The notes below the pieces were generated by a model. It worked only from the letters and a program-made list of their open reading frames with translations, was not told the origin of the DNA and searched no databases. The position numbers were made by a program, and so were the translations under genes. 64,000 nucleotides of DNA. Origin: Deltaproteobacteria bacterium RIFCSPHIGHO2_02_FULL_40_28 (GTDB lineage: Bacteria; UBA10199; 2-12-FULL-40-28). Positions 1 through 64,000 of this stretch are shown in pieces; positions within the stretch are counted from its first letter, which is position 1, and every line of letters begins with the position of its first letter. The DNA lies in NCBI GenBank assembly GCA_001798135.1, contig MGRJ01000020.1, positions 31,513 to 95,512 on the forward strand. The letters run 5' to 3'.

Positions 1-37
1 TTTACTTTTGTATTTCAAACGAACCAACAGAAAATGG

Positions 38-499
38 TTATTTTTTTTTGCAACACAGGGCATCGAGGCTGTATTTTCCACCACCATGTATCAAAAAATA
101 AAGAGCTACGCACAAGAGGGTAAGTGGATATTCAAATCCATTATTCTTGGTTAAAAGCCCATTGGGGAAATGAACAAAAAAAACAGCCACAGCCATCACA
201 CAGGCCACGCCAAAGGCAGCAATGGGGGTGAGTAGTCCAACCATCAAGCCCAAACCACCTAAAAATTCACCTGCAATAGCCAGGTAGGTGCTTATTTCAG
301 GGTAGGGTATTCCCATATTGCGAAAGCCACCCATGATTTCGGCCATGTTGGTTAATTTTCCATAACCATGTACAGCCATAATCAGGCCAACCACAACACG
401 TAGAAGAGTAAAAAAAACAGGAACCAAACTTTCTTTTTGTTTACAAAATATAAATACCTCCGTTACAGGAGGTATAATCCAAAAATGAAATTCATACAA
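38..499 (-). CDS. DoxX-family small membrane protein (putative)
   Basis: 153-aa ORF with several hydrophobic helices and a DoxX-like pattern (LRVVVGLIMAVHGYGKL); true start uncertain. Confidence 0.5.
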   Translation of the reverse strand: MYEFHFWIIPPVTEVFIFCKQKESLVPVFFTLLRVVVGLIMAVHGYGKLTNMAEIMGGFRNMGIPYPEISTYLAIAGEFLGGLGLMVGLLTPIAAFGVACVMAVAVFFVHFPNGLLTKNNGFEYPLTLLCVALYFLIHGGGKYSLDALCCKKK

Positions 500-563
500 T
501 CGTGTTTAACAAAAACCCATTTTGCCCTTGTGATTTGGGTTTGGATCCCATAATGAGAAAGCC

Positions 564-1565
564 ATGGCCATACCCATATCACAAGGAATTAAGGTTTTTA
601 GCTATATCATGAAGCAAAAAATCAAGGGAATAAAACGTTATCCCCTGGTTTTGATGTTAGAGCCCCTGTTTCGCTGTAATTTGGAGTGCAAGGGTTGTGG
701 CAAAATTCAATATCCTGAAGAAACTCTCAATAAACGGCTTTCCGTTCAAGAATGTTTGGATGCTGCCAACGAATGTGGGGCTCCCATGGTTTCTATTCCA
801 GGTGGTGAACCTCTCATTCATCCCGAAATTGCTCAAATTGTAGCAGGTTTGGTAAAACAAAAACGTTATATTTACCTTTGTACCAATGCCATTTTATTGG
901 AACGTAAACTCAATCTTTTTCAACCCTCCCAGTATTTAACTTTTAGTGTGCATTTAGATGGCATTCGTGAAGTGCATGATCGCATGGTGTGTCGCACGGG
1001 GATTTATGATCAAGCAGTAAAAGCCATTCGTGCTGCTAAAGCACAAGGTTTTAGGGTAACTACTAATTCCACCATTTTTGATGGAGAAAATATAGAAAAT
1101 GTACGCAAATTTTTTGATGAAGCCATGGAATTAGGAGTTGATGGCATGATGATTTCTCCTGGTTATGCTTATGAGCATGCTCCAGACCAAGAACATTTTT
1201 TCAAACGTGAAAAAACAAAGAATTTTTTCAAACAAGTTTTGGCCTCTCCAAAAAAGACATGGAAGTTTAATCATTCCCCGCTTTTTTTGGAATTTTTAAT
1301 GGGGCAGCATAATTACCAATGTACTCCCTGGGGAAATCCAACCCGAAATGTTTTTGGATGGCAAAAGCCCTGTTATCTTTTGGGAGAGGGGTATGCAAAA
1401 ACTTTTAAAGAATTAATGAAAGAGACGGAGTGGAAAAACTATGGTACAGGCCGTAATCCCAAGTGTGATGATTGCATGGTGCATTGTGGATACGAGCCCA
1501 CAGCTGTTATTGAAACTTTTGCTTCTGTAAGAAACCTTGTTAAAGCTGCCAAAGCTTCTACTTAA
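564..1565 (+). CDS. hpnH: Radical-SAM enzyme, HpnH-like (adenosylhopane synthase family)
   Basis: N-terminal radical-SAM cysteine cluster CNLECKGCG plus conserved blocks [33 protein letters not shown] and C-terminal [11 protein letters not shown] typical of HpnH-type enzymes. Confidence 0.7.
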
Positions 1566-1569
1566 TTTG

Positions 1570-2862
1570 ATGCAAAAAATTCAAACTTCACAAAAACTTT
1601 TTAGCCAAGCCCAAAAACATTTGGTAGGTGGGGTTAATTCGCCTGTGCGTGCTTTTAAAGCTGTGGGAGGTAATCCACTTTTTATTGTGCGCGCCAAGGG
1701 TTCCAGGGTTTGGGATGCCGATGGAAATGAATACATCGATTATGTGGGAAGTTGGGGGCCCGCCATTTTAGGTCATGCAGATTCTTTTGTATTAAATGCT
1801 TTAAATCAAGTGATGAAAAATGGAACTAGTTTTGGGGCTCCCACCACCTTGGAAATTGAATTGGCTCTCGAGGTTAAAAAGGCTTATCCCTCCATTGATC
1901 TCATTCGTTTTGTTAATTCAGGAACCGAAAGTTCCATGGCAGCTATTCGTTTAGCTCGTGGATTTACCGCAAAAAATAAAATCATTAAATTTGAGGGCTG
2001 TTACCATGGTCATGGTGATTCGCTACTTGTAAAAGCTGGTTCGGGGGCGCAAACTCTTGGTATTCCAGATAGTGCTGGGGTTCCTTCTGAATTTGCTGCT
2101 TTAACTTTGGTTGCCAATTATAACGATATTCAGTCTGTTAAAAATATTTTTCAAAAAAATAAAAACGAAGTAGCCTGTGTGATTATAGAACCCATTATGG
2201 GGAATATGGGTTGTATCTTGCCTCAACCTCACTTTTTAAAAGAATTAATCAACGTGGCTCACGAAAATCACTCCCTTGTTATTTTTGATGAAGTGATGAC
2301 TGGTTTTCGTGTGGCTTTTGGGGGAGCGCAGGAATTGTTCAACTTGCAAGCTGATATTACTTGTTTAGGTAAAATTATTGGTGGTGGTTTGCCTGTAGGA
2401 GCTTATGGGGGACGACGAGAAATAATGGAATATGTGGCGCCTCTTGGGCCCGTGTATCAAGCAGGAACTCTTTCGGGCAATCCCCTGGCCATGGCGGCAG
2501 GCCTTGTTACTTTAAAAAAATTACAGGAAAAAGATGTTTATAAAAAGTTGGAAGAAAAAGGGCATTTTTTAGAAGAAGGAATTAAATCAGCAGCACGTGA
2601 GGTAGGAATTTCCCTTCAATTGAATCGTGTTGGTTCAATGTTCTCTGTCTTTTTTTCAGATAAACCTGTACTGGATGCTGCGGGCGCTCTTTGTTCAAAC
2701 ACCAAAAATTTCAGCACCTTTTTTCACACCTTGCTCGATAATGGAATTTACACAGCTCCCTCAGCTTTTGAGGCTGGGTTTATTTCGTTAGCTCATACTG
2801 TAGAGGATTTGGAGAAAACCATTCAAGCTTATAAACAAGCAATTCTTAAAATTCATGAATGA
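1570..2862 (+). CDS. hemL: Glutamate-1-semialdehyde 2,1-aminomutase
   Basis: [19 protein letters not shown] and PLP-lysine region [19 protein letters not shown]; ATG at 1570 lies 4 nt after the hpnH stop (a longer TTG-initiated frame from 1537 would overlap hpnH). Confidence 0.9.
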
Positions 2863-3259
2863 CTAATGAAACACCGGTGATGGCTAAATGATGATCGGTA
2901 GACCAGCAAGATTTAATTTTGTGTTGATCCATCAGAAAAAGCCCTAAGGAATCAGCTAAGGTTAGGGTTTGGTCAGAATATTTTCGAATATACTTTGCTG
3001 CCTTTTCCATTTCTGTTTTCCCTATAGCTTTTATGGATAGGGGTTTTAATTCTTCGATAAAGTTTAAAAATTGCATGGCTCGTGTTCCATCGTAGCGTTT
3101 AAGAAACCATGCATGCCCTTCAGCAATGACGAGTGGCGAGGTAATAAGCGAGGGTGGATCAGAAAATAAGCGAGCAAACAAAGTGTGGTGAGTATCGGAT
3201 CGATCTAGGAACGCAATAAGTGCTGAGGTATCGACGTAGCTTTCAATCTTTTTGGCCAT
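2846..3259 (-). CDS. PIN-domain protein, VapC-like toxin (putative)
   Basis: About 137 aa from [16 protein letters not shown], with acidic residues in PIN-like positions (YVDTSAL, TLADS); 5' end overlaps the stop of the upstream small RHH ORF. Confidence 0.6.
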
Positions 3260-3467
3260 AAATGATATTATCGATATTTTGACTAGAGCAAGAATTGCCT
3301 GACTCCACAAAGCCAACAAATTTCATCCAGGGTTTGTTTTTAGAAATGGGTAAAAAATTTCGGAGTGATCGACGAAGGAGTTCTGCTAAGGATAACCCCT
3401 GGCGTTTAGCCTCAATTTTAGCCATTTGATATTCTTCTTTATTCAAACTTATTTGTGTTCTCATCAT
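3243..3467 (-). CDS. Ribbon-helix-helix antitoxin-like protein (VapB/CopG-like, putative)
   Basis: About 74 aa starting MMRTQISLNKEEYQMAKIEAKRQGLSLAELLRRSL (RHH DNA-binding N-terminus); immediately upstream of and overlapping the PIN gene. Confidence 0.5.
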   Translation of the reverse strand: MMRTQISLNKEEYQMAKIEAKRQGLSLAELLRRSLRNFLPISKNKPWMKFVGFVESGNSCSSQNIDNIIYGQKD

Positions 3468-3589
3468 GGTGATAACATTATATATAAAAATGTTATCATA
3501 GTCAATATTTTTAAGGCCCTTTACATTAAACGGGAAATGCTTCAAGGGTGTGGGTATTAGGAAGCATGGATTATTGTAACGATTTAATT

Positions 3590-6286
3590 TTATAGTGCAA
3601 TGAGAGGAGCAAATCCCATTGAGGCATCTAACCCCACTCCTGCAATCATAATACGTCCCATGGCATCAAAAGCTAGTCCGCCACCTAGGGCCGGGGCTCC
3701 ACTCCATCCATTATTTGTTGCAGCAGCAATGCCTAAACCTACTCCCAATTGGTTGGGAACCACTTCATAAAATACTCCTCCTCTAGCAGAAGCATAGGCA
3801 TAAAGAGGGAGAGCTGCTGTAACGGGGTTCATAAGGCCTGCAAGCATATCAGAGGGTTGTTTGCCTACTCTCACTCCAGTTTCCAATTGGCTTTTAAAAT
3901 AAAGTTTTCCATTGGGGACTAAATTTTTTCGATGAGTGGCCGATATATTTACACCCGCATAAACCCCACCACTAAAAGAAATCCCAGGGCCTGCTGTTAT
4001 TTTTACAATGGTGTTGGTGTTGGGATTGTACATAATGCCTACATAGGGTTGATTCCATAATTCACGAGCCGATATAATACCTTGTAAATTATATCCTGCT
4101 AAAACACTCCAATCTGATGTGGGGCTTCCAATGGGATGAGTAAATTCAAAACCCAAATTTGCTGCTTGATAGGAATTATTTGCAAAACCCAAATTAACTG
4201 CCGAATTCAAGGTAAGTGAATCTCCAGCCTTATTGAGGTAGGGCATAGTATAACCCACTCCTGCATTCAAAGCAGGGGCTAAAGGAATTCCACTCACACC
4301 TGCACTTGTCAGTAAATTGTGCCCATTCATGAAGCGAGTGGTAGCACCTCCATAAGGAGAGGCACCTGTGGCACCACCATCTATGCCAAATTCCGGAGAT
4401 ATGAGGATACCATCCCTGGCTAATTTAACTTTAATGATGACATCTCCAGGGCGTTTTTTATCGGGAACAATATCCCAAACAATCTGTACTGGAAAATTTC
4501 CTCCAGGTTTACTTTCAGCTTTGCGGTCAATACGATTATGGTCGCTCCAATCTGGAAGCCCAGAGCGCTCTAATTGATCAAGTTGGTAGTCGATAATGGT
4601 AGAGTAACCTGTTGTTCTGTTGCCAATAGCTAAAATGGTATTAGCAACATCTGTATGTTTGTAATACCTTCCTTCAAAATCCAATCTTTTGCGGAGCATT
4701 TTTTCTCCACCCTGGGTATAAAACCAATCTTGTAATTGGGCATAAGCTGCTGGGTTGTCTTCTTTTCCATAAAATTCAAAATCAATTTTTGAAATTTTTG
4801 CAAAATGAAGATTGGTTAATCCACTTGGAGTAGGACGGCCAATAACGAGTTTTTGATTATCATAAGAGAGATCAACGGCTCTAGCATCCATAGCTTCATC
4901 TGTTTCAGGATCTATTTCTACCCCTGATTTTAAAAGATAACCTTCTTCAAGTTGGTAATATTGGTCTAACTTGGCAAGACCCCGATTGATGGATTTATTT
5001 GTATACTGAGGTTGTTTGCGCCCAGGTTTATGGTTTTTAAACCAATGTTCCAATCGATGAGGATTAAGTTGTATATCTGAACGCAGTTCAATTTTTTTGG
5101 GCATGGGAATCAAAATATAATTGAGATGAAGAGTAGATCCATCGGCCCAAGGTTTTCCACCAGGTTGAACATAGTATGAATGTCCATCCAGTTGTCCTTT
5201 ATTAAAGTAGGCAACAAGATCTTGTTCGAGTTCTTTTATGTTTCTTTCGTTTAAAGGGTAACGAATTTTTATTTCCTTAGATGCTGGATTAAACGAAATA
5301 TTTTTAACGGGGTGTCCATCCTTATCTGCAATGGTTGCATCAAGTGTAACAGAGAGATATTGGGGTTTGCAAAGAACTGGAATTACAAGTTCGTTGTGGT
5401 CGTTAATTTCCGGGGTTCCTAAACCTGCAAAATGCTCAAACTTTTTATTTTTCTTAAAATAACTTTGTAATTTTGATATTCCTTTTTCAATGTTCTTTTG
5501 AGAATAAGGGTAATCAAAAAAACTAAGAATTTTTTTTGTTAATTGATCTCGAATTTCTTGATTGGCATAGGGCAGGCCTTCATCATCTGTAATCAAGGGA
5601 ACAATTCCTTCCACAGGGGGGCTTATTTTATAAACAACGGTTACTTTTCCTTCTTCATCAAACTTAATATCAATGGGTAGAACATTGACGGTATTTTTAA
5701 AAAGAGATTGGGCTATGTTTTTAAAAATACCTTCGAGTTGAGCAAACTCTTCAGCGGAAATCACACCATCTTTTCCAACAATCTTTTCTGTTTTTTTGCG
5801 GATGGTTTTTTCTAAATGTTCAAGACGTTGTGATGTTTCTTTTGAAGGACGCCACTCATTTTTTAAGTGAGGTCCTTCAACAGAACTAAAAGAATATCCC
5901 CATTCAAACTTGGTTCCTCCATAAGAAAAATTGGAAGAATCTTGTTCATTTTTCCAAAGTAGTTTGGCTTGAGTTGTTTTTTTAAGTCCTTTTTCAGGGC
6001 TAGAATGGATAAGGGTTAATTCATGAGGAAGTTGTTTAAGATCTATTGTTGGATCAAGCCAGGCAATGTAGCGATAATTTTGGTTATGAATGGTTTGCTC
6101 AAAAATAATTTCATCAAAGAAGGGTTTATCAAATTGAGTGAAAAAATCTTTGGGCTTTATACTGGCATCAACTATTTCAAAGTGATCAAGAGGAATAAAC
6201 TCCGATCCATTTTGAATGGCCGATTGAACAGGAATATCTTCAGAGGTGTTATCACCACGAACAGAATTGAGAACAAAGTGAACCAT
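3590..6286 (-). CDS. Large hypothetical protein (898 aa) with Gly/Ala-rich C-terminal domain
   Basis: Long uninterrupted ORF with no obvious N-terminal signal peptide (MVHFVLNSVRGDNTSED). The C-terminal ~300 aa are strongly G/A/S/N-rich with alternating hydrophobic residues. No catalytic motif recognised. Confidence 0.6.
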   Translation of the reverse strand: MVHFVLNSVRGDNTSEDIPVQSAIQNGSEFIPLDHFEIVDASIKPKDFFTQFDKPFFDEIIFEQTIHNQNYRYIAWLDPTIDLKQLPHELTLIHSSPEKGLKKTTQAKLLWKNEQDSSNFSYGGTKFEWGYSFSSVEGPHLKNEWRPSKETSQRLEHLEKTIRKKTEKIVGKDGVISAEEFAQLEGIFKNIAQSLFKNTVNVLPIDIKFDEEGKVTVVYKISPPVEGIVPLITDDEGLPYANQEIRDQLTKKILSFFDYPYSQKNIEKGISKLQSYFKKNKKFEHFAGLGTPEINDHNELVIPVLCKPQYLSVTLDATIADKDGHPVKNISFNPASKEIKIRYPLNERNIKELEQDLVAYFNKGQLDGHSYYVQPGGKPWADGSTLHLNYILIPMPKKIELRSDIQLNPHRLEHWFKNHKPGRKQPQYTNKSINRGLAKLDQYYQLEEGYLLKSGVEIDPETDEAMDARAVDLSYDNQKLVIGRPTPSGLTNLHFAKISKIDFEFYGKEDNPAAYAQLQDWFYTQGGEKMLRKRLDFEGRYYKHTDVANTILAIGNRTTGYSTIIDYQLDQLERSGLPDWSDHNRIDRKAESKPGGNFPVQIVWDIVPDKKRPGDVIIKVKLARDGILISPEFGIDGGATGASPYGGATTRFMNGHNLLTSAGVSGIPLAPALNAGVGYTMPYLNKAGDSLTLNSAVNLGFANNSYQAANLGFEFTHPIGSPTSDWSVLAGYNLQGIISARELWNQPYVGIMYNPNTNTIVKITAGPGISFSGGVYAGVNISATHRKNLVPNGKLYFKSQLETGVRVGKQPSDMLAGLMNPVTAALPLYAYASARGGVFYEVVPNQLGVGLGIAAATNNGWSGAPALGGGLAFDAMGRIMIAGVGLDASMGFAPLIAL

Positions 6287-6420
6287 ACTTTATTCCCCAT
6301 GTCCCTCTTCTGTTTAATTATCGGGCATTATTAGAAAAGATCTTCTCTATTGGTAATGAATTTGGGTACAGGCTGTATTCAAAGTAAACCGACCAAAACT
6401 AATCATATTACCGAATAGTC

Positions 6421-6449
6421 TTGACTAAAAATAAAGATAGTGCATAATA
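6421..6449 (+). promoter_or_regulatory. Candidate sigma-70-type promoter for the AAA ATPase gene (near-leaderless)
   Basis: TTGACT (6421-6426), 16-17 nt spacer, CATAAT/ATAATA (6443-6449); predicted transcript start within a few nt of the ATG at 6456; flanked by direct repeat AATAGTCTTGA x2. Confidence 0.35.
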
Positions 6450-6455
6450 GTCTTG

Positions 6456-7574
6456 ATGTTTCGTAAAAGACGCCAGGCCATATTAAAAGATCTCACAAAA
6501 AAAATGGTGTTTTTAACAGGTCCCAGGCAGGTGGGAAAAACCTGGCTTGCCTTGGATATTTCCAAGGACTTTAAAAAACCAACCTATCTTAGTTTTGATA
6601 ATCCAGACCATAGACAAGTGCTTAAAGGAAGAGAATGGCTGCCAGATACCGATCTTCTCGTTCTGGATGAAATTCATAAAATGCGTGGATGGAAAAATTA
6701 CCTGAAAGGAGTTTATGACACGAAACCAGAGAGTTTGAGTATCTTAGTTACAGGGAGTGCTCGCCTGGAAACTTTTCGTCAGGCAGGAGATTCTCTGGCT
6801 GGAAGATTTTTTGTTCATCATCTCATGCCTTTTTGTTTAAACGAACTCCCCAATTCTACGTTGGAGGATCAACAAAAATTGATTGAATGTGGAGGATTTC
6901 CAGAGCCATTTTTAGCTCCCAATCAAGAAGAGGCCAGTCGCTGGCAGTCTTTGTATTTTGATAGTTTAATGCGAGAAGAAATTTTTGAATTCCAACGAAT
7001 TTTCGAGTTAAAAGCGATAAGGCTTATTCTAGAGCGTTTACAAAGAAATGTTGGGAGCCCTGTTTCCTATCAATCTCTGGCAGAAGATGTGCAAATATCA
7101 CCACAAACGGTTAAACGGTATATTCAGATCTTAGAGGATCTTTATATTATTTTTCGTGTTATTCCTTATTCTCAAAATATTGCCAGATCTTTACTCAAAG
7201 AACCCAAAATTTATTTTTACAATACTGGTTTTGTAGTGGGAGATATTGGTGCCCATCTTGAAAATTTTGTTGCTGTTAGTCTTTTAACTCACCTGTTTGA
7301 AAAAAGTGATTTACTGGGTGACAAAACTCAATTGGCCAATTTGCGAACAAAGGAAAAAAAGGAAGTTGATTTTTGTTTGGTTGTAGGAAATAAAATCAAA
7401 GAGTTAATCGAATGCAAACTAACCGATGATCAGCTAGCCCCTTCTCTCCGATATTTTTGCAACAAATACCATTTGAAAGGAACTCAACTTGTTAAGACCC
7501 CCCGCATTGAAAAACAGGTAGAATCCATCCAAATAAGGGCTAGTTTTCATTATTTGAAAGGCCTTGGATCATAA
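6456..7574 (+). CDS. AAA+ ATPase, AAA_14/DUF4143-type
   Basis: Walker A GPRQVGKT, Walker B-like LLVLDEIH, and a C-terminal DUF4143-like region. The N-terminal ILKDL..KMVF extension is shared with the paralogs at 43469 and 44620. Confidence 0.8.
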   Translation: MFRKRRQAILKDLTKKMVFLTGPRQVGKTWLALDISKDFKKPTYLSFDNPDHRQVLKGREWLPDTDLLVLDEIHKMRGWKNYLKGVYDTKPESLSILVTGSARLETFRQAGDSLAGRFFVHHLMPFCLNELPNSTLEDQQKLIECGGFPEPFLAPNQEEASRWQSLYFDSLMREEIFEFQRIFELKAIRLILERLQRNVGSPVSYQSLAEDVQISPQTVKRYIQILEDLYIIFRVIPYSQNIARSLLKEPKIYFYNTGFVVGDIGAHLENFVAVSLLTHLFEKSDLLGDKTQLANLRTKEKKEVDFCLVVGNKIKELIECKLTDDQLAPSLRYFCNKYHLKGTQLVKTPRIEKQVESIQIRASFHYLKGLGS

Positions 7575-7642
7575 ATGGGATCATTTGACTTAACCCTTTT
7601 TAATGTGTTAACACCTCCACAGTTTTGGAAAAGAAACCATTC

Positions 7643-7861
7643 ATGAAAGATTCGGCCTGGGTTGGCTGGGGCATCTATGGGGCTGTTGGTTTTCAACTAG
7701 CAGCTTGTGTTGTTGGCGGATTGTACCTGGGTTCTAAGGTGGATGATTACTTTCAAACCAAGCCTTGGTTGGCCTTGGTGGGTTTAACTCTCGGGGGTAT
7801 TACCGGATTTTATAATTTGTTCCGGATATTAAAGTACACTACTAAAGGAGAAGAAGAATGA
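7643..7861 (+). CDS. AtpZ/AtpI-family small membrane protein (putative)
   Basis: About 72 aa with two hydrophobic helices (GWGIYGAVGFQLAACVVGGLYLG; LALVGLTLGGITGFYNLF); sits directly upstream of atpI-atpB-atpE. Confidence 0.55.
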   Translation: MKDSAWVGWGIYGAVGFQLAACVVGGLYLGSKVDDYFQTKPWLALVGLTLGGITGFYNLFRILKYTTKGEEE

Positions 7862-8244
7862 ATCAACTATCAACCTTCCAAGGGCCCGAGTTTTGGCCTA
7901 TTCAAACCATCGAACGCATCACCATTGGTATTTCTCTTGTTTTACTCACTCTTGGATTATTTTTATGGCCTACTATGGATGTTTTTGGGGGGCTTTTGGG
8001 TGGTACCTTGGTGGCCTTGATTAATTTTCGTTTTATTAAAAAAACCGTTGAAAAAATCCTGGTTGATGACGGCAAAAACAAATCCCGTAATGGATTGCGG
8101 TTTTTAGTAAAAATGATTTTGCTCATTGCTGTTGTAGGTACCCTTCTTTTGGTTATTAATGTTTCGGCTCTTGCTTTTTTATGTGGTTTTTCTTCTTTAG
8201 TGCTTGCTATTTTTTGTGAAGGAGTTAAATCACTCTTTTTTTAA
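7858..8244 (+). CDS. atpI: ATP synthase protein I (putative)
   Basis: 128-aa hydrophobic protein between the atpZ-like gene and atpB; start overlaps the upstream stop. Confidence 0.5.
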   Translation: MNQLSTFQGPEFWPIQTIERITIGISLVLLTLGLFLWPTMDVFGGLLGGTLVALINFRFIKKTVEKILVDDGKNKSRNGLRFLVKMILLIAVVGTLLLVINVSALAFLCGFSSLVLAIFCEGVKSLFF

Positions 8245-8253
8245 AGGATACCT

Positions 8254-8952
8254 ATGCACGATTTTACTTGGTTTGGTTGGATTTCTAATTTTGTTAATCA
8301 TGGTAACATTCATCTGTTTTCTGCAGGTCTTATCTCACTTGTGATTTTAATTTTAGCCTTCGTTTATCAATTAAAACTTAAAACCATCGAAGAAGAATTA
8401 ATTCCCGAAGCAGGTTTTAGTTTTAAAAATGTTATTCAATCAGTTGTTGAGTTTGTTTTAAATTTAATGGAAGGCATTATTGGTCATGATGCTAAAAAAT
8501 ATTTTCCTCTCATTGGAGCTCTTTTCATTTACATTTTTTTAAATAATATTTTGGGATTAATTCCTGGTTTTTTGCCAGCAACCGATAATGTAAATACCAA
8601 CTATGCTTGTTCCATCATTGTTTTCTTATACTACAATTACATGGGAATTAAGGCACATGGCTTAAAAAATTATTTGGGTCATTTTATGGGACCCATTATT
8701 TGGCTTGCTCCTTTGATGGTTGTGATTGAATTGATTAGTCACTTAGTGAGACCGGTATCTTTAGGGGTAAGGCTTTTTGGCAACATTTATGGGGATCACG
8801 TGGTTTTAGGAATTTTTTCAGATTTGGTGCCGTTGGTGGTGCCTGTTATTTTTCTGTTTTTGGGACTTTTTGTCAGCTTCATCCAAGCCTTCGTTTTTTC
8901 GCTGCTGTCTACCGTTTATATTGGTTTGGCAGTAGCCCACGAAGAACACTGA
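8254..8952 (+). CDS. atpB: F0F1 ATP synthase subunit a
   Basis: Multi-TM protein with the a-subunit signature LGVRLFGNIYGDHVVLGIF containing the conserved Arg. Confidence 0.9.
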   Translation: MHDFTWFGWISNFVNHGNIHLFSAGLISLVILILAFVYQLKLKTIEEELIPEAGFSFKNVIQSVVEFVLNLMEGIIGHDAKKYFPLIGALFIYIFLNNILGLIPGFLPATDNVNTNYACSIIVFLYYNYMGIKAHGLKNYLGHFMGPIIWLAPLMVVIELISHLVRPVSLGVRLFGNIYGDHVVLGIFSDLVPLVVPVIFLFLGLFVSFIQAFVFSLLSTVYIGLAVAHEEH

Positions 8953-8960
8953 CTGATTGT

Positions 8961-8982
8961 TCGTTTTAAAAATGTAAAACGA
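8961..8982 (+). promoter_or_regulatory. Stem-loop in the atpB-atpE intergenic region
   Basis: TCGTTTTA-AAAATG-TAAAACGA: 8-bp perfect stem, 6-nt loop. Confidence 0.3.
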
Positions 8983-9087
8983 AAGATCTTCGGTATTAAA
9001 TTCAACCTCCAAGGGGGCGGGATTTACCGACAGTGAGGATGAAGAAAAAAAGTTTCACTTTAAAAACAATTCATGAGGAGAAATATA

Positions 9088-9420
9088 ATGAAAAAAACAC
9101 TCACAGGTCTTGTAACTTTTATTTTTACCCTTTTTTGCGGGTTAGCCCAAGCTGCCGAAGGTGGTACTGTTCCAGAACGCGCCATTGTTGGTTTAGCCAT
9201 TGGTGCTGGTATTGCCATTGGCTTGGCTGCTTTTGGTGGTGCGCTTGGTCAGGGTAAGGCTTCGGCCTCAGCTTTGGAAGGTATTGCCCGTAATCCAGGT
9301 GCTGCCAACAAGGTTCAAACACCCATGATCATTGGCTTAGCTTTGATCGAATCACTAGTTATTTACGCATTGGTGATCGCTTTCTTGCTTCAAGGGAAAA
9401 TCGATACCTTGTTGCATTAA
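9088..9420 (+). CDS. atpE: F0F1 ATP synthase subunit c
   Basis: c-subunit hairpin: GLAAFGGALGQGKA, then polar loop ARNPGA, then second helix LIESLVIYALVIAFLL with the carboxylate; RBS GAGGAG about 7 nt upstream of ATG 9088. Confidence 0.9.
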   Translation: MKKTLTGLVTFIFTLFCGLAQAAEGGTVPERAIVGLAIGAGIAIGLAAFGGALGQGKASASALEGIARNPGAANKVQTPMIIGLALIESLVIYALVIAFLLQGKIDTLLH

Positions 9421-9436
9421 AAATCGGTGATGTTAT

Positions 9437-9456
9437 AGCTTTTCCATGGAAAAGCT
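9437..9456 (+). promoter_or_regulatory. Perfect 20-bp palindrome centred on the dNK start codon
   Basis: AGCTTTTCCATGGAAAAGCT; the ATG at 9446 sits at the dyad centre, directly downstream of atpE. Confidence 0.3.
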
Positions 9457-10093
9457 TAAGTACTTGGCTGTGGAGGGTCCTATTGGGGTTGGAAAAACCT
9501 CGCTTACCCGTATGCTTGCCGAGGATTTAGGAGCCAGGCTCATTCTTGAAGAGCCAGCCAATAATCCCTTTCTTTCTACTTTTTATGAGGATCCAGACAG
9601 GTTTGCTTTTCAGACCCAGCTTTTTTTCCTTCTCTCACGATATCGTCAGCAGGTTGAATTAAAACAACAAGATCTTTTTAATCAAATAACGGTGTGTGAT
9701 TATGTTTTTGCAAAAGATCAAATTTTTGCTCACATGAATTTAACCCCCGAAGAAATAAGTCTTTATGAAGAAGTCTATCAACTTTTAGATGCCAGATTAC
9801 CAAAACCTGATTTGGTTATTTTTCTTCAAGCCTCTCCCGATGTTTTGATGAACCGGGTACGAAAGAGAAATGAAGTATATGAAAAATCGCTTCGTTATGA
9901 GTATGTAGAACAACTTTCTCAGGCGTATAGCAACTTTTTTTTCAAGTACCAAGAAACCCCTCTTCTTGTTGTAAATGCTTCTGGTATCGATTTTGTGAAC
10001 AATAAAAAAGACTATGACACGCTCAAGAAAGAGTTGTATCATATGATCAAGACACGCAAAGATCGGCATTATATCACCATTGATAGCCGGTAG
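9446..10093 (+). CDS. Deoxynucleoside kinase (dAK/dGK family)
   Basis: N-terminal P-loop EGPIGVGKTSL and a length and layout typical of deoxyadenosine/deoxyguanosine kinases. Confidence 0.8.
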   Translation: MEKLKYLAVEGPIGVGKTSLTRMLAEDLGARLILEEPANNPFLSTFYEDPDRFAFQTQLFFLLSRYRQQVELKQQDLFNQITVCDYVFAKDQIFAHMNLTPEEISLYEEVYQLLDARLPKPDLVIFLQASPDVLMNRVRKRNEVYEKSLRYEYVEQLSQAYSNFFFKYQETPLLVVNASGIDFVNNKKDYDTLKKELYHMIKTRKDRHYITIDSR

Positions 10094-10106
10094 AAAGGGA
10101 CCCACC

Positions 10107-11024
10107 ATGTCTTATCAAATCCACAAAATGAATGAGAAAATTACAGTACCAAAGCTTCAACGTATGGCCAAAGCTGGTGAAAAAATTACCATGATAACGG
10201 CCTACGATTATACCATGGCTAGTCTTATCGATGAGGCTGGCATTGATATGGTTTTAGTGGGGGATTCCCTGGGCATGGTAATTCAAGGGCATTCTAATAC
10301 TCTTCCCGTTTCTATTGATGACATGGTGTACCATACACGTTGTGTGGCCAAGGGGATAGAAAGGGCTCATTTGATGGCTGATATGCCTTTTCTTTCGTAT
10401 CAAATTAGCCATGAAGAAGCTGTTTCCAATGCAGGTAAATTAATTAAGGCAGGAGCCGAATCGGTTAAAATTGAAGGGGGAGAAGAGATGGCCGATTTGG
10501 TGTGGTATTTAAACAAAGTGGGTATCCCTGTGATGGCTCATGTGGGTTTAAAACCGCAATCGGTACACATCATGGGAGGCTACAAGGTTCAAGGCAAAAC
10601 AACCAAGGATGCCGATGTGATTATTAACGATGCCCAGGTATTAGAGGAAGCGGGGGCTTTTTCTCTTTTGTTAGAAGGGTTGCCTATGGAGGTAGCTCAA
10701 AAAATAACTGAAACAGTTTCTATTCCCACCATTGGAATTGGTTCTGGCCCACGTTGTCATGGGCAGGTAATGGTAATTTACGATCTCTTGGGTGCCAATC
10801 CTCATTTTAAACCCCGCTTTGTGAAAAATTACGCCAATTTTCATGAAGTGTGTATTAAGGCTTTGGGTCACTACATTAGTGATGTTCGTGAGGGAATGTT
10901 TCCTACTGAGGAACATAGTGTGTATCGCGAATTACAAATGTTGGAAGGTGGTGGCAAACAAGAATTGACAAAAGAAAAGGGTAGTAAAAAAAGTAAGCGC
11001 GTTAAACATGAAAGTGAAAAATAA
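10107..11024 (+). CDS. panB: 3-methyl-2-oxobutanoate hydroxymethyltransferase
   Basis: Blocks ITMITAYDY, LVGDSLGMV, GIPVMAHVGLKPQ; ATG 10107 follows the dNK stop. Carries an unusual Lys-rich C-terminal tail (KEKGSKKSKRVKHESEK). Confidence 0.9.
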   Translation: MSYQIHKMNEKITVPKLQRMAKAGEKITMITAYDYTMASLIDEAGIDMVLVGDSLGMVIQGHSNTLPVSIDDMVYHTRCVAKGIERAHLMADMPFLSYQISHEEAVSNAGKLIKAGAESVKIEGGEEMADLVWYLNKVGIPVMAHVGLKPQSVHIMGGYKVQGKTTKDADVIINDAQVLEEAGAFSLLLEGLPMEVAQKITETVSIPTIGIGSGPRCHGQVMVIYDLLGANPHFKPRFVKNYANFHEVCIKALGHYISDVREGMFPTEEHSVYRELQMLEGGGKQELTKEKGSKKSKRVKHESEK

Positions 11025-11033
11025 GTTTTCCTA

Positions 11034-11873
11034 GTGAAAGTTATCACCAACATACCGCAAATGCAGAAAATAAGTTTTGCCTTAAAAAAGAAGGGCAAAA
11101 AAATCGGTGTTGTACCCACCATGGGTTATCTGCATGAAGGGCATCTTTCGCTTATTCGCATAGCTCAAAAATATTCAGATATTGTTATCCTCACTCTTTT
11201 TATTAATCCCACACAATTTGCAGCCCATGAGGATTTAAACCGCTATCCACAAGACATTCCGGGAGATTTAAAAAAATGTAAGAAAGCTGGGGTTGATTAT
11301 GTTTTTTCCCCCAAAATTTCAAAAATGTATCCTAAAAATTTTGAAACTTATGTAGAAACTACACAGATATCACTTCCTCTTTGTGGAGGCTCACGTCCCG
11401 GTCATTTTCGTGGGGTAACAACCATTGTTTCAAAATTATTTTTAATTACCCAGCCTACTGTGGCTGTGCTTGGGAAAAAAGATTTTCAACAATTAGCTGT
11501 TATTAAGCGCATGGGTGCTGATCTTAATTTTCCTATTCGTATTATAGGAGCCCCTATTGTGAGAGACAAAGATGGTTTGGCATTAAGTTCCAGAAATGTT
11601 TATTTAACTTTAGAAGAAAGAAAAAATGCAGTTGGGATTTCTAGTGCTCTTTTTTGGATTCGAAATCAAATTAAATCGGGTGAGACGCGCATTGCTATTT
11701 TAATGAGTCATCTTAAAAATAAACTTTTTTCTTGTGGGTTAAGACTCGATTATGCTGAATGTCTTCATTCAGAAAACTTAACTCCATTAACTCACTATCA
11801 AAAAGGTAAAACCCTTTTTGCCGTCGCTTGTTTTGTAGGAAAGACGCGGTTGATTGATAATATTGTAGTGTAA
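11034..11873 (+). CDS. panC: Pantoate--beta-alanine ligase
   Basis: VPTMGYLHEGHLSL signature with N-terminal spacing matching PanC; GTG start at 11034 (alternative ATG at 11061). Confidence 0.9.
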   Translation: MKVITNIPQMQKISFALKKKGKKIGVVPTMGYLHEGHLSLIRIAQKYSDIVILTLFINPTQFAAHEDLNRYPQDIPGDLKKCKKAGVDYVFSPKISKMYPKNFETYVETTQISLPLCGGSRPGHFRGVTTIVSKLFLITQPTVAVLGKKDFQQLAVIKRMGADLNFPIRIIGAPIVRDKDGLALSSRNVYLTLEERKNAVGISSALFWIRNQIKSGETRIAILMSHLKNKLFSCGLRLDYAECLHSENLTPLTHYQKGKTLFAVACFVGKTRLIDNIVV

Positions 11874-11886
11874 GGAAGATATCTCT

Positions 11887-11992
11887 GGTCAGGGGGGAGT
11901 ATTTCTTTCGTCCCTGCGGAACTCCTCGCCCTTCGACTTTGCTCAGGGCTCGTCAGACAGTCCTCGCTCCTCAAGAAACACTCCCCCCTGCC
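11887..11992 (-). repeat. Family-A GC-rich structured repeat (conserved core, complementary flanks), copy 1
   Basis: Reverse complement carries the core CGAGGACTGTCTGACGAGCC...GGCGAGGAGTTCCGCAGG flanked by inverted arms (GGTCAGGGGGGAG / CTCCCCCCTGCC); intergenic after panC. Confidence 0.85.
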
Positions 11993-12061
11993 TTCCACGT
12001 ACCTTCATATTGAGTTATATTCTGGATTTTTTTATTTTATTTGTGTTAAATAATTTTCCTC

Positions 12062-13351
12062 ATGATTGAAATCATCTCTGCAAAATATCTTGTTTCAATG
12101 GCTGCCCCGCCTCTTTTTGATGGAGCCATGGTTATTGAAAATGGTGAGATAATCGATACAGGTCCAGAATCCCAGATGCTTGATCGTTATCCCGATGCTC
12201 TCCATGAAGACTATGCCAATCAAGCTATTTTACCTGGGTTTATTAATGCTCATGTTCATTTGGATATGGGGCTTCATACTAATTATCCCCAGGATCCCGT
12301 TCGTTCTATGGTAGCCCAACCTCATTTTGTAGAATGGCTTTTGGGTTGTATCGAATATAAAAAAAATACTTCTTCAGAACGGTTGCGTGAAGCAGTGGAG
12401 CAGGGGATTGCAGCTTGCATTGAATCGGGTATTACTTGTGTGGGGGATATGGGAAATTATGGAGGCATTGTTCAAAGCTTAGAGCAAGTAGGTTTGCGGG
12501 GAGTTGTTTTTCCTGAAGTTTTAAGTTACGACAGTAGCGTAGCAAGAGATTTATTTGAAACAGCTTTAGCCATTGTAGAAAAATATCTGGAGTATGATTC
12601 TGAGCGCATTAGTGTGGGGCTTGGGCCTTATTCGCCCTATACTTTGTCTCGCAATATTTTACGTATTTTATCGCAGTATTCACGTACCTCTCGTATTCCT
12701 TTGATGATGCAGGTGGCTGAAAGTTTTTCAGAGATGGAATTTTTTTATGATTCTACGGGTGATATTGCCACTTTGCTTTTCCCTAATATTGGCTGGGGTG
12801 AAAATCTTCCACCGCAGTTTCGCAAAACTCCCGTTCAACACCTGGATGAAATTGGATTTTTAGAGGCCAGTCCCATTTTGGTGGGTTGTGTCCATGTTAC
12901 TCCCCAGGATTTGGATCGTATTGAGAGAAGCAAGAGTAAAATTATTTGGTGTCCTCGTTCTAATTCTTATTTGCGTCAGGGGGTAACACCCATTAAATTG
13001 ATTCGACAAAAAGGCATTCCTTTGGCTTTAGCAACTGATGGTCTTTCTTCTACCAATACTCTTTCGCTTTGGGATGAAATGCGTTTTGCCCATCAACAAT
13101 CTAAGGAGCATGGTTTTGGTCTTACTGCTCAAGACTTATTGGAGATGGTAACCATTCGTGCAGCGGAAATTTTGATGTTGGGGAATGAAATAGGAAGTTT
13201 AGTGCCTGGCAAAAAAGCCGACTATATCGTGGTCGATTTAGTTGGACATGAAAAAGAGGTTCCTCTTTATGATCATCTTATTCAAAAAACCAGAGGCTAT
13301 CATGTTCGTAAAGTTGTAGTCGAAGGCCAGTCTTTAAAACAAGTAAATTAA
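12062..13351 (+). CDS. Amidohydrolase-superfamily protein (chlorohydrolase/deaminase-like)
   Basis: Metal-binding HxH in GFINAHVHLDMG; 429 aa, typical of nucleoside/aminohydrolase-type amidohydrolases. Substrate not assignable. Confidence 0.75.
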   Translation: MIEIISAKYLVSMAAPPLFDGAMVIENGEIIDTGPESQMLDRYPDALHEDYANQAILPGFINAHVHLDMGLHTNYPQDPVRSMVAQPHFVEWLLGCIEYKKNTSSERLREAVEQGIAACIESGITCVGDMGNYGGIVQSLEQVGLRGVVFPEVLSYDSSVARDLFETALAIVEKYLEYDSERISVGLGPYSPYTLSRNILRILSQYSRTSRIPLMMQVAESFSEMEFFYDSTGDIATLLFPNIGWGENLPPQFRKTPVQHLDEIGFLEASPILVGCVHVTPQDLDRIERSKSKIIWCPRSNSYLRQGVTPIKLIRQKGIPLALATDGLSSTNTLSLWDEMRFAHQQSKEHGFGLTAQDLLEMVTIRAAEILMLGNEIGSLVPGKKADYIVVDLVGHEKEVPLYDHLIQKTRGYHVRKVVVEGQSLKQVN

Positions 13352-13489
13352 AAAATTCCAGTTGTTTTTTACCTCTAATTACATTTAATCAAATCATATC
13401 ATATAGTTATAAAATAAACATTTACAATTATTTTTGACAGTGGTAATATTATGACACTTTTTTGACACATCGGGGTAAAGGGGGTCATC

Positions 13490-14956
13490 ATGAAGTATTT
13501 ACGTTTATTTGTCGTTTTTTCTAGTTTTGTTTTTCTCATCAACTGTAGTGGGAGTTCCAGTAGCGATAGCGATAGTGATAGTGGAACGGTTAGTTCCGAT
13601 GCCTTAAGTTCCTTAACAAACATCCCTGATTTAAACGTGGATAGTATGGATGCGAATAGTGCTACCACAAACTCCAGTCTTTCCTCCCTTGTCAAGGCAG
13701 CAAGTACAAGGCCGAGTGATAGATCTTATTCAAGAACGGCTTGCGAGGTGAGATCTGCTGTTGAAGAAATTAAAAGCCAAGTCAAAGGTTTTCGGTCTGA
13801 AATGTGTATTGACAAAGCCTTTGAATCTGCTGGTTTGATTGCAGTGGGTAATGGGGCTTTTAATTATTACGAGGTTATTATTGATGAATCCATGTTTGCT
13901 GATGAACTCGAAGATGAACTCGAAGAAGGTGGTTTTGACCCGGATGATTTGGGAGAAGAAACAGCCTATGTGCGCGTTGGTTTAGTGAGTGACCAGTTGA
14001 GTGTGATGTTGTGCGAAATTGATGATGATGATGGTCAAGGCCAAGGCACTTATACCCAAACTTTGGAAATGATCTACACCGTTTCTGGCGGCCGATTTAG
14101 TGGACAATTAACTGATATTTTGGGTTCTGACAGTTATCAAATCACCATTACAGCTGATGATGTTGCGGCATCCTTTGATGATGGTGAAGCCGTGGAAATT
14201 GCCATGGGATTTAATGGTCAATGGGGCGCTGGTACCATTAACTTTAACGCAGACAAAGCCAGCTCGGTTATAACCAATGAAATGGATTTTTCTTGGCGTT
14301 CTGGAGCTTCAGGATCTGAATGGGGTACCTGGCGTTCAACAGGTTATGCCCTTTTTGATTCTCAGGAAGGGTGTGGCGTACACGAATCTACGGGAACCTA
14401 CAAGGGAGATGTGGCAGGCAATATGTTCTCACTAGAAGACTTAACCACTCTAGGCCTTGCCGCTTCTGATAATGTTTGCTGGAAACAAGTGGATAATTAT
14501 GAAACTGCTGTTTGGCCAACTGATTTTGTGGAAGCAGCTGATTCAAATGGCATGTGTACTTTTACAGATGGAAGTACCGATAACACTGAATGTTTCTTTT
14601 ATGACTTAACAGATGCCGGAGCCCTTGATTACATGGTGCTTGGAGATACCTCTGCTTCTCCCTATGTGGATGCTGTTACTGCCAAATCCAGCTTTTTGGA
14701 CTTTAACGAACCTACGTTTACTTTCCAAGAAACCTGGGATTGTACGGCTCCCAATGGGTTTACTCGAGTTGTGGTAGCAGAGCATCCTGATCTCCTTGTC
14801 TCATTGTCTGCATGTATTGCCTTGGAAGTTGAAGCAGAAGGCTCACGCAGTACTGAGTCTTGTGAAGATAAAGAACAGCAAGACCATGCAGAAGGTGAAA
14901 CTGGTCAAGAATTTAGTGGAGAAGGAGAAGGCCAGGGTCAAGAGCAAGGTCCATAA
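13490..14956 (+). CDS. Acidic low-complexity lipoprotein (hypothetical)
   Basis: Signal peptide with lipobox LINC followed by SGSSSSDSDSDSG; strongly acidic (D/E-rich), Cys-containing; C-terminal GEGQGQEQGP. Confidence 0.6.
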   Translation: MKYLRLFVVFSSFVFLINCSGSSSSDSDSDSGTVSSDALSSLTNIPDLNVDSMDANSATTNSSLSSLVKAASTRPSDRSYSRTACEVRSAVEEIKSQVKGFRSEMCIDKAFESAGLIAVGNGAFNYYEVIIDESMFADELEDELEEGGFDPDDLGEETAYVRVGLVSDQLSVMLCEIDDDDGQGQGTYTQTLEMIYTVSGGRFSGQLTDILGSDSYQITITADDVAASFDDGEAVEIAMGFNGQWGAGTINFNADKASSVITNEMDFSWRSGASGSEWGTWRSTGYALFDSQEGCGVHESTGTYKGDVAGNMFSLEDLTTLGLAASDNVCWKQVDNYETAVWPTDFVEAADSNGMCTFTDGSTDNTECFFYDLTDAGALDYMVLGDTSASPYVDAVTAKSSFLDFNEPTFTFQETWDCTAPNGFTRVVVAEHPDLLVSLSACIALEVEAEGSRSTESCEDKEQQDHAEGETGQEFSGEGEGQGQEQGP

Positions 14957-14991
14957 TAGAAAAAGCACTTCAATTCAGTACATGATAATAA

Positions 14992-15020
14992 AGCCCAGGA
15001 GATCCCCCTGGGCTTTTTTT
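14992..15020 (+). terminator. Rho-independent terminator after the lipoprotein gene
   Basis: GC-rich hairpin AGCCCAGG-AGATCCCC-CTGGGCT followed by a run of 7 T. Confidence 0.6.
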
Positions 15021-15122
15021 AATTAAGCACTTACACGCGTGCCTGGCACGCCTGCCTGCCTGAAAAAGCATGAGTCTTGATAAAAATATGTTGATCTCAA
15101 AGGGTAAGTCGTTTATAACTAA

Positions 15123-15143
15123 AATGAATGGGTATTCATTCAT
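15123..15143 (+). promoter_or_regulatory. Inverted repeat upstream of fadE
   Basis: AATGAATGGGTATTCATTCAT (AATGAAT / ATTCATT arms) ending 3 nt before the fadE RBS. Confidence 0.3.
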
Positions 15144-15158
15144 ATAAAGGAGGCTGAA

Positions 15159-17630
15159 GTGGAATTAATTAATCAATTTTATGGAAGTTTTTTGGGGGTA
15201 AGTCAAACCATCTCCATTCTAGGCACCATTGGTGTGGGCCTGATTTTAGGATATCTGGGAGTGCCTTTTATTTTGTGGACCTTGGTCATTGTTGTAGTCC
15301 TTTTGGGATTTGGGGCTCCTCTTTGGTTGCTTGATACTTTCATTATTGTTGGCCTTCTTTTTAGCATAAAACCTCTCCGGAAATTTTTAGTCTCAAGCAT
15401 TCTCATGAAGGCCATGAAAGGTTTTATGCCCAAAATTTCGGAAACCGAGCGCACAGCTTTGAATGCAGGTGTTGTCTGGATCGAAAAAGATCTTTTCTCG
15501 GGCAAACCTAATTTCAAAAAAATGTTGGCAGAAACCTATCCTGATTTAACTGCAGAAGAAAAAGCTTTTGTAGATGGCCCTGTAGAACGCTTGTGCGAAG
15601 CCTGTGATGATTGGCAAGTGTGGCAGGATCGTGAACTTCCCCCCAAGGCCTGGGATATTATGAAAAAAGAGAAATTTTTAGGGATGATTATCCCTAAAAA
15701 ATATGGGGGATTAGAATTTTCAGCTTTGGCTCATAGCGCTGTTATTATGAAGCTAGCCAGTCGTTGTATTCCAGCAACAGTTACTGTGATGGTCCCAAAC
15801 TCTTTGGGCCCTGCAGAACTTTTAAATCACTATGGAACCGAGGCGCAAAAGCAAAAATTTCTTCCTCGCTTAGCTGTGGGAGAAGACATACCTTGTTTTG
15901 CCTTAACCGAACCTACAGCTGGTTCTGATGCAGGCTCTCTTACTGCTACGGGTGTTTTATTTAAGGGAGATGATGGCAAACTTTATATCCGCTTAAATTG
16001 GAACAAACGCTGGATTACCTTGGCTGCTATTTCTACGGTACTGGGTGTGGCCTTTAAATTGAAAGATCCTGAAAATTTTTTAGGGAAAGGCGAAAATGTA
16101 GGTATTACCTGTGCTCTCATTTCCGCTGCTACTAAAGGTGTAGTGATTGGTAGACAGCACGATCCCTTAGGTGTGCCTTTCTATAACTGTCCAACTCAAG
16201 GCAATGATGTGGTGGTTCTTGCTGAAGAAGCCATTATTGGTGGTACCCCATGGGCTGGACGTGGTTGGAAAATGCTCATGGAAAGTTTAGCTGCAGGACG
16301 TGGTATTTCGTTGCCTGCTCAAAGTGTGGGCGGTGCTAAATTAACCACACGAGCGGTAAGTAACCATGCGGTGATCAGAAAACAATTTGGAGTGTCCATT
16401 GGTCAATTTGAAGGAATCCAAGAACCCTTGGCTAAGATGGGTGGGCTAACCTACCTCATGGAAGCAGCCCGTAAATTTGTATGTGGAGCCTTGGATAAGG
16501 GAATTAAGCCTCCTGTTATTACCGCTATGGCCAAGTACACTCAAACTGAACTTGCTAGAAAAATTGTGATTGATGGAATGGATGTGATGGGAGGAAGCGG
16601 TATTTCCAGAGGTCCCCGCAATATTTTGGCTCATACTTATATTGGAATGCCCATTGGGATTACAGTAGAAGGAGCCAATATCATGACCAGAACTCTCATT
16701 ATTTTTGGTCAGGGAGCTCTTCGTGCCCATCCCTATGCCTACAAAGAAGTAAAAGCCATGGATGAAAAAGATTTAGGTGGTTTTGACAATGCTTTCTGGG
16801 GGCATATTGGTCATGTGGTGCGCAATACTTTTCGTTCTTGTTTGTTAAGTTTAACCCGTGGTCATTTAGCTTTTTCACCCGTGGGTGGAAAGACTTCTCG
16901 TTATTATCAAAAATTAGCCTGGGCCTCAGCTTCCTTTGCCATCATGGCTGATATTGCCATGGGTACTTTGGGCGGCCAGCTTAAAATGAAAGAAAAAATC
17001 ACGGGCCGTTTTGCTGATATTCTTTCTTGGATGTTTTTTGGTTTTTCAACCTTAAGACGGTTTGAAGCTGAAGGACGCAAGAAAGAAGATTTACCCTTTG
17101 TGCAATATTCTGTGGAATATGCCTTTGAGCAAATCCAGCAAGCCTTTGATGGTATTTTTGCTAACATGGATGTTCCCGTATTAGGCTGGATTTTTAAAGG
17201 TCCCATTCGTTTGTGGGCTAACTGTAATTCCATTGGGCATAGACCCAATGATGCCTTAGGGCAGCAAGTAGCCAAGCTTGTTCAAAAATCTGGTGAACAA
17301 AGAGATCGTTTAACGGATGGAATTTTCTTTCCTAAAAAGGATGGAGAGGCTTTAAAGATCCAAGAAGATGCTTTCCGTGCCATCATTATTGCTGTTGGAA
17401 TTGAGCAAAAAGTTCGCAAAGCTATTAAGGCCGGCAAACTGCCCAAAAAGGTTCCTTTGTTTCAAATTATTGAGGAAGCCGTTAAACAAAATATTATTAC
17501 TACAACAGAGAAAAATCAGCTTATCTTGGCTGAGAAGTTAAGACTTGATGCCATTACCGTAGATGATTTTAGTCACGATGAGTTTTTGGGAAAAGCAGCG
17601 GGAAATAAACACGTAGCCTTGAGTGCATAA
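15159..17630 (+). CDS. fadE: Acyl-CoA dehydrogenase, FadE-type (long form with N-terminal membrane segment)
   Basis: 823 aa; N-terminal hydrophobic helices followed by an acyl-CoA dehydrogenase core, same architecture and size as FadE; GTG start with RBS AAAGGAGG upstream. Confidence 0.85.
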   Translation: MELINQFYGSFLGVSQTISILGTIGVGLILGYLGVPFILWTLVIVVVLLGFGAPLWLLDTFIIVGLLFSIKPLRKFLVSSILMKAMKGFMPKISETERTALNAGVVWIEKDLFSGKPNFKKMLAETYPDLTAEEKAFVDGPVERLCEACDDWQVWQDRELPPKAWDIMKKEKFLGMIIPKKYGGLEFSALAHSAVIMKLASRCIPATVTVMVPNSLGPAELLNHYGTEAQKQKFLPRLAVGEDIPCFALTEPTAGSDAGSLTATGVLFKGDDGKLYIRLNWNKRWITLAAISTVLGVAFKLKDPENFLGKGENVGITCALISAATKGVVIGRQHDPLGVPFYNCPTQGNDVVVLAEEAIIGGTPWAGRGWKMLMESLAAGRGISLPAQSVGGAKLTTRAVSNHAVIRKQFGVSIGQFEGIQEPLAKMGGLTYLMEAARKFVCGALDKGIKPPVITAMAKYTQTELARKIVIDGMDVMGGSGISRGPRNILAHTYIGMPIGITVEGANIMTRTLIIFGQGALRAHPYAYKEVKAMDEKDLGGFDNAFWGHIGHVVRNTFRSCLLSLTRGHLAFSPVGGKTSRYYQKLAWASASFAIMADIAMGTLGGQLKMKEKITGRFADILSWMFFGFSTLRRFEAEGRKKEDLPFVQYSVEYAFEQIQQAFDGIFANMDVPVLGWIFKGPIRLWANCNSIGHRPNDALGQQVAKLVQKSGEQRDRLTDGIFFPKKDGEALKIQEDAFRAIIIAVGIEQKVRKAIKAGKLPKKVPLFQIIEEAVKQNIITTTEKNQLILAEKLRLDAITVDDFSHDEFLGKAAGNKHVALSA

Positions 17631-17688
17631 AATACCTTAGCACTCCTACGAATTTGCTTTGTTTTTTTATTCGGTCTATACTTTTTCC

Positions 17689-18450
17689 ATGCTGACCAGT
17701 GTTCAAGATTTTTTAGCCGAAGCTACTTCTAAGCGCCAAGTTGTAGGGACTTGGGGTTTTAACTCCAATCGTGATTTTTCTAAAGTATCAGCAGAAGAAA
17801 CCAATGTTTGGTTTTTTGAACAAGTTTTTAATTTTTTACGTTCTTTTTTTGGATTGGTTTTGCCCGATAATTTAGAAATTATTACCTACAACGCTACTAA
17901 ACATTTAAGAAAAGAAAACCTAGAACAACAAACTTTTTTGGATGAATTAATGCTGATGATGAAAGGTTTAAAAGAACCCATCTGGACCCTTCGTCTTAAT
18001 TTAAACCTGGTTGGTTTTTTACGCACTCATCATAATCCCGATCAACTGGTGCGTATTCAAATCCAAGAACCAAGTTCTTTTATTGCTTGGGGTGGTCCAG
18101 ATGAAACAGGTTTCCAAAATTTTAGTATTTCCTACACTTTGTTTAACGAAAGTGTTTTGGAAGGAAGAGATGAAATGGTTTGGTCAGTCAATCAACCCAT
18201 TTTAGAAAAAGCTCTTAAAAAGTGGGAGAGACAAACAGGCCAGATGATTCAACTCATTGATACCAATAGTACAGCAGCCCCTGTTTATCGTCATGGTTTT
18301 AGAAAACCAATGCGCCGTCGTCCCATGCTGAAACGTCGTCCTGTTCCACCTCTGGGGAATGCACCCGGTGTAACCGGTAGACCCATGCCCGCAGGGGCTC
18401 CCAGTCGAGGGATTCCACCACCACGCCCTCCCATGCCACCCCGTAAGTAA
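17689..18450 (+). CDS. Hypothetical protein with Pro/Arg-rich C-terminal tail
   Basis: ATG at 17689 (TTG-initiated frame from 17659); C-terminal ~60 aa rich in P/R/G (RRRPMLKRRPVPPLG...PPPRPPMPPRK). Confidence 0.45.
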   Translation: MLTSVQDFLAEATSKRQVVGTWGFNSNRDFSKVSAEETNVWFFEQVFNFLRSFFGLVLPDNLEIITYNATKHLRKENLEQQTFLDELMLMMKGLKEPIWTLRLNLNLVGFLRTHHNPDQLVRIQIQEPSSFIAWGGPDETGFQNFSISYTLFNESVLEGRDEMVWSVNQPILEKALKKWERQTGQMIQLIDTNSTAAPVYRHGFRKPMRRRPMLKRRPVPPLGNAPGVTGRPMPAGAPSRGIPPPRPPMPPRK

Positions 18451-18463
18451 AAAAGGAGAGTTT

Positions 18464-19120
18464 ATGAGTAAAAAAATTGCAGTTATTTTAGCAGGATGTG
18501 GTTTTAAAGATGGTTCCGAAATTCATGAATCAGTTTTAACTCTCCTTCATCTTGTGAGGGAAGGAGCCATGCCCCTTTGTTTTGCCCCCAATGAAAAACA
18601 AGCCACCGTTACCAATCATGTAACTGGTGATGCCGAAGGGGCCTCTCGCAATATACTTGTAGAGTCAGCTCGTATTACTCGTGGAAATATTCGGGATATT
18701 AAAGAATTAAAAGCCGTAGATGCAGATGCGCTTATATTACCTGGTGGTTATGGGGCAGCTCTTAATTTGTGTGATTTTGCAGTTAAAGGCCCCAATTGTA
18801 CTGTCAATTCTCAAGTGCAAAGAGTGATACAAGAATTTTATCAAGCCAAAAAGCCCATTGGAGCTATTTGCATTGCTCCTGCTATTGTAGGCAAAGTGTT
18901 AGGATCTTATGGAATAGAGCTTACCATTGGAAGTGACAGAGGTACGGCGCAAGCTTTAGAAAAAATGGGAGCAAAACATGTAAACACAACAGTTGAAAAT
19001 TTCCATTGGGATTCTAAAAATAAAATAGCCTCCACCGCAGCTTATATGTTGGCTCAAAATATTGTAGAAGCTGAAAGTGGAATTTCTAGGTTAATTAAAA
19101 AGGTGGTTGATGAGGCTTAA
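18464..19120 (+). CDS. elbB: ElbB/DJ-1/PfpI-family protein (glutamine amidotransferase-like class 1)
   Basis: N-terminus KKIAVILAGCGFKDGSEIHESVLTLL and overall layout match ElbB/YhbL-type proteins; RBS AAAAGGAGAG upstream. Confidence 0.8.
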   Translation: MSKKIAVILAGCGFKDGSEIHESVLTLLHLVREGAMPLCFAPNEKQATVTNHVTGDAEGASRNILVESARITRGNIRDIKELKAVDADALILPGGYGAALNLCDFAVKGPNCTVNSQVQRVIQEFYQAKKPIGAICIAPAIVGKVLGSYGIELTIGSDRGTAQALEKMGAKHVNTTVENFHWDSKNKIASTAAYMLAQNIVEAESGISRLIKKVVDEA

Positions 19121-19742
19121 GAAAATAAAAATATTTCTGTTTTGTTTTTGTTTTATTTCAGAAATTTGGGCTGGAATTACACTTTCCCAAAAGCTTCAAG
19201 AACACTATCAAACTCTTCAATTCTGGTCTGCTGATTTTGAGCAACAAACCTATGTGGAAATTTTAGATAAAAAAATTAAAAAACAAGGGCGCATTTTTAT
19301 GAAAAAATCCGGAGAAATGCGCATTGAATATCAAGGCCATGGATCTAAAACTTATATAAGTAATGGGAAAAAAGTATGGATTTATTCACCGGATTTAAAT
19401 CAAACTGAAGTGTTTGATCAGTCCAAACTTCTTTCCAAAGAAGCTATTACTTTTTTAAATGGTTTGGGAGATTTAGAAAAAGATTTTGCAACACGTTCTT
19501 TTAATCCTGTAAAAGATCCCAGTTTTCGTTTTGATATTCCCAAGGAGCTTCAATATTTAGAGCTTATTCCTCGTAAAAAAAGTTCTGTGATTTCTAAAAT
19601 TCTTTTAGGGATCGAACCTGTGAGTAGTTTGGTAACCGAAGCTACTCTTTCCAATGTTTCTGGAAATGTAACTCGTTATGTTTTTAAAAATATCGATATT
19701 AAAACTAATCCAAGTCAGGATCTTTTTACCTTGGAGGAATAA
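19110..19742 (+). CDS. lolA: Outer-membrane lipoprotein carrier LolA-like protein
   Basis: Signal peptide (IFLFCFCFISEIWA) and LolA-like blocks (GRIFMKKSGEMRIEY, GKKVWIYSPDLNQTEVFD); start overlaps the elbB stop. Confidence 0.7.
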   Translation: MRLKKIKIFLFCFCFISEIWAGITLSQKLQEHYQTLQFWSADFEQQTYVEILDKKIKKQGRIFMKKSGEMRIEYQGHGSKTYISNGKKVWIYSPDLNQTEVFDQSKLLSKEAITFLNGLGDLEKDFATRSFNPVKDPSFRFDIPKELQYLELIPRKKSSVISKILLGIEPVSSLVTEATLSNVSGNVTRYVFKNIDIKTNPSQDLFTLEE

Positions 19743-20233
19743 TGCCTAGCTTTGACGTTGTTTCTGAAATCAATCTTCAAGAAGTAGACAATGCAGTAAA
19801 CCAAGCTTCCAAAGAAATTGGAACACGCTATGATTTTCGTGGATCTAAATGTTCTCTTACTTTTGAAAAAGAAAAAAAATTAATCCAAATTATCGGGGAT
19901 GATGATTATAAAATGAAAGCCATGATTGATATTTTGCAAAGTAAAATTCATAAAAGAGGCATTGCACTTAATGCTCTTCAATTTGGTAAAATAGAAGACT
20001 CAGGCGGCAGTTTAAAAAGATGCACGGTTACTTTGGTGATGGGAATTGATCAAGAAAAAGCCAAAAGCATTATTAAAATCATTAAAGATATGAAATTAAA
20101 GATTCAAGCCCAAATTCAAGAAGAGAAAGTGAGAGTAACTGGAAAAAATAAGGACGATTTGCAAGACACGATTTCTTTTTTGAAGGGTCAAACATTTGAG
20201 ATTCCTCTTCAATTTTCCAATTTTAGGGATTAA
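19742..20233 (+). CDS. yajQ: YajQ-family nucleotide-binding protein (UPF0234)
   Basis: MPSFDVVSEINLQEVDNAVNQASKEIGTRYDFRGS is a characteristic YajQ N-terminus; about 163 aa. Confidence 0.85.
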   Translation: MPSFDVVSEINLQEVDNAVNQASKEIGTRYDFRGSKCSLTFEKEKKLIQIIGDDDYKMKAMIDILQSKIHKRGIALNALQFGKIEDSGGSLKRCTVTLVMGIDQEKAKSIIKIIKDMKLKIQAQIQEEKVRVTGKNKDDLQDTISFLKGQTFEIPLQFSNFRD

Positions 20234-20267
20234 AGGCACCTCTATTTACTCAAATTTTTTTCTATTT

Positions 20268-20443
20268 GTCATTCCCGCGAAGGCGGGGGTCCATCTTGGT
20301 TCCCCTCCTTTGTAAGGAGGGGTTAGGGGAGGTAGAGAGTTTAGTAAGACTCTACCCCCTCCAACTCCCCCTTACAAAGGGGGAGAGTACAGATGGATCC
20401 CTGCCGGAGTTTACCCCTGCGAAGGCAGGGGCAGGGATGACAC
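20268..20443. repeat. Composite palindromic element: family-B terminal inverted repeats enclosing family-C hairpins
   Basis: Left end GTCATTCCCGCGAAGGCGGGGGTCCATCT, right end AGATGGATCCCTGCC...GGGATGAC. Interior has perfect hairpins CCCCTCC-TTTGTAA-GGAGGGG and CTCCCCC-TTACAAA-GGGGGAG. About 175 bp, GC-rich in an AT-rich context. Confidence 0.85.
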
Positions 20444-20523
20444 GAAACCGTAATTTTTAGAGGTTCCCTTAAGAAGTAGTGGTACAGTTTGAATTTTAAG
20501 AGTGAAGAGGAACTATGAAAATT

Positions 20524-20925
20524 TTAGTTGGCAGGTGGGTCATTAGGTTTAATCTTAATACTTTTGTAACCATATCCACCTACACCACCAGCAGCGATGT
20601 ATAGAATAGCTTTTACGAACTCTTTAACAATTTCATCTTTATTCAGATAAAGAGCATATGCAAAAAAACCCAAAATAAGTGTTAAGCTTATTCCTGCAAA
20701 CCAAAATATTTTTTTAATTATATCTCTTTGATGAGTTCTATTTAACTCTAGATCCCCTGCTTGGACTTGCATGCTTTGCACTGCATACTTATAACTTCTT
20801 TCATCAGAAGCTGTCCTAGCTTCGATTTCTTTTTCTCGAACCTTGAGTTCTTCTTTCTGAAATTCAAGAAATTTTAATGGAAGTTGGTTTGGGTCAGCAG
20901 GGAGATTTATATTGTTTTCAGACAT
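20524..20925 (-). CDS. Hypothetical single-pass membrane protein
   Basis: 133 aa: charged, coiled-coil-like N-terminal part, one TM helix (FWFAGISLTLILGFFAYALYL), Gly-rich C-terminal tail (GGVGGYGYK); no homolog recognised. Confidence 0.4.
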   Translation of the reverse strand: MSENNINLPADPNQLPLKFLEFQKEELKVREKEIEARTASDERSYKYAVQSMQVQAGDLELNRTHQRDIIKKIFWFAGISLTLILGFFAYALYLNKDEIVKEFVKAILYIAAGGVGGYGYKSIKIKPNDPPAN

Positions 20926-20926
20926 T

Positions 20927-21130
20927 TTAGCTGCCTAGCACAACCTTATAAACTGGCAACTTATATTTGATTTTGATTTTACCAAAATCTTTTTGACCTA
21001 ACTTAGGGGGAAGTACCTGGACAGATTCAATATTAAATTTTTCTCTATCTCTTCGTTTAAGATATTCAGAGGGCTCAACCACTTCTTCTTTAATGGGAAT
21101 TGTTTTTAAAGTTGATTCACTCACTTCCAT
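20927..21130 (-). CDS. Hypothetical small protein
   Basis: 67-aa ORF whose stop abuts the start of the 133-aa membrane protein (1-nt gap), suggesting co-transcription. Confidence 0.35.
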   Translation of the reverse strand: MEVSESTLKTIPIKEEVVEPSEYLKRRDREKFNIESVQVLPPKLGQKDFGKIKIKYKLPVYKVVLGS

Positions 21131-21290
21131 ATTATCTTCTAATTATCGTCGAAAGTCTACAATTGCAATACAATTTATATCCTTTTTAGTAGCTTTGATA
21201 TGGTGCATATTAGTTTAAAATATTTTTAATAAAGCCTTATTTATCAATAGGTTAAATTATTTTTTACAGATCTTTCTAAGGATTAACAGT

Positions 21291-21370
21291 CTGCGATAGG
21301 AACCCATCTTAATTCCCCTCCTTTGTCCCACAGGGACTTCGGAGGGGTAAGGGGAGGTAGAGAGTTTTGT
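21291..21370. repeat. Family-C partial element (left half of the 20268 composite)
   Basis: ACCCATCTTAATTCCCCTCCTTTGT...GGAGGGGTAAGGGGAGGTAGAGAGTTT closely matches the interior of the composite element. Confidence 0.75.
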
Positions 21371-21475
21371 ATACACCAGCTAAAAGTGAAAATACTATAC
21401 TACTAATTAAAACTTTCCCTTTTCACAAAATCTCTTTTCGTTTAAAATACTTAAGTTCAATCAAGAGGAGGAAAA

Positions 21476-21955
21476 ATGGCTAAGATTGTTATGAGTGAAT
21501 TTGAAGTAGAGCTTCCCCCCAATTGGAAGGATCAGGGTATGATTACGCTTACAATGCCTTCTACCGACCCTAAGGTGAGGCCCAATATTATTGTTACAGT
21601 TGAACGTTTGCAAAACCCAACTGATCTCAATTCTTATTTTGATAAAATTAAAAAGTCTGTTCAAGCCAGGGGAATTAATAGCTTTAAGGTATTAAGCGAG
21701 AAAGATGTGGCCTTAAGTGGTATCCCTGCCAAAATGATGATTTGTACATGGGATTTGGCAGCTATGAAAACCATGATGGGCCCTAAAGCTGCTAATTTGG
21801 AGCATATTCAGGATGGTCAAATGGTGCAGCAAATTCAGGTTTCTTGCTTAAGAAACACAGTTGCTATTAATCTTACTGCAAGCTTTCCTGCCGAGCAGTT
21901 TGAATTGTATTCCAGGCCCTTTCAGAACTTTATCAAAGGTTTTAAGTTCCTGTAA
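21476..21955 (+). CDS. Hypothetical protein
   Basis: 159-aa ORF with an RBS-like GAGGAGG upstream; no signal peptide or motif recognised. Confidence 0.45.
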   Translation: MAKIVMSEFEVELPPNWKDQGMITLTMPSTDPKVRPNIIVTVERLQNPTDLNSYFDKIKKSVQARGINSFKVLSEKDVALSGIPAKMMICTWDLAAMKTMMGPKAANLEHIQDGQMVQQIQVSCLRNTVAINLTASFPAEQFELYSRPFQNFIKGFKFL

Positions 21956-21977
21956 TGGGTTTGTTGAAAAACTTTTC

Positions 21978-22928
21978 ATGAAGCATTTACGGGCACAAAT
22001 TGTCGCCACAGGTTCTTATGTACCTTCCCGTGTGGTTCCTAATTCTGAGCTAGAAGTTTCACTTCACACAACCAACGAATGGATTCGGTCTAAAATTGGA
22101 ATTAAAGAACGACGCTATGCAGAACCAGACATTGGTCCGGCAGATTTAGCCCTTCATGCTGCAATACAGGCTTTAAAAACAGCTAATCGAGAGGCGCGAG
22201 ATATCGATTGCATCCTTTTTGCTACAACAACACCCGAATATGAAGCTCCTGGTTCTGGGGTTTTACTTCAGGATAAACTCGGTTGTCGTAGAATTCCTGC
22301 CTTTGATGTGCATAATACCTCACCTGGTTTTTTATTTGCGCTCGAATTGGGTGATTCACTTATTCGTTCTGGAAAGTATGAATGCATTCTTGTTGCCGCA
22401 GGCGAGGTTTTATCCCCGCGTCTGGATATGACAGAAGCGGGACGGCTGATGAGTGTGATTTTTGGAGATGGGGCTGGATGTGTTCTTTTAGAAGCAACCG
22501 AAGGGCCACATGGCATTTTAGCGACTAAACTGCATTCGGATGGAGTGCACTACAACAAACTATGGTGTGAAGGCCCCCATACTTATCCCACCATGGATGG
22601 CCCCTTTGTTTTCAAACATGCTGTTACTTCTATGAGCCTGGTGGCCAAAGAAATTCTCATTGAGCAAGGGATAGAATCCAATCAACTTACTCATATTATC
22701 CCACATCAGGCTAATCTTCGCATTATTGAAACGATTGCCGATCAGCTTAAAATTCCGATGGCAAAGGTTAAAACCACCATTCAAAAATATGGAAATACCT
22801 CGGCAGCCTCTATTCCCATTACTTTAGATGAAACAGTAAGAGCTGGTTTAGTGAAACCCAACGATCTTATTTTAACTATGAGTTTTGGATCTGGTTTTAG
22901 TTGGGGGGCAGGGCTTATTCGTTGGTAG
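21978..22928 (+). CDS. KAS III (FabH)-like enzyme with Ser in place of the catalytic Cys
   Basis: FabH-like thiolase fold with the His (IIPHQAN) and Asn (YGNTSAAS) positions conserved, but the nucleophile region reads AFDVHNTSPGFLFAL where FabH has a Cys-containing AFDV..ACxGF. Confidence 0.8.
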   Translation: MKHLRAQIVATGSYVPSRVVPNSELEVSLHTTNEWIRSKIGIKERRYAEPDIGPADLALHAAIQALKTANREARDIDCILFATTTPEYEAPGSGVLLQDKLGCRRIPAFDVHNTSPGFLFALELGDSLIRSGKYECILVAAGEVLSPRLDMTEAGRLMSVIFGDGAGCVLLEATEGPHGILATKLHSDGVHYNKLWCEGPHTYPTMDGPFVFKHAVTSMSLVAKEILIEQGIESNQLTHIIPHQANLRIIETIADQLKIPMAKVKTTIQKYGNTSAASIPITLDETVRAGLVKPNDLILTMSFGSGFSWGAGLIRW

Positions 22929-23223
22929 AGATTTCTTGGGTTATCAAAACAATTTCATCCGGATAAGAAAAACCTAAAATTTCACGAGCCAAGTGTTCAA
23001 TGGTTTTTGGATTATCCAAACTTTTTTGTTCTATCCTTAAAAAAAGATTTTCGTTTTGAAGAATTCTATTTTGTGTCATTAACGCTTCTTTTTGTTTTTT
23101 AAGATGCCACAACTGAATAAGCCCCGATTGCCCTCCAAGGCTTAGCCCTATAAAAATAACAAAAGTAAAAAAGGCCGCTAGATAGAAGAGAGAGTTGTAA
23201 TTGCCGGTTGCACTTATTTTCAT
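22915..23223 (-). CDS. ftsB: Septum-formation initiator family protein (FtsB/DivIC-like, putative)
   Basis: About 100 aa with an N-terminal TM helix followed by a coiled-coil stretch ([29 protein letters not shown]); lies downstream of ruvB in the same orientation. Confidence 0.5.
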
Positions 23224-24218
23224 TGTGGTTTTTTGAGATGTTCATAAGCCTGGCGGGTAGCTAGCCTTCCCCTCGAAGTGCGATTAAGAAAACCTTGTTC
23301 AATTAAAAAAGGTTCGTACACATCTTCCAAAGTGTCTTTTTGTTCATGAATGGCACTTGCAATGGCTTCAATTCCCACGGGGCCCCCATCAAATTTTTCA
23401 ATAATGATATTTAAAATTTTACGATCCATGGCATCAAAACCCAGTTCATCTACTTGCAAAAGAATGAGAGCTTTTTTTGCCATGTCTTCAGTAACAATTC
23501 CGCTTCCTTTAACTTGGGCATAATCTCTCACACGCTTTAAAAGCCTGTTTACAATACGTGGTGTGCCTCTGGAACGTTTAGCAATTTCATGCGCTCCATC
23601 GGCATCTAAGTTTACGTTTAAAATTTGAGCCGAACGCATAAGAATGGTTTTTAATTCTTGAGCACTATAAAAATCGAGGCGTTCTACAATTCCAAAACGA
23701 TCGCGGAGAGGGGAAGTTAAAAGACCCGCCCTGGTTGTGGCTCCTACCAAGGTATAGCGGGGCAAATCTAACTTAATGGATTTTGCTGATGGCCCTTGCC
23801 CAATCAGAAGATCCAACTGAAAATCTTCCATGGCGGGGTATAAAATTTCTTCTACGATTGGATTTAAACGATGAATTTCGTCAATGAATAAAACTGATCC
23901 AGGTTCTAAATTGGTGAGGATAGCAGCTAAATCTCCTGGGCGTTCAATAACAGGACCAGCAGTGGCTTTAATTCCTACTCCCATTTCTTTGGCAATGATG
24001 TGGGCGAGAGAGGTTTTTCCAAGCCCAGGAGGCCCACAAAAAAGACAATGATCTAAAGTATCACTTCGTTTTTTGGCTGCCTCGATGAAAATTTCTAATT
24101 TTTCTTTTACAGCTTTTTGGCCTATGTATTCTTTTAAGGTTTGAGGCCTTAAAGACCACTCAAGCCCGGTTTCTTCCTCAAGCTGGAGGGGGGTTAGCTG
24201 TTCATTATCTCGTATCAT
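23220..24218 (-). CDS. ruvB: Holliday junction branch migration helicase RuvB
   Basis: Walker [12 protein letters not shown], Walker [10 protein letters not shown], RuvB-specific blocks; the start chosen forms an ATGA overlap with the ruvA stop and gives E. coli-like N-terminal spacing. Confidence 0.9.
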
Positions 24219-24814
24219 CTCATGGCCTTTAAGGAGTGTTTCAACCATTCTTGCAAACCTGCTTCCTTTGGAAGTTTAATTTGACCTAAAACTTTTTCAG
24301 CCTCTTGCTTGTTGTATCCCAAGTTTACCAAAGCAGAGAGGGCTTCATCATACACTAAGACGGGAGGTTTGACACCATCTGAAAATTCTCTTAAGGACAG
24401 TTCGTCAAAAAGTTCTTTAAGCTTATCTTTAAGCTCAACAACCAGGCGTTCAGCTGTTTTTCTGCCTATACCGTTAATGGAGGTGAGTTTGGGCACATTT
24501 TCTTCTACAACAGCACGTACCAGGTTTTCGGTAGAAATGCCCGATAGAATTTGTAGGGCTGTTTTGGGACCAATGCCACTTACCCCCAATAATTTTTTGA
24601 AAACTATTTTTTCAGATGGGTTGAAAAAACCAAAAAGAGAAATACTTCCTTCGGTGACATGAGTATAAATGGGAAGATGAATATTTTCGCCAAGGGCGGG
24701 AGTTTTTTCGAGAGTTACTTTTGAAATAAAAACCTCGTAGCCGACCCCATTCACATTAATAACAAGGGTATTTAACGTTTTCTGGAGTATTTTTCCTGAA
24801 AGATATGCAATCAT
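24215..24814 (-). CDS. ruvA: Holliday junction DNA helicase RuvA
   Basis: RuvA blocks (MIAYLSGKI, helix-hairpin-helix [27 protein letters not shown]). Confidence 0.9.
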
Positions 24815-25311
24815 GAGGTTGCTGCCTTTTTAATTAAACTTTCCAAACCTGCAGAATGAGCATAACACAAAGCACAGGCCAGGGCATCCGAGGCGTTTTC
24901 TTCTGCTATTTCTTTTAATCCTAAAATAGCTTTTACCATTTGTTGTACCTGTGATTTATCGGCCTGCCCATATCCCACAACTGATTGTTTGATTTGTAAA
25001 GGGGTATATTCGTAAACAGCTAAATTTTGCAAACGAGCAGCTAGCATTGCTACCCCCCTTGCATGTCCCAGCTTAATGCTGGAGCTGACATTGCGTGCAA
25101 AAAAGATATTTTCAATGGCTAGAACTTCAGGGTTAAAGCGAGCGATCACCTCATTTAATCCTTGAAAAAGTGAAACAAGCCGATCAGAAAATTCACTCTT
25201 GGATGGTGGAGCAATAATTCCATTATCGCAATGAAGGGTTTTGGAACCTTTTTTTTCAATAATTCCATAACCCATGATGCGGCTTCCTGGATCAATGCCT
25301 AAAATTATCAT
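24811..25311 (-). CDS. ruvC: Crossover junction endodeoxyribonuclease RuvC
   Basis: MIILGIDPGSRIMGYGI N-terminus with catalytic Asp; about 166 aa. Confidence 0.9.
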   Translation of the reverse strand: MIILGIDPGSRIMGYGIIEKKGSKTLHCDNGIIAPPSKSEFSDRLVSLFQGLNEVIARFNPEVLAIENIFFARNVSSSIKLGHARGVAMLAARLQNLAVYEYTPLQIKQSVVGYGQADKSQVQQMVKAILGLKEIAEENASDALACALCYAHSAGLESLIKKAATS

Positions 25312-25317
25312 AGAGGA

Positions 25318-26064
25318 TTAAACTATTTTTTCCATAATTTCTGGTGGAATATCAAAATTAGAATACACTTTTTGAATATCATCGTTTTCATCCAAGCTAT
25401 CCATCAAATCGATAGTTTTTTGAGCATCTGCTAATCCAAGCTTGATTGTGTTTTGGGGGATCATGCTTATTTCAGCATCTTGGGCTTTAAGCCCTGCTTT
25501 TTCTATTTTTTTTCTAACCTCATCAAAGTTTTGAGGTTCACAATACACTTCCCATTCTTCTTCACCATCTACAATGTCTGCAGCTCCAGCTTCCAGGGCT
25601 ACTTCCATTATTTTATCCTCAGTAAGTCCTGTTTTGGAATAGGAAAGATAACCCTGCTTTTTAAAAATCCACCCAACCGAACCTGTTTCTCCCAAATGCC
25701 CCCCTTTTTTAGAGAGCAGATTACGTAAATCACTTACGGTACGGGTTTTATTATCTGTAACCGATTCGATCATGAGAGCTACTCCTCCTGGTCCATATCC
25801 TTCATAAGTGATTTCTTCATAATGCACACCCTCAAGCTCACCCGTTCCTTTTTTTACAGCTCTTTCAATATTATCAAGAGGCATAGACCCGGCTCTTGCT
25901 GTATCGATAGCTCGTCTTAAACGATGGTTGCCTTCAGGATCTCCTCCTCCCATTCTGGCTGCTACGGTGATTTCTTTAATGAGTTTAGAAAATTGAGCGC
26001 CTTTTTTAGCATCGTTGGCCCCTTTTTTTCTTTTAATTTTGGCCCATTTTGAATGACCAGACAT
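25318..26064 (-). CDS. yebC: YebC/PmpR-family transcriptional regulator
   Basis: MSGHSKWAKIKRKKG N-terminus and overall YebC layout; heads the ruvCAB operon. Confidence 0.9.
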   Translation of the reverse strand: MSGHSKWAKIKRKKGANDAKKGAQFSKLIKEITVAARMGGGDPEGNHRLRRAIDTARAGSMPLDNIERAVKKGTGELEGVHYEEITYEGYGPGGVALMIESVTDNKTRTVSDLRNLLSKKGGHLGETGSVGWIFKKQGYLSYSKTGLTEDKIMEVALEAGAADIVDGEEEWEVYCEPQNFDEVRKKIEKAGLKAQDAEISMIPQNTIKLGLADAQKTIDLMDSLDENDDIQKVYSNFDIPPEIMEKIV

Positions 26065-26091
26065 TTAAGGACTCCTTATTTTGTAAACAGT

Positions 26092-26355
26092 TTAACGAAA
26101 GATGCTTTTAAAATTATCGTAGGTGGTAGTTGCAAAATTTTTCATGAGGGCAAAAAAATTATTTTTAGATGAAGCGGGGTTGAATGTTTCATCCCTTGTG
26201 GGTTCTTCATCATCTATTTCGGTTGTTTCTTGCAGCACTTCATCAACAGATGAAGGAGTTGTTTTAATGGAACGAAAAGAAATAGGCATCATGATATTTT
26301 CTCGCAACTCAACAAGTGTTACCTCATCATCAATGGGATAAAAGTGTTTCATCAT
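26092..26355 (-). CDS. Hypothetical acidic small protein
   Basis: 87-aa ORF between yebC and the GDPD gene; no motif recognised. Confidence 0.35.
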   Translation of the reverse strand: MMKHFYPIDDEVTLVELRENIMMPISFRSIKTTPSSVDEVLQETTEIDDEEPTRDETFNPASSKNNFFALMKNFATTTYDNFKSIFR

Positions 26356-26405
26356 ATGTTAAATGCTTACTACGACTTGTTTTATAAAATCAAGATCAGG
26401 CTTGT

Positions 26406-27104
26406 TTAGCGCCACCTGGATGGATAATCTGTAATAATTCCAGTTACTTGTCTATCTTGAAACCAGGATAGTTTTTGGGGATCATTTAATGTCCAAATCC
26501 AATAATCAATCTTGCAGGGGTTCCATTTTTGAAGGCGTTTTTCTGTAGCCCAATTGGTTTCCAAGTTTAAAGTAGCAACTTTCAAGTAACGAATCCAGAA
26601 ACCAATCCCTCTTAAAGTACATTTGGGATCAATTAAAAGCCCTCGTTTAATTTCAGGAGCAATTTTTTTCATGCGGTTTAAATTTAAAACATTGAAAGAA
26701 GAAACATAAATTTTATCAGTAAGATTAAATTTTCGAATACATTCTGCCAATTTTTTTTCAACTCCATCTGAAAAAATACCTGTCGATTTAATTTCGACAT
26801 TGATGATTTTAAATTTTTGGCCAAAATTTTCAAAAACTTCATCTAAAGTGGGAATTTTTTCTCCATCGCCAAAATCCAGTTTTTTGAGTTCACTTAGATT
26901 TAAACGTCTTGTCCATACGTTGATGCCGATTAAAGTTTTTAAATTTTCATCATGGGTTACTACCAGATGACCATCTTTGGAGAGAAAAACATCTAATTCA
27001 ATTCCATCGGCCCCTTCCTCAAAGGCATATTGAAAAGAGCGAAGTGTATTTTCTGGAGCACGCTTTGATGAGCCACGATGGCCTAAAATTAACATACCCA
27101 TCAT
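26406..27104 (-). CDS. Glycerophosphodiester phosphodiesterase
   Basis: GDPD motifs HRGSSKRAPENTL, GADGIELDV, HLVVTHDENL; start overlaps the rsmE stop. Confidence 0.8.
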   Translation of the reverse strand: MMGMLILGHRGSSKRAPENTLRSFQYAFEEGADGIELDVFLSKDGHLVVTHDENLKTLIGINVWTRRLNLSELKKLDFGDGEKIPTLDEVFENFGQKFKIINVEIKSTGIFSDGVEKKLAECIRKFNLTDKIYVSSFNVLNLNRMKKIAPEIKRGLLIDPKCTLRGIGFWIRYLKVATLNLETNWATEKRLQKWNPCKIDYWIWTLNDPQKLSWFQDRQVTGIITDYPSRWR

Positions 27105-27853
27105 GATACCCCCTCACCCTGCACCCTCTTCCCCAAGGGGGAGAAGGGAAACTTAGTTGTTAAAATTGAAGCTGCATGCAAGGCTGCTGTTTCTACTCGA
27201 AGAATCAAAGGCCCTAACGAGCACAAAGTAAAATTAACTTTTTCTCCTAGAGCTATTTCTGCTGGATGCCATCCCCCTTCAGGTCCAATCCAGAGGTTAA
27301 TGTCATTAAGTTGCTCTGGAAATTTTATTTGGGCTAAAGAAGGATGTTTTCCTTTTTCAGCGCAAAAAATATTGAAATGATTTTTTTGTTTTTGAATGGC
27401 TTCCTCAAAATGGAGGGCAGAATTAATTTTTAAAGGTTGAATGCGTCCGCATTGTTTTTGGGCTTCAGTTGCAATTTTTTCAAAACGAGAAAATCTAGAT
27501 TCTTTTTCTATTTTACCAATGGAAAAACGAGTGTGGATGGGAGTAAGAGAGGCTAGATTTAATTCTACTGCCTTTTGAATAATCAGTTCTGTTTTTTGAC
27601 CTTTAAGCATGCCTAGAAAAAGATGTAGAGGGTAAGGAGGGGATATTTCTACAACTTTCTTAAGATTTTCTACACAAACAGTTTTTCCAATGCTTATAAT
27701 TTTTCCTTCATAGTGAGTTTTAATTCCATCATGTAAAGCTAGGCTTTCTCCTGGTTTCATTCGCAATACTTTAGAAATATGATAGGCTTCATCATCAGTG
27801 ATGAGAACACAACCTTGACTTATTTGATGGGGATCGGCTTTAAAATAAGGCAT
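27101..27853 (-). CDS. rsmE: 16S rRNA (uracil1498-N3)-methyltransferase RsmE
   Basis: RsmE-like N-terminus and SPOUT-type C-terminal domain (NLWIGPEGGW); the last ~13 codons are encoded by a GC-rich palindromic repeat. Confidence 0.8.
   Translation of the reverse strand: MPYFKADPHQISQGCVLITDDEAYHISKVLRMKPGESLALHDGIKTHYEGKIISIGKTVCVENLKKVVEISPPYPLHLFLGMLKGQKTELIIQKAVELNLASLTPIHTRFSIGKIEKESRFSRFEKIATEAQKQCGRIQPLKINSALHFEEAIQKQKNHFNIFCAEKGKHPSLAQIKFPEQLNDINLWIGPEGGWHPAEIALGEKVNFTLCSLGPLILRVETAALHAASILTTKFPFSPLGKRVQGEGVS
27109..27152. repeat. Family-D GC-rich palindromic unit inside the rsmE 3' coding end
   Basis: CCCCCTCACCCTGCACCCTCTTCCCCAAGGGGGAGAAGGG; same unit as in the 42275 element. Confidence 0.75.
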
Positions 27854-27908
27854 GGGTAGACTTTAGAATGAGTTGATTTTAAGTTTCAAGATAAATTAAG
27901 GTACACTT

Positions 27909-28817
27909 ATGATTGTCATGGATTTAGGCGGAACGCATTTACGTGGTGCAGTGGTTAATGCAAAAGGACATTTTGGGCGTTCGATTAAAAAGATTGTTGG
28001 TGTTAATCGAAGTCAAAAAGCAATTATTTCTTTTATTGGGGAGGTCTACAAAAACCTTTCTGATGGGGAAAACATGGCCTTATCTCTTGGTATTCCTGGA
28101 ATTGTTTCAGCAAAAACAGGTATTGTTTTTTCATCTCCCCACTTTCCTCAATGGAAAAATTTTAAAATGAGAAGTGAACTTCAAAAAAAGCTAAAAGTAC
28201 CCGTTGCTCTTGATAACGATGCTAATCTTATTGCTTTGGGAGAGCATAAAAAGGGGGCAGCTCGTGATTGGCCCACTTTTTTAATGGTAACCTTAGGAAC
28301 AGGAATTGGGGGAGCCATTGTTATTGATTCGAAAATTTTTCATGGCACTCTGGGTTTTGCAGGGGAGTTTGGGCACATTTGTATTAATCCCAAAGGGCCC
28401 ATCTGTAGTTGTGGGGGAAGGGGTTGTTTAGAACTTTATGCTTCTGCTTCAGGATTAAAACGTTTGGTAAGGACGTCCCTACAGGGCGGGAAAACCCCGC
28501 CCCTACTAAAATCCATTCCTCGTTCTCAATTGGGTGAAACACTTTTTATTTTGGCTCAAAAGAAAAATCGCGGGGTTCAAAAAATATTGGATCAATTTGG
28601 TTTTGATTTGGGAATTGGTTTGGCTACCTTGGTAAATGTAACTGGAATTCAAAAAATTGTAATTGGCGGGGGGCTTTTATCTTTGTCTCCATTTTATTGG
28701 AAGGCCATGCGCCAATCTTTTAAGGCTCATATTTATCGTAAAGTTGGACAAGAAACTCTTTTTCGAAAAGGTAAATTGGGTGATGAGGCAGGTCTTGTGG
28801 GCGCAGCCCTTATTTGA
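27909..28817 (+). CDS. ROK-family sugar kinase (glucokinase-like)
   Basis: N-terminal MDLGGTHLRGAVV, DNDANL, and ROK zinc motif CSCGGRGCLELYAS. Confidence 0.8.
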   Translation: MIVMDLGGTHLRGAVVNAKGHFGRSIKKIVGVNRSQKAIISFIGEVYKNLSDGENMALSLGIPGIVSAKTGIVFSSPHFPQWKNFKMRSELQKKLKVPVALDNDANLIALGEHKKGAARDWPTFLMVTLGTGIGGAIVIDSKIFHGTLGFAGEFGHICINPKGPICSCGGRGCLELYASASGLKRLVRTSLQGGKTPPLLKSIPRSQLGETLFILAQKKNRGVQKILDQFGFDLGIGLATLVNVTGIQKIVIGGGLLSLSPFYWKAMRQSFKAHIYRKVGQETLFRKGKLGDEAGLVGAALI

Positions 28818-28849
28818 TCTATGTGACTTTGTTATTCCCTGCATCATTT

Positions 28850-28917
28850 GTCATCCCCGCGCAGGCGGGGATCCATCTTTGAATTTAAGATGGATTCCCA
28901 CCTTCGTGGGAATGACA
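28850..28917. repeat. Family-B palindromic element
   Basis: GTCATCCCCGCGCAGGCGGGGATCCATC...GATGGATTCCCACCTTCGTGGGAATGAC: two inverted hairpin units; intergenic after the ROK kinase gene. Confidence 0.85.
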
Positions 28918-28942
28918 TGGAGAGGTATGAGAATGACGGATT

Positions 28943-29719
28943 TTATTGGGTAAACCCCTGGAGGCGTAATTGATTTAAAATTTCCTGACTTTGGGGATTT
29001 TTGGCTACTTTAAGCAAAGATTTGGTGAGTTGTGCTTTAAGTTCTGATTCGAGTGGCACAAAAGAAACAACAGGAGCTGATGGATAGGGATTAGAAGTAT
29101 AAACAGTTTGTAATTCATTAATCCAGGGGAGTTTTAAATTTTTAAGGGCTTTATATTCAAAAGAATCTAACAGAACAGCATTTTGAGTGCCACTTAATGA
29201 TTTAAGACGAACCAAAATATTTGGATCTATTTCAAATTTAAGAAGAGAACTGGTATATCCCCGAAAAACCACGGTTCTTAAAAAATCATCTCCCAAATTT
29301 CTTGAGGTAAATATCGTCAAACTTCCTCCTTGGGGAAGTAAAGTGCTTTGATGCATCATGAGATAAGATTGTTCTTCAGGTTTAGAAGTACTTACAGGAA
29401 TGGTAGATAAAAGAATTTCCATGGGGAATCTTTCTTTGTTTGAAAAATAAAAATCATAACTGACAATTCCAACCTGGGCTTTTTTAAATCGCACTGCTTC
29501 TACCCCTTCATCAAGGCTTGGGTAATAGGCTGCTTGCATTGTAGGGCCACCATTTTTTTTAATTTGATTCATCAGTTCGTCTAAAAAGGGTTTGGCTGCT
29601 GCTTTTGTGCCTTCTCCGCCAGGATAAACAAAGGCAAATTGAAAAACAATACTAGCAAAAGAAAACTGAGGGAAAATAAGAAGAAAACCAAAAATTATTT
29701 TTTGAAAAGTTTTTGTCAT
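28943..29719 (-). CDS. Hypothetical secreted protein (periplasmic-binding-like, putative)
   Basis: 258 aa with N-terminal signal-like segment (IIFGFLLIFPQFSFA); no confident family. Confidence 0.45.
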   Translation of the reverse strand: MTKTFQKIIFGFLLIFPQFSFASIVFQFAFVYPGGEGTKAAAKPFLDELMNQIKKNGGPTMQAAYYPSLDEGVEAVRFKKAQVGIVSYDFYFSNKERFPMEILLSTIPVSTSKPEEQSYLMMHQSTLLPQGGSLTIFTSRNLGDDFLRTVVFRGYTSSLLKFEIDPNILVRLKSLSGTQNAVLLDSFEYKALKNLKLPWINELQTVYTSNPYPSAPVVSFVPLESELKAQLTKSLLKVAKNPQSQEILNQLRLQGFTQ

Positions 29720-29742
29720 TTATAGTATTTAAAAGTTAAATC

Positions 29743-30726
29743 TTACTCCTTTTTTAAATGATCCCGATACCATTCTATAAAAAGAGGGATGCCTTTTTCT
29801 AGTGGAGTTTTTGGCTTATATCCAATCATGGTTTTTGCCTTGGTAATATTGGCATAAGTTTGGGGTACATCACCTGGTTCTTTTAGTTTGTATTCTTTGA
29901 TGGCTTTTTGCCCTATATGTTTTTCTAAAAGTTTGATCAAATTGTTAACACTTGTTGTTGCTGATTCTCCAAGATTAAAAATTTCATATTGAGGTTTGTC
30001 CGCTTGGTTAAGCCAAGTCATGCTTTTAATAATGCCATCAATGATGTCATCGATATAGGTAAAATCTCTTTGATAGTGCCCATCACCATAAATACAGATT
30101 GGTTTATTTTTAAAAATAAGTTCGGTAAATTTTCGAATGGCCAAATCGGGTCTTTGTCTGGGGCCATAAACAGTAAAAAATCTTAAAACAGCAAAACTGA
30201 TTTGATACAGTTGGTGGTAAGTAAAGCAAGCCAGCTCTCCGGCTCTTTTTGTAGAGGCATAGGGGGAATAGGGGAGGTTAACGGGATCTTTTTCAGAAAA
30301 AGGAATTTTTTTATTAAGGCCATACACAGAAGAAGAAGAACCAAAGATAATTTTTTTAACATTATTTTTTTGTGCACATTCCAGGATGGTTAAAGTACCT
30401 AGGCCATTAACCCTTTCATACAAGAGTGGTTTCTGGATGGAAGGGCGAACTCCTGCCATGGCTGCTAGATGAATAATGGTTTGTATCTTGTGTTCGGCAA
30501 GCAGAGTATTAACCATGTCTTCGTCACAAATATCACCCGAGTAGCATTGAAAAAATTTCCCCTCTTTTTTTGCTGTTTCTTGAATAGAAGCTAAATTTTG
30601 GCGTTTTAAGGCTGGATTATAAAAATCATTGAAATTATCCAAACCAATTACATCATGCCCATACCGAAGTAAATTTTCGGATAGATGGGAACCAATAAAA
30701 CCTGCTGCACCAGTCACTAAGATCAT
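29743..30726 (-). CDS. NAD-dependent sugar-nucleotide epimerase/dehydratase (UDP-glucuronate 4-epimerase-like)
   Basis: Rossmann motif GAAGFIGSH, LDNFNDFYNPALK region and extended-SDR layout. Confidence 0.85.
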   Translation of the reverse strand: MILVTGAAGFIGSHLSENLLRYGHDVIGLDNFNDFYNPALKRQNLASIQETAKKEGKFFQCYSGDICDEDMVNTLLAEHKIQTIIHLAAMAGVRPSIQKPLLYERVNGLGTLTILECAQKNNVKKIIFGSSSSVYGLNKKIPFSEKDPVNLPYSPYASTKRAGELACFTYHQLYQISFAVLRFFTVYGPRQRPDLAIRKFTELIFKNKPICIYGDGHYQRDFTYIDDIIDGIIKSMTWLNQADKPQYEIFNLGESATTSVNNLIKLLEKHIGQKAIKEYKLKEPGDVPQTYANITKAKTMIGYKPKTPLEKGIPLFIEWYRDHLKKE

Positions 30727-30744
30727 ATTAAGTTTTTTCAGATG

Positions 30745-30826
30745 CGGGTGACGCTGGGGGGTGTTTTAAAAGCGCAGCGGTAACGAGCGCGAGCATTTAA
30801 AATACCCCCCAAGCGGCAGGACCCGC
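30745..30826. repeat. Family-E GC-rich palindromic element
   Basis: GCGGGTGACGCTGGGGGGTGTTTTAAA...TTTAAAATACCCCCCAAGCGGCAGGACCCGC; long imperfect hairpin between the divergent epimerase and GT2 genes. Confidence 0.8.
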
Positions 30827-30896
30827 TTTTTAAAATTTTAATTGATTCTAGCAAACTGATTGTCACACGACAATCAATTTGATAGCTAGCATTGCT

Positions 30897-31856
30897 ATGA
30901 ATTCCAGCAAAAACCTTGACCTTTCTGTGATTATTCCCTTTCTCAATGAAGAGGAAAATTTGCCAGAACTTTATGAAAAATTGGAAAAAGTTCTTCCCCA
31001 ATTAGGAAAAAGCTACGAAATTATTTTTATTGATGATGGTTCTACGGATGGTGGTTTTGAAATTTTAAAAAACATTTCTCATCAAAATCCAAAAGTTAAA
31101 CTTATTCGTTTTACCCGTAATTTTGGCCAAACAGCTGCGATGGCGGCAGGCTTTAGGGAAGCGCGTGGCCAAGTGTATGTAACCTTGGATGCTGATAATC
31201 AAAATGATCCTAACGATATTCCAAAAATTCTAGAAAAATTAGATGAAGGTTATGGGGTAGTTTCAGGATGGAGAAAAATGAGACAAGATGCTTTGATTAC
31301 CCGTAAACTTCCTTCTTGGTTTGCTAATTGGCTTATTTCTAAAGTAACAGGGGTGGTTTTACGTGATTATGGATGCACACTTAAAGCCTATCGCTCTATT
31401 TATGTAGATACTTTTAACCTTTATGGTGAAATGCACCGATTTATTCCTGCCTATGCCAAGCTTGCAGGAGCCAAGATTACCGAAATTCCTGTTAATCATT
31501 TTTCGCGTCAAAAAGGAAAATCCAAGTATGGTCTTTCTCGTATTTTTAAGGTGATGTTTGATCTGGTTACAGTTAAATTTTTAGGTTCTTTTGCAACTAA
31601 ACCGCTTTATCTTTTTGGTGGGGCAGGAATGGGCCTTAATGTTATTTCTGTGATTCTTGGTTTTTTTGTTCTTTATCAAAAATTTTTTCATGATGTTTTT
31701 GCTCATCGAAATCCCTTACTTCTCTTGGCTGTTTTTTTATCTGTTCTTGGGTTTTTATTTGTCATGATGGGTTTATTAGCCGAACTCTTGATGCGTACCT
31801 ATCACGAATCTCAAGGCAAAACGATTTACTTGGTGCAGGAGAGGATTAATTTTTAA
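30897..31856 (+). CDS. Family-2 glycosyltransferase, polyprenyl-phosphate sugar transferase-like (ArnC/GtrB/DPM1-type)
   Basis: GT-A motifs VIIPFLNEEENL, FIDDGSTDG, DAD; two C-terminal TM helices; ATG at 30897 (TTG frame from 30879). Confidence 0.85.
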   Translation: MNSSKNLDLSVIIPFLNEEENLPELYEKLEKVLPQLGKSYEIIFIDDGSTDGGFEILKNISHQNPKVKLIRFTRNFGQTAAMAAGFREARGQVYVTLDADNQNDPNDIPKILEKLDEGYGVVSGWRKMRQDALITRKLPSWFANWLISKVTGVVLRDYGCTLKAYRSIYVDTFNLYGEMHRFIPAYAKLAGAKITEIPVNHFSRQKGKSKYGLSRIFKVMFDLVTVKFLGSFATKPLYLFGGAGMGLNVISVILGFFVLYQKFFHDVFAHRNPLLLLAVFLSVLGFLFVMMGLLAELLMRTYHESQGKTIYLVQERINF

Positions 31857-33727
31857 TGTGTGGTATCTCTGGCATTATCCATAAAAACAACCAACCGGTT
31901 AATCAATCTATTCTGGAAAAAATAAATCGAACTCTCACGCATCGGGGGCCCGATGATGAAGGTTATTTTTGTGAGGGGCATCTTGGTTTGGCCCATCGAA
32001 GGCTTTCCATTATTGATTTATCCAGTGGGCATCAACCCATGAGTACATCCAATGGTCGTTATACCATTGTGTTTAATGGGGAGATTTATAATTTTTTAGA
32101 AATCAGGGCCGAGCTTCAGAAAAAAGGGATTTCTTTTCAAACACGTTCGGATACCGAAGTTTTACTTTATGCCTATGCCTTAGAAGGAAAAAAGTGTCTT
32201 GATCGTTTAAATGGCATGTTTGCTTTTGCCATTTGGGATAAAGATGAAAAAACTCTTTTTGTAGCGCGTGATCGTTTTGGGAAAAAACCCTTCTATTATT
32301 GGGATACTCCTGCCCATTTTGTTTTTGCTTCTGAACTTAAGGCCTTTTTAGTTCATCCTGATTTTAAAAAAGAATTAAATCATCAGGCGCTGGCTAGTTT
32401 TTTTCAATACGACTATGTCCCCTCCCCCTTGAGTATTTTTAAGGGAGTTCAAAAACTTCCCGCAGGACATTTTTTAATTTTGAAAAATGGTTCTTTTTCA
32501 ATTCAAAGTTATTGGGATATTCCTTTAAAACAATCCAAGATTTCTCCTGATTGGGAAGAAAGTAAAAAGAAACTTATTGTACTTTTAGATGAGGCTACTC
32601 AAAAAAGATTAGTGAGTGATGTTCCTCTTGGAGTGTTTTTATCAGGAGGTCTCGATTCTTCTTCAATTGTAGCCATGATGGCCAGGCATTGTGAGGGATC
32701 TCGTATTAAAACTTTTTCCATTGGTTTTGAGGAAAAAAGTTTTGATGAGTCAGAACATGCTTTGTTGATTTCCAAAACTTTTAACACAGATCATCATCAC
32801 CAGGTATTAACTCCAAATAAAATGTTGGAAATTTTGCCTCATATTGCTTCTTTTATGGATGAACCCTTTGCAGATTATTCCATCATTCCCACGTATCTTC
32901 TCTCTCAGTTTACAAGACAAAAAGTCACTGTGGCTCTAGGGGGAGATGGCAGTGATGAACTTTTTGCAGGGTATCCCACATTTTATGCCGATAAATTGGC
33001 CAGAATATATCAAAAATTCCCCCATTTTTTTAAGCAAACTCTTGGATTTTTTGTTAATCATTTGCCTGTTTCCCATCGTGATATGAGTTTTGATTTTAAG
33101 GCCAAGCAATTTCTTTATGGGGCCAATTTCGAATCTGTTTTACGAAACCAGGTGTGGTTGGGATCTTTTCATTTTGGAGAACAAAAAAAATTATTTGTAG
33201 AGAGCACACAACTTAAAGATCCTCTTTTATTAGTTAAAGAAGTTTTAAATCGTTGTCCTTCTTCTGATGCTTTAGATCGCATTCTTTATTTTTATCAAAA
33301 ATTTTATTTGACTGATGATATTTTGGTAAAAACCGATCGGGCCTCTATGGCTGCTTCATTAGAAGTAAGAGCTCCTTACTTGGATTTAAATTTAGTTTCT
33401 TTTGTATCAAGCTTGCCTCCTCATTTTAAGTTAAAAGGGAGAGTGACCAAATATATTTTAAAAGAAGCCTTAAAAGAAATTTTACCTTCTCAAATCGTAT
33501 TTAGAAAAAAGAAGGGATTTGGGATTCCAGTTGGATTGTGGTTAAAAAATGAACTCAAAAATCATCTTTTAGAAATTTTGTCCCCAGAAAGAATTAAAAG
33601 AGATGGAATTTTTAATCCAGCCGTAGTGCAGTCTATGATCAAAGAACATCTAGAAGGCCGGGCTAATCACCGGAAAAAGCTTTTTTCTTTACTTACCTTT
33701 CATTGGTGGAAGGATAATTTTAATTAA
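31856..33727 (+). CDS. asnB: Asparagine synthetase (glutamine-hydrolysing)-family amidotransferase
   Basis: N-terminal MCGISGII (Ntn Cys), PP-loop SGGLDSS; 623 aa; start overlaps the GT2 stop. Confidence 0.85.
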   Translation: MCGISGIIHKNNQPVNQSILEKINRTLTHRGPDDEGYFCEGHLGLAHRRLSIIDLSSGHQPMSTSNGRYTIVFNGEIYNFLEIRAELQKKGISFQTRSDTEVLLYAYALEGKKCLDRLNGMFAFAIWDKDEKTLFVARDRFGKKPFYYWDTPAHFVFASELKAFLVHPDFKKELNHQALASFFQYDYVPSPLSIFKGVQKLPAGHFLILKNGSFSIQSYWDIPLKQSKISPDWEESKKKLIVLLDEATQKRLVSDVPLGVFLSGGLDSSSIVAMMARHCEGSRIKTFSIGFEEKSFDESEHALLISKTFNTDHHHQVLTPNKMLEILPHIASFMDEPFADYSIIPTYLLSQFTRQKVTVALGGDGSDELFAGYPTFYADKLARIYQKFPHFFKQTLGFFVNHLPVSHRDMSFDFKAKQFLYGANFESVLRNQVWLGSFHFGEQKKLFVESTQLKDPLLLVKEVLNRCPSSDALDRILYFYQKFYLTDDILVKTDRASMAASLEVRAPYLDLNLVSFVSSLPPHFKLKGRVTKYILKEALKEILPSQIVFRKKKGFGIPVGLWLKNELKNHLLEILSPERIKRDGIFNPAVVQSMIKEHLEGRANHRKKLFSLLTFHWWKDNFN

Positions 33728-33846
33728 CCAGTTGATAATCATAAGCTTTTTAATCTTAAATTAATTATAGGTATTTCTTGACCCTTCATTTTTATTCCTG
33801 TACAATCAATGTTTATATTTAACTTTATTTGGGGCGGAAGGGGGAC

Positions 33847-34542
33847 ATGATGAGAAGCAAGTCAATTTGGTCATTTCTTTTTTTAATTACTATTCTTTCA
33901 TTAGCTGCCTGTAGCAGTTCAGATAGTGATTCAACAAGTACATCTGATTCAGCTGATGATTTGGGGGCTGGTGTAAGTGCTGTGTTTTCATCTGGAGCTA
34001 GTTCAAGTACCAGTGCTAGCTTGTCAAAAGGGATTTTGAATTTGTTTTTAAGACAAGCCCAGGCTGAAGGGGAATGTTCTACAACCTGTTCCTGTGTTGG
34101 AGATGATGGCCCTGATAATATTACAACATCAGCTACCGGAACTGCAGGGACGTATGGAGCCGATACAGATACTACAGACACAATGGTAGTAACAGCCGAT
34201 CATTTTTGTTCTGTTTCCACCTCAACAACTGGTGGGCCAGATGGATCGGGGCAGTTTGCTACTTTTGATTTTGCTTCTGCGGTTACTGCAAATTGTACAG
34301 CAGCTGATTTGTCAACTAGCACAACTACAATTTCAGCAGGATCTGGAATTTGGAGAAATACCAGCACCCATGAACCCGAGGTTTATGGAAGCTTTACTGT
34401 AGATAGCGTAGAATATGATTGTACTATTTTTATCTTATCTGGAGAATCAGGAGAAGTAGACGGGGATAATAGCAATTGTGTTGATGCTGATGGTGTCAGT
34501 GTTACCATTGCTGATGATAGTACTTGTACCATTTCAGAATAG
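33847..34542 (+). CDS. Ser/Thr/Asp-rich lipoprotein (hypothetical)
   Basis: Signal peptide with lipobox LAAC followed by SSSDSDSTSTSDSADD; Cys-containing, low-complexity acidic mature region. Confidence 0.6.
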   Translation: MMRSKSIWSFLFLITILSLAACSSSDSDSTSTSDSADDLGAGVSAVFSSGASSSTSASLSKGILNLFLRQAQAEGECSTTCSCVGDDGPDNITTSATGTAGTYGADTDTTDTMVVTADHFCSVSTSTTGGPDGSGQFATFDFASAVTANCTAADLSTSTTTISAGSGIWRNTSTHEPEVYGSFTVDSVEYDCTIFILSGESGEVDGDNSNCVDADGVSVTIADDSTCTISE

Positions 34543-34561
34543 TTTTTTATAACTTATTTTT

Positions 34562-34596
34562 AAAAGCCCGTGAGTAAAATCATGGGCTTTTTTATG
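34562..34596. terminator. Bidirectional terminator-like hairpin between convergent genes
   Basis: AAAGCCCGTGA-GTAAAA-TCATGGGCTTTTTT; T-run on the plus strand and A-run preceding it (T-run on the minus strand). Confidence 0.5.
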
Positions 34597-35710
34597 CCCT
34601 TATTTTTTGTTTTTTTTGAGTTGAAAAAAGAATTTCGCGTGGAAGAGATTGAAATACTTTCCAGAATCGTTCCATTAAATGCTGATGCCCAATAGTAATG
34701 CGTACAAATCCATCTAAACCCACCATATTGCTTCTGTTACGAACGAAAATTTTTTGATTTTCTAAAAACGCCAGTACTTTTTCGGGATCACCCAGTTCTA
34801 CCAAAATATAATTGGCTGGGGTGTCAACGACAGAAAAATCCATTGAGAAAATTTTATTTACCAGCCATTCTTTTGTTGTTTTTACCTCAGTAATATAGCG
34901 AGTTACATATTCCAAATCTTCCAAAGCTGTAGAGGCCGCAACTTGTGCCAGAGTATTTACATTTTTTCCAATGCGTACTTTGTTAATGGCTTCTAAATTT
35001 ACTTCTTGGGTTAAAATATAACCACAACGCAGGCCTGCTAAGCCAAAAGCTTTTGAAAAAGAGCGAGTGACAACTAAATTATCATGATGGGTAACCAAAG
35101 GAGCCATTGTATTTTGGGTAAATTCAAAATAAGCCTCATCAACAATAAATAAAGTTTCTGGAAAAAAATTAAGCAAAGTTTCTAGTTTTTCTTTTTCAAA
35201 AAGAAAACCAGTTGGATTATTAGGATGTACCAAGTAAACCATTTTTACCTTGGAGTTTATGGATTTTTTTAATTGGTCATATGAAATAGCCCGCGGATTT
35301 TTTTTATTGAGAACATTGACAATAGTTGCATCACAAGATTCTGCATAAACTCTGAAATGATCATACGTGGGAATAGGAATGACTACCTGATCGTCTGGAG
35401 ATAAATAAGTTTTGCACAAAACTTCCAAAGCATTGTCTGATCCATTGAAGGTTTGAATTTGTGAAATGGGAAGCCCTGTATAATGAGATAATTTTTCTCT
35501 CAAAATTTCAGATTCAACATCCGGATACCAATTAAGAGGAGAGTTTTGGATAAATTCGGTAAGAGCTGCTGTAACTTTAGGTGAAGGGGGAACACTTGAT
35601 TCGTTCGAATCAAGCTTCATCACACGAGTTGCATCTTGAAATAACTGAAAAGAATGCCTGCCATTAGAATAAGGGGTTAAGAGAGAAACTGCCAGCTTAG
35701 GTTTTATCAT
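34592..35710 (-). CDS. PLP-dependent aminotransferase, HisC/CobD-like
   Basis: LDSNESS, HPNNPTG and PLP-lysine block SFSKAFGLAGLRCGY; start taken at MIKPK (a longer frame extends to 35767). Confidence 0.75.
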   Translation of the reverse strand: MIKPKLAVSLLTPYSNGRHSFQLFQDATRVMKLDSNESSVPPSPKVTAALTEFIQNSPLNWYPDVESEILREKLSHYTGLPISQIQTFNGSDNALEVLCKTYLSPDDQVVIPIPTYDHFRVYAESCDATIVNVLNKKNPRAISYDQLKKSINSKVKMVYLVHPNNPTGFLFEKEKLETLLNFFPETLFIVDEAYFEFTQNTMAPLVTHHDNLVVTRSFSKAFGLAGLRCGYILTQEVNLEAINKVRIGKNVNTLAQVAASTALEDLEYVTRYITEVKTTKEWLVNKIFSMDFSVVDTPANYILVELGDPEKVLAFLENQKIFVRNRSNMVGLDGFVRITIGHQHLMERFWKVFQSLPREILFSTQKKQKIRA

Positions 35711-35800
35711 GCATGACCTTTTAAAATAATAAGAAAGAATCCTAGCTGGTTGGAGGATCAAATTCAATGGAAAAAAGAGGGGATGCTAATAAAAATTGAA

Positions 35801-37216
35801 TTATTCCAAATATTTGGAAATCCTAGCCAGGCATGTTTTTTTCCCTAAAATGCGAATTATCTCATAGATTCCGGGGCTAATATTTTTGCCTGAAAGGGCA
35901 ACACGCACAGGCTGAGCTATTTGGCCTAATTTAAGTCCTGTTTCTTGGACCAGGGTGGTAAAAACGTTAGTAATCCCTGCGATGTCAAAATTTTCTAATT
36001 TTTCTAAACGATCGTAGACAAGTTTAAGATGGGGTTTATTTTCTTTTCCTAAAAATTTATTTTGAAGGGCTTCATCTGGCCGTGTTTCTTTAAACGCAAA
36101 ATCAACCAAGTCTGCCATTTCCTCCAAGGTTTTGCTTTTTTCCTGGCTTATTTTTACTAATTCTACAAACAAGCTCGTGTCGTTTGAAATAATTCCTCGT
36201 TTTTCTAAATAATGAGGCAAAAGTTTTGCTAAATCTTCTGGTTTTGATTCTCGAATATAAAGACCATTAAGCCATAATAATTTTTCAGGATTAAAAACTC
36301 CCGCGGCTTTTGACACACTTTCAATTGAAAATTTTTCAATGAGATCTTGTCTTGTAAAAACTTCCTGGTCTTTATAGGCCCAACCAATACGGGCTAAATA
36401 ATTAATTAAAGCATCTGGAAGATAACCCATTTCATAATAAGCCATCACAGAAGTGGCTCCATGGCGTTTTGAAAGACGCTTTTTATCGGTTCCTAAAATC
36501 AACGGAAGATGTGCAAATTGAGGAGGAGTAGCTCCAAAGGCTTGATAAAGCTGCATTTGCCGTGGGGTATTATTGAGGTGATCATCACCTCGAATCACAT
36601 GAGTAATTCCCATGGTCATGTCATCAATGACAACGGTGAAATTATAAGTGGGGCTTCCATCGGTACGACGAATGATCAAATCATCCAGTTCTTTTTCGGC
36701 AATTTCTACTCTGCCTTTAACTAAATCGTTGATGATAATACTTCCTTCATCATGAGAATGAAATCGGATGCAGTGTTTTTCACCAGAGCTTATTTTTTTT
36801 TCAACATCGCTTGTTGAAAGTTTGTAGCAAGTACGATCGTACATGGGTTTTCTTTTTTCTTTTTGAGCCAGTGCTCTTTTAGCTTCCAATTCTTGGGATG
36901 TACAAAAACAAGGGTAAGCTTTTTTTTCTTTAATCAGTTGATCAATGTATTGATTGTATAAGTCGAATCGTTTGGTTTGAAAATAAGGGCCTTCATCCCA
37001 TTCCATTTTCAACCATTTCATACTGTCTAAAATAGCCTGGATAGATTCGGGGGTAGAACGTTCTAAGTCTGTGTCTTCGATACGAAGGATAAAATCCCCA
37101 CCCAATTGACGAGCCAGAAGGTAGTTGTAAAGTGCAGTACGTGCCCCCCCCACATGGAGATATCCAGTTGGCGAGGGTGCAAAACGAAAACGGGGTTTTT
37201 TACTTGTGTTGACCAT
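35801..37216 (-). CDS. gltX: Glutamate--tRNA ligase
   Basis: Class-I aaRS motifs HVGGARTALYNY (HIGH) and KLSKRHG (KMSKS); ATG 37216 gives canonical N-terminal length (GTG frame reaches 37237). Confidence 0.9.
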   Translation of the reverse strand: MVNTSKKPRFRFAPSPTGYLHVGGARTALYNYLLARQLGGDFILRIEDTDLERSTPESIQAILDSMKWLKMEWDEGPYFQTKRFDLYNQYIDQLIKEKKAYPCFCTSQELEAKRALAQKEKRKPMYDRTCYKLSTSDVEKKISSGEKHCIRFHSHDEGSIIINDLVKGRVEIAEKELDDLIIRRTDGSPTYNFTVVIDDMTMGITHVIRGDDHLNNTPRQMQLYQAFGATPPQFAHLPLILGTDKKRLSKRHGATSVMAYYEMGYLPDALINYLARIGWAYKDQEVFTRQDLIEKFSIESVSKAAGVFNPEKLLWLNGLYIRESKPEDLAKLLPHYLEKRGIISNDTSLFVELVKISQEKSKTLEEMADLVDFAFKETRPDEALQNKFLGKENKPHLKLVYDRLEKLENFDIAGITNVFTTLVQETGLKLGQIAQPVRVALSGKNISPGIYEIIRILGKKTCLARISKYLE

Positions 37217-37262
37217 GATTATACGGCTATCAAGCACATCGTGTGAATAGGGTCAACGAATT

Positions 37263-37646
37263 ATGAACGAACCTCTTTTAAAACGTGGGATGGAAAATCC
37301 CCTCATTGTGGATTTGATTACCTTTGATCCCGGTGAAAATGAAGTGGTGATGGTGATGGAAGAACGAAGGCCTTGGGAAAGCGTTACTCAAAAACAGGTT
37401 CAGGAAAAATTTAATAGCTACTTGGGTTATGTTTTAGAGGGTTTTTTATTTCAACAGTATGTTCAATACACCGGTAACCCCGTGCGTTTTGAATTGCAAT
37501 GTATTGAAAAACCCCCTCCAAGTTGGGATCCTTTTTTAACAGCCGTGATTAGTTTTGCTAAATCTGAAAAAATCCGTTTTTTTATTTCTCTTGTTGAACC
37601 AGAAGTTTTTCAAAAAAGAGATGCAGAAACAAAAAACTCAATATAA
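37263..37646 (+). CDS. Hypothetical protein
   Basis: 127-aa ORF divergent from gltX; 3' end overlaps the downstream hydrolase start by about 26 nt. Confidence 0.4.
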   Translation: MNEPLLKRGMENPLIVDLITFDPGENEVVMVMEERRPWESVTQKQVQEKFNSYLGYVLEGFLFQQYVQYTGNPVRFELQCIEKPPPSWDPFLTAVISFAKSEKIRFFISLVEPEVFQKRDAETKNSI

Positions 37647-38352
37647 AGTCATAACTCCCCCAATTCTGGTGATGATTCATGGAGCTGGTGGAAATTATAC
37701 CAACTGGCCCCTTTCTTTAAGAAAGTTGCCAGGCATCAATATTGTAGCTCTTGATTTGCCAGGGCATGGTAAATCTAAGGAAGAGGGTTTTGATTCTACC
37801 AACGCCTATGCTCATTTTGTTTCCAATTTTGTTACAAATTCCAATCTTAAAAAAGTGGTGCTTGTAGGACATTCGATGGGTGGCGCCATTGCCATGTACG
37901 AAGCTCTTGGCAAACCAAGTTGGCTTTGTGGTTTGGTTTTACTAAGTACGGGGGCTAAACTCAAAGTATCTTCTCAATTGATGGAATTGTTAAAAAATCA
38001 TTCGAAAAATATCAGTTCGTTTTTATCTCAAAATTTATTTAGTACTCATGCTGATCCTTTGCTTATTTCTGAAAGTGAAAAACAATTAAGTAAAATAAAT
38101 CCCAAAGTTTTACTGGGTGATTTTGTTGCTTGTGATAATTTTGATATCAGAGATCGTATTAAGGAAATTAAAATTCCCACCCTGATTATTGTTGGAGAAA
38201 AAGATTGTATGACGCCCCCATCTTATTCACAATTTCTGGCTGAAAATATTTTGGGTGCACAACTTGAAATCATAAAAGACGCAGGACATATGGTGATGTT
38301 GGAGAAACCTGATGAGGTTTCGAAATTAATTGTAAGTTTTATAAATCGATAG
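37621..38352 (+). CDS. Alpha/beta-fold hydrolase
   Basis: Nucleophile elbow GHSMGG, HG oxyanion region (IHGAGGN), C-terminal His (GHMVM). Confidence 0.75.
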   Translation: MQKQKTQYKVITPPILVMIHGAGGNYTNWPLSLRKLPGINIVALDLPGHGKSKEEGFDSTNAYAHFVSNFVTNSNLKKVVLVGHSMGGAIAMYEALGKPSWLCGLVLLSTGAKLKVSSQLMELLKNHSKNISSFLSQNLFSTHADPLLISESEKQLSKINPKVLLGDFVACDNFDIRDRIKEIKIPTLIIVGEKDCMTPPSYSQFLAENILGAQLEIIKDAGHMVMLEKPDEVSKLIVSFINR

Positions 38353-38437
38353 CGGGTCCTGCCGCCAGGAGGTTTCCCGCTGGTGCTCGCCCTAAGGCTG
38401 CGCGCCATCGGAAGCCCTCCTCCTGGCGTCACCCGCT
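38351..38437. repeat. Family-E GC-rich palindromic element (opposite orientation)
   Basis: AGCGGGTCCTGCCGCCAGGAGG...CCTCCTGGCGTCACCCGCT; termini are inverted complements of each other and match the ends of the 30745 element. Confidence 0.8.
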
Positions 38438-38459
38438 TAAGATATTACGCCTGCATCTT

Positions 38460-39284
38460 TCATTCGATTACGATACCCGCATATCCTACAACCGATTCGT
38501 AATCCCCGCTTACAGGTCCTGAAGTTTGATGATCAATCAAGGTAGCTTTTTTAGCTCCTAAACGATTAGCGGCATAAAGCATAACTGTTGTTGGAATGAT
38601 ACCGCACATGGAAATATGATTGGTGTGTACGGTTTCATAAAGTTTGGCCGGATCTTTTTCTAACACAGCATCAATGGCCAATTGATCTTTTTGAAGAGTG
38701 AGCTCGTGTGCTTCATAATGGTTCATATCAGATGAAGCTACAATGAGCAGAGGTTCAGATAAATTTTGAGTAACCCTTGCAATGGCTTCTCCTAACATCT
38801 CACATTCGGATAGTTTTAAATGAGATAAAGTGATGGGAACAAATTGAATTTGTGGATTAAGACGCAAAAGAAAAGGAAGCTGTACTTCCAAAGAATGTTC
38901 TCGCAAGTGGGCCAGATGGTCCTTGGTTAAAAAGGAACATTCTTTCATCAAAGCCATCGCCATGGTTTCATCAATGGAAATATTTCCATTAGGAAGCTGC
39001 CAAGAGCCACTATCCATCAGAGCAGCTTTGGCCCCCAAACCTGTGTGGTTGGGGCATAGCACCAAGGCTTTGTTTGGAATGTGAATGGTTGCATAAACTT
39101 TTCCTGCAACAGCGCCCGAATAAATATAGCCCGCATGGGGAACTACAATTCCAATTGCTTTTGTTTTTTGAACTGAAGTTTGAAGGTATTGATCGAGAGC
39201 GGCAGCTAATTGAGTGGGAGTTGCTGGATAAAATTGTCCCGCTACCGCAGGATAGCGAACAATTTTTTGATTACTTTCGTTCAT
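38460..39284 (-). CDS. MEMO1-family protein (AmmeMemoRadiSam system protein B-like)
   Basis: Memo-type blocks PAVAGQFYP, VVPHAGYIYSG, HSLEVQLPFL; 274 aa. Confidence 0.7.
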   Translation of the reverse strand: MNESNQKIVRYPAVAGQFYPATPTQLAAALDQYLQTSVQKTKAIGIVVPHAGYIYSGAVAGKVYATIHIPNKALVLCPNHTGLGAKAALMDSGSWQLPNGNISIDETMAMALMKECSFLTKDHLAHLREHSLEVQLPFLLRLNPQIQFVPITLSHLKLSECEMLGEAIARVTQNLSEPLLIVASSDMNHYEAHELTLQKDQLAIDAVLEKDPAKLYETVHTNHISMCGIIPTTVMLYAANRLGAKKATLIDHQTSGPVSGDYESVVGYAGIVIE

Positions 39285-39299
39285 GTAGTTCCCCGAAGA

Positions 39300-40355
39300 C
39301 TACTTTAAAGGCTTTAATCTCTCAGGTCTAAATTCACGCAAAATTTTTCCAGCCTGCCACATTTCTTGGTTAGCCATGGTTTCTAATTCCTTTTCCAACT
39401 TTGGTCGATAATCAGATTTAGAATTAGCTTCGATGGTAATTCTGGCTTCGTTTCCTGTTTGAACACTTTTGTAACATTCCTCAATCACAGGTTTAATGGC
39501 TTTTTCAAAACGAGGGGCCCAATCAAGTGCTCCTCTTTGAGCTGTTGTAGAACAATTAGCATACATCCAGTCCATGCCTTTTTCACCAATTAAGGGGTAC
39601 AAGCTTTGAAAAGCTTCTTCGATGCTTTCGTTATAAGCTTCCGAAGGAGAATGACCATGCGCTCTTAAAACCTCATATTGTGCCTTAATAGCGCCTTGAA
39701 TGAGCCCCATCAAAATACAACGCTCACCTGTTAAATCACTGTGCACTTCTTTTTGGAAGGTGGTTTCAAAAAGATGCCCCGAGCCAATGGCAATACCCAC
39801 AGCTTGCACACGCTCGCAGGCACGGCCTGTTGCATCCTGATAAACAGCATACGAGGCATTAATTCCTCGGCCATCTAAAAAGTGGGTGCGTACAGTTAAC
39901 CCACTGCCCTTGGGGGCACAGAGAACCACATCCACATTTTTAGGAGGGATAATTTTGGTATCGTTAGAAAAAACGATGCCAAATCCATGAGAGAAGTAAA
40001 GGCAATCACCTTCATTTAAACATTCTTTTAATTTGGGCCAAAAGGCAATTTGGCCTGCATCAGAGAGAAGAAACTGAATGAGGGTACCTTTTTTAGCAGC
40101 TTCTTCCATTTCAAAAAGATTTTTTCCTTCAACCCAACCCTCTTTTTGAGCCTTATCCCAACTGGATCCTTTTCTTAAACCTACAATGACATTAAAACCC
40201 TGATCTCTTAAGTTAAGGCTTTGCCCGCGACCTTGGGGGCCATAACCTAAAATGGCAATCACTTCATTTTTGAGTATTTTTTGTAATTTTTCTTTGGGGT
40301 AATCGCCTCTTTCGATAATAGTTTCTTGATGACCTGCAATATTGATTGTTTTCAT
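39300..40355 (-). CDS. ilvC: Ketol-acid reductoisomerase
   Basis: NADPH-binding AILGYGPQGRGQSLNLRDQGFNV, class-I KARI layout. Confidence 0.85.
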   Translation of the reverse strand: MKTINIAGHQETIIERGDYPKEKLQKILKNEVIAILGYGPQGRGQSLNLRDQGFNVIVGLRKGSSWDKAQKEGWVEGKNLFEMEEAAKKGTLIQFLLSDAGQIAFWPKLKECLNEGDCLYFSHGFGIVFSNDTKIIPPKNVDVVLCAPKGSGLTVRTHFLDGRGINASYAVYQDATGRACERVQAVGIAIGSGHLFETTFQKEVHSDLTGERCILMGLIQGAIKAQYEVLRAHGHSPSEAYNESIEEAFQSLYPLIGEKGMDWMYANCSTTAQRGALDWAPRFEKAIKPVIEECYKSVQTGNEARITIEANSKSDYRPKLEKELETMANQEMWQAGKILREFRPERLKPLK

Positions 40356-40460
40356 AAAATCTCCTTAAGGGTGGTCTATTTTTTCCTTTAAAACCAAGGG
40401 AGAAGGGCATAACATGCCTACTTTACATGGGTCAAGACCCAACACATAACAAATACAAAG

Positions 40461-40551
40461 CTGACAGGGGGATTCCTTTCGGGCCCTGCGGAACTCCTCG
40501 CCCGAAGGCTCGTCAGACAGTCCTCGGTCCCTTCAGGAACCCCCCTGCCAG
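40461..40551 (-). repeat. Family-A GC-rich structured repeat, copy 2
   Basis: Same core (reverse orientation) with different but mutually complementary arms (CTGACAGGGGGATTCC / GGAACCCCCCTGCCAG); between divergent ilvC and the ABC permease. Confidence 0.85.
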
Positions 40552-40565
40552 CTTCATACCCATCG

Positions 40566-41486
40566 ATGTTTTTTTATTTTTTTAAACGATTATTACTCTC
40601 TATTCCGGTGATGTTTGTGGTTGTTACCCTCGTATTTTTTTTATTACGTCTCATTCCTGGTGATCCCATCGATTTTATTTTGGGAGAAACAGCCCCTCAG
40701 GCTGATCGCTTGGCCCTAGTTACTAGCCAAGGGTTTGATGAGCCTCTTTTGAAGCAATATTCTCATTTTTTAAAAGATATTTTTGAAGGAAATTTAGGGC
40801 AATCTTATTTTACCCGAAAATCTGTAGGAGATCTGATTGGTGAACGCTATCCTCAAACCGTCAAGTTGGCCCTGGTAGCCATGGTTTGGGCCATTTTATT
40901 TTCTATTCCTACTGGTGTGTTTGCCTCTGTTTTAAGGGGAAAATTTTTTGATCGTTTACTTTTGGCTTTATCCCTTGTTGGAATTTCTGTTCCTAGTTTT
41001 TACTTGGGGCCACTTCTTGTTTTGTTATTTTCAATCAAGCTCGATTGGTTTCCTGCATCAGGACAAGATTTATCAGGCTCAATCATTCTACCCAGTTTAA
41101 CTTTGGGTTTGGCCATGGCTGCTATTTTAACACGCATGACAAGATCTTCTATGTTGGATATTTTAAATTCAGATTATGTGCGTACAGCTCGTGCTAAGGG
41201 GCTTTCTTTTTTTAAAGTTGTTTTTAAACATGCCTTGGGAAATGCACTTGTTCCCATTGTTTCGCTTATAGCTCTTCAGTTTGGAACTTTACTGGCTGGA
41301 GCTATTGTGACTGAAAAAATTTTTTCATGGCCAGGTTTAGGGAGCCTTCTTTTAGAATCCATTGGTCGTAGAGATTATGCCGTGGTTCAGGGTTGTTTAA
41401 TGGTAATTGCATTAGCTTATGTGGTGGTAAATTTGTTGGCAGACTTGGTATTAACGAAAATTGATCCAAGAATACGCCTCAAGTAG
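40566..41486 (+). CDS. ABC transporter permease (Dpp/Opp B-type)
   Basis: Six-TM permease with the type-1 ABC transmembrane signature region (SDYVRTARAKGL). Confidence 0.85.
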   Translation: MFFYFFKRLLLSIPVMFVVVTLVFFLLRLIPGDPIDFILGETAPQADRLALVTSQGFDEPLLKQYSHFLKDIFEGNLGQSYFTRKSVGDLIGERYPQTVKLALVAMVWAILFSIPTGVFASVLRGKFFDRLLLALSLVGISVPSFYLGPLLVLLFSIKLDWFPASGQDLSGSIILPSLTLGLAMAAILTRMTRSSMLDILNSDYVRTARAKGLSFFKVVFKHALGNALVPIVSLIALQFGTLLAGAIVTEKIFSWPGLGSLLLESIGRRDYAVVQGCLMVIALAYVVVNLLADLVLTKIDPRIRLK

Positions 41487-41487
41487 T

Positions 41488-42267
41488 ATGAAAAATAGAT
41501 TTTTTATTTACTTAGCTCTTTTTTTTGTAGTGATTGTTTTTTTAGGGCCCAATCTAGCTCCTCATCATCCTTTTCACTATGATCTTTCCCAAGGATTTTT
41601 AACACCTTCCTTTCAGCATTGGTTAGGCACAGATGAAAATGGGCGCGATATTTTAAGTCGTATTCTTTTTGGCTCCCGGATTTCCATGGGAATTGCGCTT
41701 GTGGTGGTTTTAGTATGTGCTTTTCTTGGAACCATCATTGGTTTTTTAGCAGGTTATTTTGGTGGAATGGTTGATCGAATTTTTTTAATGATTGCTGATC
41801 TTTTTCAGGCTTTCCCGGGAATCCTTTTAGCCATTGCCATTGCAGCTTTTTTACCACCCAGTTTTTTGAATGTTGTTGTTATTTTGTGCCTTGTAGGATG
41901 GGTAGGCTATGCCCGTATAACAAGGGCTCAAGTGCTTTCTCTTCGCGAGAAAGAATTTATGGAAGCTGGAAGAGCGTTGGGACTTCCTTTGTGGCGTCTT
42001 TTTTCATTTCATGTGTTTCCTAATTTAGCAGGGCCACTGGTTGTGCAAGCAACCTTTGGAATGGCAGGGGTAATTTTAATAGAATCTACCCTTAGTTTTT
42101 TAGGTTTAGGTGTGCCAGCAACAGTGCCTAGTTTAGGACGTATGATGGATAGTGGAAGTTCTTTATTGCTTGTTGCTCCGCATATTGCGCTTTTTCCCGG
42201 CTTAGCCATTATGTTAATCATTTTGATTTTTAATTTAGCTGGAGATCAATTAAGGGAGAATATTTAG
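41488..42267 (+). CDS. ABC transporter permease (Dpp/Opp C-type)
   Basis: N-terminal region LGTDENGRDILSRILFG typical of DppC/OppC; multi-TM. Confidence 0.85.
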   Translation: MKNRFFIYLALFFVVIVFLGPNLAPHHPFHYDLSQGFLTPSFQHWLGTDENGRDILSRILFGSRISMGIALVVVLVCAFLGTIIGFLAGYFGGMVDRIFLMIADLFQAFPGILLAIAIAAFLPPSFLNVVVILCLVGWVGYARITRAQVLSLREKEFMEAGRALGLPLWRLFSFHVFPNLAGPLVVQATFGMAGVILIESTLSFLGLGVPATVPSLGRMMDSGSSLLLVAPHIALFPGLAIMLIILIFNLAGDQLRENI

Positions 42268-42274
42268 AGGCATT

Positions 42275-42406
42275 GCGGGTGACACGGCCTTGTCCCCTCC
42301 CCCTTGAGGGGGGAGGGTTAGGGAGAGGGTGAAAATTTTGAATTACCCCTCACCCTGCACCCTCTCCCCCAAGGGGAGAGGGGAAGAATGGGCAGGACCC
42401 GCTGAC
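42275..42406. repeat. Composite element: family-E-like termini enclosing family-D hairpins
   Basis: Starts GCGGGTGACACGG, ends GGCAGGACCCGCTGAC; interior hairpins CCCCTCCCCCTTGAGGGGGGAGGG and CCCTCTCCCCCAAGGGGAGAGGG; between dppC-like and nagZ. Confidence 0.8.
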
Positions 42407-42413
42407 TTTTATT

Positions 42414-43472
42414 ATGAAGCATCTTATTGGAGAGCACATTGTAGGTGGATTTGATGGCGTAACGATAACTGCGCAATTACATTTGCTTGTTCAAAAATAT
42501 CACTTGGGTGGTTTTATTTTTTTTCGTCGAAATATTGAAAATACAGATCAAGTTTTAGAACTCACTCAAAGTCTTCAAGAAAAATCAGAAAATATTTTAT
42601 GGATGGGGGTAGATCAAGAAGGAGGACGTGTTTTTCGTTTAGGGGAACCCTTCACGACAATTCCTACCATGGCCATTGTGGGCGAATATTATCGGCGCAC
42701 CAAAAATAAAAAAGTTCTTTTTCAATTAGGAAAACTTTTAGGAACAGAACTCAAAGCTGTGGGATTTAACTGGGACTACGCTCCCGTGGTGGATGTTCAT
42801 TCTAATCCTCAAAACCCAATCATTGGTGATCGCTCTTTTAGTCCCGATCCCCATGTGGTTACACAGTGTGCAGAAGCTGTAATCAAGGGGCTGCATAGTG
42901 TTGGAGTTGTTTCTTGCATCAAACATTTTCCAGGGCATGGAGAAACAGCGGTTGATTCGCATCTTAAACTTCCTGTGGTAAAATCTCCTGGAAGGCTTTT
43001 ATGGAAGCGTGATGTTTTCCCTTTTCGGGAGCTGATTAAAAAACATAGGGTGCCAACGCTGATGACAGCTCATGTAAAATACATGGAGTTTGATAAACAA
43101 AATTGTGCCACTCTTTCCAAACCCATTTTAACGCGTATTTTGCGTGGACGTTTGGGGTATAAAAATTTGATTGTTTCGGATGATCTTTTTATGAAGGCCA
43201 TTGCAGACAGGTATAGTTTAGCTGATGCTTGCGAGCAATTTTTTATGGCAGGGGGTGATATTGCTCTTATTTGCAAAGAGCCAGAACTACAAATTGAAGT
43301 CATCGAACAATTAGAAAAATCAGTTTCAAAAAGTAAGGCCTTCGAAAAAAAATTAACAGAATCTTATTCTCGTATTAAACGCATCAAAAAACACTATCTC
43401 AAAAACCAATCTCGTCCATCCCTTGAGGTTATTGGATGTGTTGCTCACAAAGAAATTGCAAATATTTTTTAG
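42414..43472 (+). CDS. nagZ: Beta-N-acetylhexosaminidase (GH3, NagZ-like)
   Basis: GH3 blocks MGVDQEGGRV, NWDYAPVVDV, KHFPGHG. Confidence 0.85.
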   Translation: MKHLIGEHIVGGFDGVTITAQLHLLVQKYHLGGFIFFRRNIENTDQVLELTQSLQEKSENILWMGVDQEGGRVFRLGEPFTTIPTMAIVGEYYRRTKNKKVLFQLGKLLGTELKAVGFNWDYAPVVDVHSNPQNPIIGDRSFSPDPHVVTQCAEAVIKGLHSVGVVSCIKHFPGHGETAVDSHLKLPVVKSPGRLLWKRDVFPFRELIKKHRVPTLMTAHVKYMEFDKQNCATLSKPILTRILRGRLGYKNLIVSDDLFMKAIADRYSLADACEQFFMAGGDIALICKEPELQIEVIEQLEKSVSKSKAFEKKLTESYSRIKRIKKHYLKNQSRPSLEVIGCVAHKEIANIF

Positions 43473-44578
43473 ATCAGTTGATTAAGAAACAAACCAGCTG
43501 GACAAATACGGATATTTTCTTTTGAAAGAAAATCTTTCTTACCCTGAAGTGAAATTTGCCAGGCTGGAACGGAGGGAAATTTTGTTTTAAGATATTTAAG
43601 TCCTTCTGAAGGAGCATCATCAGAGAGCTTGCATTCAACAAACAAGTAAGGTTTACGGTTTTCAGTTACAACAAAATCAACCTCTCGTTTATGCACATCA
43701 CGAAAATAACAAAGGGCCATTTCTCTGCCTTGCGTGTCATACAAATAATGGGTCCACTTCAAAAGATGGCAAGCTATCATATTTTCGAAACGAAGAGCAG
43801 AATTGTCTACAAGGGTCCAATCATAGTGGTAATGTTTTTGTTCTTTTTTAACAGCTCTGATTTTAGGAGCCCCAAAGGGTGCAAGCCTAAAAATAGCATA
43901 GAGTCGCTCAAGAACATTGAGCCAACGAGAAACTGTTTTATGATTTAATTGTAGATCTTCTCTTAAGCTATTGATGGAAAGAGGGCTTCCAACCAATTCA
44001 GGCAAACGAATCATAAGAAGTTCTAGTTGTCCTAAATTTTCGATGCCCTCAAGAGATCTCACTTCATCTTGAATCAAGCGATTGCGGTATTCAAGAGACC
44101 ATCGTTTGGATTCAATTTCATTTTTTTTAAGATAGGGTTCTGGGAATCCGCCCAATTGGAGAAGTTGTTGTAAATGAGAGGAAGAAGACATCTTCAGTTC
44201 GGCAAAAGAAAGAGGGTGAAGACGCAAATAATGATAGCGGCCTTGGAGCGAATCGCCACCAAAACGATAATAATCAAGCCTAGCACTTCCTGTAATTAAA
44301 AATTGGCAATTCTTTTTTCTTTCATCGTAGAGTCCTTTGAGATAATTCCGCCACTGACGATACTTGTGGATTTCATCAAAAATAAGGAGCCCTTTTTCAG
44401 GGAGTTCGTATTTAAGAATACGTTCCCGATGTTCTGGGATGTCCCAGTTCAAATAAACATGGGAAGAATAAGCCAAATCCAAGGCGAGGGTTGTTTTCCC
44501 AACCTGCCGTGGTCCACCTACGAAAACCATTTTGGAATTCAAGTCTTTAAGGATTTGTTTTTGAAGATACCGCTCCAT
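43469..44578 (-). CDS. AAA+ ATPase, AAA_14/DUF4143-type
   Basis: Walker A GPRQVGKTTLA, Walker B LLIFDEIH, DUF4143-like C-terminus; in tandem with the paralog at 44620. Confidence 0.8.
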   Translation of the reverse strand: MERYLQKQILKDLNSKMVFVGGPRQVGKTTLALDLAYSSHVYLNWDIPEHRERILKYELPEKGLLIFDEIHKYRQWRNYLKGLYDERKKNCQFLITGSARLDYYRFGGDSLQGRYHYLRLHPLSFAELKMSSSSHLQQLLQLGGFPEPYLKKNEIESKRWSLEYRNRLIQDEVRSLEGIENLGQLELLMIRLPELVGSPLSINSLREDLQLNHKTVSRWLNVLERLYAIFRLAPFGAPKIRAVKKEQKHYHYDWTLVDNSALRFENMIACHLLKWTHYLYDTQGREMALCYFRDVHKREVDFVVTENRKPYLFVECKLSDDAPSEGLKYLKTKFPSVPAWQISLQGKKDFLSKENIRICPAGLFLNQLI

Positions 44579-44619
44579 TTGAGTATTTTATACAATAGGG
44601 TAAATAAGTAAATACTTTT

Positions 44620-45777
44620 TTATACAATGGTATAAGGCAACTCTTTTACAAATTTAGCAAAAGGGAGAACCCTTATGGGAAAAGTGGCATGTTCATAATC
44701 TTTTACCCCTAGATGAACTTGATAAAAGCGAGGTATTTTTAGCCTTTGGCAATAGTAAAAAAGAGAAGGATTAATTGTTGTTTGATTGATATGGCACTCA
44801 ACAGCAAATAATGGTTTTTTTTGTTTTAAGACAACAAAATCAACCTCACGTTTATCTGTATCACGGATATAACGAAGTTCCATAGGAAATCCCTCTACAT
44901 CTTCCATAAAGTTGCAATATTTTAGGAGATGAGAAGCAACCATGTTTTCAAAGCGGGGGCCTTTTTCTTCAACAAGGGACCAATCCCATAAATAAGCCTT
45001 ATTTTCCTTTTTAACTGCCCTGATTTTAGGAGCTCCAAAGGGAGGAATACGAAATAAAACAAAAAGACGTTCTAGAATGATTAGCCAATTTTGAACAGTT
45101 GGGTGAGAAACTTGGAGATCTTCTCTTAAAGCATTAATAGAAAGAGGGGACCCTACCAAGGCAGGGAGTCTTTCTGCAAGTTGACCAACCAGAGTTACCT
45201 CTTCAACACGTTCTAAATCTCTTAAGTCATCTCGTAATACTTGGTTAAATCTTTCCTGATGCCATCGCCTGAGTTTTTTTTGTGATTGGGAAAATAAAGG
45301 TTCTGGAAAGCCACCAAACTGAAAGAGGGATTCTACAGCATCAACATGAGCCTCTTTGTCTAGTTCTAAAAGACTAAAAGGGTGGAGTCTAAAAAAATGA
45401 TATCTTCCCGTAAGGGCATCTCCACCACGTCTATAGAGATCAAGTCTGGCGCTTCCTGTAACTAAATAAGCACGTTGTGTTTTTGTTTTATCATAAAGAC
45501 CTTTAAGCCAATTACGCCATCTTTTATATTTATGAATTTCATCGAATACCAAAAGTTTTTGATTGGGTGGAAATTGAAAATTAAGGAGAAGCTGTTGATC
45601 TTCTAAGAAATCCCAGTTAAAGTAGGCAGGATGGTTTTCGCTTCCTCCTAGGAGATTTAAAGCCAAGGTTGTTTTACCTACTTGGCGAGGCCCTGATAGA
45701 AAAACCATTTTTTCTTTTAAGTCTTCTTGAATATAGGGGGTTAAATAGCGTTTTGGCAGGTTATTAGTTATTTTCAT
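44620..45777 (-). CDS. AAA+ ATPase, AAA_14/DUF4143-type
   Basis: Walker A GPRQVGKTTLA, Walker B LLVFDEIH; start codon lies 3 nt from a perfect 30-bp palindrome. Confidence 0.8.
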   Translation of the reverse strand: MKITNNLPKRYLTPYIQEDLKEKMVFLSGPRQVGKTTLALNLLGGSENHPAYFNWDFLEDQQLLLNFQFPPNQKLLVFDEIHKYKRWRNWLKGLYDKTKTQRAYLVTGSARLDLYRRGGDALTGRYHFFRLHPFSLLELDKEAHVDAVESLFQFGGFPEPLFSQSQKKLRRWHQERFNQVLRDDLRDLERVEEVTLVGQLAERLPALVGSPLSINALREDLQVSHPTVQNWLIILERLFVLFRIPPFGAPKIRAVKKENKAYLWDWSLVEEKGPRFENMVASHLLKYCNFMEDVEGFPMELRYIRDTDKREVDFVVLKQKKPLFAVECHINQTTINPSLFYYCQRLKIPRFYQVHLGVKDYEHATFPIRVLPFAKFVKELPYTIV

Positions 45778-45780
45778 AGT

Positions 45781-45810
45781 ACTTAAAATTACTCATGAGT
45801 AATTTTAAGT
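45781..45810. promoter_or_regulatory. Perfect 30-bp palindrome (putative operator) immediately upstream of the AAA ATPase gene
   Basis: ACTTAAAATTACTCATGAGTAATTTTAAGT is exactly self-complementary; 3 nt from the start codon at 45777; flanked by further AAAATTACT / AAAATAACT motif copies. Confidence 0.5.
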
Positions 45811-46014
45811 TATATTAAAATTACTAATATCTAAAGTCAACAAATAAAAATCCTTTTTGTGGTCTAACCCCCCCAAAACGAGTGGTTAAGACCTCAAACA
45901 TACAAAAAGCATACTAAAATAACTAATAATATCAAATAGTTATATATATCATTTTTGGCATTGGCCTTGCAATTGTCATAAAGTAACCCGGGGTGGGGAT
46001 TGTGGATATTTTTT

Positions 46015-46752
46015 ATGAAAGTAAAAAGTCTATTTTTTATTTTATTTTTAATTACATTCCTTTTTGCCTGTAGTGGTGGAGGTGGTGGAGGTAGTGAAAC
46101 GACAGATATCCCTCTTGCTCTAGTTGATAGTGATGGTGATGGATTAACTGTTGGATGTGATGTTGATGATAACGATCCTACTGAAATCGATTTTCTTTCT
46201 ATTTGTGATAGCGATGGTGATGGCTATGTAAATGTGGTGTGTTCTGCTTACGATGATAACGAAAGTGGTGCTGTTACCGAAGATGAATTAGCAAGTCGTT
46301 TTTACTGCGATAACTGTGTTGGTATTAATAATCCCGATCAATTAGATGATGATCACGATGGCGCTGGCAATGCTTGCGATGTAACTGCCGATGTTTCTGT
46401 TTCCTATGTTCCATCTACTGCCGACGATGATTCTTCTGAAGAAGATACCTTATCTACTTCGAGTACCGATACAGATAGTGATGGTTTTCCCGACAATTCA
46501 GAAGCCTGTCCTACGCGTGGGCAGGCTGATGAATATTTTGCCTATGAGGATTGGAATGAAAATGGAACCTACGATGCCGATTCCGATACTCTTTTAACCG
46601 ACGAAAATACCTGGGATGGTTGTGGTTACGATACCGATGGTGATGAAATTTATGACCATGCCGAATGCTCTACACTTTGCGTGATCATGGAAAACTCTGC
46701 CGATAGCTCTGTGTGTGGTTTAGCTGATGATACTGGAGATAATTGCGATTAA
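46015..46752 (+). CDS. Acidic lipoprotein with calcium-binding-like Asp-rich repeats (hypothetical)
   Basis: Signal peptide with lipobox FACSGGGGGGS, then repeated DxDGDG / DSDGDG / DDDHDGAGN motifs (thrombospondin type-3-like) and conserved Cys. Confidence 0.6.
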   Translation: MKVKSLFFILFLITFLFACSGGGGGGSETTDIPLALVDSDGDGLTVGCDVDDNDPTEIDFLSICDSDGDGYVNVVCSAYDDNESGAVTEDELASRFYCDNCVGINNPDQLDDDHDGAGNACDVTADVSVSYVPSTADDDSSEEDTLSTSSTDTDSDGFPDNSEACPTRGQADEYFAYEDWNENGTYDADSDTLLTDENTWDGCGYDTDGDEIYDHAECSTLCVIMENSADSSVCGLADDTGDNCD

Positions 46753-46804
46753 TTAAAACCCTTCCTTGACAGTCTTTTAAAGGCCTAGCTAAGATACTCA
46801 ACTC

Positions 46805-48358
46805 ATGATTATCGAGGCACCGCGCATTAAAAAGGCTTTCTTAGCCAAAATTGAAACACTGTTGGGATCTAACGGCTATTCTACTAAAACCATCGATCGC
46901 TTCAATTATACACGCGATTCTAACTTTAGAAGTACCATTAAGGCTTATTACAACAAAACAGAAGCCGCTCCCGACCTCATCGTTTGGCCTAAAAATACCG
47001 AACAAGTTCAAAAACTAGTTAAGTTAGCTATTCGCCACCGTGTTCCTATTGTGCCATTTGGTGGTGGATCTGGAGTGTCTGGCGGTACCATTGCCGTTAA
47101 AGGTGGAATGATTATCGATATGAAACGGATGCATCGCATTTTAAAGCTCGATACCAAAAATTTACTCGTTACAGCCCAAGCAGGAATGTTGGGTAAAATT
47201 CTTGAAGATGAACTGCAAAGGCAAGGATACACTTTGGGGCATTTTCCTTCTTCTATCCTGTGTGCTAGTTTAGGTGGATACTTGGCTGCCAGGTCGGCAG
47301 GTCAGCAATCTTCTCGTTATGGTAAAATTGAAGACATGGTGCGTGAGATGGAAGTGGTGACTGGCAGAGGAGAAATTGTGAATACGCGTGATGTTTCTAA
47401 TACCAGTGGAATGGATCTCAATCAAATTTTTGTAGGTTCAGAAGGAACCCTTTGTCTTTTTACCACAGCAACGTTGAAAATATATCCCTTACCGGAAACC
47501 CAAAATTTTCAAAGTGTTCGTTTTAAAAATATGCGTACAGCGATAGAAGCCATCAGGCGTATCATGCAATTAGGAATTAAACCCTCGGTTGTGCGATTGT
47601 ATGACAAACTTGATTCTCTTTTGCTGCTTTCTACTAAATCGCCATCGAGAAAAAAAAGAGATGATTTAACTGATATCCTTTCCAAACTTATTAAGTACCA
47701 ATCTTTAAAAACAGCCCTGGCCATGCCTCAATTTTTATCTGCCTTGGTGCATGCTGTTTCTACGGGTTGTGTTGTTATTTTTGTTTTTGAAGGTCATAAG
47801 CGCATTGTAAAAGAAGAAGAACGTCTTGTGATGGAGATTAGTAAAAATATGGGCGGAGAAACATTGGGGCCTGATCCTGCTAAACATTGGATGGAAAATC
47901 GTTATCGTGTTTCTTATGAGGCCTCCCCACTTTTTTATCACGGCCTTTTTACAGATACCATCGAAGTAGCAGGCACCTGGGATGTTCTTCCTGTTCTTTA
48001 CAAAGAAATGATCAAATCTCTTTCTCAGCATGCCCTGATTATGGCGCATCTCTCGCATGTTTATATGGATGGAGGTTCATTTTATTTTACTTTTGTAGCA
48101 CCTCTTACGGGTTCAAAGAAAACAGAGATTCTTTACGATAAAATTTGGGATAAGGCGATGAAGCTTGTTCAAAAGCTAGGCGGAGTTATTAGTCATCATC
48201 ATGGAATTGGTCGATTAAAAATGAAACACATGGCAACTGAATGGGGAAATGGTGCCGAAATTTATTTAAAACTTAAACACTATTACGATCCCTATGGAAT
48301 TATGAATCCAGGAAAACTTTATAGTGCCGATAAAAAAATAATGGAGAAGGCTGCATGA
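46805..48358 (+). CDS. FAD-linked oxidase (GlcD / D-lactate dehydrogenase-like)
   Basis: FAD-binding domain with PFGGGSGVSGG and canonical GMDLNQIFVGSEGTLCLFT...YPLPE block; 517 aa. Confidence 0.8.
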   Translation: MIIEAPRIKKAFLAKIETLLGSNGYSTKTIDRFNYTRDSNFRSTIKAYYNKTEAAPDLIVWPKNTEQVQKLVKLAIRHRVPIVPFGGGSGVSGGTIAVKGGMIIDMKRMHRILKLDTKNLLVTAQAGMLGKILEDELQRQGYTLGHFPSSILCASLGGYLAARSAGQQSSRYGKIEDMVREMEVVTGRGEIVNTRDVSNTSGMDLNQIFVGSEGTLCLFTTATLKIYPLPETQNFQSVRFKNMRTAIEAIRRIMQLGIKPSVVRLYDKLDSLLLLSTKSPSRKKRDDLTDILSKLIKYQSLKTALAMPQFLSALVHAVSTGCVVIFVFEGHKRIVKEEERLVMEISKNMGGETLGPDPAKHWMENRYRVSYEASPLFYHGLFTDTIEVAGTWDVLPVLYKEMIKSLSQHALIMAHLSHVYMDGGSFYFTFVAPLTGSKKTEILYDKIWDKAMKLVQKLGGVISHHHGIGRLKMKHMATEWGNGAEIYLKLKHYYDPYGIMNPGKLYSADKKIMEKAA

Positions 48359-49137
48359 TTACTTTAAACAAAACATCTTTGATAGCCCATGTTGTTTCCC
48401 AGGTTACAGTTGGGGATTATGAAAAATTTCTTAATACTCAGGGCTTAACGGGAGGGTATTATCCCGTGAGTGGATTAGATGTAACGATGGCCGATTGTCT
48501 TAAAGAGCGCACACCCAATCTTTATTTTTTAAAATATGGAGGATTAGATAAGCTGTGTGTTGGAGGCAAAGCCTATACTGCCGAGGGGCAATTATTTGAT
48601 TTAAAAATTGCTCCTCGTTCAGCTACGGGGCCAGATCTTCATTTAGCTATTTTGGGTGAAGGATGGCGGCTAGCTTGCTATCGTGAAGTGGTTTTGCGTC
48701 TTTTTCCAATACCCGAGGCCGAAAGTTGGGGAATTGCTTTTTGTAAAAATAGTGAAGCTGCTTTTGAAATTTTTCGTGCCATGATGGTTTTGATGATTAA
48801 CCCTCTTTTTGCACGTATTCTTGATGATGAAGATCTCGATATTGTAACTCATAAACTTAATCTTCCTAGCGATGGAGATTCTGCTTTGTTTTTTAAGCTC
48901 TCAGGACTGAAATCCATGGTTGAAGCCCAAAAAGATGCCCTCATTCGTTTACATGAAGGTAAAAAAATTATTTTCTATTGGCCCACTAAAATTTCTGAGA
49001 AAACAGAACTCAATTCAAGTTTAATTAACGAAGAAGGTTTAGCGCGAGGTGAAAAACCCACCAAGGGTGAACTTAATTTAATTCGTTATCTCGAAAAAAA
49101 TCCAAACGAGAAGGAAACCCATGTTAGATCAATTTGA
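48355..49137 (+). CDS. Degenerate FAD-oxidase-like subunit (GlcE-like remnant, putative)
   Basis: 260 aa aligning only to the second half of an FAD-binding domain, with the GSEGTLG block degenerated to GEGWRLA; ATGA overlap with the upstream gene. Confidence 0.45.
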   Translation: MITLNKTSLIAHVVSQVTVGDYEKFLNTQGLTGGYYPVSGLDVTMADCLKERTPNLYFLKYGGLDKLCVGGKAYTAEGQLFDLKIAPRSATGPDLHLAILGEGWRLACYREVVLRLFPIPEAESWGIAFCKNSEAAFEIFRAMMVLMINPLFARILDDEDLDIVTHKLNLPSDGDSALFFKLSGLKSMVEAQKDALIRLHEGKKIIFYWPTKISEKTELNSSLINEEGLARGEKPTKGELNLIRYLEKNPNEKETHVRSI

Positions 49138-50242
49138 GAAACAACTTGAATATTGCACTTACTGCCCCAGACTGTGCCAATCGGCCTGCCCCGTGCTTGC
49201 AACAGAAGGGAATGAGGCCCATGCCCCCTGGGGAATTATGCAAACTCTCAATATGGTTCGGCGTGGTGAAATTCCGTTTGATGAAGAAATAGCGGCTTTA
49301 AGTTATCAGTGTTTAACTTGCAAGGCGTGTACCGAACAATGTCATCATGGAAATGAAATTCCACCCGTACTTCATGAGGTGCGAAAACTGGCGGTTAAAC
49401 ACGATTTAGCACCACCTGAGATTACTGGATTTTTAGAAAAATTTCATCGGCATAATAATCCCTTCTCAAAGGATTTACTTCAAAAACTCAAAAAAATAGT
49501 TCCTGCAAAGTATTTCCAAAAAGATACTCCTGTGATTTATTTTGCAAGTTGCACTACCATTGCTCAATGTCCTGAGGTGATTAGGGATACATTTGAATTG
49601 TTTGAAAAACTCAAAATTGATTTTGTAGGAATTTATCCCGAATCCATTCAATGTTGTGGATACCCTCTTATTACGGGGGGATTAGAGGATGAATTTGTTG
49701 AACTGGCTGAAATTAATTTTAATACCTTCAAGCAGTACAAAACCATTATTACAGGTTCTCCTGCCTGTGTCTATACTTTGAGGGAAACTTATAAAGAATA
49801 TGCGCTTGGCTTGGGGTCGCGTGTAGTTTCCATCAATGAGTTTTTAGAACCTTATTTGCACAATATTAATTACCAGATAAAAAAGAGCATTCGTACTAAA
49901 ATCATTTATCATGACCCCTGTTATTCTTGCCGTTATTTGCATGAGGTTGATAGACCCAGAGAATTGATTGGACAAGTTACGGGTATTCAACCTGTGGAAT
50001 TTAATCATCATGGTGAAAAAACTGCCTGCTCGGGTCAGGGTGGATGTTATTCCATTATGAATAAGGATGTTTCGGATCAAATTTGTAAAGTACGATTGGA
50101 AGAAGTTTATGAAAAAAATATTCAAACTATTATTACTCAATGTCCCTCATGCATTCATAAGTTTCGTAAAAATTCTAATCATTTGATTATCAAAGATTTG
50201 GTGAGTTATTTGAACGACTGTATTGAAGGAACCAAAGATTAA
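49121..50242 (+). CDS. (Fe-S)-binding CCG-domain protein (GlcF/GlpC-like)
   Basis: Two ferredoxin-like Cys clusters (CTYCPRLCQSACP; CLTCKACTEQC) and two Cys-rich CCG-type regions. Confidence 0.75.
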   Translation: MLDQFEKQLEYCTYCPRLCQSACPVLATEGNEAHAPWGIMQTLNMVRRGEIPFDEEIAALSYQCLTCKACTEQCHHGNEIPPVLHEVRKLAVKHDLAPPEITGFLEKFHRHNNPFSKDLLQKLKKIVPAKYFQKDTPVIYFASCTTIAQCPEVIRDTFELFEKLKIDFVGIYPESIQCCGYPLITGGLEDEFVELAEINFNTFKQYKTIITGSPACVYTLRETYKEYALGLGSRVVSINEFLEPYLHNINYQIKKSIRTKIIYHDPCYSCRYLHEVDRPRELIGQVTGIQPVEFNHHGEKTACSGQGGCYSIMNKDVSDQICKVRLEEVYEKNIQTIITQCPSCIHKFRKNSNHLIIKDLVSYLNDCIEGTKD

Positions 50243-50245
50243 TTT

Positions 50246-51175
50246 ATGACACGAGATGGAGTTTTTTTAGTGGTTAATCCTCAAGCAGGGAAGGGGAAGC
50301 TTGGTCGTGATTGGCCAAAACTTAAAAAAAATCTTCAAGAGATTCTTCATTTTAATTTTGAATTAACCCAAAAAACAGGGGATGCCACACTTTTAACTCA
50401 GAAAGCTTTAGAAAAGGGATATTCCCTTATTGTTTCCATGGGAGGGGATGGTACCTTAAATGAATGTGTCACTGGTTTTTTAAAAGAAGGCTCCCCCACT
50501 CATCCTAAAGCTACTTTGGGAATTCTTCCTTATGGTCGTGGCTCGGATTTAGCCAGACATTTGGGTATTTCGCGTGATCCCTTGGTGGCTGTTACTCACT
50601 TATTAAGTCGCCAAGTGCAAAGATTAGACGTGGGTAAAATCACTTGGTTTAAAAATGGGCGAAAATCCAAAAGCCGATATTTTATTAACAATGCTTACTT
50701 GGGTGTGGGGGCATCAACAGATTATTGGTCTAGAAGAGCACCCAAATTTTTTGGAGCCACCTCTGGGTATTTGTATGGGCTTGTTCGTGGGGGGCTCACT
50801 TTTAAGCCTCTGTCTGTGCGTGTCATAACCGAAAAAGTAGAAAGGGTTTTTTCAGTTACTAATTTGGTGGTGGCTAATGGTTCTTATTTTGGTGCGGGAA
50901 TGTATGCTTCCCCTAAGGCAGAAGTGGATGATGGATTATTAGACGTGGTGGTTATTAAATCCATGCCACTTTCTAAGTCTTTTCTTTTTATTCCTCGTTT
51001 GTATCGCAAAGATTATATTCGTGATGAGGATGTCGAATTTTTTCGTGCCCGCAAAATTGAGTTATCATCTGCCCGAGAGGGCGATCAAATTCCCATTCAA
51101 ACTGATGGCGATCAAGTAAACGATCTCCCCGTTACCATCGAAATCCTCCCCAAAATTTTAAGATTTAAAGTGTAG
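50246..51175 (+). CDS. Diacylglycerol-kinase-catalytic-domain lipid kinase (YegS-like)
   Basis: DAGK_cat layout with GGDGT motif (SMGGDGTLNE). Confidence 0.8.
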   Translation: MTRDGVFLVVNPQAGKGKLGRDWPKLKKNLQEILHFNFELTQKTGDATLLTQKALEKGYSLIVSMGGDGTLNECVTGFLKEGSPTHPKATLGILPYGRGSDLARHLGISRDPLVAVTHLLSRQVQRLDVGKITWFKNGRKSKSRYFINNAYLGVGASTDYWSRRAPKFFGATSGYLYGLVRGGLTFKPLSVRVITEKVERVFSVTNLVVANGSYFGAGMYASPKAEVDDGLLDVVVIKSMPLSKSFLFIPRLYRKDYIRDEDVEFFRARKIELSSAREGDQIPIQTDGDQVNDLPVTIEILPKILRFKV

Positions 51176-51186
51176 AGTTCTTCTGT

Positions 51187-51212
51187 TATTCCCACGAAGG
51201 TGGAGATCTATC
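51187..51212. repeat. Family-B half-unit (fragment)
   Basis: TTATTCCCACGAAGGTGGAGATCTATC resembles one arm of the family-B unit (compare 28889-28916). Confidence 0.5.
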
Positions 51213-51395
51213 TTAATTTTTTGAAAGAAGTAACTTTTTAAAAGAATGTTTTAAGGATGGATTTTTTTTCCAAATTTCAAACATAAGTTGGCGATAACCA
51301 TCTAGCCAAAGCAAAGTATCCTCTGCCGATAGCTTGGGAGGAGGATTTTTTTTATTCCATTTCGCCCAAATCTTTTTTTCTGAAATCGCCATCAT
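51213..51395 (-). CDS. Hypothetical small protein
   Basis: 60-aa ORF 1 nt downstream of the NTase-like gene; its 3' end runs into a GC-rich repeat fragment, so coding status is uncertain. Confidence 0.3.
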   Translation of the reverse strand: MMAISEKKIWAKWNKKNPPPKLSAEDTLLWLDGYRQLMFEIWKKNPSLKHSFKKLLLSKN

Positions 51396-51396
51396 T

Positions 51397-51885
51397 TTAT
51401 TCCTTAATCATTTTCTTGAGGATCTTAATATCAAACAGATCTTTATCTCTACCAGCAGCTTCTTTTAATTTTATAAGATCCAGAATGCCAAGTACAGGGA
51501 TTATTATGTTAAAAGCCTTTACATTTTTACGTCCTTTATACAATTTTTGAAAGGGCATTGGTTCACGTACGAAAATATCAACGAGTTCAAGTGGATTATC
51601 AGGGTTAAGAAAACTAAAAACAATCATTCCTTTTTCTTTAATCCATTTTTCACGAGATATTTCGTTTGCAAATTCTTTTGGATCAACTGGAACTTTAGGG
51701 ACCAGACCTAATTGGGACATAACCTTTACAAAACCAAGCGTATTTTTTTGCTCCAAATGTACAATCAAATCAAGATCAACAGTTCCTCGATTAATTTGAT
51801 GCAAATTAACAGCAACTCCTCCCGCTACTAGATAACGAATTTTCGCTTTATTGAGCTTTTTAAAAATTTTTATATAAGGAACCAT
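51397..51885 (-). CDS. Hypothetical protein with minimal nucleotidyltransferase-like motif
   Basis: 162 aa; LVAGGVAVNLHQINRGTVDLDLIV resembles the hG[GS]...D.D signature of Pol-beta-fold nucleotidyltransferases. Confidence 0.45.
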   Translation of the reverse strand: MVPYIKIFKKLNKAKIRYLVAGGVAVNLHQINRGTVDLDLIVHLEQKNTLGFVKVMSQLGLVPKVPVDPKEFANEISREKWIKEKGMIVFSFLNPDNPLELVDIFVREPMPFQKLYKGRKNVKAFNIIIPVLGILDLIKLKEAAGRDKDLFDIKILKKMIKE

Positions 51886-51895
51886 ATAAAATTAG

Positions 51896-54574
51896 TTAAG
51901 AAATTAATCCTCGCAACACGTACTGTAAAATGCCACCATTTTTGAAGTATTCAAGCTCTACGGGAGTATCAATGCGTACCAAGGCTTCAAAAGTTTTTTC
52001 TTGAGAATCTTTTTTTGTTTTCACGATGATTTTATTTCCAACCTTAAGCATAGCCATCCCCTCAATTTCAAAAATTTCTTCGCCCGTTAATCCTACACTA
52101 GACGCTGTTTGATTTTCTAAAAATTGCAAAGGTAAGATTCCCATGCCTACTAAATTAGAACGATGAATACGCTCATAAGATTCTGCAATAACAACCTTAA
52201 TTCCCAAAAGCGCTGGCCCTTTAGCTGCCCAATCACGCGATGATCCCGATCCATATTCTTTTCCTGCTAAAATAACCAAAGGAACCCCATCTTTTTGATA
52301 GTTCATGGCAGCGTCAAAAATACTCATGTTTTGATTAGAAGGAAAATGCCGCGTTATCCCGCCTTCTGTTCCAGGAAGTAATAAATTTTTAATGCGAATA
52401 TTAGCAAAAGTACCACGCATCATCACCTCATGGTTTCCACGTCTGGCTCCATATTGATTAAAATCTTTTGGATCAACCCCATGAGACATTAAATATTTTG
52501 CTGCAGGTGAATCTTTAGCAATAGAACCTGCCGGGGAAATATGATCGGTTGTAACGGAGTCTCCAAAAATTGCGAGCACTCGGGCTTTAGTAATATTTTG
52601 GAGGGACTTAGCTGTTTTTTCCATGGTATCAAAAAAAGGAGGTGGCTGGACATAGGTGGAATTTTTATCCCATGCAAAACGATCTCCGCTGGGAACTTTT
52701 AAAGCCTTCCAACGGGCTGCGCCTTCAAAAACTTGGGAATAAGTTTTTTTAAATAAATCACTACTTAAAGCTTTTACCATCACTTCAGAAATTTCTTTTT
52801 CACTGGGCCAAACATCTTTTAAAAAAACATCTTTTCCATTTTTATCTTGCCCTAGGGGCTCGGTGTAAGGATCCCAATTCATTTTACCTGCAATGGCATA
52901 TGCTACAACCAAGGGAGGGCTGGCCAAGTAGTTAGCTCGTACATGGGGGTTAATGCGCCCCTCAAAATTACGATTACCTGATAAAACAGCAGAAACAATG
53001 AGATCAGAATCGGTAATAGCTTTAGCTATCGCATCAGGGAGTGGACCAGAATTACCAATGCAAGTGGTGCAACCATAACCAACCAGATTAAATTTTAAAT
53101 CACTCAAGGGGTCTAAGAGGTTGGCTTTTTGAAGATAGGCTGTAACTGTTTGAGAGCCCGGTGCTAAAGAAGTTTTAACCCAGGGTTTGACTGACAAACC
53201 TTTTTCAACCGCTTTTTTAGCTACAAGGCCTGCAGCTATGAGTATAGAAGGGTTGGAAGTGTTCGTACAAGAAGTAATGGCAGCAATGACCACATCACCT
53301 TGAGAAAGTTCAAAGGAATTTTTCTCCAGCATTACTTTTGTTTTGGTTGATGGATTTGATTTTGAATTTTTTTTAGCTGCTAATAAAGTATTTAAATTGG
53401 TTTCGAAATGTTTTTTAGCTTCAGTTAAAGCAATGCGGTCTTGAGGGCGCGATGGCCCAGCAATACAGGGGACAATGCTTCCCAAATCAAGTTCGATTGT
53501 TTCTGAATAAAGGGGATCAGGAGTTTCATTTGTTCGATAGAGACCCTGAACCTTGGCGTAAGCTTCAACCAGGGCTACTTGTTCATCAGATCTCCCTGAA
53601 AATTTGAGATACTTGATGGTTTCTTCATCGATAGGAAAAATAGCACAAGTACTACCATACTCGGGCGACATATTTCCAATGGTAGCTCTATCAGCTAAAG
53701 AAAGTTCCGATAGGCCTGATCCAAAAAATTCAACAAATTTTCCAACTACCTTTTTTTGGCGGAGTATTTGAGTGACTGTTAAAACTAAATCTGTGGCTGT
53801 TGTTCCTTCCGGAAGTTTTCCCGTTACTTTTACTCCCAAAACTTGAGGGATAAGCATGGTGATGGGTTGGCCCAGCATCACAGCTTCAGCTTCAATACCA
53901 CCAACTCCCCATCCCAACACTCCAAGACCATTCACCATGGTGGTATGACTATCGGTTCCTACAAGAGTATCGGGATAGAGCACCCCTTCATTTTGAAAAA
54001 CAACACGGGATAAAAATTCTAAATTTACTTGATGCACAATTCCTGTATCGGGAGGCACCACTTTAAAATTACGAAAGGCATTTTGTCCCCAACGCAAAAA
54101 AACATAACGTTCTTCGTTTCGGTCGTATTCGTTTTTTTCGTTGATTGCAAAAGACTCTGGTGTGCCAAAAGAATCAACTTGTACAGAATGATCAATCACT
54201 AACTCCGATGGAAAAAGAGGATTGATTTTTTGTGGATCACCTCCCAATCTTTGCATGGCATCACGCATGACAGCTAAATCACACACAGCAGGAACCCCTG
54301 TAAAATCTTGCAGGATAACTCTGGCAGGAGTGAAGTTAATTTCCTGGTGAGGAGGAGCTTTTGGATTCCAACGAGCCAGATTTTCGATGTCTTTAGAAAA
54401 AACAGAAAGATTATTTTCGTTTCGCAGAAGGTTTTCGATTAAAATTTTGATGGAATAAGGAAAGCGCTCAATATCAAACCCTTTTTTGGCAAGGGCTGGG
54501 AGAGAAAAATAAGTGTATTCTTTATTTCCTACTTTTAAAACCGATTGGGTTTGAAAGGTATTGAAAGTTTTCAT
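51896..54574 (-). CDS. acnA: Aconitate hydratase A
   Basis: About 890 aa with aconitase family blocks including SGNRNFEGR; start at MKTFNTFQ gives a YTYFSL block at E. coli-like spacing. Confidence 0.9.
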   Translation of the reverse strand: MKTFNTFQTQSVLKVGNKEYTYFSLPALAKKGFDIERFPYSIKILIENLLRNENNLSVFSKDIENLARWNPKAPPHQEINFTPARVILQDFTGVPAVCDLAVMRDAMQRLGGDPQKINPLFPSELVIDHSVQVDSFGTPESFAINEKNEYDRNEERYVFLRWGQNAFRNFKVVPPDTGIVHQVNLEFLSRVVFQNEGVLYPDTLVGTDSHTTMVNGLGVLGWGVGGIEAEAVMLGQPITMLIPQVLGVKVTGKLPEGTTATDLVLTVTQILRQKKVVGKFVEFFGSGLSELSLADRATIGNMSPEYGSTCAIFPIDEETIKYLKFSGRSDEQVALVEAYAKVQGLYRTNETPDPLYSETIELDLGSIVPCIAGPSRPQDRIALTEAKKHFETNLNTLLAAKKNSKSNPSTKTKVMLEKNSFELSQGDVVIAAITSCTNTSNPSILIAAGLVAKKAVEKGLSVKPWVKTSLAPGSQTVTAYLQKANLLDPLSDLKFNLVGYGCTTCIGNSGPLPDAIAKAITDSDLIVSAVLSGNRNFEGRINPHVRANYLASPPLVVAYAIAGKMNWDPYTEPLGQDKNGKDVFLKDVWPSEKEISEVMVKALSSDLFKKTYSQVFEGAARWKALKVPSGDRFAWDKNSTYVQPPPFFDTMEKTAKSLQNITKARVLAIFGDSVTTDHISPAGSIAKDSPAAKYLMSHGVDPKDFNQYGARRGNHEVMMRGTFANIRIKNLLLPGTEGGITRHFPSNQNMSIFDAAMNYQKDGVPLVILAGKEYGSGSSRDWAAKGPALLGIKVVIAESYERIHRSNLVGMGILPLQFLENQTASSVGLTGEEIFEIEGMAMLKVGNKIIVKTKKDSQEKTFEALVRIDTPVELEYFKNGGILQYVLRGLIS

Positions 54575-54674
54575 GATGAGGGTCACACTAAATGTGGTGG
54601 GCGAGCTTGTCAAGAGCATGAAATCCTTTCTTTACTTCAGAGAAGTAGCAATTTAAGAAGAATAATGAGGGGAT

Positions 54675-54762
54675 GAGAGGGAGGCTTTTGGAGGTTTCGA
54701 GGACTGTCTGACGAGCCTTCAAGGCGAGGAGTTCCGCAGAAACCGGAAAAAGTCTCCCTCCC
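54675..54762 (+). repeat. Family-A GC-rich structured repeat, copy 3
   Basis: Core CGAGGACTGTCTGACGAGCCTTCAAGGCGAGGAGTTCCGCAG with arms GAGGGAGGCTTTT / AAGTCTCCCTCC; between acnA and the secreted-protein gene. Confidence 0.8.
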
Positions 54763-54777
54763 AGCACCATAAATTTT

Positions 54778-55545
54778 ATGAAAAATATTTTTTTCATTTT
54801 TTCTTTTCTTTTTTCTATTTTTTACTTTTCACTGCTGGCTCACGCTGGTTTGGTGATTACAAGCCGTTACGAATCACAGGCTGATAAAATTCAATCAACC
54901 GATAAAGCCATGATAGAAAAAGATCGCATGCGGGTTGATGTTTCTACCCCTGGAAATAATCATCTCATGATTTATCGAGCCGATTTAGGAAAAATGTGGA
55001 TTATTGATCCAGAAAAAAAACAGTACCAAGAACTTTCCAAACAAGAAATTACAGGCATGATGCAAAAAATGCAAGAAGCCACCAAAAGACTTGAAGCTCA
55101 AATGGCATCGATGCCGCAAGCTCAAAGGGAAGCCATGAAAAAAATGATGCCTCAAATGCCAAAGCCAAGTGTAGTTACTTATCAGAAAAAAGCTGATGGG
55201 ATTAAAATTGGAAATTATACTTGTACCCTCTATGAGGGATTTGTGGATCAGAAAAAAGTAAGTGAAATGTGGACAACAGATTTAAAAGCTTTATCTATGA
55301 GCCCAGAAGATTTTGCAGTGATGAATTCTTTTGGTGAAATGTTTGAAGCTATTTCAAAAGATTTTACATCACCCTATAAAATTAGTTCTCTCGGGCTTCC
55401 TATTCGCATGGCTCAATACAATCCCGATGGAAGCCAAAAACATTTAACCGAGGTTGTTTCCATTGAAAGACAAAATACAGATCCCGCTCTTTTTGAGCTT
55501 CCAAAAGATTTTGTAAAACAAAGCAGGGATGATTTTGATGAGTAA
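54778..55545 (+). CDS. Hypothetical secreted protein
   Basis: Signal peptide (FFIFSFLFSIFYFSLLAHA) then a 230-aa Met/Lys-rich domain; no family recognised. Confidence 0.5.
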   Translation: MKNIFFIFSFLFSIFYFSLLAHAGLVITSRYESQADKIQSTDKAMIEKDRMRVDVSTPGNNHLMIYRADLGKMWIIDPEKKQYQELSKQEITGMMQKMQEATKRLEAQMASMPQAQREAMKKMMPQMPKPSVVTYQKKADGIKIGNYTCTLYEGFVDQKKVSEMWTTDLKALSMSPEDFAVMNSFGEMFEAISKDFTSPYKISSLGLPIRMAQYNPDGSQKHLTEVVSIERQNTDPALFELPKDFVKQSRDDFDE

Positions 55546-55861
55546 ATTGAGTTTAATTTATGTAACGGTAGCAAACCTTGATGAGGCTAAAAAAATCGCC
55601 AAGTTTTTAGTGACTGAAAAAAAAGTAGCTTGTGCCAATATTTTACCTGGCGCTACTTCCATCTATCATTGGGAAGGCAAGCTCGAAGAAACCACCGAAT
55701 GTGTGCTGATTGCTAAAACAAAAACTTCCCTTGTGGATGATGTGATTACAGTCGTTAAAAAACTTCATAGTTATTCCTGTCCTTGCATTGTGAGCCTTTC
55801 TATCGACAATGGAAACCCTGATTTTTTGGCTTGGATTGAAAAAGAAACAATAAAAAACTAG
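55529..55861 (+). CDS. cutA: Divalent-cation tolerance protein CutA
   Basis: About 110 aa with CutA1 blocks (YVTVANLDEAKKIAK, ATSIYHWEGKLEE). Confidence 0.85.
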   Translation: MILMSKLSLIYVTVANLDEAKKIAKFLVTEKKVACANILPGATSIYHWEGKLEETTECVLIAKTKTSLVDDVITVVKKLHSYSCPCIVSLSIDNGNPDFLAWIEKETIKN

Positions 55862-55905
55862 AAAAATTAAGAACACATCTAAAAACTCAATTAAAATCTA
55901 AAATT

Positions 55906-55974
55906 GTCATTCCTGCGGAAGCAGGAATCCAGGCTTTTCAAGAGTTTCTGGATCCCTGCTTTCGCAGGGATGAC
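55906..55974. repeat. Family-B palindromic element
   Basis: GTCATTCCTGCGGAAGCAGGAATCCAGGC...GGATCCCTGCTTTCGCAGGGATGAC; sits between cutA and the truncated ATPase ORF. Confidence 0.85.
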
Positions 55975-55990
55975 ATAGAATAGTTTTTTA

Positions 55991-56821
55991 GTGATGCTCT
56001 TAATTACAAATTTACAACATAATGTAAAAATGTATTACAAATTTACAACATGTTGTAAATTTGCTTTGGCATGGGGCTTGCTGCCCTTGGTTGTTTTGAA
56101 CCCAACCGATGCAAAAGACATTCTTGTTTCCTATGTGCACACCTACATCAAGGAAGAAATTAAAGAAGAAGGGCTGATCAGAAAAGCAGAACCCTTTGTA
56201 CGTTTTTTAGAAATTGCAGCCATGATGAATGGCCAACAAATTAATGCGGAAAATATTGCGAGGGATGCAAAAATTCCGCGAAGCACAGTGGATATTTATT
56301 TTTCTATTTTGGAAGATACACTTCTTGGTTATCGGCTTCCCTCTTACCGGCCTAGAGCTAAGGTGCGGGAGCAAACTCATCCAAAATATTATTGGTTTGA
56401 TTCAGGTGTTGCCCGTGCAGCCGCAGGCCTTTTAAACGATGCTCCCGATCCAGCTTGGCTTGGCTATGCCTTGGAAACACTTGTTTATCTTGAACTGAGG
56501 GTTCATAACCATATATCGGGAAAGGAAAGACTTTTATTTTTTTATCGTGTTTCCAATACAATTGAGATCGATTTTATCATTGAAACCCGCAAAGCTGTTA
56601 GTGCCTCCAAGGCCCACGTTGTTTGTGTTGAAGTCAAACATGCAAAAACATGGAACCGAAGATGGGAAACTCCCATGCGGGACTTAGCCTCTTCTGGAAA
56701 GGTGGTGGTGGAGAAAATGTTTGGGGTTTATCAAGGGGATCATCCCTATCATTTTGATGGGGTGGATGTTTATCCCATAGGTGATTTTTTAAAAATCCTT
56801 TACGAAGGGAAGGTTTTTTAG
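55991..56821 (+). pseudogene. 5'-truncated AAA_14/DUF4143-type ATPase gene (DUF4143 portion only)
   Basis: Translation aligns to the C-terminal DUF4143 part of the intact paralogs and lacks the whole P-loop domain. The upstream 129 bp are occupied by a repeat, and the first ~25 codons of the ORF consist of tandem palindromic DNA repeats. Confidence 0.5.
56003..56058. promoter_or_regulatory. Tandem 18-bp direct repeats, each with a palindromic half-site
   Basis: ATTACAAATTTACAACAT at 56003-56020 and 56034-56051; second copy forms the perfect palindrome TTACAACATGTTGTAA; centres about 31 bp apart. Confidence 0.4.
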
Positions 56822-56843
56822 AACGCATTACACCCACAGATGA

Positions 56844-58010
56844 TTAAGCAAGCTTCGCCAATTCTTGGGCCATGGCTTTAACCCCGATGGCTTCCACACC
56901 ATCACCAAGGGGATAACGTTCATTCCCCGCATAAACAACAAAGCAACGTTGCGGTTTCATGTCTTGGCAGGCTTGGTAAAATCCTTTTTTCGGTTTGGGA
57001 GCAAGACCTCGTTTTATTTCAATGAACCAAAGCTTAGAACCTTTCAGCTCCAACACCAAATCTACTTCGGCGCCCGCTGCCGTTCGGTAAAAACTTTTTT
57101 CTATTTTTTCGGGCAGAGCGCGCAAAAGCGATTCGATGACAAATCCTTCCCAGCTAGCGCCCACAATGGGATGACCCAGAAGACTTTCTTCCGTGGTTAA
57201 CCCCAGAAGCGTGTGAGCAAGGCCACTGTCGCGGATAAAAATTTTAGGTGATTTTACCAGCCTTTTGCCGATGTTGGCATGAATGGGCTTTAACCTTCGT
57301 ACCAAAAGTAAATCAACCATGAGGTCCAAATACCGTGCAATGGTTTTGCCATCCACAGCTAGCCCCCTGGCCAGCCCCGCCGCATTGAGAAGACTTCCTT
57401 GCCCATGAGCTAGCATGGTCCAGAACCGCCGTAAGGTTTCGCTAGGGATGCGCGGGCCTAGTTGGGGGATGTCGCGCTCAAGGTATGTCCTGATGAATTC
57501 TTCACGCCAAGTGCTGCTCTGTTCTTCAGTTTTGGCTAGAAAACTGTTGGGAAAACCACCCCGCACCCAGAGCCGTTCCATTTGGGTTTCCGGCAATTCC
57601 AATGAATCAAACGGCGAGAGTTCTACGTAGGCAATGCGCCCGGCCAAACTTTCACCTGATTGTTTGAGCAAATCCAGCGATGCCGAACCTAAAAGAAGAA
57701 ACCGGCCTTGCTTCAACCCTTGCCTCCGGCCTTGGTCGATTAAACCTCGCAGGGTTTGAAAAAGTTGCGGGGCCCGTTGTATTTCATCGATCACAACAAG
57801 TTTGTTTTCATGAAGTTTTAAATATTTTTCAGCATCTAAAAGTTTTCCGCGGTCGGAGGGTAATTCTAAATCGAGGTAAACGCTCGGTCTTTTAGCTGCA
57901 ATCCCATGCGCCAGAGTTGTTTTTCCCACTTGCCGGGGGCCCACCAACGCCACAGCCGGAAATTCCTTCAGTCTCTTAACAACTAGGTTAGCTACCCGAC
58001 GGTTTATCAT
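56844..58010 (-). CDS. AAA+ ATPase, AAA_14/DUF4143-type
   Basis: Walker A GPRQVGKTTLA, Walker B LVVIDEIQ; start taken at MINRRVANL (the longer frame to 58151 would overlap sdhC). Confidence 0.8.
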   Translation of the reverse strand: MINRRVANLVVKRLKEFPAVALVGPRQVGKTTLAHGIAAKRPSVYLDLELPSDRGKLLDAEKYLKLHENKLVVIDEIQRAPQLFQTLRGLIDQGRRQGLKQGRFLLLGSASLDLLKQSGESLAGRIAYVELSPFDSLELPETQMERLWVRGGFPNSFLAKTEEQSSTWREEFIRTYLERDIPQLGPRIPSETLRRFWTMLAHGQGSLLNAAGLARGLAVDGKTIARYLDLMVDLLLVRRLKPIHANIGKRLVKSPKIFIRDSGLAHTLLGLTTEESLLGHPIVGASWEGFVIESLLRALPEKIEKSFYRTAAGAEVDLVLELKGSKLWFIEIKRGLAPKPKKGFYQACQDMKPQRCFVVYAGNERYPLGDGVEAIGVKAMAQELAKLA

Positions 58011-58076
58011 CCTTGTAATTATGGCATACAATTCCATAAATGCAAGGTTAGAGTAAAAGACAAGGCATATTTTTCC

Positions 58077-58105
58077 TTGACTAACCACGCCCCCTTTAAT
58101 ATTTA
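58077..58105 (+). promoter_or_regulatory. Candidate promoter for sdhCAB
   Basis: TTGACT at 58077-58082 followed 15-17 nt later by an A/T-rich -10-like hexamer (TAATATTTA region); about 40 nt upstream of the sdhC ATG. Confidence 0.3.
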
Positions 58106-58143
58106 ACGTCAACATCTTTAACGTCTTTATTTTTCTATTCGAC

Positions 58144-58974
58144 ATGACCACTCAAGAAATAGCAGTTGGAGGATATTCTAAAGGGTTTTCGCAAACACAT
58201 CGAACCGATCGTTGGTGGATTGGCCCCTTACTTACCTTTTTGGGTTTTTCTAGTTTTATTGTTTATTCAACCTGGGCAGCCCTTCAGGGAAATCACTATT
58301 TTTATGGTTCTTATCTTTCCCCCTTTTATTCTCCGCTCTTGTTTGTTGATCCTTCTGTAACTGGAGGGGCATCTCTTGAACATGCCTGGTTTGGAGGATG
58401 GCCTTCCTGGTGGCCTTCTTTTGTTCCTGCTTCGCCAGCCTTTTTGGTTCTAGCCTTTCCCGGTGCTTTCCGTTTTACCTGTTATTATTATCGAAAGGCT
58501 TACTATCGCGCCTTTGCCTTCACCCCTCCCGGTTGCGCTGTAACGGCTCTTCCCCAAAAAAATTATAAGGGAGAAACTTTTTTACTTCTTTTTCAAAATC
58601 TTCATCGCTATGCCCTTTATTTTGCCCTCTTTTTTATCATCATTCTTTTTTCAGATGCGGTGCAGGCCTTTTTTCGTGACGGAAAATTGGGAATAGGCGT
58701 AGGAAGCATTGTGTTGTTACTTAATGCCACTTTTCTTTCCTGCTACACCTTGGGATGCCATTCTTTTCGTCATCTTGTGGGGGGGAAGCTTGATTGTTTT
58801 TCGTGTGATGCCACAAGTAGCACGCGGTATGGTCTCTGGAAACGAGTTACCTTATTGAACGAAAATCACATGCTTTTTGCCTGGATTTCTCTTTTTTGGG
58901 TGGGATTTTCTGATGTTTACGTTCGTTTGGTTTCAATGGGCATTTGGCACGACCTATCCACATGGGGAAATTAA
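58144..58974 (+). CDS. sdhC: Succinate dehydrogenase/fumarate reductase cytochrome b membrane anchor (single-subunit type, putative)
   Basis: 276 aa, about 5 TM helices with several conserved His; located immediately upstream of sdhA-sdhB (C-A-B order). Confidence 0.6.
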   Translation: MTTQEIAVGGYSKGFSQTHRTDRWWIGPLLTFLGFSSFIVYSTWAALQGNHYFYGSYLSPFYSPLLFVDPSVTGGASLEHAWFGGWPSWWPSFVPASPAFLVLAFPGAFRFTCYYYRKAYYRAFAFTPPGCAVTALPQKNYKGETFLLLFQNLHRYALYFALFFIIILFSDAVQAFFRDGKLGIGVGSIVLLLNATFLSCYTLGCHSFRHLVGGKLDCFSCDATSSTRYGLWKRVTLLNENHMLFAWISLFWVGFSDVYVRLVSMGIWHDLSTWGN

Positions 58975-58979
58975 TTTAA

Positions 58980-60809
58980 ATGATACCTCTCTCTGAAATT
59001 TTAACTTACGAACATGATGTCATCGTTGTTGGTGCTGGTGGCGCTGGTTTGCGGGCGGCCATTGAGTGCTGTAAACAAGGAATGAATACCGGAGTTGTTT
59101 GTAAATCTTTGCTTGGTAAGGCCCATACCGTGATGGCAGAGGGCGGGATGGCAGCAGCCATGGGTAATGTGGATGCGCGCGATAATTGGAAAGTTCATTT
59201 TCGCGATACCATGCGCGGTGGCAAATTTATGAACCAGTGGCGAATGGCCGAGCTTCATGCTAGAGAAGCTCCCGATCGCGTACGCGAGCTAGAAGAATGG
59301 GGAGCTGTTTTCGATCGCACCAAAGAAGGTTTAATCTCACAAAGAAATTTTGGAGGGCATCGCTATCCACGCTTGGCGCATGTTGGTGATCGTACGGGGT
59401 TAGAGCTCATTCGTACCCTTCAAGATTATGCTATTCATCAAGGGATGAAGGTTTACATGGAATGCACTGCTCTTGATCTTTTAAAAGACGGTGATCGCAT
59501 TACGGGGCTTGTAGGATATTTTCGTGAAACGGGTCGTTTTGTTGTTTTTAAAGCCAACGCCGTTATCTTTGCAACAGGCGGGGCTGGTAAAGCTTGGAAA
59601 ATTACTTCTAATTCTTGGGAATACACAGGTGATGGTTATGGCATGGCCTACACCGCAGGAGCTGAATTAATGGATATGGAATTTACCCAATTTCATCCAA
59701 CCGGCATGGTTTGGCCGCCCTCAGTTCGCGGGATTTTAGTAACAGAAGGGGTTCGTGGCGATGGCGGGATTCTTTTGAATAACAAGGGTGAGAGGTTTAT
59801 GTTTAAGTATGTTCCTCCTAAATTTGCCGCCGAAACAGCCGATACAGTAGAGGAAGGCAATCGTTGGCTGGAAGGTGACAAAGCAGCCAGACGTCCTCCA
59901 GAACTTTTAACACGCGATGTGGTGGCGCGTGCCATTACTGCAGAAGTAAATGCAGGACGAGGTTCGGCCCATGGTGGAGCTTTATTAGATATTGCTTCTC
60001 GTAGGCCGGCAGATGTGATTCGTAAAAAACTTCCCTCCATGTATCATCAATTCAAGGAATTGGGAGAATTAGATATTACAAAAGAACCCATGGAAGTAGG
60101 GCCTACGTTGCATTATTTTATGGGTGGAATTCGAGTAGATCACGATACTCAACAAAGTACAGTGCCAGGGCTTTTTGCTTGTGGTGAATGTTCTGCTGGA
60201 ATGCATGGGGCTAATCGTTTAGGAGGTAATTCGTTGTCGGATCTTTTAGTGTTTGGACGCTTAGCAGGGCTTGGAGCTTCTGAGTATTCTAAGTCGATTG
60301 GGAAAAAATCGGTAACGGATGAAAAACAAGTTCTTTCCATTATTCGGAGCGCCACTGATATTCTCAATCTTGACAAGGGGACAAATCCCTACTTGGTGCA
60401 TGAAGATCTTCAAAATGTGATGCAACGGTATGTTGGAATTGTTCGAAGTGCCGATGAATTACAAACTGCCAAAAACGAACTCGAGCGAATTAAAAAAGAT
60501 GTTGCCCTTGTTAAATCAGATGGGGCAAGCCAATACAATGCTGGTTGGCACAAGGCTCTTGATCTTCGCAACCTTTTAATTTCTGCAGAAGCAGTAACTA
60601 AGGCAGCAGAGATGCGCACAGAAAGTCGCGGTGGACACACCCGTATTGATTTTGAGGGAGAACGTGAAGAGTGTGCCAAGTACAATATTGTTGTTAAAAA
60701 GGGTGAACAGGGAATGGAAGTACGAAAAGTAGAACGAAGAGAACCTCCTGAAACTTTAAAAAAGATTGCCTATGCAAAGATTGAGGATCTGGAACGAGAA
60801 GGGGTATAG
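58980..60809 (+). CDS. sdhA: Succinate dehydrogenase/fumarate reductase flavoprotein subunit
   Basis: FAD motif VVGAGGAGLRAA, HYFMGGI, RLGGNSL; 609 aa. Confidence 0.9.
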   Translation: MIPLSEILTYEHDVIVVGAGGAGLRAAIECCKQGMNTGVVCKSLLGKAHTVMAEGGMAAAMGNVDARDNWKVHFRDTMRGGKFMNQWRMAELHAREAPDRVRELEEWGAVFDRTKEGLISQRNFGGHRYPRLAHVGDRTGLELIRTLQDYAIHQGMKVYMECTALDLLKDGDRITGLVGYFRETGRFVVFKANAVIFATGGAGKAWKITSNSWEYTGDGYGMAYTAGAELMDMEFTQFHPTGMVWPPSVRGILVTEGVRGDGGILLNNKGERFMFKYVPPKFAAETADTVEEGNRWLEGDKAARRPPELLTRDVVARAITAEVNAGRGSAHGGALLDIASRRPADVIRKKLPSMYHQFKELGELDITKEPMEVGPTLHYFMGGIRVDHDTQQSTVPGLFACGECSAGMHGANRLGGNSLSDLLVFGRLAGLGASEYSKSIGKKSVTDEKQVLSIIRSATDILNLDKGTNPYLVHEDLQNVMQRYVGIVRSADELQTAKNELERIKKDVALVKSDGASQYNAGWHKALDLRNLLISAEAVTKAAEMRTESRGGHTRIDFEGEREECAKYNIVVKKGEQGMEVRKVERREPPETLKKIAYAKIEDLEREGV

Positions 60810-60823
60810 GGGAAACGAAAAGT

Positions 60824-61564
60824 ATGGCAAAGAGACAATTCAAAATTTGGCGTGGTAACAAAAATGGCGGAGAGTTTGCTAACTACCAAACCGAAATAGA
60901 ACCAGGCATGGTGGTTTTGGATGCCATTCATTCTATTCAGGCCGAATCTGCTGGTGACTTGGCAGTTCGTTGGAATTGTAAAGCAGGGAAGTGTGGTTCT
61001 TGCAGTATGGAAATCAATGGCAAACCTCGTTTATCTTGCATGACTCGTATGAACTCACTGCCTGCTAACGAAACAGTCACTCTTCAACCACTTAAAACTT
61101 TTCCAGTGATTAAAGATTTGGTTACGGATGTCTCGTGGAATTATCGACAAAAGGAAAAAATTCAACCTCTTAAGCCCAAGCCACGTGATGCTGACGGCAA
61201 CTACAGAATGATGCAAGAGGATGTTGATCGTATTCAAGAGTTTCGTAAGTGTATCGAATGTTTTCTTTGTCAGGATGTTTGTCATGTTCTTCGTGATCAA
61301 GACCAAGCTAATAATTTCGTTGGCCCCCGTTTTATGATTTATTTGGCCAGTTTGGAAATGCACCCTCTTGATACCGCAGACAGGATACCCACTATTCGCA
61401 AGGAATTTGGCTCGGGGCTTTGCAACATCACTCGTTGCTGTACTGAAGTTTGTCCCGAGCATATTAATATTACCGACAATGGGATTATTCCGTTAAAAGA
61501 ACGGGTGGTTGATCGTTTTTATGATCCAGTTATGTGGGTGAAAAGAAAATTTTTTGGTGTATAG
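60824..61564 (+). CDS. sdhB: Succinate dehydrogenase/fumarate reductase iron-sulfur subunit
   Basis: Three Cys clusters (CKAGKCGSC...C; [11 protein letters not shown]; [12 protein letters not shown]). Confidence 0.9.
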
Positions 61565-61571
61565 GTACAAT

Positions 61572-62819
61572 ATGTTAAAAATCCCCTCCAATGGCAAAAA
61601 AATAATTCTCAAAAATGGTGTTCTTTCTGTGCCCGATGATCCCGTTATTCCCTTTATTGAAGGGGATGGTACGGGTCCCGATATTTGGAAGGCTTCGGTT
61701 TATGTTTTTGATGAAGCTGTTAAAAAAGTTTATGGTGGAAAGCGTAAAATTAATTGGCTTGAAGTGTATGCTGGTGAAAAAGCTAGAGCTACCTATGGCA
61801 AAGATTGTCCTCCCAATTTTCTTCCTCAAGAAACCTTGGATGTGATCAAAGAATACTTGGTTGCCATTAAAGGGCCACTTACTACTCCTGTAGGTGAAGG
61901 TTTTAGAAGTTTAAATGTAAGTCTTCGGCAAGAATTAGATTTGTATGTTTGTCAGCGCCCCGTGCGTTATTTTACCGGAACCCCTTCTCCTGTTAAGCAA
62001 CCTGAAAAAATTGACATGACAATTTTTCGGGAAAACACCGAAGATATTTATGCAGGAATTGAATGGGCAGCCAAATCAGTTGAGGCAAAAAAGCTTATCA
62101 ACTTTTTACAGAAAGAACTGAGAGTTACAAAAATTCGTTTTCCAGAAAGCTCTGGTATTGGAATTAAGCCTGTTTCTGAAGAAGGCACCAAACGCTTGGT
62201 ACGAGCTGCAATCCAGTATGCTCTTAAAAGAAAACGTAAAAGTCTCACTCTGGTGCATAAGGGCAATATTATGAAGTACACTGAGGGGGCTTTTCGTAAT
62301 TGGGGATACGAATTAGCTAAAGAAGAATTTGGAGATCAAACTGTAAGCTGGGATGATTGCAATGGCAAGCCTCCTGCAGGTAAGTTGCTTATTAAAGATG
62401 CCATTGCTGATGCTTTTTTACAGCAAATTCTTCTTCGGCCCGATGAATTTGATGTGATAGCTACCCTTAATTTAAATGGGGATTATCTTTCAGATGCATT
62501 GGCTGCTCAAGTAGGGGGAATTGGCATTGCCCCAGGTGGAAATATTAACTATGTAACAGGGCACGCTCTTTTTGAAGCTACACATGGCACAGCTCCCAAG
62601 TATGCAGGACTTGATAAGGTTAATCCAGGTTCACTGATTTTGTCGGGAGTGATGATGTTTGAATACATGGGATGGCAAGAAGTAGCCGATGCTATTGTAC
62701 AGGCGCTGGAAAAAACCATTCAAAATAAAACAGTAACGTACGATTTTGAAAGATTGATGCAGGGTGCAAAATTGTTGAAGTGTAGCGAATTTGGAAAAGA
62801 GATTGTAAGAAACATGTAA
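61572..62819 (+). CDS. icd: Isocitrate dehydrogenase (NADP-dependent, prokaryotic type)
   Basis: IDH blocks including [26 protein letters not shown]; ATG 61572 follows the sdhB stop. Confidence 0.9.
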
Positions 62820-62837
62820 TAGATATCGTGATTATTG

Positions 62838-63878
<1,041 letters not shown>

Positions 63879-64000
63879 ATAGACAATAAAGATAGATTCT
63901 GGTTTTATGGTTTTGTGGCTAAGCGTTTTCATTCTTTAAGTGGTTTTTTTCTAGGCCTTTTTTTCTTTTTTCACCTTTACCAAAATGCTCTTATTTTAAC

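What the first reader, a model, noticed from the sequence alone, without database searches (positions are those of the whole stretch)
3590..6286. 898-aa protein of unknown function with a Gly-rich C-terminal domain, between a VapBC-like pair and an AAA ATPase
Seen: a single 2.7-kb ORF with no recognisable N-terminal signal peptide, no catalytic motif I can assign, and a C-terminal ~300 residues dominated by G/A/S/N with alternating hydrophobics (beta-barrel-like or fibrous). It is the largest unassignable gene in the window. Inference: it sits in an accessory-looking pocket (TA pair on one side, divergent DUF4143 ATPase on the other), so it is the best candidate here for part of an undescribed system (surface/secreted effector, pore-former or defence component).
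Basis: partly seen in the sequence, partly recalled or inferred. Interest (0 to 1): 0.6.

Follow-up and report, generated by a model that had tools for sequence, protein, structure and literature searches.

The report
Signal-less BamA-like outer-membrane barrel protein
The 898-residue "unassignable" gene encodes a very divergent relative of BamA/Omp85, the machine that inserts or exports proteins at the bacterial outer membrane; it belongs to a rare clade in which no member has the export signal peptide such proteins are expected to need.

Summary

It is also atypical:
- Pfam Omp85 and NCBIfam BamA models do not detect it.
- The loop-6 VRG(F/Y) and strand-13 FxDxG motifs are absent.
- It has an extra N-terminal domain with no structural neighbour.
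- Neither it nor any of nine full-length relatives has a signal peptide or TM helix.
- Only 13 hits exist among 1.84 billion representative proteins.

In four relatives the gene sits in a conserved cluster with Cys-rich, signal-peptide-bearing surface proteins and an OmpA-like protein. The window copy lacks that cluster.

The flanking VapBC pair and DUF4143 ATPase (PADLOC PDC-S01) are self-contained, scattered elements.

Best reading: a specialised outer-membrane translocase or insertase paralog whose export route is unexplained.

The parts
3590..6286 (-). Complete gene for an 898-aa divergent Omp85-superfamily protein (stop codon at 3590-3592)
   Evidence: ORF listing. Identical on 20 independent contigs. 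Profile matches to BamA and Omp85 POTRA domains. Fold matches to BamA, TamA and TpsB.
6227..6286 (-). Residues 1-20: non-hydrophobic N-terminal extension that is not a signal peptide. Relatives start about here with M-x-x-I-x-I-N-G.
   Evidence: pLDDT below 50. Alignment A1. Hydrophobicity compared with controls. Stop codon one codon upstream.
5894..6226 (-). Residues 21-131: family-specific N-terminal beta-rich domain (small split-barrel-like), function unknown
4412..5854 (-). Residues ~145-625: five POTRA-like beta-alpha-alpha-beta-beta modules (approximately 145-225, 226-308, 310-396, 397-492, 495-625)
   Evidence: DSSP of the AF2 model. Pfam POTRA hits in relatives P0002 and P0012 above the cutoff, and weaker in P0007 and P0011. 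Profile against PDB BamA and cyanobacterial Omp85 POTRAs. hhalign 96-97% probability against canonical BamA.
4481..4621 (-). Residues 556-602: low-confidence insertion inside the last POTRA-like module, largely specific to the window protein
   Evidence: pLDDT below 50. Gap in relatives in alignment A1.
3593..4405 (-). Residues 628-898: compact 16-strand amphipathic beta-barrel. Loops are 2-8 aa except the loop between strands 11 and 12.
3806..3871 (-). Residues 806-827: end of strand 11 plus the loop-6 equivalent (19 aa). It carries the family-conserved R806-x-G808-x-x-P811-x-D813 in place of the canonical VRG(F/Y) loop-6 motif.
   Evidence: Invariant columns in A2 and A1. Loop length. Canonical motif visible in BamA alignment A5 and described in PMC11358297. 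No profile similarity in this half of the barrel.

Best explanation
The gene encodes a highly divergent paralog of the Omp85 (BamA/TamA/TpsB) superfamily.

Shown:
- Homology of the middle region to POTRA domains and to the first strands of the BamA barrel.
- A predicted architecture of an N-terminal beta domain, five POTRA-like modules and a 16-strand amphipathic barrel.
- Membership of a very small family in which every member lacks a signal peptide.

Inferred: the barrel sits in the outer membrane, and the POTRA array and N-domain lie in the periplasm. The POTRA array would bind unfolded client polypeptides by beta-augmentation, and the barrel seam would insert or translocate them. This would make it a dedicated insertase or translocase, in the manner of TamA or TpsB, rather than the general BamA.

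The likely client class comes from relatives. In four loci the gene is transcribed divergently from 2-3 Cys-rich acidic-repeat proteins. These carry signal peptides and a C-terminal tail made of a Cys motif, a TM helix and basic residues. An OmpA-like protein follows downstream.

In this genome the gene stands alone, between self-contained mobile or defence-type genes. How a protein without a signal peptide would cross the inner membrane is not explained. The very short loops suggest a more open barrel than BamA.
For: Sequence homology:
- Profile A1 against PDB sequences matches Deinococcus BamA 8xnb (E 6.9e-12), cyanobacterial Omp85 POTRAs 2x8x and 3mc8 (E 8e-9 and 2e-8), and Toc75 POTRAs weakly.
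- hhalign of A1 against a canonical Nitrospirae BamA alignment gives 97.2% probability, E 2.9e-11, over 329 columns. These span the POTRA modules and barrel strands 1-5.
- Pfam POTRA scores above the cutoff in relatives P0002 and P0012.

Structure:
- The AF2 model has mean pLDDT 71.7, with the barrel mostly 70-90 and 16 strands.
- The top 50 Foldseek PDB hits are all BamA or TamA, at E down to 1.3e-18 over about 850-950 columns.
- The barrel strands alternate hydrophobic and small or polar faces.

Context in relatives:
- A conserved cluster of Cys-rich MopE-repeat proteins and an OmpA-like protein flanks four relatives: L007, L008, L011 and L013.
- Canonical signal-peptide-bearing BamA proteins exist separately in Nitrospirae lineages. 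The family is therefore an extra paralog at least at phylum level.
Against: - There is no signal peptide or TM helix in the window protein or in any of nine full-length relatives, and the upstream reading frames are closed. The accepted expectation is that an outer-membrane barrel needs a signal peptide (PMC13078400).
- The Pfam Omp85 barrel model PF01103 and NCBIfam BamA models do not detect it.
- The loop-6 VRG(F/Y) and strand-13 FxDxG lid-lock motifs are absent. Strands 6-16 show no profile similarity to BamA.
- The window protein ends in ...PLIAL rather than an aromatic beta-signal. Only the distant relatives end in F or W.
- None of the presumed client or partner genes is found within the 64-kb window.
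- No localisation or expression data exist.
Confidence: 0.6

Rival explanations
1. The Omp85-like fold is real, but the protein is not a resident of the producer's own outer membrane reached through Sec. It would instead leave the cell by a Sec-independent route, or be released, and insert its open, short-looped barrel into a membrane from the other side. That membrane could be the cell's own surface, a neighbour or prey. On this reading it acts as a pore-former or as a factor in outer-membrane contact or exchange.
For: - The whole family lacks signal peptides, as do the OmpA-like proteins encoded downstream in relatives.
- The barrel has very short loops and a lumen-facing side of G/S/N/T residues. 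It has no dome-forming loops and no lid-lock motifs.
- The cluster in relatives combines a Cys-rich protein carrying a Cys-TM-Arg tail with a protein that has an unknown N-terminal region plus an OmpA-like domain. This has the same architecture types as the myxobacterial TraA/TraB outer-membrane-exchange pair (PMC3325183).
Against: - No bacterial Omp85 protein is known to behave this way.
- No secretion-system genes (T1SS, T3SS or T6SS) are seen in the held parts of the four clusters or in the window.
- A five-POTRA array is the hallmark of a periplasm-facing chaperone-docking module.
- The TraAB resemblance is one of architecture only and was not tested by homology.
Confidence: 0.17
2. In this genome the gene is an orphaned, possibly decaying copy. 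It would have been separated from the Cys-rich and OmpA-like partner cluster seen in relatives, and be no longer functional or only marginally so.
For: - No partner genes are present in the 64-kb window.
- The aromatic C-terminal residue is lost.
- The last POTRA-like module contains a lineage-specific disordered insertion.
- A strain variant, P0001, carries an in-frame deletion of about 63 aa in the N-domain and linker.
- The gene lies between mobile-type genes.
Against: - The 2.7-kb ORF is fully open in a 39% GC genome.
- It is identical on 20 contigs from multiple samples.
- The barrel residues invariant in the family are retained.
Confidence: 0.1
3. The protein would be the effector or membrane component of a defence or toxin-antitoxin-linked system, acting together with the flanking DUF4143 ATPase and the VapBC pair.
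For: - The three units are physically adjacent.
- The ATPase matches the PADLOC defence candidate PDC-S01.
- One distant relative, P0008 in locus L010, also has a PIN and MazE pair next to it.
Against: - PDC-S01 is a single-gene candidate system.
- The ATPase has at least three further paralogs scattered among housekeeping genes.
- VapBC has its own promoter-like site, matching 11 of 12 consensus positions.
- The target has no PADLOC or PHROG hit.
- In the four relatives held with flanks long enough to read, no ATPase or toxin-antitoxin pair is adjacent. A different cluster is conserved there.
Confidence: 0.04
4. It is simply this organism's housekeeping BamA ortholog, diverged beyond the reach of HMM detection.
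For: - It has five POTRA-like modules plus a 16-strand barrel, the same count as BamA.
- BamA gives the best fold matches.
Against: - It has no signal peptide.
- It has no TIGR03303 or PF01103 hit.
- The lid-lock motifs are missing.
- Only 13 hits exist in 1.84 billion representative proteins, whereas BamA is universal in diderm bacteria.
- Nitrospirae lineages, which contain relatives of this protein, have normal BamA proteins.
- The usual bamA neighbourhood is absent. That skp, lpxD and rseP typically flank bamA is background knowledge, not a result obtained here.
Confidence: 0.05

Closest known systems
BamA (Omp85 core of the beta-barrel assembly machinery)
   Different: - No signal peptide.
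- An extra N-terminal domain of about 110 aa.
- A barrel of only 271 aa with loops of 2-8 aa, so no dome formed by loops 4, 6 and 7.
- No VRG(F/Y) or FxDxG motifs.
- Not detected by PF01103 or TIGR03303.
- No aromatic C-terminus in the window protein.
- Extremely rare rather than universal.
TpsB transporters of two-partner secretion (FhaC, CdiB, ShlB)
   Different: - TpsB has two POTRA domains and an N-terminal plug helix. This protein has five POTRA-like modules and a beta domain.
- There is no significant hit to the TpsB-specific POTRA_2 or ShlB Pfam models.
- The neighbours have no TPS domain. They are MopE-repeat, Cys-rich proteins with C-terminal sorting-type tails, and they are transcribed divergently.
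TamA (translocation and assembly module)
   Different: TamA has three POTRA domains, a signal peptide and a TamB (DUF490) partner. No such partner is seen in the window or in relatives' clusters.
Cyanobacterial Omp85 / chloroplast Toc75 and mitochondrial Sam50
   Same: The POTRA region gives significant profile matches to Tlr1789 and Alr2269, and weak ones to Toc75. Sam50 is the one well-known Omp85 protein made without a cleavable signal peptide. This last point is background knowledge.
   Different: Those proteins have one to three POTRA domains and retain the loop-6 motif. Sam50 lacks a signal because it is imported from the eukaryotic cytosol. This gene lies on bacterial chromosomal contigs among bacterial housekeeping genes.
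noNterm Omp85 paralogs of Leptospira and Borrelia BBJ25
   Same: These are further examples of non-canonical Omp85 paralogs recognised mainly through AlphaFold models and gene context (PMC11358297, PMC13078400).
   Different: Those proteins lack POTRA domains but keep signal peptides, and the Leptospira proteins keep the (L/M)RG(W/Y) and FxDxG motifs. This family is the reverse case: a full POTRA array, no signal peptide and no motifs.

Membership tests
Omp85 superfamily | 16-stranded transmembrane beta-barrel at the C-terminus (definition as in PMC11116518 abstract) | tested here: met
Omp85 superfamily | At least one POTRA domain N-terminal to the barrel | tested here: met
   Profile A1 matches BamA and cyanobacterial Omp85 POTRA structures at E 7e-12 to 2e-8. 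hhalign gives 96-97% probability. Pfam POTRA scores above the cutoff in relatives P0002 and P0012. The window protein on its own gives no Pfam POTRA hit.
Omp85 superfamily | Conserved loop-6 (V/L/M)RG(F/Y/W) motif and strand-13 FxDxG lid-lock motif (PMC11358297) | tested here: not met
   Canonical alignment A5 shows VRG and FFDYG. The family instead has R806-x-G808-x-x-P811-x-D813 at the strand-11/loop-6 junction and a G-x-G strand 13 without Asp. hhalign of barrel strands 6-16 against BamA finds no similarity.
Omp85 superfamily | Recognition by the Pfam barrel model PF01103 (Bac_surface_Ag/Omp85) | tested here: not met
   There is no PF01103 hit for the window protein at E <= 1 or for ten relatives at E <= 0.1. 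The canonical BamA P0014 and its relatives all carry it.
Bacterial outer-membrane beta-barrel proteins in general | N-terminal Sec signal peptide (PMC13078400) | tested here: not met
   Hydrophobicity heuristic: the highest 10-residue mean is <= 1.40 in all 10 full-length family members, against 2.3-3.65 in controls. The upstream frames are closed. SignalP itself was not available.
Bacterial outer-membrane beta-barrel proteins in general | C-terminal beta-signal ending in an aromatic residue (background knowledge) | tested here: inconclusive
   Distant relatives end in ...KQF...GGNF...AFRW and ...DVEF. The closer group ends in Q, and the window protein ends in ...PLIAL.
BamA ortholog | Match to the NCBIfam BamA equivalog models (TIGR03303 and others) at the curated cutoff | tested here: not met
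   The window protein has no NCBIfam hit. Relatives reach only 12-15 bits against cutoffs of 297 and 1050.
TpsB (two-partner secretion transporter) | Two POTRA domains (POTRA_2, PF08479), a ShlB-type barrel, and an adjacent TpsA with a TPS domain | tested here: not met
   There are no PF08479 or PF03865 hits. The model has five POTRA-like modules. Neighbours in relatives are MopE-repeat proteins without a TPS domain.
TamA | Three POTRA domains and an operon partner TamB (DUF490) | tested here: not met
   The model has five modules. No DUF490 gene is present in the window flanks or in relatives' clusters.
Known or candidate anti-phage defence systems (PADLOC) | Match of the protein to a PADLOC model, or conserved co-occurrence with the flanking defence-type genes | tested here: not met
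   The target has no PADLOC hit. Only the neighbouring ATPase matches, to PDC-S01. The neighbourhood is not conserved in relatives.

The most novel reading that the evidence does not exclude
These proteins would define a new class of bacterial Omp85-type proteins that reach a membrane without the Sec pathway. They could use an unknown export route, or be delivered from outside or between cells. They would work with Cys-rich sorted surface proteins and an OmpA-like partner that also lacks a signal peptide, as a previously undescribed envelope apparatus for surface display or for outer-membrane contact or exchange. The apparatus would occur in Nitrospirota and in the related uncultured lineages labelled 'Deltaproteobacteria'.
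Probability: 0.15. Interest if true: 0.85.

Novelty: new variant of a known kind. Interest (0 to 1): 0.55.

Why it matters
Omp85 proteins are the universal catalysts of outer-membrane protein insertion and two-partner secretion. All characterised bacterial members enter the periplasm through Sec using a signal peptide.

This clade keeps the POTRA array and the 16-strand barrel. It has consistently lost the signal peptide, the lid-lock motifs and the long surface loops, and it has gained a new N-terminal domain. If it is functional, either these proteins reach the outer membrane by an unrecognised route, or the Omp85 scaffold has been put to a different use.

The conserved cluster in relatives gives a concrete, testable candidate for a new surface-protein biogenesis module. 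That cluster contains Cys-rich proteins with sorting-tag-like tails and an OmpA-like protein.

There is also a practical point for annotation. The four NCBI copies of this protein are labelled "hypothetical protein" and can now be annotated as divergent Omp85/POTRA-family proteins.

Tried and rejected
- **Single-sequence searches gave nothing usable.** Pfam, NCBIfam, PDB sequences, PADLOC and PHROGs were all tried.
- **The word-indexed homolog search was unreliable for this query.** It returned only a truncated strain variant. Run with the family profile, it returned only that variant and one canonical BamA. It missed relatives that are in the collection.
- **Collection scans were mostly empty.**
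  - The single-protein scan of genome contigs found nothing.
  - The first alignment was too divergent to make search patterns.
  - A closer alignment found two Nitrospira or Nitrospiraceae loci.
  - Both metagenome-contig scans found nothing.
- **No RNA features.** Rfam found nothing in the window.
- **Second half of the barrel.** I looked for sequence-level homology to BamA and for the VRGF/FxDxG motifs and found none.
- **Partner genes in the window.** BLAST of all cluster proteins from relatives against all window ORFs hit nothing except the target.
- **Two Cys-rich acidic lipoprotein-like ORFs in the window.** Neither gave a significant MopE or TSP3 hit.
- **Population variation.** There was none to use for a selection test, because all held copies are identical.
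- **Literature.** Searches for Omp85 proteins described as lacking signal peptides found nothing relevant.
- **Readings rejected:** fibrous or Gly-rich structural protein, defence effector, fusion artefact, and housekeeping BamA.
Full report
**1.

The minus-strand ORF at 3590-6286 encodes 898 aa from an ATG start. An in-frame stop lies one codon upstream. None of the first ~40 codons is an alternative ATG, GTG or TTG. A GGGGA Shine-Dalgarno-like element lies 7 nt upstream. GC content is unremarkable for the window.

The N-terminus is not hydrophobic, and no TM-helix-like segment exists anywhere in the protein. G+A+S+N rise from about 22% in residues 1-600 to about 40% in residues 601-898.

Downstream lie a PIN toxin (2846-3259) and an RHH-type antitoxin (3243-3467). 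Upstream, transcribed divergently, is an AAA_14/DUF4143 ATPase (6453-7574).

The same ORF, with no nucleotide differences, occurs on 20 contigs from NCBI, JGI, ENA and Logan assemblies. These include GCA_001798365.1 and three further "Deltaproteobacteria bacterium" MAG proteins, all labelled hypothetical (OGQ07751.1 and others). The ORF is a real gene and not an assembly fusion.

**2. What it is**

*Homologs.* Single-sequence searches against Pfam, NCBIfam and PDB sequences gave nothing. An exhaustive phmmer search of 1.84 billion representative proteins returned only 13 hits. Two of these are fragments or variants of the query itself. Nine are full-length proteins of 811-1106 aa that align end to end with the query at 20-27% identity.

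*Sequence evidence for Omp85.*
- Four of the relatives give Pfam POTRA hits, two of them above the gathering cutoff.
- A profile of the family matches Deinococcus BamA (E 6.9e-12) among solved structures. It also matches the POTRA domains of cyanobacterial Omp85 (E 8e-9 and 2e-8), and Toc75 weakly.
- Profile-profile comparison with an alignment of canonical Nitrospirae BamA proteins gives 97.2% probability (E 2.9e-11) over 329 columns. The match runs from the POTRA modules into barrel strands 1-5 and aligns the PW-x-D motif.

*Structural evidence.* AlphaFold2 with the 12-sequence alignment gave mean pLDDT 71.7, with the barrel mostly 70-90. The model contains:
- a beta-rich N-domain (residues 21-131);
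- five beta-alpha-alpha-beta-beta modules (about residues 145-625), with a disordered insertion at 556-602;
- 16 beta-strands between residues 628 and 897.

The strands alternate a hydrophobic face with a G/S/N/T face. All connecting loops are 2-8 aa, except a 19-aa loop between strands 11 and 12.

The protein is therefore a member of the Omp85 superfamily by its two defining features, a POTRA domain and a 16-strand barrel (definition quoted).

**3. How it departs from known Omp85 proteins**

- **Not seen by the standard models.** It is invisible to the Pfam barrel model PF01103 and to the NCBIfam BamA models.
- **Lid-lock motifs absent.** Canonical BamA proteins show the loop-6 VRG motif and the strand-13 FFDYG motif (the motifs are described in PMC11358297). 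The family instead conserves R806-x-G808-x-x-P811-x-D813 and a Gly-rich strand 13. Strands 6-16 have no profile similarity to BamA.
- **Small barrel.** The barrel is only 271 aa and lacks the long surface loops.
- **No signal peptide in any member.**
  - The highest 10-residue hydrophobicity in the first 60 aa is <= 1.40 in all ten full-length members. It is 2.3-3.65 in canonical BamA and in signal-peptide-bearing neighbours.
  - The family's conserved sequence begins within a few residues of the start Met in nearly all members.
  - Upstream frames are closed within 0-32 codons in nine loci. The longest such extension is not signal-like.
  - No internal TM helix exists.
  - This conflicts with the accepted rule that outer-membrane barrels need a signal peptide (PMC13078400). 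I found no literature describing bacterial Omp85 proteins without one.

**4. Genomic context**

*In the window.* The surrounding region consists of housekeeping genes: hemL, an HpnH-like radical-SAM gene, ATP synthase F0, panBC, aconitase, IDH, SDH, gltX and asnB. Neither neighbour looks like a partner:
- The DUF4143 ATPase matches the PADLOC single-gene candidate PDC-S01 at E 4.5e-53. It has at least three paralogs scattered nearby.
- The VapBC pair has its own promoter-like site matching 11 of 12 consensus positions.
- The target has no PADLOC or PHROG hit.

*In relatives.* Four relatives are held with flanks long enough to read:
- L007, an uncultured Nitrospiraceae MAG;
- L008, a Nitrospira sp. 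MAG;
- L011, a 269-kb JGI contig;
- L013, a Logan contig.

All four share a different neighbourhood:
- Two or three mutually homologous proteins with MopE/acidic double-disulfide repeats are transcribed divergently. Each has a classic signal peptide and a C-terminal tail made of a Cys motif, a TM helix and basic residues. This is the architecture described for MYXO-CTERM-type sorting tags (PMC3325183; PMC11980579 abstract).
- Downstream lie a 627-1108-aa protein and a protein of about 400 aa. The larger one carries a weak but reproducible OmpA-like peptidoglycan-binding domain in L011 and L013 (E about 4e-7 to 7e-7). Neither protein has a signal peptide.

None of these partner genes has a homolog in the 64-kb window.

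**5. Mechanism**

*Best-supported reading (confidence about 0.6).* The protein is a specialised Omp85 paralog. A periplasmic N-domain and five POTRA modules would dock unfolded clients. A minimal 16-strand barrel would insert or translocate them at the outer membrane. The Cys-rich, sorting-tagged surface proteins are the most likely client class in relatives.

- Shown: the homology, the predicted architecture, the absence of a signal peptide, and the conserved cluster in relatives.
- Inferred: outer-membrane localisation, topology, the clients, and activity in this particular genome.

*Rivals.*
- A Sec-independent or externally delivered pore or membrane-contact factor (about 0.17).
- An orphaned, decaying copy (about 0.10).
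- The organism's own BamA (about 0.05).

**6. Verdict**

The finding is real.

The gene is a new, rare variant within a well-known superfamily. Its one surprising property is the family-wide absence of a signal peptide, and a conserved uncharacterised cluster in relatives makes that property testable.

Interest is 0.55. Novelty: new variant of a known kind.

Noticed in passing
window 6453-7574 (+); also 44620-45777 (-), 56844-58151 (-); L001 19665-20825: The AAA_14/DUF4143 ATPase next to the target matches the PADLOC candidate single-gene defence system PDC-S01 at E 4.5e-53. At least four paralogs are scattered among housekeeping genes in this genome. One lies beside another MazE/PIN pair just outside the window.
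   Followed up: partly
window 2846-3467 (-), promoter-like site 3505..3477: The VapB-like and PIN genes overlap by 17 nt. They have their own near-consensus sigma-70-type promoter-like site (TTGACT-17-TATAAT) in the 122-nt gap after the target gene. This suggests an independent transcription unit.
   Followed up: partly
P0001 (SRR3989338), equivalent to window ~5803-5992 (-): A strain variant of the target carries an in-frame deletion of about 63 aa. It removes the last strands of the N-domain and the linker, roughly residues 99-161, and the flanking residues carry a few substitutions. This could be natural variation or an assembly artefact.
   Followed up: no
L007 4335-8228, L008 2196-5738, L011 5779-9677, L013 679-9965: Relatives of the target are flanked by two or three paralogous Cys-rich MopE/acidic double-disulfide repeat proteins. 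These have signal peptides followed by G-Y-C-(W/L)-V. Their C-terminal tails have a GC(G/S)-type motif, a TM helix and basic residues, resembling MYXO-CTERM-type sorting signals. This is outside Myxococcota, in Nitrospira-type MAGs.
   Followed up: partly
L011 13503-16960, L013 12813-16139, L008 9329-12355, L007 11544-15083: Downstream of relatives lie a 627-1108-aa protein and a protein of about 400 aa. The larger one has a low-complexity S/T/P/A-rich N-terminus and, in L011 and L013, a weak OmpA-like domain. Neither has a signal peptide. Combined with the Cys-rich tagged proteins, the architecture loosely recalls myxobacterial TraA/TraB (outer-membrane exchange). Homology was not tested.
   Followed up: partly
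L010 121-871: The distant relative P0008 also has a PIN_3/MazE-type toxin-antitoxin pair immediately upstream on the opposite strand. This is probably coincidental, since toxin-antitoxin pairs are abundant in these genomes. It is the only other case of such adjacency.
   Followed up: no
window 33829-34542 (+) and 46000-46752 (+): These are two small ORFs that are acidic, Cys-rich (3.8-5.1% Cys) and lipoprotein-like, with lipobox-like LAAC and LFAC sequences. Neither has a significant Pfam hit; the only match is a weak TSP_3 hit at E 0.044. They could be small relatives of the acidic Cys-rich surface-protein class.
   Followed up: partly
window 13490-14956 (+): This 488-aa ORF has no Pfam, PADLOC or PHROG hit. 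It lies between an amidohydrolase gene and an acyl-CoA dehydrogenase gene.
   Followed up: no
P0009 N-terminus (residues 1-~195): One relative carries an extra N-terminal extension of about 195 aa ahead of the conserved N-domain. It is also non-hydrophobic and may be a duplication of that domain.
   Followed up: no

Follow-up and report, generated by a model that had tools for sequence, protein, structure and literature searches.

The window analysed here is a 64,000-nt stretch of DNA from the groundwater bacterium Deltaproteobacteria bacterium RIFCSPHIGHO2_02_FULL_40_28 (GCA_001798135.1, contig MGRJ01000020.1). The analysis identified it with contig MGRZ01000012.1 of GCA_001798365.1, and it also occurs in JGI metagenome contigs with the C687J prefix, which derive from the Rifle aquifer. 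The closest mdh homologues that carry a name are labelled 'Deltaproteobacteria bacterium'. The window contains four hairpin elements of about 95 nt (Family A), all intergenic:

11887-11992, (-) strand: copy 1, a 106-nt hairpin with a long variant of the tip hairpin P3 (GCCCUGAGCAAAGUCGAAGGGC); core match to covariance model R1 at 11904-11976; between panC (stop at 11873) and an amidohydrolase gene (start at 12062), antisense to both.
40459-40553, (-) strand: copy 2, a 95-nt hairpin with a cUUCGg tip; R1 match at 40476-40536; between the divergent genes ilvC (start at 40355, - strand) and an ABC permease gene (start at 40566, + strand).
54675-54762, (+) strand: copy 3, an 88-nt hairpin; R1 match at 54688-54749; between the divergent genes aconitase (start at 54619, - strand) and a DUF4412 gene (start at 54778, + strand).
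62836-62935, (+) strand: copy 4, a 100-nt hairpin with a cUUCGg tip; R1 match at 62856-62916; between icd (stop at 62819) and mdh (start at 62952), sense to both.
62865-62907, (+) strand: the conserved core as seen in copy 4, CGAGGA-CUG-UCU-GAC-GA-G[CC-UUCG-GG]C-GA-GGA-GU-UCC-GCAG, comprising helix P2 (GGA/UCC), a 3-bp helix UCU/GGA, a 3-nt bulge GAC, tandem G.A/A.G pairs, an invariant G-C pair, and the variable P3 hairpin.

Both halves of the core, GGACTGTCTGACGAGCC and GGCGAGGAGTTCCGCAG, occur exactly four times in the window, against 0.01 and 0.05 occurrences expected from shuffled sequence, respectively, and the core is identical in the four copies. Model R1, run with filters off, found the same four sites and no degenerate ones. 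Each copy folds into a single long hairpin with a stem of 19-23 bp; MFE values range from -42 to -58 kcal/mol, with z-scores of -4.1 to -7.3 against shuffles. The arms differ between copies, yet stay complementary within each copy.

The first-pass annotation had described four GC-rich copies with an invariant core and co-varying complementary arms. That observation is confirmed, and its hairpin limits agree with those given above to within 2 nt. Two details require correction: the "short variable loop" at the center is a base-paired hairpin (P3) of variable length; and only copies 1 and 4 follow a gene's 3' end, whereas copies 2 and 3, also said to lie next to gene ends, sit between divergently transcribed genes, next to start codons.

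The window contains other palindromic repeat families. A second family of GC-rich hairpins of about 100 nt (42276-42385 and 20287-20387) has GGGG/CCCC-rich arms (e.g., CCCCTCCCCCTTGAGGGGGGAGGG...), and is shared at 92-95% identity with the related aquifer loci L043 and L027 (loci retrieved from outside the window are numbered with the prefix L). A third (38338-38436) has the outer shell GCGGGTCCTGCC...GTCACCCGC. The same shell forms the outer arms around the Family A copies in L017, L037, and L020, where the core lies in both orientations relative to the shell (L017 and L037 compared with L020), suggesting nesting or inversion. A fourth (55905-55978 and 28847-28917) is built from ATTCC(C/T)-N8-(G/A)GGAAT-like units (TGTCATTCCTGCGGAAGCAGGAATCCAG...) that resemble neisserial dRS3 repeats, and is shared with L033, L039, and L040.

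Family A is not confined to this genome. An exact-pattern scan of one genome per GTDB species found the core in five contigs from four MAGs of unrelated phyla, named Marinobacterium, Campylobacterota, Saccharimonadales, and Eubacterium, the last with three tandem copies. A scan of JGI metagenomes found 34 more loci, most of which come from a few aquifer genomes with arms like those of the window (about 30 copies). The shared sequence is (C)GAGGA-CUGUCUGACGAG-[variable hairpin]-CGAGGAGUU-CCGCAG. Because both collections were scanned with exact core patterns, invariance of the patterned positions is partly by construction; however, CGAG upstream and GCAG downstream, which were not part of the search patterns, are also conserved in the independent lineages. 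By contrast, arms and tip hairpins are unrelated between lineages, and in the other phyla the whole hairpin is 130-180 nt long.

In the rumen Eubacterium-type contigs (L005 1210-2107; L024 7900-9050; L029 150-1560), the element is a branched hairpin of about 160 nt repeated in tandem three to four times, in units of 243-351 nt. These contigs also contain extra 54-nt sub-repeats and a small hairpin (CCGAGGACAGAGUCCGCGG) that looks like a core with the center deleted; L029 has degenerate units as well.

The family matches no catalogued RNA. Rfam 15 gave no hits at gathering score in the window, and permissive searches (E<10 on copy 4; E<5 on L001-L005; E<10 on L048 and L049) gave only unrelated low-score noise. 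BLAST searches of plasmid, phage, and E. coli genome collections found nothing, which also rules out ERIC. Literature searches by core sequence, by accession, and by topic returned nothing relevant. A scan of viral contigs with the relaxed core pattern gave two hits (L006 2442-2480; L007 4188-4226; ...RLSDEAVAMGGEEFLRY...), both inside a phage protein-coding gene and lacking the GGA/CGCAG flanks. These are chance coding matches, and they warn that the two half-sites alone are not diagnostic without the flanks.

A covariance model (R1) built from 28 sequences recovered 50 copies in 390 kb. Three of these have C21 changed to U (CUGUUUGACGAG), which retains a U.G pair with G58. Among hits above 35 bits, the only core changes seen are compatible with the fold: C21U; and, in L049, replacement of the G28-C54 pair by G.A, at what would be kink-turn position 3b.3n. 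In two contigs, L019 and L042, CCGG/CCGG replaces GGA/UCC and the stem runs straight into CUGUCUGACGAG and CGAGGAGUU. This variant supports helix P2, defines the minimal core, and rejects an alternative helix CUGU/GCAG.

Counted on 44 distinct sequences, the basal helix and the tip helix P3 covary. Pair 10-69 is CG 18, GC 12, UA 7, and AU 1; pair 29-53 is CG 31 and GC 8. The covariation score is 0.220, against 0.084 in shuffles and at most 0.081 when partners are slid. Among 23 copies of the window's type, 10 of 24 predicted arm pairs show changes on both sides, although copies within one lineage are related, which inflates covariation counts. The two inner helices never vary apart from C21U. 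The arms of related copies are homologous to their ends and differ mainly by point changes compensated on the opposite arm, which rejects the idea that the outer stems are captured target hairpins.

The fold is strand-specific. The strand carrying CUGACGAG is more stable in 39 of 41 copies, by 9.4 kcal/mol on average; it has 146 G.U pairs and 6 A.C 1x1 mismatches, against 35 A.C mismatches on the reverse strand. The internal loops are purine-rich on both sides, and many tips are cUUCGg, a tetraloop that is specially stable in RNA but not in DNA. These features favor a folded single strand. RNA is more likely than single-stranded DNA, but this is not proven, since G.T pairs and tandem G.A pairs also are stable in single-stranded DNA. 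The same evidence makes it very unlikely that the element is a double-stranded DNA site for a nucleoid protein, regulator, or recombinase embedded in a palindrome: a duplex site would neither produce the strong asymmetry of G.U against A.C nor require the arms and P3 to stay complementary, and the core itself is not palindromic. Occurrence in promoter regions (copies 2 and 3) would fit such a site. Inversion of the whole Saccharimonadales block described below, along with the two relative orientations of core and outer shell, would fit recombination at inverted repeats.

By inspection of the alignment, the invariant part reads as a kink-turn: helix UCU/GGA; bulge GAC; tandem G26.A56 and A27.G55; then G28-C54, which opens the variable hairpin. 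These elements are invariant in 43 of 44 distinct sequences, and the C21U variant keeps the C helix as U.G. This is a pattern match only; neither a kinked fold nor binding by an L7Ae-family protein was assayed. A second register also can be drawn, with the bulge GAG on the 3' strand; the L049 variant fits the first register better.

The conserved loops might instead form the active site of a small self-cleaving or otherwise catalytic RNA of an undescribed class. The conservation is ribozyme-like, with about 30 invariant loop nucleotides between freely varying helices across phyla; the distribution is patchy and multi-copy; tandem arrays occur in the Eubacterium MAG; and the 5' strand contains CUGACGA, which fits the hammerhead heptamer CUGANGA. 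However, no Rfam ribozyme model matches even at E<10, and the hammerhead reading fails. A hairpin-ribozyme reading (N*GUC opposite AGGA) also is rejected, because no loop-B domain is conserved. Cleavage was not examined experimentally, and this explanation is considered very unlikely. Similarity to Tn3-type or Tn5-type ends (TCTGACG, CTGTCT) was judged coincidental, because these motifs lie at the center of the element and not at its ends. Box C/D and TIGR-like arrays were considered and set aside; a CsrA sponge (two CGAGGA sites) ranks low, because the first site is replaced in L019 and L042. An integron attC site is not supported either: attC sites have conserved R/L boxes at the hairpin foot and a variable center, which is the opposite pattern; there is no GTTRRRY motif; and the window copies are not in cassette arrays.

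Copies occur in every kind of intergenic spacer: co-directional sense, 14; co-directional antisense, 6; convergent, 6; divergent, 7. Their neighbors are housekeeping genes such as sucCD-ndk, rho, purH, and metG, and no transposase, reverse transcriptase, or other recurrent gene lies beside any of about 50 copies in about 390 kb of loci. No orthologous flanks were found among the aquifer loci (about 30 copies), so no claim is made about how distant those genomes are from that of the window. Several independent copies (in L003, L038, L026/L004, L018, and L019) lie near DNA-repair or replication genes: xth is adjacent or interrupted in two unrelated lineages; a DEDD-type exonuclease gene lies 215 nt downstream in the Eubacterium MAG; a rarA-like gene is within about 0.5 kb; and an nth-like gene is about 1.8 kb away. 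These genes were identified by inspection of the translations, and significance was not assessed.

A rival explanation is a generic mRNA-end element, in which the hairpins would act only as 3' stabilizers, terminators, or processing sites, as described for REP sequences, with no specific partner and with a core that is a frozen accident of descent. Copies do sit at operon borders, for example [element]-sucCD-ndk-[element]-rho and icd-[element]-mdh; the sense bias is 14 to 6; and U-rich tracts follow the long hairpins in L001, L002, and the Saccharimonadales loci. (Promoter and terminator scans around the long copies were uninformative.) However, none of the four window copies has a T-run within 2 nt of the stem, as an intrinsic terminator would, and two lie in divergent promoter regions. 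Moreover, a frozen accident cannot explain an identical core next to unrelated arms in five phyla, nor 85-90% identity where neutral sites are saturated, as in the Saccharimonadales locus described below. This explanation is unlikely.

Other comparisons reveal insertion and turnover. The icd-mdh spacer is 132 nt in the window, but only 25 nt and empty in L047, a relative with 82% identical mdh. In two other relatives (L045 9855-10000; L046 9932-10000) the same spacer holds unrelated palindromes, so spacers in this lineage appear to be colonized repeatedly by different hairpin families; these 48 kb of relatives' sequence contain no Family A copy. In contig L038 (67-159), a 92-nt copy plus one A sits in the sense orientation inside an exodeoxyribonuclease III (xth) gene. 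The 93-nt insertion is a multiple of three, but carries an in-frame stop; removing it restores an uninterrupted reading frame that aligns with the L003 protein (E = 6e-61). Whether insertion duplicates the target is left undecided by what was seen: L038 shows no clear duplication; a possible GTAT flanks copy 2; and the empty sites are too diverged to align. Together, these points show mobility, but no mechanism is visible.

A different behavior is seen in Saccharimonadales. Homologues of the xth gene in L003, the Saccharimonadales locus from the species scan, led to two further genomes (L048 and L049), with xth 92% and 88% identical. Both carry the same hairpin of about 175 nt downstream of xth (R1 scores of 59 and 38.5 bits). 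The hairpin lies in a non-coding block of about 480 nt (L003 4480-4960; L048 3380-3860; L049 3370-3850) that also contains a second long hairpin with its own covariation, is bracketed by CTTACTTTTG-N5-CAAAAGTAAG hairpins, and has no Rfam match. The whole block is inverted in L003 relative to the other two genomes. The Family A hairpin is 85-90% identical between the three genomes, whereas xth third codon positions are only 59-67% identical and the linkers 33-55%; its 60 pairs are kept, with 2 double and 8 one-sided compatible changes. Thus, the entire hairpin is under purifying selection there. The block is missing from relatives with 85-87% identical xth (L050-L056), one of which (L053) has a diverged copy elsewhere that lacks the tip hairpin. 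No link was found between "domain 1" of this block and the other loci.

The main rival view is purely selfish DNA: a non-autonomous transposable hairpin, in the manner of a MITE, REPIN, or PATE, moved in trans by an enzyme encoded elsewhere that recognizes the folded single strand. The core would be the binding or cleavage site of this enzyme, and the arms would need only to pair. The multi-copy distribution in both orientations, the absence of shared flanks, the empty orthologous sites, the clean insertion into xth, nesting inside another palindrome, and the other palindromic families in the window all fit. A strand-specific fold also is what HUH or tyrosine enzymes acting on single-stranded DNA would require. 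However, no transposase lies next to any copy; no clear target-site duplication was seen; the termini are the most variable part and the center the most conserved, the reverse of MITEs and REPs; copies that look single in the short MAG contigs of three phyla keep an intact core; and the cUUCGg tips and the syntenic, selected Saccharimonadales locus count against it. This rival is considered unlikely, though less so than the others.

Chance, coding origin, and all catalogued RNA families are excluded. The reading offered by the first-pass annotation, selection for a folded RNA or DNA structure (small RNA, REP/MITE-like element, or protein-binding site) rather than random repetition, is supported by the compensatory arm changes, the strand-specific fold, core conservation across phyla, purifying selection in Saccharimonadales, and presence or absence at orthologous spacers. 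It had proposed that a lack of additional copies and of covariation would count against it; instead, about 50 copies were found and covariation holds. That reading was deliberately broad, and the present evidence does not single out one of its options. Its specific suggestion of REP elements with a RAYT transposase is not supported, because the arms, not the center, are the variable part.

The preferred explanation, held tentatively, is that Family A is a dispersed, insertion-polymorphic hairpin whose function lies in the fold of the CUGACGAG strand, most likely as RNA when the spacer is transcribed. In this view, the long stem is constrained only to pair. Near its tip it presents an almost invariant purine-rich module: helix GGA/UCC, a small loop, helix UCU/GGA, a 3-nt bulge, tandem G.A pairs, a G-C pair, and a hairpin of free sequence. 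This reads as a kink-turn flanked by a second loop. The module presumably docks a trans-acting factor, either protein or another RNA, a requirement that would keep the core constant while arms and tip drift; and the element presumably multiplies as a non-autonomous unit, since no copy carries a gene. The analysis itself demonstrates the repeat, the fold, the covariation, the strand bias, the cross-phylum core, presence or absence at orthologous sites, and conservation at one orthologous locus; that the element acts as RNA rather than single-stranded DNA, the kink-turn geometry, the existence of a partner, and the mode of spread are inferences. There are no expression data of any kind, mechanism and transcription are untested, and neither a partner nor a mobilizing enzyme was found. 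Copy 1 is antisense to both neighbors, and with co-directional orientation only 14 to 6, many copies would not give the folded strand as RNA unless there is antisense or independent transcription. The conservation pattern resembles that of ribozyme cores, aptamers, or protein-binding sites, whereas the genomic behavior is that of a non-autonomous mobile repeat; the preferred explanation combines the two.

A bolder possibility, less likely than not but with a real chance of being correct, is a previously undescribed class of structured RNA with a kink-turn-like core of about 45 nt presented on a long hairpin. It would be kept as a conserved single-locus non-coding RNA in Saccharimonadales (a Candidate Phyla Radiation lineage), amplified as tandem units in a rumen Eubacterium, and proliferating as a mobile 95-nt module in aquifer bacteria. 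That would make it a functional RNA domain, possibly a ribonucleoprotein site or a new ribozyme, that spreads like a transposable element across bacterial phyla.

Palindromic intergenic repeats usually are lineage-specific and defined by their arms. This family instead keeps an identical internal-loop core in at least five phyla while everything around the core changes, a pattern otherwise seen in ribozymes, riboswitch aptamers, and protein-binding RNA sites. If the core is a docking site or a catalytic center, it points to an unknown partner or activity shared by very different bacteria, including the reduced-genome Saccharimonadales. It also would provide a clean case of a functional RNA domain behaving as a mobile element, one short enough to be tested directly.

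REP and REPIN elements of Enterobacteria and Pseudomonas, mobilized by RAYT transposases, likewise are intergenic, multi-copy, palindromic, present in both orientations, and often co-transcribed with neighboring genes, and they too form hairpins of roughly 100 nt. In REPINs, however, the arms (REP sequences of 20-40 nt with a 5' GT(A/G)G) are conserved and the center is free, whereas here the center is nearly invariant, the arms drift, and GTAG at the hairpin foot is seen only in L038, where the hairpin ends with CTAC. REP families are lineage-specific, whereas this core is shared across phyla. No RAYT gene, which for REPs is a Y1 HUH gene in the same genome, usually flanked by REPs, was seen, although only the window and fragments of other genomes were examined. 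Bacterial MITEs (Correia/NEMIS, RUP, ERIC, and similar) also are non-coding units of about 100 nt with inverted-repeat arms, insertion polymorphism, insertion close to or into genes, and long hairpins in transcripts. They have conserved terminal inverted repeats, target-site duplications, and a parent IS; in Family A the outermost stem is the most variable part, no duplication is evident, and no longer element sharing the ends was found in the loci.

The hammerhead ribozyme core shares CUGACGA followed by a variable stem-loop (CUGANGA plus stem II), and bacterial hammerheads can be multi-copy and sometimes tandem. Here, stem II is followed by GAGGAG rather than GAAA; only 4 nt lie between P2 and CUGACGA, so there is no stem I; and there is no three-way junction and no Rfam hit. 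Kink-turn motifs (ribosomal Kt-7, box C/D RNAs, and several riboswitches) share the sequence pattern of a Watson-Crick helix, a 3-nt bulge, tandem sheared G.A/A.G, and a second helix; in the alternative register, C|GAG|GA|GUU resembles the Kt-7 sequence C|GAA|GA|ACC. However, an additional 10-12 invariant nucleotides surround the motif, bacteria of most of these phyla have no known L7Ae-type protein, and a dispersed repeat is a context unlike any described kink-turn RNA. Finally, orphan RNA or single-stranded DNA motifs from comparative genomics, such as Drum, STAXI, and HEARO, are all in Rfam, and none matched or showed similarity to Family A. Like it, they are conserved structured motifs of unknown function, with patchy phylogenetic spread and sometimes several copies; and proximity of several copies to DNA-repair genes is reported for Drum as well.

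What the first reader, a model, noticed from the sequence alone, without database searches (positions are those of the whole stretch)
20268..21370. Repeat-bracketed cassette carrying two small co-transcribed ORFs
A 175-bp composite palindromic element (20268-20443) and a partial copy of its interior (21291-21370) bracket about 0.85 kb containing only two minus-strand ORFs: a 67-aa protein and, 1 nt later, a 133-aa protein with a charged N-terminal region, one TM helix and a Gly-rich tail. Neither resembles anything I recognise. A small soluble protein plus a small membrane protein framed by MITE-like repeats is the architecture expected of a mobilised toxin/immunity, holin-like or abortive-infection-type module.
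Basis: partly seen in the sequence, partly recalled or inferred. Interest (0 to 1): 0.5.

Follow-up and report, generated by a model that had tools for sequence, protein, structure and literature searches.

The report
Phage-type two-gene membrane module, repeat-flanked
Two small back-to-back genes (a 67-residue soluble protein and a 133-residue membrane protein) belong to a widespread but unstudied gene pair carried mostly by temperate phages. In this bacterium the pair sits alone between two housekeeping genes, and the palindromic repeats on either side are ordinary intergenic repeats of this lineage, with no sign that they moved it.

Summary
A 176-bp nested palindrome (20268-20443) and an ~80-bp direct partial copy (21291-21370) flank two translationally coupled minus-strand genes, 67 aa and 133 aa.

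The genes are not orphans. The 133-aa protein has 528 cluster representatives and matches PHROG 2720. The 67-aa protein matches PHROG 2711. Both families have unknown function. In 14 independent contexts the two genes are always adjacent. About ten of those contexts are phage or prophage, next to an integrase, a cI/S24 repressor, cro or recombination genes.

A related metagenomic genome has yajQ directly next to the dcrB-like gene and lacks the pair. The pair is therefore an accessory insertion here.

The repeats are modular REP/REPIN-like palindromes. They occupy roughly 40% of the longer spacers in this window and also fill the empty site in the relative. The other homologous pairs I checked have no such repeats. 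The window holds no transposase, integrase or attC core.

Mobile, phage-type origin is supported; mobilisation by MITEs is not. My best reading is inferred, not shown: a holin-like helical-hairpin membrane effector gated by a small partner, acting in exclusion, abortive infection or addiction. The composite palindrome probably serves as a shared 3' hairpin for the two convergent transcripts.

The parts
20927..21130 (-). Gene 1 of the pair. A 67-aa basic soluble protein of the PHROG 2711 family, predicted beta-alpha-beta-beta.
20524..20925 (-). Gene 2 of the pair. A 133-aa membrane protein of the PHROG 2720 family: a long cytoplasmic helix that continues into TM1 (about 73-95), a 3-residue loop, then an amphipathic helix (97-124) with a conserved E/K face and a GGxGGY motif.
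   Evidence: The ORF is. There are 528 cluster representatives at E <= 1e-3. Alignment A1 shows conserved Q23, E33, D58, R63, E102, K105, G113, G116 and G117. It matches phrog_2720 at 3.6e-12, and all 50 aligned members match that family. The AF2 model has pLDDT 92.
20268..20443 (.). Composite nested palindrome with modules A-B-B'-A', lying between the convergent yajQ gene and the pair. It is a REPIN-like doublet inside a second doublet and probably acts as a shared 3' hairpin or terminator.
   Evidence: Searches give the sequence and module structure. The RNA fold is -114 kcal/mol with z = -8.3. Several independent assemblies break or switch locus within or at the outer end of this element.
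21285..21371 (.). Half element: a degenerate A tail plus a B module carrying a 12-nt nested mini-hairpin. It is in direct orientation relative to the left half of the composite and lies between the divergent 67-aa gene and the dcrB-like gene.
   Evidence: Its fold is not distinguishable from shuffles (z = -0.9).
21131..21284 (-). AT-rich upstream region of the pair containing sigma-70-like consensus matches. Its role as a promoter is inferred.
   Evidence: Consensus scan: TTGATA-17-AATATT at 21247-21219 and TAGACT-17-GATAAT at 21159-21131. These are consensus matches only.
19742..20233 (+). yajQ (DUF520), the left housekeeping boundary of the insertion.
   Evidence: Pfam PF04461 at 4.7e-63 and NCBIfam YajQ. 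The lolA-yajQ linkage is conserved in many genomes.
21476..21955 (+). DcrB-like gene, the right housekeeping boundary. In relative L103 it is directly adjacent to yajQ.
   Evidence: Pfam PF08786 at 8.3e-11. L103 and L104 carry homologues at 77% and 72% identity followed by fabH.

Best explanation
The two ORFs are a real, translationally coupled two-gene module of a widespread, uncharacterised family (PHROG 2711 + PHROG 2720). The family lives mainly in the accessory positions of temperate phages and prophages. In this Rifle groundwater 'Deltaproteobacteria' MAG, a solo copy was acquired horizontally and sits between yajQ and a dcrB-like gene.

Inferred mechanism. The 133-aa protein is anchored N-in by a helical hairpin. 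Its roughly 60-residue cytoplasmic helix probably drives oligomerisation. The second helix has an invariant E/K face and a GGxGGY glycine zipper, which would let it line a holin-like lesion or channel in the inner membrane. The co-translated 67-aa basic protein would bind it and act as gate, neutraliser or sensor. The outcome would be exclusion of superinfecting phage, abortive infection, or addiction.

The flanking palindromes are lineage-wide REP/REPIN-like mosaic elements that populate this spacer with or without the module. The composite one serves as a strong 3' hairpin for both convergent transcripts.

Shown: the genes are real and always paired, the family is phage-associated, a relative lacks the pair at this junction (which does not by itself give the direction of change), and the repeats are generic. 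Inferred: gain by horizontal transfer rather than loss in the relatives, membrane-lesion activity, the partner's regulatory role, and the terminator role.
For: Real family:
- 528 representatives at E <= 1e-3 and 145 at <= 1e-10. They have the same length and align end to end.
- All conserved residues are retained in the window copies.

Strict pairing:
- 14 independent contexts: the window, L006, L009, L011/L012, L013, L015, L017, L018, L019-L022, L108 and L111.
- The small gene is always immediately upstream, overlapping by ATGA or separated by 1-5 nt.
- Searching by the small protein recovers only loci that also carry the membrane partner.

Phage association:
- Both proteins match PHROG families.
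- Neighbours include an integrase plus HTH gene (L006, L022), an S24 repressor operon (L013), cro (L021), RecT/YqaJ genes (L011/L012, L019, L020, L111), and lysozyme and tail genes (L011).

Accessory status here:
- L103 reads lolA-yajQ-[291 bp]-dcrB-fabH with no pair.
- L104 reads ispH-dcrB-fabH with no pair.

Membrane effector:
- AF2 gives a helical hairpin at pLDDT 92.
- There is one strong and one amphipathic hydrophobic segment, with positive charges on both cytoplasmic sides.
- Sub-threshold Holin-X (PF07332) matches fall on the hairpin in 6 of 50 members, and one member matches a holin PHROG.

Generic repeats.

Stable 3' hairpin.
Against: - No experiment or homology ties the family to toxicity, defence or exclusion. 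PADLOC, Pfam and NCBIfam give nothing.
- hhalign against lambda RexB gives probability 0.5%.
- Fold searches return nothing for either protein.
- The holin matches fall below the curated cut-offs and may only reflect transmembrane composition.
- In three or four phages the pair lies in the early operon just after cro. That fits a lytic-cycle function as well as a lysogen-expressed defence.
- The small protein has no recognisable DNA-binding or antitoxin fold.
- The empty-site comparison rests on one relative at 63-82% protein identity, so loss in that lineage is not excluded.
- The two best copies of the B module do flank the module, which leaves some room for a role of repeat recombination in its arrival.
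Confidence: 0.45

Rival explanations
1. The flanking MITE-like repeats define a mobile cassette, and the pair was moved, or can be moved, as a unit by transposition or by recombination at these repeats. One version is Campbell-type integration of a circle through the shared A-tail/B module, which would leave direct repeats.
For: - The only two copies at 90% or better of this B subfamily in 64 kb lie 1.0 kb apart, in direct orientation, on either side of the pair.
- The segment is absent from the same junction in L103.
- An assembly from another sample (L003) joins the outer end of the composite to an unrelated locus, so the repeats are at least sites of assembly ambiguity or recombination.
Against: - The repeats are not cassette-specific. 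The A and B modules occur alone or in other combinations at 27108, 28848-28918, 42292-42385 and 51184, and in three consecutive spacers of the relative, including the empty site.
- About 40% of the longer spacers carry such elements.
- The five homologous pairs checked elsewhere lack flanking repeats.
- No target-site duplication is evident at either end.
- tblastn with one Y1 transposase and two phage integrases found no match in the window, and neither repeat contains an attC core motif.
- The two copies differ by 6-9% plus a 12-nt indel.
Confidence: 0.1
2. The pair is a non-lethal phage accessory function rather than a toxic effector. Examples would be a superinfection-exclusion or injection-blocking membrane protein, or an early-gene modulator of a host membrane process, with the small protein as a chaperone or co-factor.
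For: - In several phages the pair lies in early operons just after cro-like genes or among recombination genes.
- The solo copy here is stably maintained, with 100% identical protein across more than 20 contigs and samples.
- No toxin-like or antitoxin-like domain is detectable.
Against: Nothing separates this from the effector model computationally. An invariant charged face plus a glycine zipper in a membrane hairpin is more typical of pore- or lesion-forming small proteins. Tight translational coupling also fits stoichiometric neutralisation.
Confidence: 0.25
3. The pair is a holin/antiholin-type lysis-timing module.
For: - Weak Holin-X (PF07332, E ~0.01) and Phage_holin_2 matches fall on the hairpin in a few members.
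- One member matches the holin family phrog_3427 at 7e-6.
- The two-helix N-in/C-in topology resembles class II holins.
Against: - The pair is never adjacent to an endolysin. In L011/L012 the lysozyme cassette is on the opposite strand with its own small membrane ORFs.
- It usually sits near an integrase, repressor, cro or recombination genes.
- Here it is solo, with no lysis genes nearby.
- All the holin matches are below the curated thresholds.
Confidence: 0.08
4. The ORFs are spurious or decaying, and the region is simply a long repeat-rich spacer.
For: Shine-Dalgarno motifs are weak. The word-index protein search found only self hits.
Against: An exhaustive search finds hundreds of full-length relatives with conserved motifs. 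The partner gene is conserved in 14 contexts. Both window copies are intact.
Confidence: 0.01

Closest known systems
PHROG families phrog_2711 (about 69 aa) and phrog_2720 (about 134 aa), both annotated 'unknown function'
   Same: Both window proteins match these profiles nearly end to end, at E = 4.2e-14 and 3.6e-12. All 50 aligned relatives of the large protein and 6 of 8 relatives of the small one match the same families.
   Different: The window copy is not in a phage or prophage. It is a solo chromosomal pair between housekeeping genes. The PHROG entries carry no function, so membership names the family but does not explain it.
REP / REPIN / BIME-type intergenic palindromic repeats (own knowledge: Higgins 1982; Gilson 1991; Bertels & Rainey 2011)
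   Same: They are short, GC-rich, imperfect palindromes confined to spacers. They occur singly, as inverted doublets (28848-28918) and as mosaics. They are often found between convergent genes, where they form stable 3' hairpins. Copies are dispersed in this genome and in a relative.
   Different: No RAYT transposase was seen in the 64 kb. Genome-wide copy number was not measured. The modules are nested, a doublet inside a doublet, both here and at 42263-42408. There is no sequence similarity to the enterobacterial or Pseudomonas REPs that I know of.
Lambda RexA/RexB, a prophage-encoded sensor plus membrane-effector abortive-infection pair
   Same: It is a two-gene phage accessory module with a membrane component of about 140 aa. 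In L013 the pair lies downstream of, and co-oriented with, an S24 cI-type repressor, as rexAB does.
   Different: There is no homology (hhalign probability 0.5%). RexB has four transmembrane helices and RexA is 279 aa. Here the partner is only 60-90 aa and comes first. The pair is also found after cro.
GhoS/GhoT (type V toxin-antitoxin) and other small membrane-toxin modules
   Same: A small alpha/beta soluble protein is encoded first, followed by a small two-helix membrane protein. The occurrence pattern is solo chromosomal copies plus copies on mobile elements.
   Different: No sequence comparison could be run and nothing suggests homology. GhoT is 57 aa with no cytoplasmic coiled-coil. Toxicity has not been shown here.
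Class II holins, pinholins and the Holin-X family (PF07332)
   Same: They share a two-helix N-in/C-in membrane hairpin with Gly-rich packing motifs. A minority of members give weak profile matches on the hairpin.
   Different: The matches are below the gathering thresholds. This family has a 70-residue N-terminal cytoplasmic helix that typical holins lack. It is not linked to endolysins.
Integron gene cassettes (ORF plus a 3' attC palindrome, direct-orientation sites)
   Same: The ORFs are followed by a large imperfect palindrome and preceded by a related site in direct orientation.
   Different: Neither repeat contains a GTTRRRY/RYYYAAC core, and tblastn with two phage integrases found no match in the window. 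The same repeats lie between core genes, including in the relative's empty site.

Membership tests
PHROG 2720 / PHROG 2711 gene pair | Significant full-length match of each protein to the family profile | tested here: met
   phrog_2720 at E = 3.6e-12 (residues 18-119 against profile 18-119 of 134). phrog_2711 at E = 4.2e-14 (residues 11-62 against profile 16-67 of 69). All 50 and 6 of 8 relatives match the same families.
PHROG 2720 / PHROG 2711 gene pair | The two genes are adjacent and co-oriented, with the small gene first | tested here: met
   This holds in 14 of 14 independent contexts.
REP/REPIN/BIME-like repeats | Short imperfect palindromes restricted to extragenic DNA | tested here: met
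   The A and B modules are hairpins, and all copies lie in spacers.
REP/REPIN/BIME-like repeats | Many dispersed copies per genome, occurring singly, as inverted doublets and as mosaics | tested here: inconclusive
   In 64 kb I found at least 6 sites with A or B modules and at least 12 spacers with GC-rich palindromes of several families. These include one doublet (28848-28918) and two nested composites. At least one more copy lies outside the window (L003). The genome-wide count was not obtained.
REP/REPIN/BIME-like repeats | A cognate RAYT (Y1 transposase) in the genome, typically flanked by REPs | tested here: inconclusive
   tblastn with a Y1_Tnp protein finds nothing in the window. The rest of the genome was not searched.
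MITE / repeat-bounded mobile cassette | Terminal inverted repeats at both ends of the mobile unit | tested here: not met
   The composite element has its own inverted termini. However, the parts shared between the two flanking repeats are in direct orientation, and the upstream copy is only a half element.
MITE / repeat-bounded mobile cassette | Target-site duplication at the boundaries | tested here: not met
   There is no matching short duplication next to 20268/20443 or 21285/21371.
MITE / repeat-bounded mobile cassette | The same repeat-cargo-repeat unit recurs at other loci or genomes, or the cargo family is generally repeat-bounded | tested here: not met
   All contigs with the pair share this one locus, apart from a repeat-switched scaffold. 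Five homologous pairs checked elsewhere show no comparable flanking repeats.
Lambda RexAB-type Abi | Homology of the membrane component to RexB | tested here: not met
   hhalign of A1 against RexB gives probability 0.5%.
Lambda RexAB-type Abi | Phage-triggered membrane depolarisation that aborts infection | not testable with these tools
   This requires an experiment.
Known anti-phage defence systems (PADLOC-DB 2.0) | Significant match to any system component | tested here: not met
   The only hit is a chance-level match at E = 0.0085 and 12.9 bits.
Holins (Pfam Holin-X PF07332 and other holin models) | Score above the family's gathering threshold | tested here: not met
   The window protein has no hit at E <= 1. 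Six of 50 relatives score about 16 bits against a cut-off of 28.4.
Holins (Pfam Holin-X PF07332 and other holin models) | Genomic linkage to an endolysin or spanin lysis cassette | tested here: not met
   The pair is never adjacent to a lysin. In L011/L012 the lysozyme is on the other strand, about 1.1 kb away, with its own small ORFs.
Type II/V toxin-antitoxin module | Two small co-transcribed, translationally coupled genes with patchy distribution on mobile elements and chromosomes | tested here: met
Type II/V toxin-antitoxin module | One product is toxic and the other neutralises it | not testable with these tools
   This requires expression assays.
Integron cassette | An attC site with conserved R/L cores and an intI integrase nearby | tested here: not met
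   Neither repeat contains a GTTRRRY or RYYYAAC core, and tblastn with two phage integrases found no match in the window.

The most novel reading that the evidence does not exclude
The PHROG 2711 + 2720 pair is a previously unrecognised, very widespread two-component phage-borne system for exclusion, abortive infection or addiction. There are at least 528 clusters of the membrane protein at 50% identity. A holin-like helical-hairpin effector would be held in check or triggered by a 60-90-aa partner with a new small fold. The solo chromosomal copy here would be a domesticated defence or addiction module.
Probability: 0.35. Interest if true: 0.65.

Novelty: new variant of a known kind. Interest (0 to 1): 0.5.

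Why it matters
If the pair is a membrane-acting exclusion, abortive-infection or addiction module, it adds a compact (about 600 bp), abundant and completely uncharacterised system to the phage-host conflict repertoire. It has no match in PADLOC-DB, Pfam or NCBIfam. It would also give a function to two sizeable 'unknown' PHROG families. The system is small enough to synthesise and test directly.

The repeat result is a useful caution. In genomes saturated with REP/REPIN-like mosaics, 'repeat-bracketed' is not evidence of mobilisation. The nested doublet-in-doublet palindromes, and the assembly breaks they cause, are of minor interest for MAG assembly and for REPIN biology outside the Gammaproteobacteria.

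Tried and rejected
**Searches that gave no functional lead**
- Word-index protein searches of both ORFs found only self hits. This was misleading, because the exhaustive phmmer search found the family.
- Pfam, NCBIfam and PADLOC found no family.
- Rfam returned only chance miRNA-hairpin matches on the palindrome, and nothing at gathering thresholds in the whole window.
- tblastn of four family members against GenBank phages, and of one against plasmids, found no match.
- PDB sequence profiles found nothing.
- RexB homology was rejected.
- Literature searches for the PHROG ids and the MAG name gave zero papers. A functional-metagenomics defence paper was checked and had nothing matching.

**Synteny and repeat checks that fell short**
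It returned only distant genomes (62% identity or less) and did not even recover this species. It therefore showed conserved lolA-yajQ linkage but nothing downstream.
- The integron/attC idea was rejected.
- A 23-nt direct repeat flanking the pair in L015 was judged a chance match.
- Direct sequence homology between the window's spacer and L103's spacer is limited to short hairpin motifs. The claim is therefore 'same style and module family', not orthologous repeats.
Full report
**1. What is there**

The window comes from the Rifle groundwater MAG 'Deltaproteobacteria bacterium RIFCSPLOWO2_12_FULL_40_28' (GCA_001798255.1).

The local gene order is lolA, then yajQ (plus strand, 19742-20233), then the composite palindrome (20268-20443). 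Next come the 133-aa ORF (minus, 20524-20925), the 67-aa ORF (minus, 20927-21130) and an AT-rich 160 bp. These are followed by a half copy of the repeat (about 21285-21371), a DcrB-like gene (plus, 21476-21955) and fabH.

- The two ORFs are separated by one nucleotide.
- The palindrome's main arms are 56 nt and 77% complementary.
- The whole element folds as RNA at -114 kcal/mol with z = -8.3.
- The upstream partial copy matches the left half of the composite at 91-94% identity in direct orientation, with a 12-nt nested mini-hairpin inserted.

**2. The repeats are generic to this lineage**

Aligning the copies shows two modules.
- Module A is TGTCATYCCC-GCGAAGGC-GGGRATCCATCTT.
- Module B is TTCCCCTCCTTTGTAAGGAGGGGTWAGGGGAGGTAGAG.

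The composite is A-B-B'-A', one inverted doublet nested inside another. Elsewhere in the window the modules appear in other arrangements.
- A occurs as a simple inverted doublet at 28848-28918 and singly at 51184-51219.
- B-like units occur at 27108-27150.
- B-like units also form an inner pair inside different outer arms at 42263-42408.
- At least two further palindromic families are dispersed in the window.

Roughly 10-12 of about 24 spacers of 50 bp or more carry such elements. Repeats on both sides of an operon are therefore expected fairly often.

tblastn with one Y1 (RAYT-type) transposase and two phage integrases found no match in the 64 kb, and neither repeat contains an attC core motif. 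No target-site duplication is evident.

Several independent assemblies end inside the composite. One scaffold (L003) switches to an unrelated locus exactly at its outer end. At least one more copy must therefore exist elsewhere in the genome.

**3. The genes are a conserved pair**

Word-index searches found only self hits. An exhaustive phmmer search of 1.84 billion cluster representatives changed the picture. It found 528 relatives of the 133-aa protein at E <= 1e-3 and 145 at <= 1e-10. They have the same length and align end to end at 30-44% identity.

Both proteins match PHROG families of unknown function: phrog_2720 at 3.6e-12 and phrog_2711 at 4.2e-14. All 50 aligned relatives of the large protein, and 6 of 8 of the small one, match the same families. 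Pfam, NCBIfam and PADLOC give nothing.

A homologue of the 67-aa protein lies immediately upstream of the membrane-protein gene in every context I could read. It overlaps by ATGA or is separated by 1-5 nt.
- These contexts came from four routes: contigs encoding family members, IMG/VR contigs found with the large protein, IMG/VR contigs found with the small protein, and the window itself.
- Together they make 14 independent contexts.
- The small-protein family keeps P12, I34, F49-G50, I52, P59 and Y61.

Both window genes are intact and retain all family-conserved residues.

**4. Where the pair lives**

Most contexts are temperate phages or prophages.
- In a Delftia tsuruhatensis prophage the order is integrase, HTH gene, pair, next to Ogr/Delta, ERF and RdgC genes.
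- L022 has an integrase followed by the pair.
- In L013 the pair is co-oriented downstream of an S24 cI-type repressor.
- In L021 it lies directly after a P22-Cro-like gene.
- In L011/L012, L019, L020 and L111 it lies beside RecT/YqaJ recombination genes.
- In L108 it lies beside serine and tyrosine recombinases.

Two contexts are chromosomal islands. L009 has IS and Y1 transposases, a DUF4238 gene and a DUF4160/DUF2442 pair. L015 is the other.

The five homologous pairs checked elsewhere show no flanking palindromes comparable to those here.

**5. Presence or absence at this locus**

A metagenome search with the DcrB-like protein found three relatives.
- L103 has protein identities of 77% (DcrB), 63% (YajQ), 63% (FabH) and 82% (a neighbouring 263-aa ORF). 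Its order is lolA, yajQ, 291 bp, dcrB, fabH, with no trace of the pair.
- L104 has ispH directly upstream of dcrB-fabH, again without the pair.
- L103's 291-bp spacer, and the spacers on either side of it, are themselves filled with palindromic modules of the same style. One example is CTACCTCCCCTTTCTCCCCTCCTTATCAAGGAGGGG, against the window's CTCTACCTCCCCTAACCCCTCCTTACAAAGGAGGGG.

The repeats therefore belong to the spacer and the lineage, not to the cargo. The family's phage-centred, patchy distribution makes gain by horizontal transfer in the window lineage the parsimonious reading. Loss in the relatives cannot be excluded from one or two genomes at this distance. How the pair integrated is unknown. 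Recombination within a resident repeat cluster is possible, but nothing here shows it.

**6. What the proteins look like**

*The 133-aa protein.* AlphaFold2 with the 50-sequence alignment gives pLDDT 92. The model has one continuous helix (residues 12-93) and a second helix (97-124) folded back onto the end of the first.
- Residues 73-95 are the only strongly hydrophobic stretch.
- The second helix is amphipathic. It has a nearly invariant E102/K105 face followed by the GGxGGY motif, with G117 invariant.
- Basic residues flank both ends, which implies N-in/C-in topology with a 3-residue outer loop.
- No solved or predicted viral structure matches.
- A few relatives give sub-threshold matches of the hairpin to Holin-X (PF07332), and one matches a holin PHROG. 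This is suggestive only.

**7. Most likely mechanism (inferred)**

I read this as a phage-type two-protein membrane module. The hairpin protein would oligomerise through its long cytoplasmic helix and form a holin-like lesion or channel. The co-translated small partner would bind it as gate, neutraliser or sensor. The result would be superinfection exclusion, abortive infection or addiction.

The positions next to integrases and repressors, the presence of solo chromosomal and island copies, and the strict translational coupling all fit this kind of module. The copies placed after cro fit an early lytic role equally well.

Homology to RexB was tested and rejected. The resemblance to RexAB, to GhoST-type modules and to holins is therefore functional analogy only.

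The composite palindrome sits between convergent genes and forms an extremely stable hairpin. Its most economical role is a shared 3' terminator or stabiliser, as for REP/BIME elements. That role is also inferred.

**8. Verdict**

The segment is accessory and of mobile, phage-type origin. The repeats are bystanders typical of this lineage rather than the vehicle.

The interesting part is the gene pair. It is abundant, compact and strictly coupled, has no assigned function, and is absent from the Pfam, NCBIfam and PADLOC-DB libraries searched here. I score interest at 0.5, which is moderate. Nothing here is mechanistically surprising yet, but the module is a cheap and well-defined candidate for a new phage-conflict system.

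Noticed in passing
window 11892-11999 (+), 40458-40565 (+), 54678-54780 (-), 62836-62927 (-): A second dispersed repeat family of about 100 nt has four copies in 64 kb. Its core is invariant: CTGCGGAACTCCTCGCC...GGCTCGTCAGACAGTCCTC. It is intergenic and has no Rfam match. It could be another REP-type element or a small RNA family.
   Followed up: partly
window 42263-42408; also 30741-30826 and 38343-38443: There is a second nested palindrome. Its outer arms are GCGGGTGAC.../...GGCAGGACCCGC and they enclose an inner B-like inverted pair. Similar outer arms occur alone at two other spacers. The doublet-inside-doublet architecture is therefore recurrent in this genome.
   Followed up: partly
window 28848-28918 and 51184-51219: Module A appears as a clean inverted doublet (REPIN-like, 8-nt spacer) and as a single degenerate copy. 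This shows that A is an independent unit.
   Followed up: yes
L003 (ENA ERZ28563597 scaffold_2037) 600-850 and 1941 onward: An assembly from another sample has an N-gap plus about 200 bp of unrelated GC-rich sequence inside the upstream half element. It also switches to a pilM/N-type locus and a transposase exactly at the outer end of the composite. This is either a repeat-induced chimera or a real rearrangement.
   Followed up: partly
L009 3638-4135 and 11476-13340: One chromosomal homologue of the pair lies in an island that also holds a Y1 (IS200/RAYT-type) transposase, an IS1-like gene, a DUF4238 gene and a DUF4160/DUF2442 pair. This is a setting typical of defence or toxin-antitoxin islands.
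   Followed up: no
window 43668-44002 versus 44831-45165: Two tandem paralogous genes lie 1163 bp apart and share 70-81% nucleotide identity over at least 250 nt.
   Followed up: no
window 45762-45829 and 56003-56063: Two AT-rich near-perfect palindromes or tandem repeats lie in spacers. One has 34-nt arms with no loop. The other has 26-nt direct repeats that are themselves palindromic. They may be operator or origin-like sites.
   Followed up: no
window 17659-18450 (GC-rich tail 18311-18449): A 263-aa ORF is 76-82% identical in relatives L103 and L104. It ends in a Pro/Arg/Gly-rich low-complexity tail that stands out compositionally. Its position relative to fabH differs between this genome and the relatives, which indicates a local rearrangement.
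   Followed up: no

What the first reader, a model, noticed from the sequence alone, without database searches (positions are those of the whole stretch)
20268..20443. Modular, nested GC-rich palindromic elements (families B, C, D, E) at about one per 5 kb
Besides family A there are at least nine further GC-rich palindromic insertions in this AT-rich window. Family B: 28850, 55906, fragment 51187, and the ends of the 20268 composite. Family C/D hairpins: 21291, 27109, and the interiors of the 20268 and 42275 elements. Family E: 30745, 38351, and the termini of 42275. Units recombine: B ends wrap C hairpins, E ends wrap D hairpins. This indicates an active or recently active family of non-autonomous elements whose modules are exchanged.
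Basis: seen in the sequence. Interest (0 to 1): 0.45.

Follow-up and report, generated by a model that had tools for sequence, protein, structure and literature searches.

The report
Nested mosaic of known palindromic repeats
The 176-base GC-rich palindrome is real, and it consists of two already-described kinds of bacterial hairpin repeat, one nested inside the other; this is an unusually clear example from an uncultured groundwater bacterium, not a new kind of element.

Summary
All nine elements exist at or within 13 bases of the stated positions. The six intact ones fold far better than shuffled sequence (z -4.5 to -7.2). Several independent assemblies reproduce them, and further copies lie at other loci.

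The families are unrelated classes, not one modular family.
- Family B is the CGTC-1 REP / dRS3 / NTS hairpin, the target of the GIY-YIG single-strand nuclease Ssn. It occurs as tag-outward inverted pairs, the same layout that flanks ssn genes in other contigs.
- Families C and D are BoxC-type intrastrand-triplex motifs in inverted doublets. They are about 77% identical to doublets in E. coli.
- Family E is a roughly 85-nt long hairpin with conserved ends. I found it only in this lineage.

The 20267-20442 element is a NIME-like unit: an Ssn-motif pair framing a BoxC doublet. The 42275 element is a BoxC doublet inside an E shell.

Other strains carry a plain B pair after yajQ followed by different genes, so B elements coincide with rearrangement breakpoints.

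I found no target-site duplications and no transposase. No ssn gene turned up in about 0.3 Mb of host-lineage DNA. How the elements spread therefore remains inference.

The parts
20267..20442 (.). Composite, three-level nested palindrome: a B (Ssn-motif) pair framing a C (BoxC-type) doublet. Lies between the convergent genes yajQ (19742-20233 +) and a 133-aa ORF (20524-20925 -).
   Evidence: Sequence. DNA fold -50.7 kcal/mol, z -7.2. Identical in several independent assemblies.
20267..20294 (+). Left B hairpin, TGTC|ATTCCCGC|GAAG|GCGGGGGT|CCAT. The stem is imperfect (6 of 8 pairs). The perfect version is in L012.
   Evidence: Matches the published SRM search pattern. The breakpoint against L012 lies 0-2 nt upstream. 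The breakpoint against L006 lies inside the 3' arm.
20302..20334 (+). C unit: an intrastrand-triplex (BoxC-type) motif with 9/3/9/3/9 geometry, CCCCTCCTT-TGT-AAGGAGGGG-TTA-GGGGAGGTA.
   Evidence: Triplex-motif finder, 0 mismatches; 0 hits in 30 shuffles.
20353..20385 (-). C unit in inverted orientation, the second half of the doublet.
   Evidence: A 94%-identical doublet stands alone at L167:7970-8057.
20391..20442 (-). Right B arm. It carries an extra complete hairpin (CCCCTGC-GAAG-GCAGGGG) where the loop of the B hairpin would be.
   Evidence: Compared with the plain allele GGATCCCTGCCTTCGCAGGGATGAC in L006 and L008. Fold.
21304..21371 (+). Single C unit with a small hairpin (TCCCACAGGGA) inserted in its loop. 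It keeps a CCATCTT B-tail remnant. Lies in a divergent promoter region.
   Evidence: 91-96% identical to 20291-20346. Fold not significant.
27109..27150 (-). Decayed D unit forming the 3' end and stop codon of rsmE.
   Evidence: 97% identical over 31 nt to 42346-42376. Translation of the tail. The Pfam domain ends at residue 231 of 250.
28849..28917 (.). Plain B pair: two tag-outward hairpins with a 7-nt central loop. It is preceded by a half-hairpin stub at 28832-28848. Lies between convergent genes.
   Evidence: (z -6.1).
30744..30826 (+). E element, subtype 1: a long imperfect hairpin between divergent genes.
   Evidence: (z -6.7).
38352..38436 (-). E element, subtype 2, starting on the last base of the upstream stop codon. 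Lies between convergent genes.
   Evidence: (z -4.5). Three copies at 85-87% identity in L173, L179 and L175.
42275..42402 (+). Composite: E termini (GCGGGTGACAC ... GGCAGGACCCGC) framing a C'/D triplex-motif doublet.
   Evidence: (z -6.8). The same doublet occurs without an E shell at L181:9039-9129.
42295..42329 (+). C' triplex motif (9/5/9/3/9, one mismatch).
   Evidence: Copies identical over 39-41 nt in L181 (two) and L156.
42346..42382 (-). D triplex motif (10/3/10/4/10, no mismatch).
   Evidence: Identical copies in L181 and L167. Aligns with the E. coli mrcB-hrpB doublet.
51184..51214 (+). Degenerate single B hairpin (TGTT tag, 6 of 8 stem pairs).
   Evidence: Fold not significant.
55905..55975 (.). 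Plain B pair of the CCAG type. It has a roughly 30-nt conserved right-hand extension, as does the L006 allele.
   Evidence: 84% identity over 103 nt with L006; z -7.1.

Best explanation
The window carries three unrelated classes of structured intergenic repeat. They sit inside one another's centres of symmetry and form NIME-like mosaics.

Shown:
- Family B is the CGTC-1 REP / dRS3 / NTS hairpin. It has a TGTC tag, an 8-bp stem that starts with AT, a 4-nt loop and a CCA tail. This is the published binding and cutting motif of the GIY-YIG single-strand-DNA nuclease Ssn.
- B occurs as inverted pairs with the tags pointing outward. In unrelated contigs the same geometry encloses ssn genes.
- Families C, C' and D are BoxC / PIT / TM_ECO intrastrand-triplex motifs in inverted doublets.
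- Family E is a roughly 85-nt long hairpin with fixed ends. I found it only in this lineage.
- The composite at 20267-20442 is a B pair whose short central spacer is replaced by a C doublet.
- The composite at 42275-42402 is an E hairpin whose apex is replaced by a C'/D doublet.

Inferred:
- B pairs are ssn-less miniatures of an SRM-ssn-SRM unit, acted on in trans.
- When these long palindromes are single-stranded they fold back and expose their apex loops. New modules enter there, either by nuclease-initiated repair or by template switching.
- Identical B hairpins at different loci then serve as recombination sites. This would produce the alternative gene orders seen downstream of yajQ.
For: B identity:
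- 18 distinct hairpins all carry the TGTC tag, the AT-first 8-bp stem and the 4-nt loop; 16 of 18 have the CCA tail. There are compensatory changes at 4 of 8 stem pairs.
- These features are exactly those that define CGTC-1 REPs, which equal dRS3 and RPE-6 (PMC3733652).
- The L006 allele matches the Neisseria NTS consensus CGTCATTCCCGCGMAVGCGGGAATCYRG at 27 of 28 positions (consensus from PMC11893778).
- The GTC before the palindrome and the C after it are both kept. The paper reports these as critical for cutting and for binding.

Frame model:
- In contigs fetched with the B pattern, four ~90-aa GIY-YIG genes (Pfam PF01541, E 1e-14 to 1e-16) sit next to B hairpins.
- In L082 and L147 the gene lies between tag-outward hairpins 320-329 nt apart, and the left hairpin is identical to the L006 hairpin.
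- A second host-lineage B pair carries a different 105-nt palindrome at the same central position (L167:9857-10026).

C/D identity:
- Four motifs have the published 9-10 / 3-5 / 9-10 / 3-4 / 9-10 pyrimidine-purine-mirror-purine geometry; none appear in 30 shuffles (definition from PMC4666352).
- The 42285-42395 doublet matches 4796 of 5426 E. coli genomes. The mrcB-hrpB doublet is one example, at 77.6% identity.

E:
- Five copies share 30 predicted pairs, and 8 of those pairs show compensatory changes. The variation is concentrated at the apex.

Rearrangement:
- There are three junction types at B. Two of them rest on independent assemblies.
- Both literatures link these repeats to recombination and instability.
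Against: - No ssn homologue was found in the window or in about 0.3 Mb of host-lineage DNA. The enzyme that the model needs is therefore not shown to exist in this organism.
- Ssn has only been shown to cut single-stranded DNA. It has not been shown to move DNA.
- Di Nocera et al. found no transposase associated with CGTC repeats. Holder et al. found no mobility genes near BoxC motifs.
- The strain comparison shows rearrangement breakpoints, not an empty site next to a filled site. Insertion at the apex is therefore inferred from anatomy only.
- L012 is a single scaffold that contains an N gap, and it could be chimeric at the repeat.
- The hairpins were partly selected for pairing. An unbiased tag-and-tail search gave 22 of 27 matches with at least 7 of 8 stem pairs.
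- It is not proven that the other metagenome loci belong to the same species as the window.
Confidence: 0.6

Rival explanations
1. The repeats are not mobile. They are host-maintained structural signals, such as mRNA 3'-end stabilisers, terminators or protein-binding sites. Gene conversion and hairpin-templated repair keep them similar, and the composites arise in place by template switching within palindromes.
For: Four of nine elements lie between convergent 3' ends (gene calls). Stems are kept through compensatory changes. There are no target-site duplications and no mobility genes nearby. Loop-level additions, such as the small hairpins in the 21304 C loop and in the right B arm, look like template-switch products.
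Against: Two elements sit in divergent promoter regions and one lies inside a coding 3' end. There is no run of T after most stems, and terminator-like sites are not enriched. Copies identical over 39-41 nt occur at unrelated loci. The same motifs occur across phyla and flank ssn genes. In-place origin cannot explain that spread.
Confidence: 0.2
2. The B pairs are REPINs, moved by a single-copy RAYT (Y1, IS200-like) transposase encoded elsewhere in the genome. The other families are its insertion targets or passengers.
For: B pairs have the REPIN layout: two inverted REP hairpins, a short spacer and no target-site duplication (REPIN definition from the abstracts).
Against: REPs flanking RAYT genes carry the GTAG tag. 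CGTC-tagged REPs were never found flanking RAYT genes. No Y1 transposase appears in the Pfam calls for window genes from 9.7 to 64 kb. Where B hairpins do flank a gene in other contigs, that gene is a GIY-YIG nuclease.
Confidence: 0.1
3. They are classical MITEs left behind by DDE-type insertion sequences.
For: They are short, have inverted ends, are multi-copy and lie between genes.
Against: There are no target-site duplications next to any of 23 elements. The one 9-bp flanking repeat, at L181:9039, does not survive correction for multiple testing. The ends are hairpins, not transposase-type terminal repeats. No insertion sequence is present in the window.
Confidence: 0.03
4. They are assembly artefacts of a metagenome-assembled genome.
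For: Many contigs end inside the 20267 composite. L012 contains an N gap.
Against: Identical sequence comes from at least six independent assemblies, and contigs from the two sides overlap. Contig ends at repeats are what true multi-copy sequence produces.
Confidence: 0.01

Closest known systems
Neisserial intergenic mosaic elements (NIME: dRS3-RS-dRS3) and the NTS / Ssn-related motif (SRM) targeted by the GIY-YIG ssDNA nuclease SsnA
   Same: The B hairpin matches the NTS consensus at 27 of 28 positions in the L006 allele. The GTC before the palindrome and the C after it are kept. Inverted hairpins frame a 19-214-bp inner repeat, as in NIMEs, and the elements coincide with rearrangements. The same tag-outward pair encloses ssn genes in other contigs.
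   Different: The host is an AT-rich, uncultured 'Deltaproteobacteria bacterium' from groundwater. The units are isolated, not in long arrays. Most window copies use ATCCCC/ATTCCT stems that fail the strict dRS3 consensus. The inner unit is a BoxC doublet, not a Neisseria RS family. No ssn gene was found in the DNA sampled.
CGTC-1 REP family (Di Nocera, De Gregorio and Rocco 2013), which equals Rickettsia RPE-6
   Same: All defining features are present: a CGTC/TGTC tag, an 8-bp stem starting with AT, a 4-nt loop, a CCA tail, mostly inverted pairs, and no associated transposase.
   Different: The family was reported mainly in Alphaproteobacteria. There the pairs sit inside palindromic targets (H. 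neapolitanus), whereas here the pair is the outer frame.
BoxC / PIT elements / TM_ECO intrastrand triplex motif (Bergler; Maher; Holder et al. 2015)
   Same: C, C' and D have the pyrimidine stem, purine stem and mirror purine strand with TTA-type second loops. They always lie between genes and occur as inverted ('palindromic') doublets, as at 5 of 18 E. coli MG1655 sites. They are about 77% identical to E. coli copies and are linked to local instability.
   Different: TM_ECO was reported in proteobacterial genomes, chiefly Enterobacteria. Here the motifs are nested inside other repeats, and subtype C has a different stem sequence (CCCCTCCTT).
E. coli BIMEs and REPIN-RAYT systems
   Same: Both are mosaic combinations of palindromic units. 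The inverted REP doublets form long hairpins and leave no target-site duplication.
   Different: Those REPs carry the GTAG tag and are tied to a Y1 transposase. B carries the CGTC-type tag and is tied, in other genomes, to a GIY-YIG nuclease.

Membership tests
CGTC-1 REP / dRS3 / NTS / SRM (family B) | Unpaired 5' tag CGTC (often TGTC), an 8-bp stem beginning with AT, a 4-nt loop and a 3-nt CCA tail | tested here: met
   All 18 distinct hairpins have TGTC, the AT-first stem and the 4-nt loop; 16 of 18 have CCA. An unbiased tag-and-tail search gave 22 of 27 matches with at least 7 of 8 stem pairs.
CGTC-1 REP / dRS3 / NTS / SRM (family B) | Match to the NTS consensus CGTCATTCCCGCGMAVGCGGGAATCYRG with at most one mismatch (the paper's own criterion) | tested here: inconclusive
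   Met by the L006 allele at the yajQ site. No window copy matched at one mismatch or fewer.
CGTC-1 REP / dRS3 / NTS / SRM (family B) | Match to the degenerate SRM pattern HGTCWYN(0-2)YYVSBRHN(0-5)WNVSBRGN(0-2)RNCYNB, enriched over shuffles | tested here: met
   2 hits in the window against a mean of 0.12 in 100 shuffles. 8 hits in 249 kb of host-lineage loci. Several real hairpins fall outside the pattern.
CGTC-1 REP / dRS3 / NTS / SRM (family B) | A cd10448 GIY-YIG (ssn) gene in the same genome, typically flanked by the motif | tested here: inconclusive
   No hit by tblastn, even at E = 50, in the host-lineage DNA held. The whole genome was not available. The association was reproduced in four unrelated contigs.
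CGTC-1 REP / dRS3 / NTS / SRM (family B) | Cut by Ssn as single-stranded DNA only | not testable with these tools
   This needs biochemistry.
NIME (dRS3-RS-dRS3) | Inverted dRS3-type repeats flanking a repeat unit of 19-214 bp (typically ~50-150 bp) that itself belongs to a family | tested here: met
   In 20267-20442 the roughly 100-nt inner unit is a C doublet. The same doublet stands alone at L167:7970-8057.
NIME (dRS3-RS-dRS3) | Clustering into long arrays of alternating dRS3 and RS units | tested here: not met
   Only isolated units and half-hairpin stubs were seen in the window and in 249 kb of other loci.
BoxC / PIT / TM_ECO triplex motif (families C, C', D) | C-rich stem of about 9 nt, a 3-6 nt loop, a complementary G-rich stem, a 3-nt loop, and a mirror-repeat G-rich third strand, with at most one mismatch | tested here: met
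   20302-20334, 20353-20385 and 42295-42329 fit exactly. 42346-42382 fits with a 4-nt second loop. There were 0 hits in 30 shuffles.
BoxC / PIT / TM_ECO triplex motif (families C, C', D) | Sequence relationship to the E. coli elements, and location between genes | tested here: met
   77.6% identity over 86% of the doublet; 4796 of 5426 E. coli genomes have a match; aligned with the mrcB-hrpB doublet.
BoxC / PIT / TM_ECO triplex motif (families C, C', D) | Forms an intrastrand triplex in vitro | not testable with these tools
   This needs CD or NMR on oligonucleotides.
REPIN-RAYT | A RAYT (Y1 transposase) gene flanked by the same REPs | tested here: inconclusive
   No PF01797 appears among the Pfam calls for window genes from 9.7 to 64 kb. 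The rest of the genome was not seen. The literature finds none for CGTC REPs.
MITE | Terminal inverted repeats plus a target-site duplication | tested here: not met
   No consistent flanking duplication at 23 elements.
Intrinsic terminator or a known RNA family | A GC stem followed by a run of T, or an Rfam match at the gathering score | tested here: not met
   Terminator-like sites: 27 against 19.8 +/- 5 expected, and only one of them (20285-20304) overlaps an element. Rfam: 0 gathering-level hits, and only sub-threshold microRNA-hairpin noise.

The most novel reading that the evidence does not exclude
Ssn-motif pairs may be a portable frame. The same two hairpins that enclose the ssn nuclease gene elsewhere would capture and spread other structured repeats, here BoxC triplex-motif doublets. 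Entry would be at the single-stranded apex of the folded-back palindrome. That would give BoxC elements, which have no known means of spread, a vehicle. It would also be the first natural evidence that Ssn-type units behave as mobile elements.
Probability: 0.2. Interest if true: 0.6.

Novelty: new member of a known kind. Interest (0 to 1): 0.33.

Why it matters
Two repeat classes have been studied separately and here lie nested within a single 176-base palindrome. One is the Ssn-related motif / dRS3, whose cognate nuclease was described only in 2025. The other is the BoxC triplex motif, whose origin and spread are unexplained. The host is an AT-rich groundwater bacterium in which both stand out sharply from the background.

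The public groundwater metagenomes (several from one project) hold several strains with different gene orders at these repeats. That offers a natural population in which to ask whether such repeats move, recombine, or both.

As it stands, the result mainly reclassifies the finding. It is a NIME-like mosaic of known element types plus one repeat (E) that I found only in this lineage. It is not a new kind of mobile element.

Tried and rejected
- **DUF559 link.** L012 has a DUF559 (Vsr-like endonuclease) fragment and an N gap inside the C unit at about 21352. I tested whether C/D motifs go with DUF559 genes. There were no other DUF559 hits in any host locus or in 60 contigs carrying C or D patterns. 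I dropped the idea; this is probably a scaffolding join.
- **Whole-genome census through species-representative genomes.** The family-A 20-mer gave 0 hits. A ROK-protein search found only distant Prevotella and Devosia relatives. The lineage was not retrievable from that collection with these two probes.
- **Reciprocal junction.** Its 93%-identical relative has gspN directly followed by rlmN, with no repeat. The reciprocal gspN|B|fumC junction could not be checked.
- **Target-site duplications.** None were found.
- **Known RNA families and terminators.** None were found.
- **Host ssn gene.** A protein search with an Ssn homologue returned 7561 family members, and none among the 120 listed could be assigned to the host.
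- **Spread of the C and D patterns in viral contigs.** Most hits were in contigs of 60-70% GC, where such strings arise by composition, so I did not count them. Only the few AT-rich hits were informative.
- **Match at 32416.** An 18-nt match to C' inside the asparagine synthase gene is a coding coincidence.
- **Family E elsewhere.** No match in plasmids or viral contigs.

Full report
**What is at 20268-20443**

The sequence from 20267 to 20442 is a 176-nt GC-rich (58%) palindrome in a 39% GC window. It lies between the convergent genes yajQ (19742-20233, +) and a 133-aa ORF (20524-20925, -). As single-stranded DNA it folds at -50.7 kcal/mol. Shuffled versions average -27.0 +/- 3.3, giving z = -7.2.

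It has three nested levels:
- An outer pair of hairpins, TGTCATTCCCGCGAAGGCGGGGGTCCAT ... ATGGATCCCTGCC[...]CAGGGATGACA (family B).
- An inner doublet of two inverted 33-nt units (family C, 20302-20334 and 20353-20385).
- The hairpin within each C unit.

All of them are present:
- Plain B pairs at 28849-28917 and 55905-55975.
- A degenerate single B hairpin at 51184-51214.
- A C unit at 21304-21371.
- A decayed D unit at 27109-27150.
- E elements at 30744-30826 and 38352-38436.
- E ends around a C'/D doublet at 42275-42402.

The six intact elements have fold z-scores between -4.5 and -7.2. The three fragments are not significant. Density is 1 per 7 kb without family A and 1 per 5 kb with it.

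**Not an artefact, and not confined to the window**

The window is identical to a 116-kb ENA scaffold and to contigs of the NCBI MAGs GCA_001798365.1 and GCA_001798255.1, which are labelled 'Deltaproteobacteria bacterium'. Many short-read contigs stop inside the composite. Contigs entering from the left reach 20432 and contigs entering from the right reach 20292, and they agree over the overlap.

A metagenome scan with the family-A core returned 29 further loci totalling 249 kb at about 40% GC. These share only repeats with the window. They hold:
- About 20 B hairpins, including seven pairs.
- Nine C/C'/D motifs.
- Three E copies.
- New combinations.

The new combinations are L167:9857-10026, a B pair with a different 105-nt palindrome at its centre, and L181:248-330, where a B hairpin, a C' half and an E terminus are joined. 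It is not proven that these loci belong to the same species as the window.

**Family B is a known motif**

Every B hairpin has a TGTC tag, an 8-bp stem that starts with AT, and a 4-nt loop; 16 of 18 have the CCA tail. Four of the eight stem pairs show compensatory changes. A search using only the tag and the tail gave 22 of 27 matches with at least 7 of 8 stem pairs.

These are the defining features of the CGTC-1 REP family. That family equals Neisseria dRS3 and Rickettsia RPE-6, and no transposase was found to be associated with it (PMC3733652).

A 2025 paper (PMC11893778) showed three things:
- The 28-nt NTS, CGTCATTCCCGCGMAVGCGGGAATCYRG, is bound and cut, as single-stranded DNA only, by the ~94-aa GIY-YIG nuclease SsnA.
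- ssn genes are typically flanked by such motifs.
- The GTC before the palindrome matters most for cutting, and the C after it matters most for binding.

The hairpin after yajQ in L006 is TGTCATTCCCGCGAAGGCGGGAATCCAG, which matches at 27 of 28 positions. Two window hairpins fit the paper's degenerate pattern, against 0.12 expected.

The B pattern is very widespread.

In four of the viral-collection contigs an ~90-aa GIY-YIG gene sits beside B hairpins. In L082 and L147 the gene lies between two tag-outward hairpins 320-329 nt apart, which is the geometry of a B pair. A B pair therefore looks like that unit without the gene. Other cargo also occurs between such pairs elsewhere (L092, L104).

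**Families C and D are also known**

Each unit is a pyrimidine stem, a loop, the complementary purine stem, a TTA-type loop, and a mirror-repeat purine strand. One example is CCCCTCCTT-TGT-AAGGAGGGG-TTA-GGGGAGGTA. This is the BoxC / PIT / TM_ECO intrastrand-triplex motif (PMC4666352).

According to that paper, the motif:
- always lies between genes;
- sometimes occurs as inverted doublets;
- is associated with local genome instability;
- has no known means of spread.

A finder built on the published geometry gave 5 hits in the window, 4 of which I judge real. It gave none in 30 shuffles. The 42285-42395 doublet matches 4796 of 5426 E. coli genomes. The mrcB-hrpB doublet aligns at 77.6% identity with the same layout.

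**Family E**

E has fixed ends, GCGGGTGACRC and GGCAGGACCCGC, around a long imperfect hairpin. Across five copies, 30 pairs are predicted and 8 of them show compensatory changes. The variation is concentrated at the apex. I found no copy in plasmids or viral contigs and no Rfam match.

**How the pieces relate**

In every composite the guest sits at the host's centre of symmetry:
- The C doublet replaces the 7-15-nt spacer of a B pair (window).
- A different palindrome does the same in L167.
- The C'/D doublet replaces the apex of E. The same doublet stands alone at L181:9039-9129.
- Small extra hairpins sit in the loop of the 21304 C unit and in the loop of the right B hairpin.
- Half-hairpin stubs (TGTYATYCCYGC-ATCATT) precede about seven B hairpins.

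By the published definition, inverted dRS3 repeats flanking a 19-214-bp repeat unit, the 20267 composite is a NIME-like unit. It is isolated rather than part of an array.

**Evidence of recent change**

Downstream of yajQ, which is 99.8% identical between strains, there are at least two real arrangements:
- yajQ | composite | 133-aa gene, in the window.
- yajQ | plain 71-nt B pair | fumC, in L006 and L008, which come from two independent assemblies.

A third arrangement, gspN | composite | 133-aa gene, is seen in one scaffold, L012. The breakpoint between the window and L012 lies 0-2 nt upstream of the TGTC tag. The breakpoint between the window and L006 lies inside the left hairpin.

These are rearrangements at B, not an empty site beside a filled site. 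Another contig (L025) leaves the window sequence exactly at the end of the D unit.

**What is not shown**

- There are no target-site duplications at 23 elements.
- The neighbouring genes are housekeeping genes.
- There is no ssn homologue in the host-lineage DNA held, and the rest of the genome could not be reached.
- Ssn is known only to cut DNA, not to move it.

The classification is therefore well supported. The mechanism is inference: ssn-less frames acted on in trans, entry at exposed hairpin apexes, and recombination between copies.

**Verdict**

The elements are a NIME-like mosaic of two known repeat classes plus one long-hairpin repeat that I found only in this lineage. This is a new member of a known kind and of moderate interest.

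Noticed in passing
window 11890-11990, 40466-40550, 54676-54762, 62836-62932: Family A is a roughly 100-nt palindromic repeat with an invariant 20-mer, GGCTCGTCAGACAGTCCTCG. It has four copies in the window. The 20-mer hit 29 more metagenome stretches and none in the species-representative genome collection. The metagenome scan did not return the window's own A loci, so that collection is incomplete for this organism.
   Followed up: partly
window 27101-27150 (- strand): The last ~14 codons and the stop codon of rsmE are supplied by a decayed triplex-motif unit (tail ...KFPFSPLGKRVQGEGVS*). The Pfam methyltransferase domain ends at residue 231 of 250. The stop codon overlaps the start of the next gene.
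   Followed up: partly
L012:629-843 (equivalent to window ~21352): One scaffold carries a DUF559 (Vsr-like endonuclease) gene fragment followed by a run of N, inserted inside the C unit, with GGGGAGGTAGAG repeated on both sides. No other DUF559 was found in any locus. It may be a scaffolding join at a repeat.
   Followed up: partly
window 28832-28848; also L161, L164, L167, L173, L175, L178: Half-hairpin stubs (TGTYATYCCYGC followed by ATCATT, or TGTCATTCCTC) sit directly upstream of complete B hairpins at about seven loci. It looks as if a new hairpin entered the loop of an older one.
   Followed up: no
window 20443-20475 and 55976-56003; L006:1972-2001; L181:7079-7095: A conserved stretch follows the right-hand B hairpin (…TTTTTAGAGGTG… / …GATTAGAGGTGGG…). 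The repeated unit is therefore asymmetric and about 30 nt longer than the hairpin pair.
   Followed up: partly
window 43469-45777 and 55994-58151: Four AAA_14 / DUF4143 ATPase genes are present. Two are tandem paralogues about 70-80% identical at the DNA level. AT-rich near-perfect palindromes lie next to them at 45762-45829 and 56007-56063.
   Followed up: no
L167:9887-9992: The insert at the centre of a B pair is a further palindromic module. It contains GTAGGGGCAACCCCCTGTGGTTGCCC and GGGCAGGCACAGGGGCCTGCCCCTAC, and it has its own TGTCAT...ATGACG ends.
   Followed up: no
L092:11722-12038 and L104:359-681: In unrelated contigs, tag-outward B-type hairpin pairs enclose small ORFs that are not GIY-YIG nucleases. 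The frame therefore carries varied cargo.
   Followed up: no
L233:6443-6510: In a viral-collection contig (45% GC), a C-type triplex motif lies immediately next to a CGTC-type hairpin (CGTCATTGCGAGCGAAGCGCGGCAATCCA). The two classes therefore also sit side by side outside this lineage.
   Followed up: no
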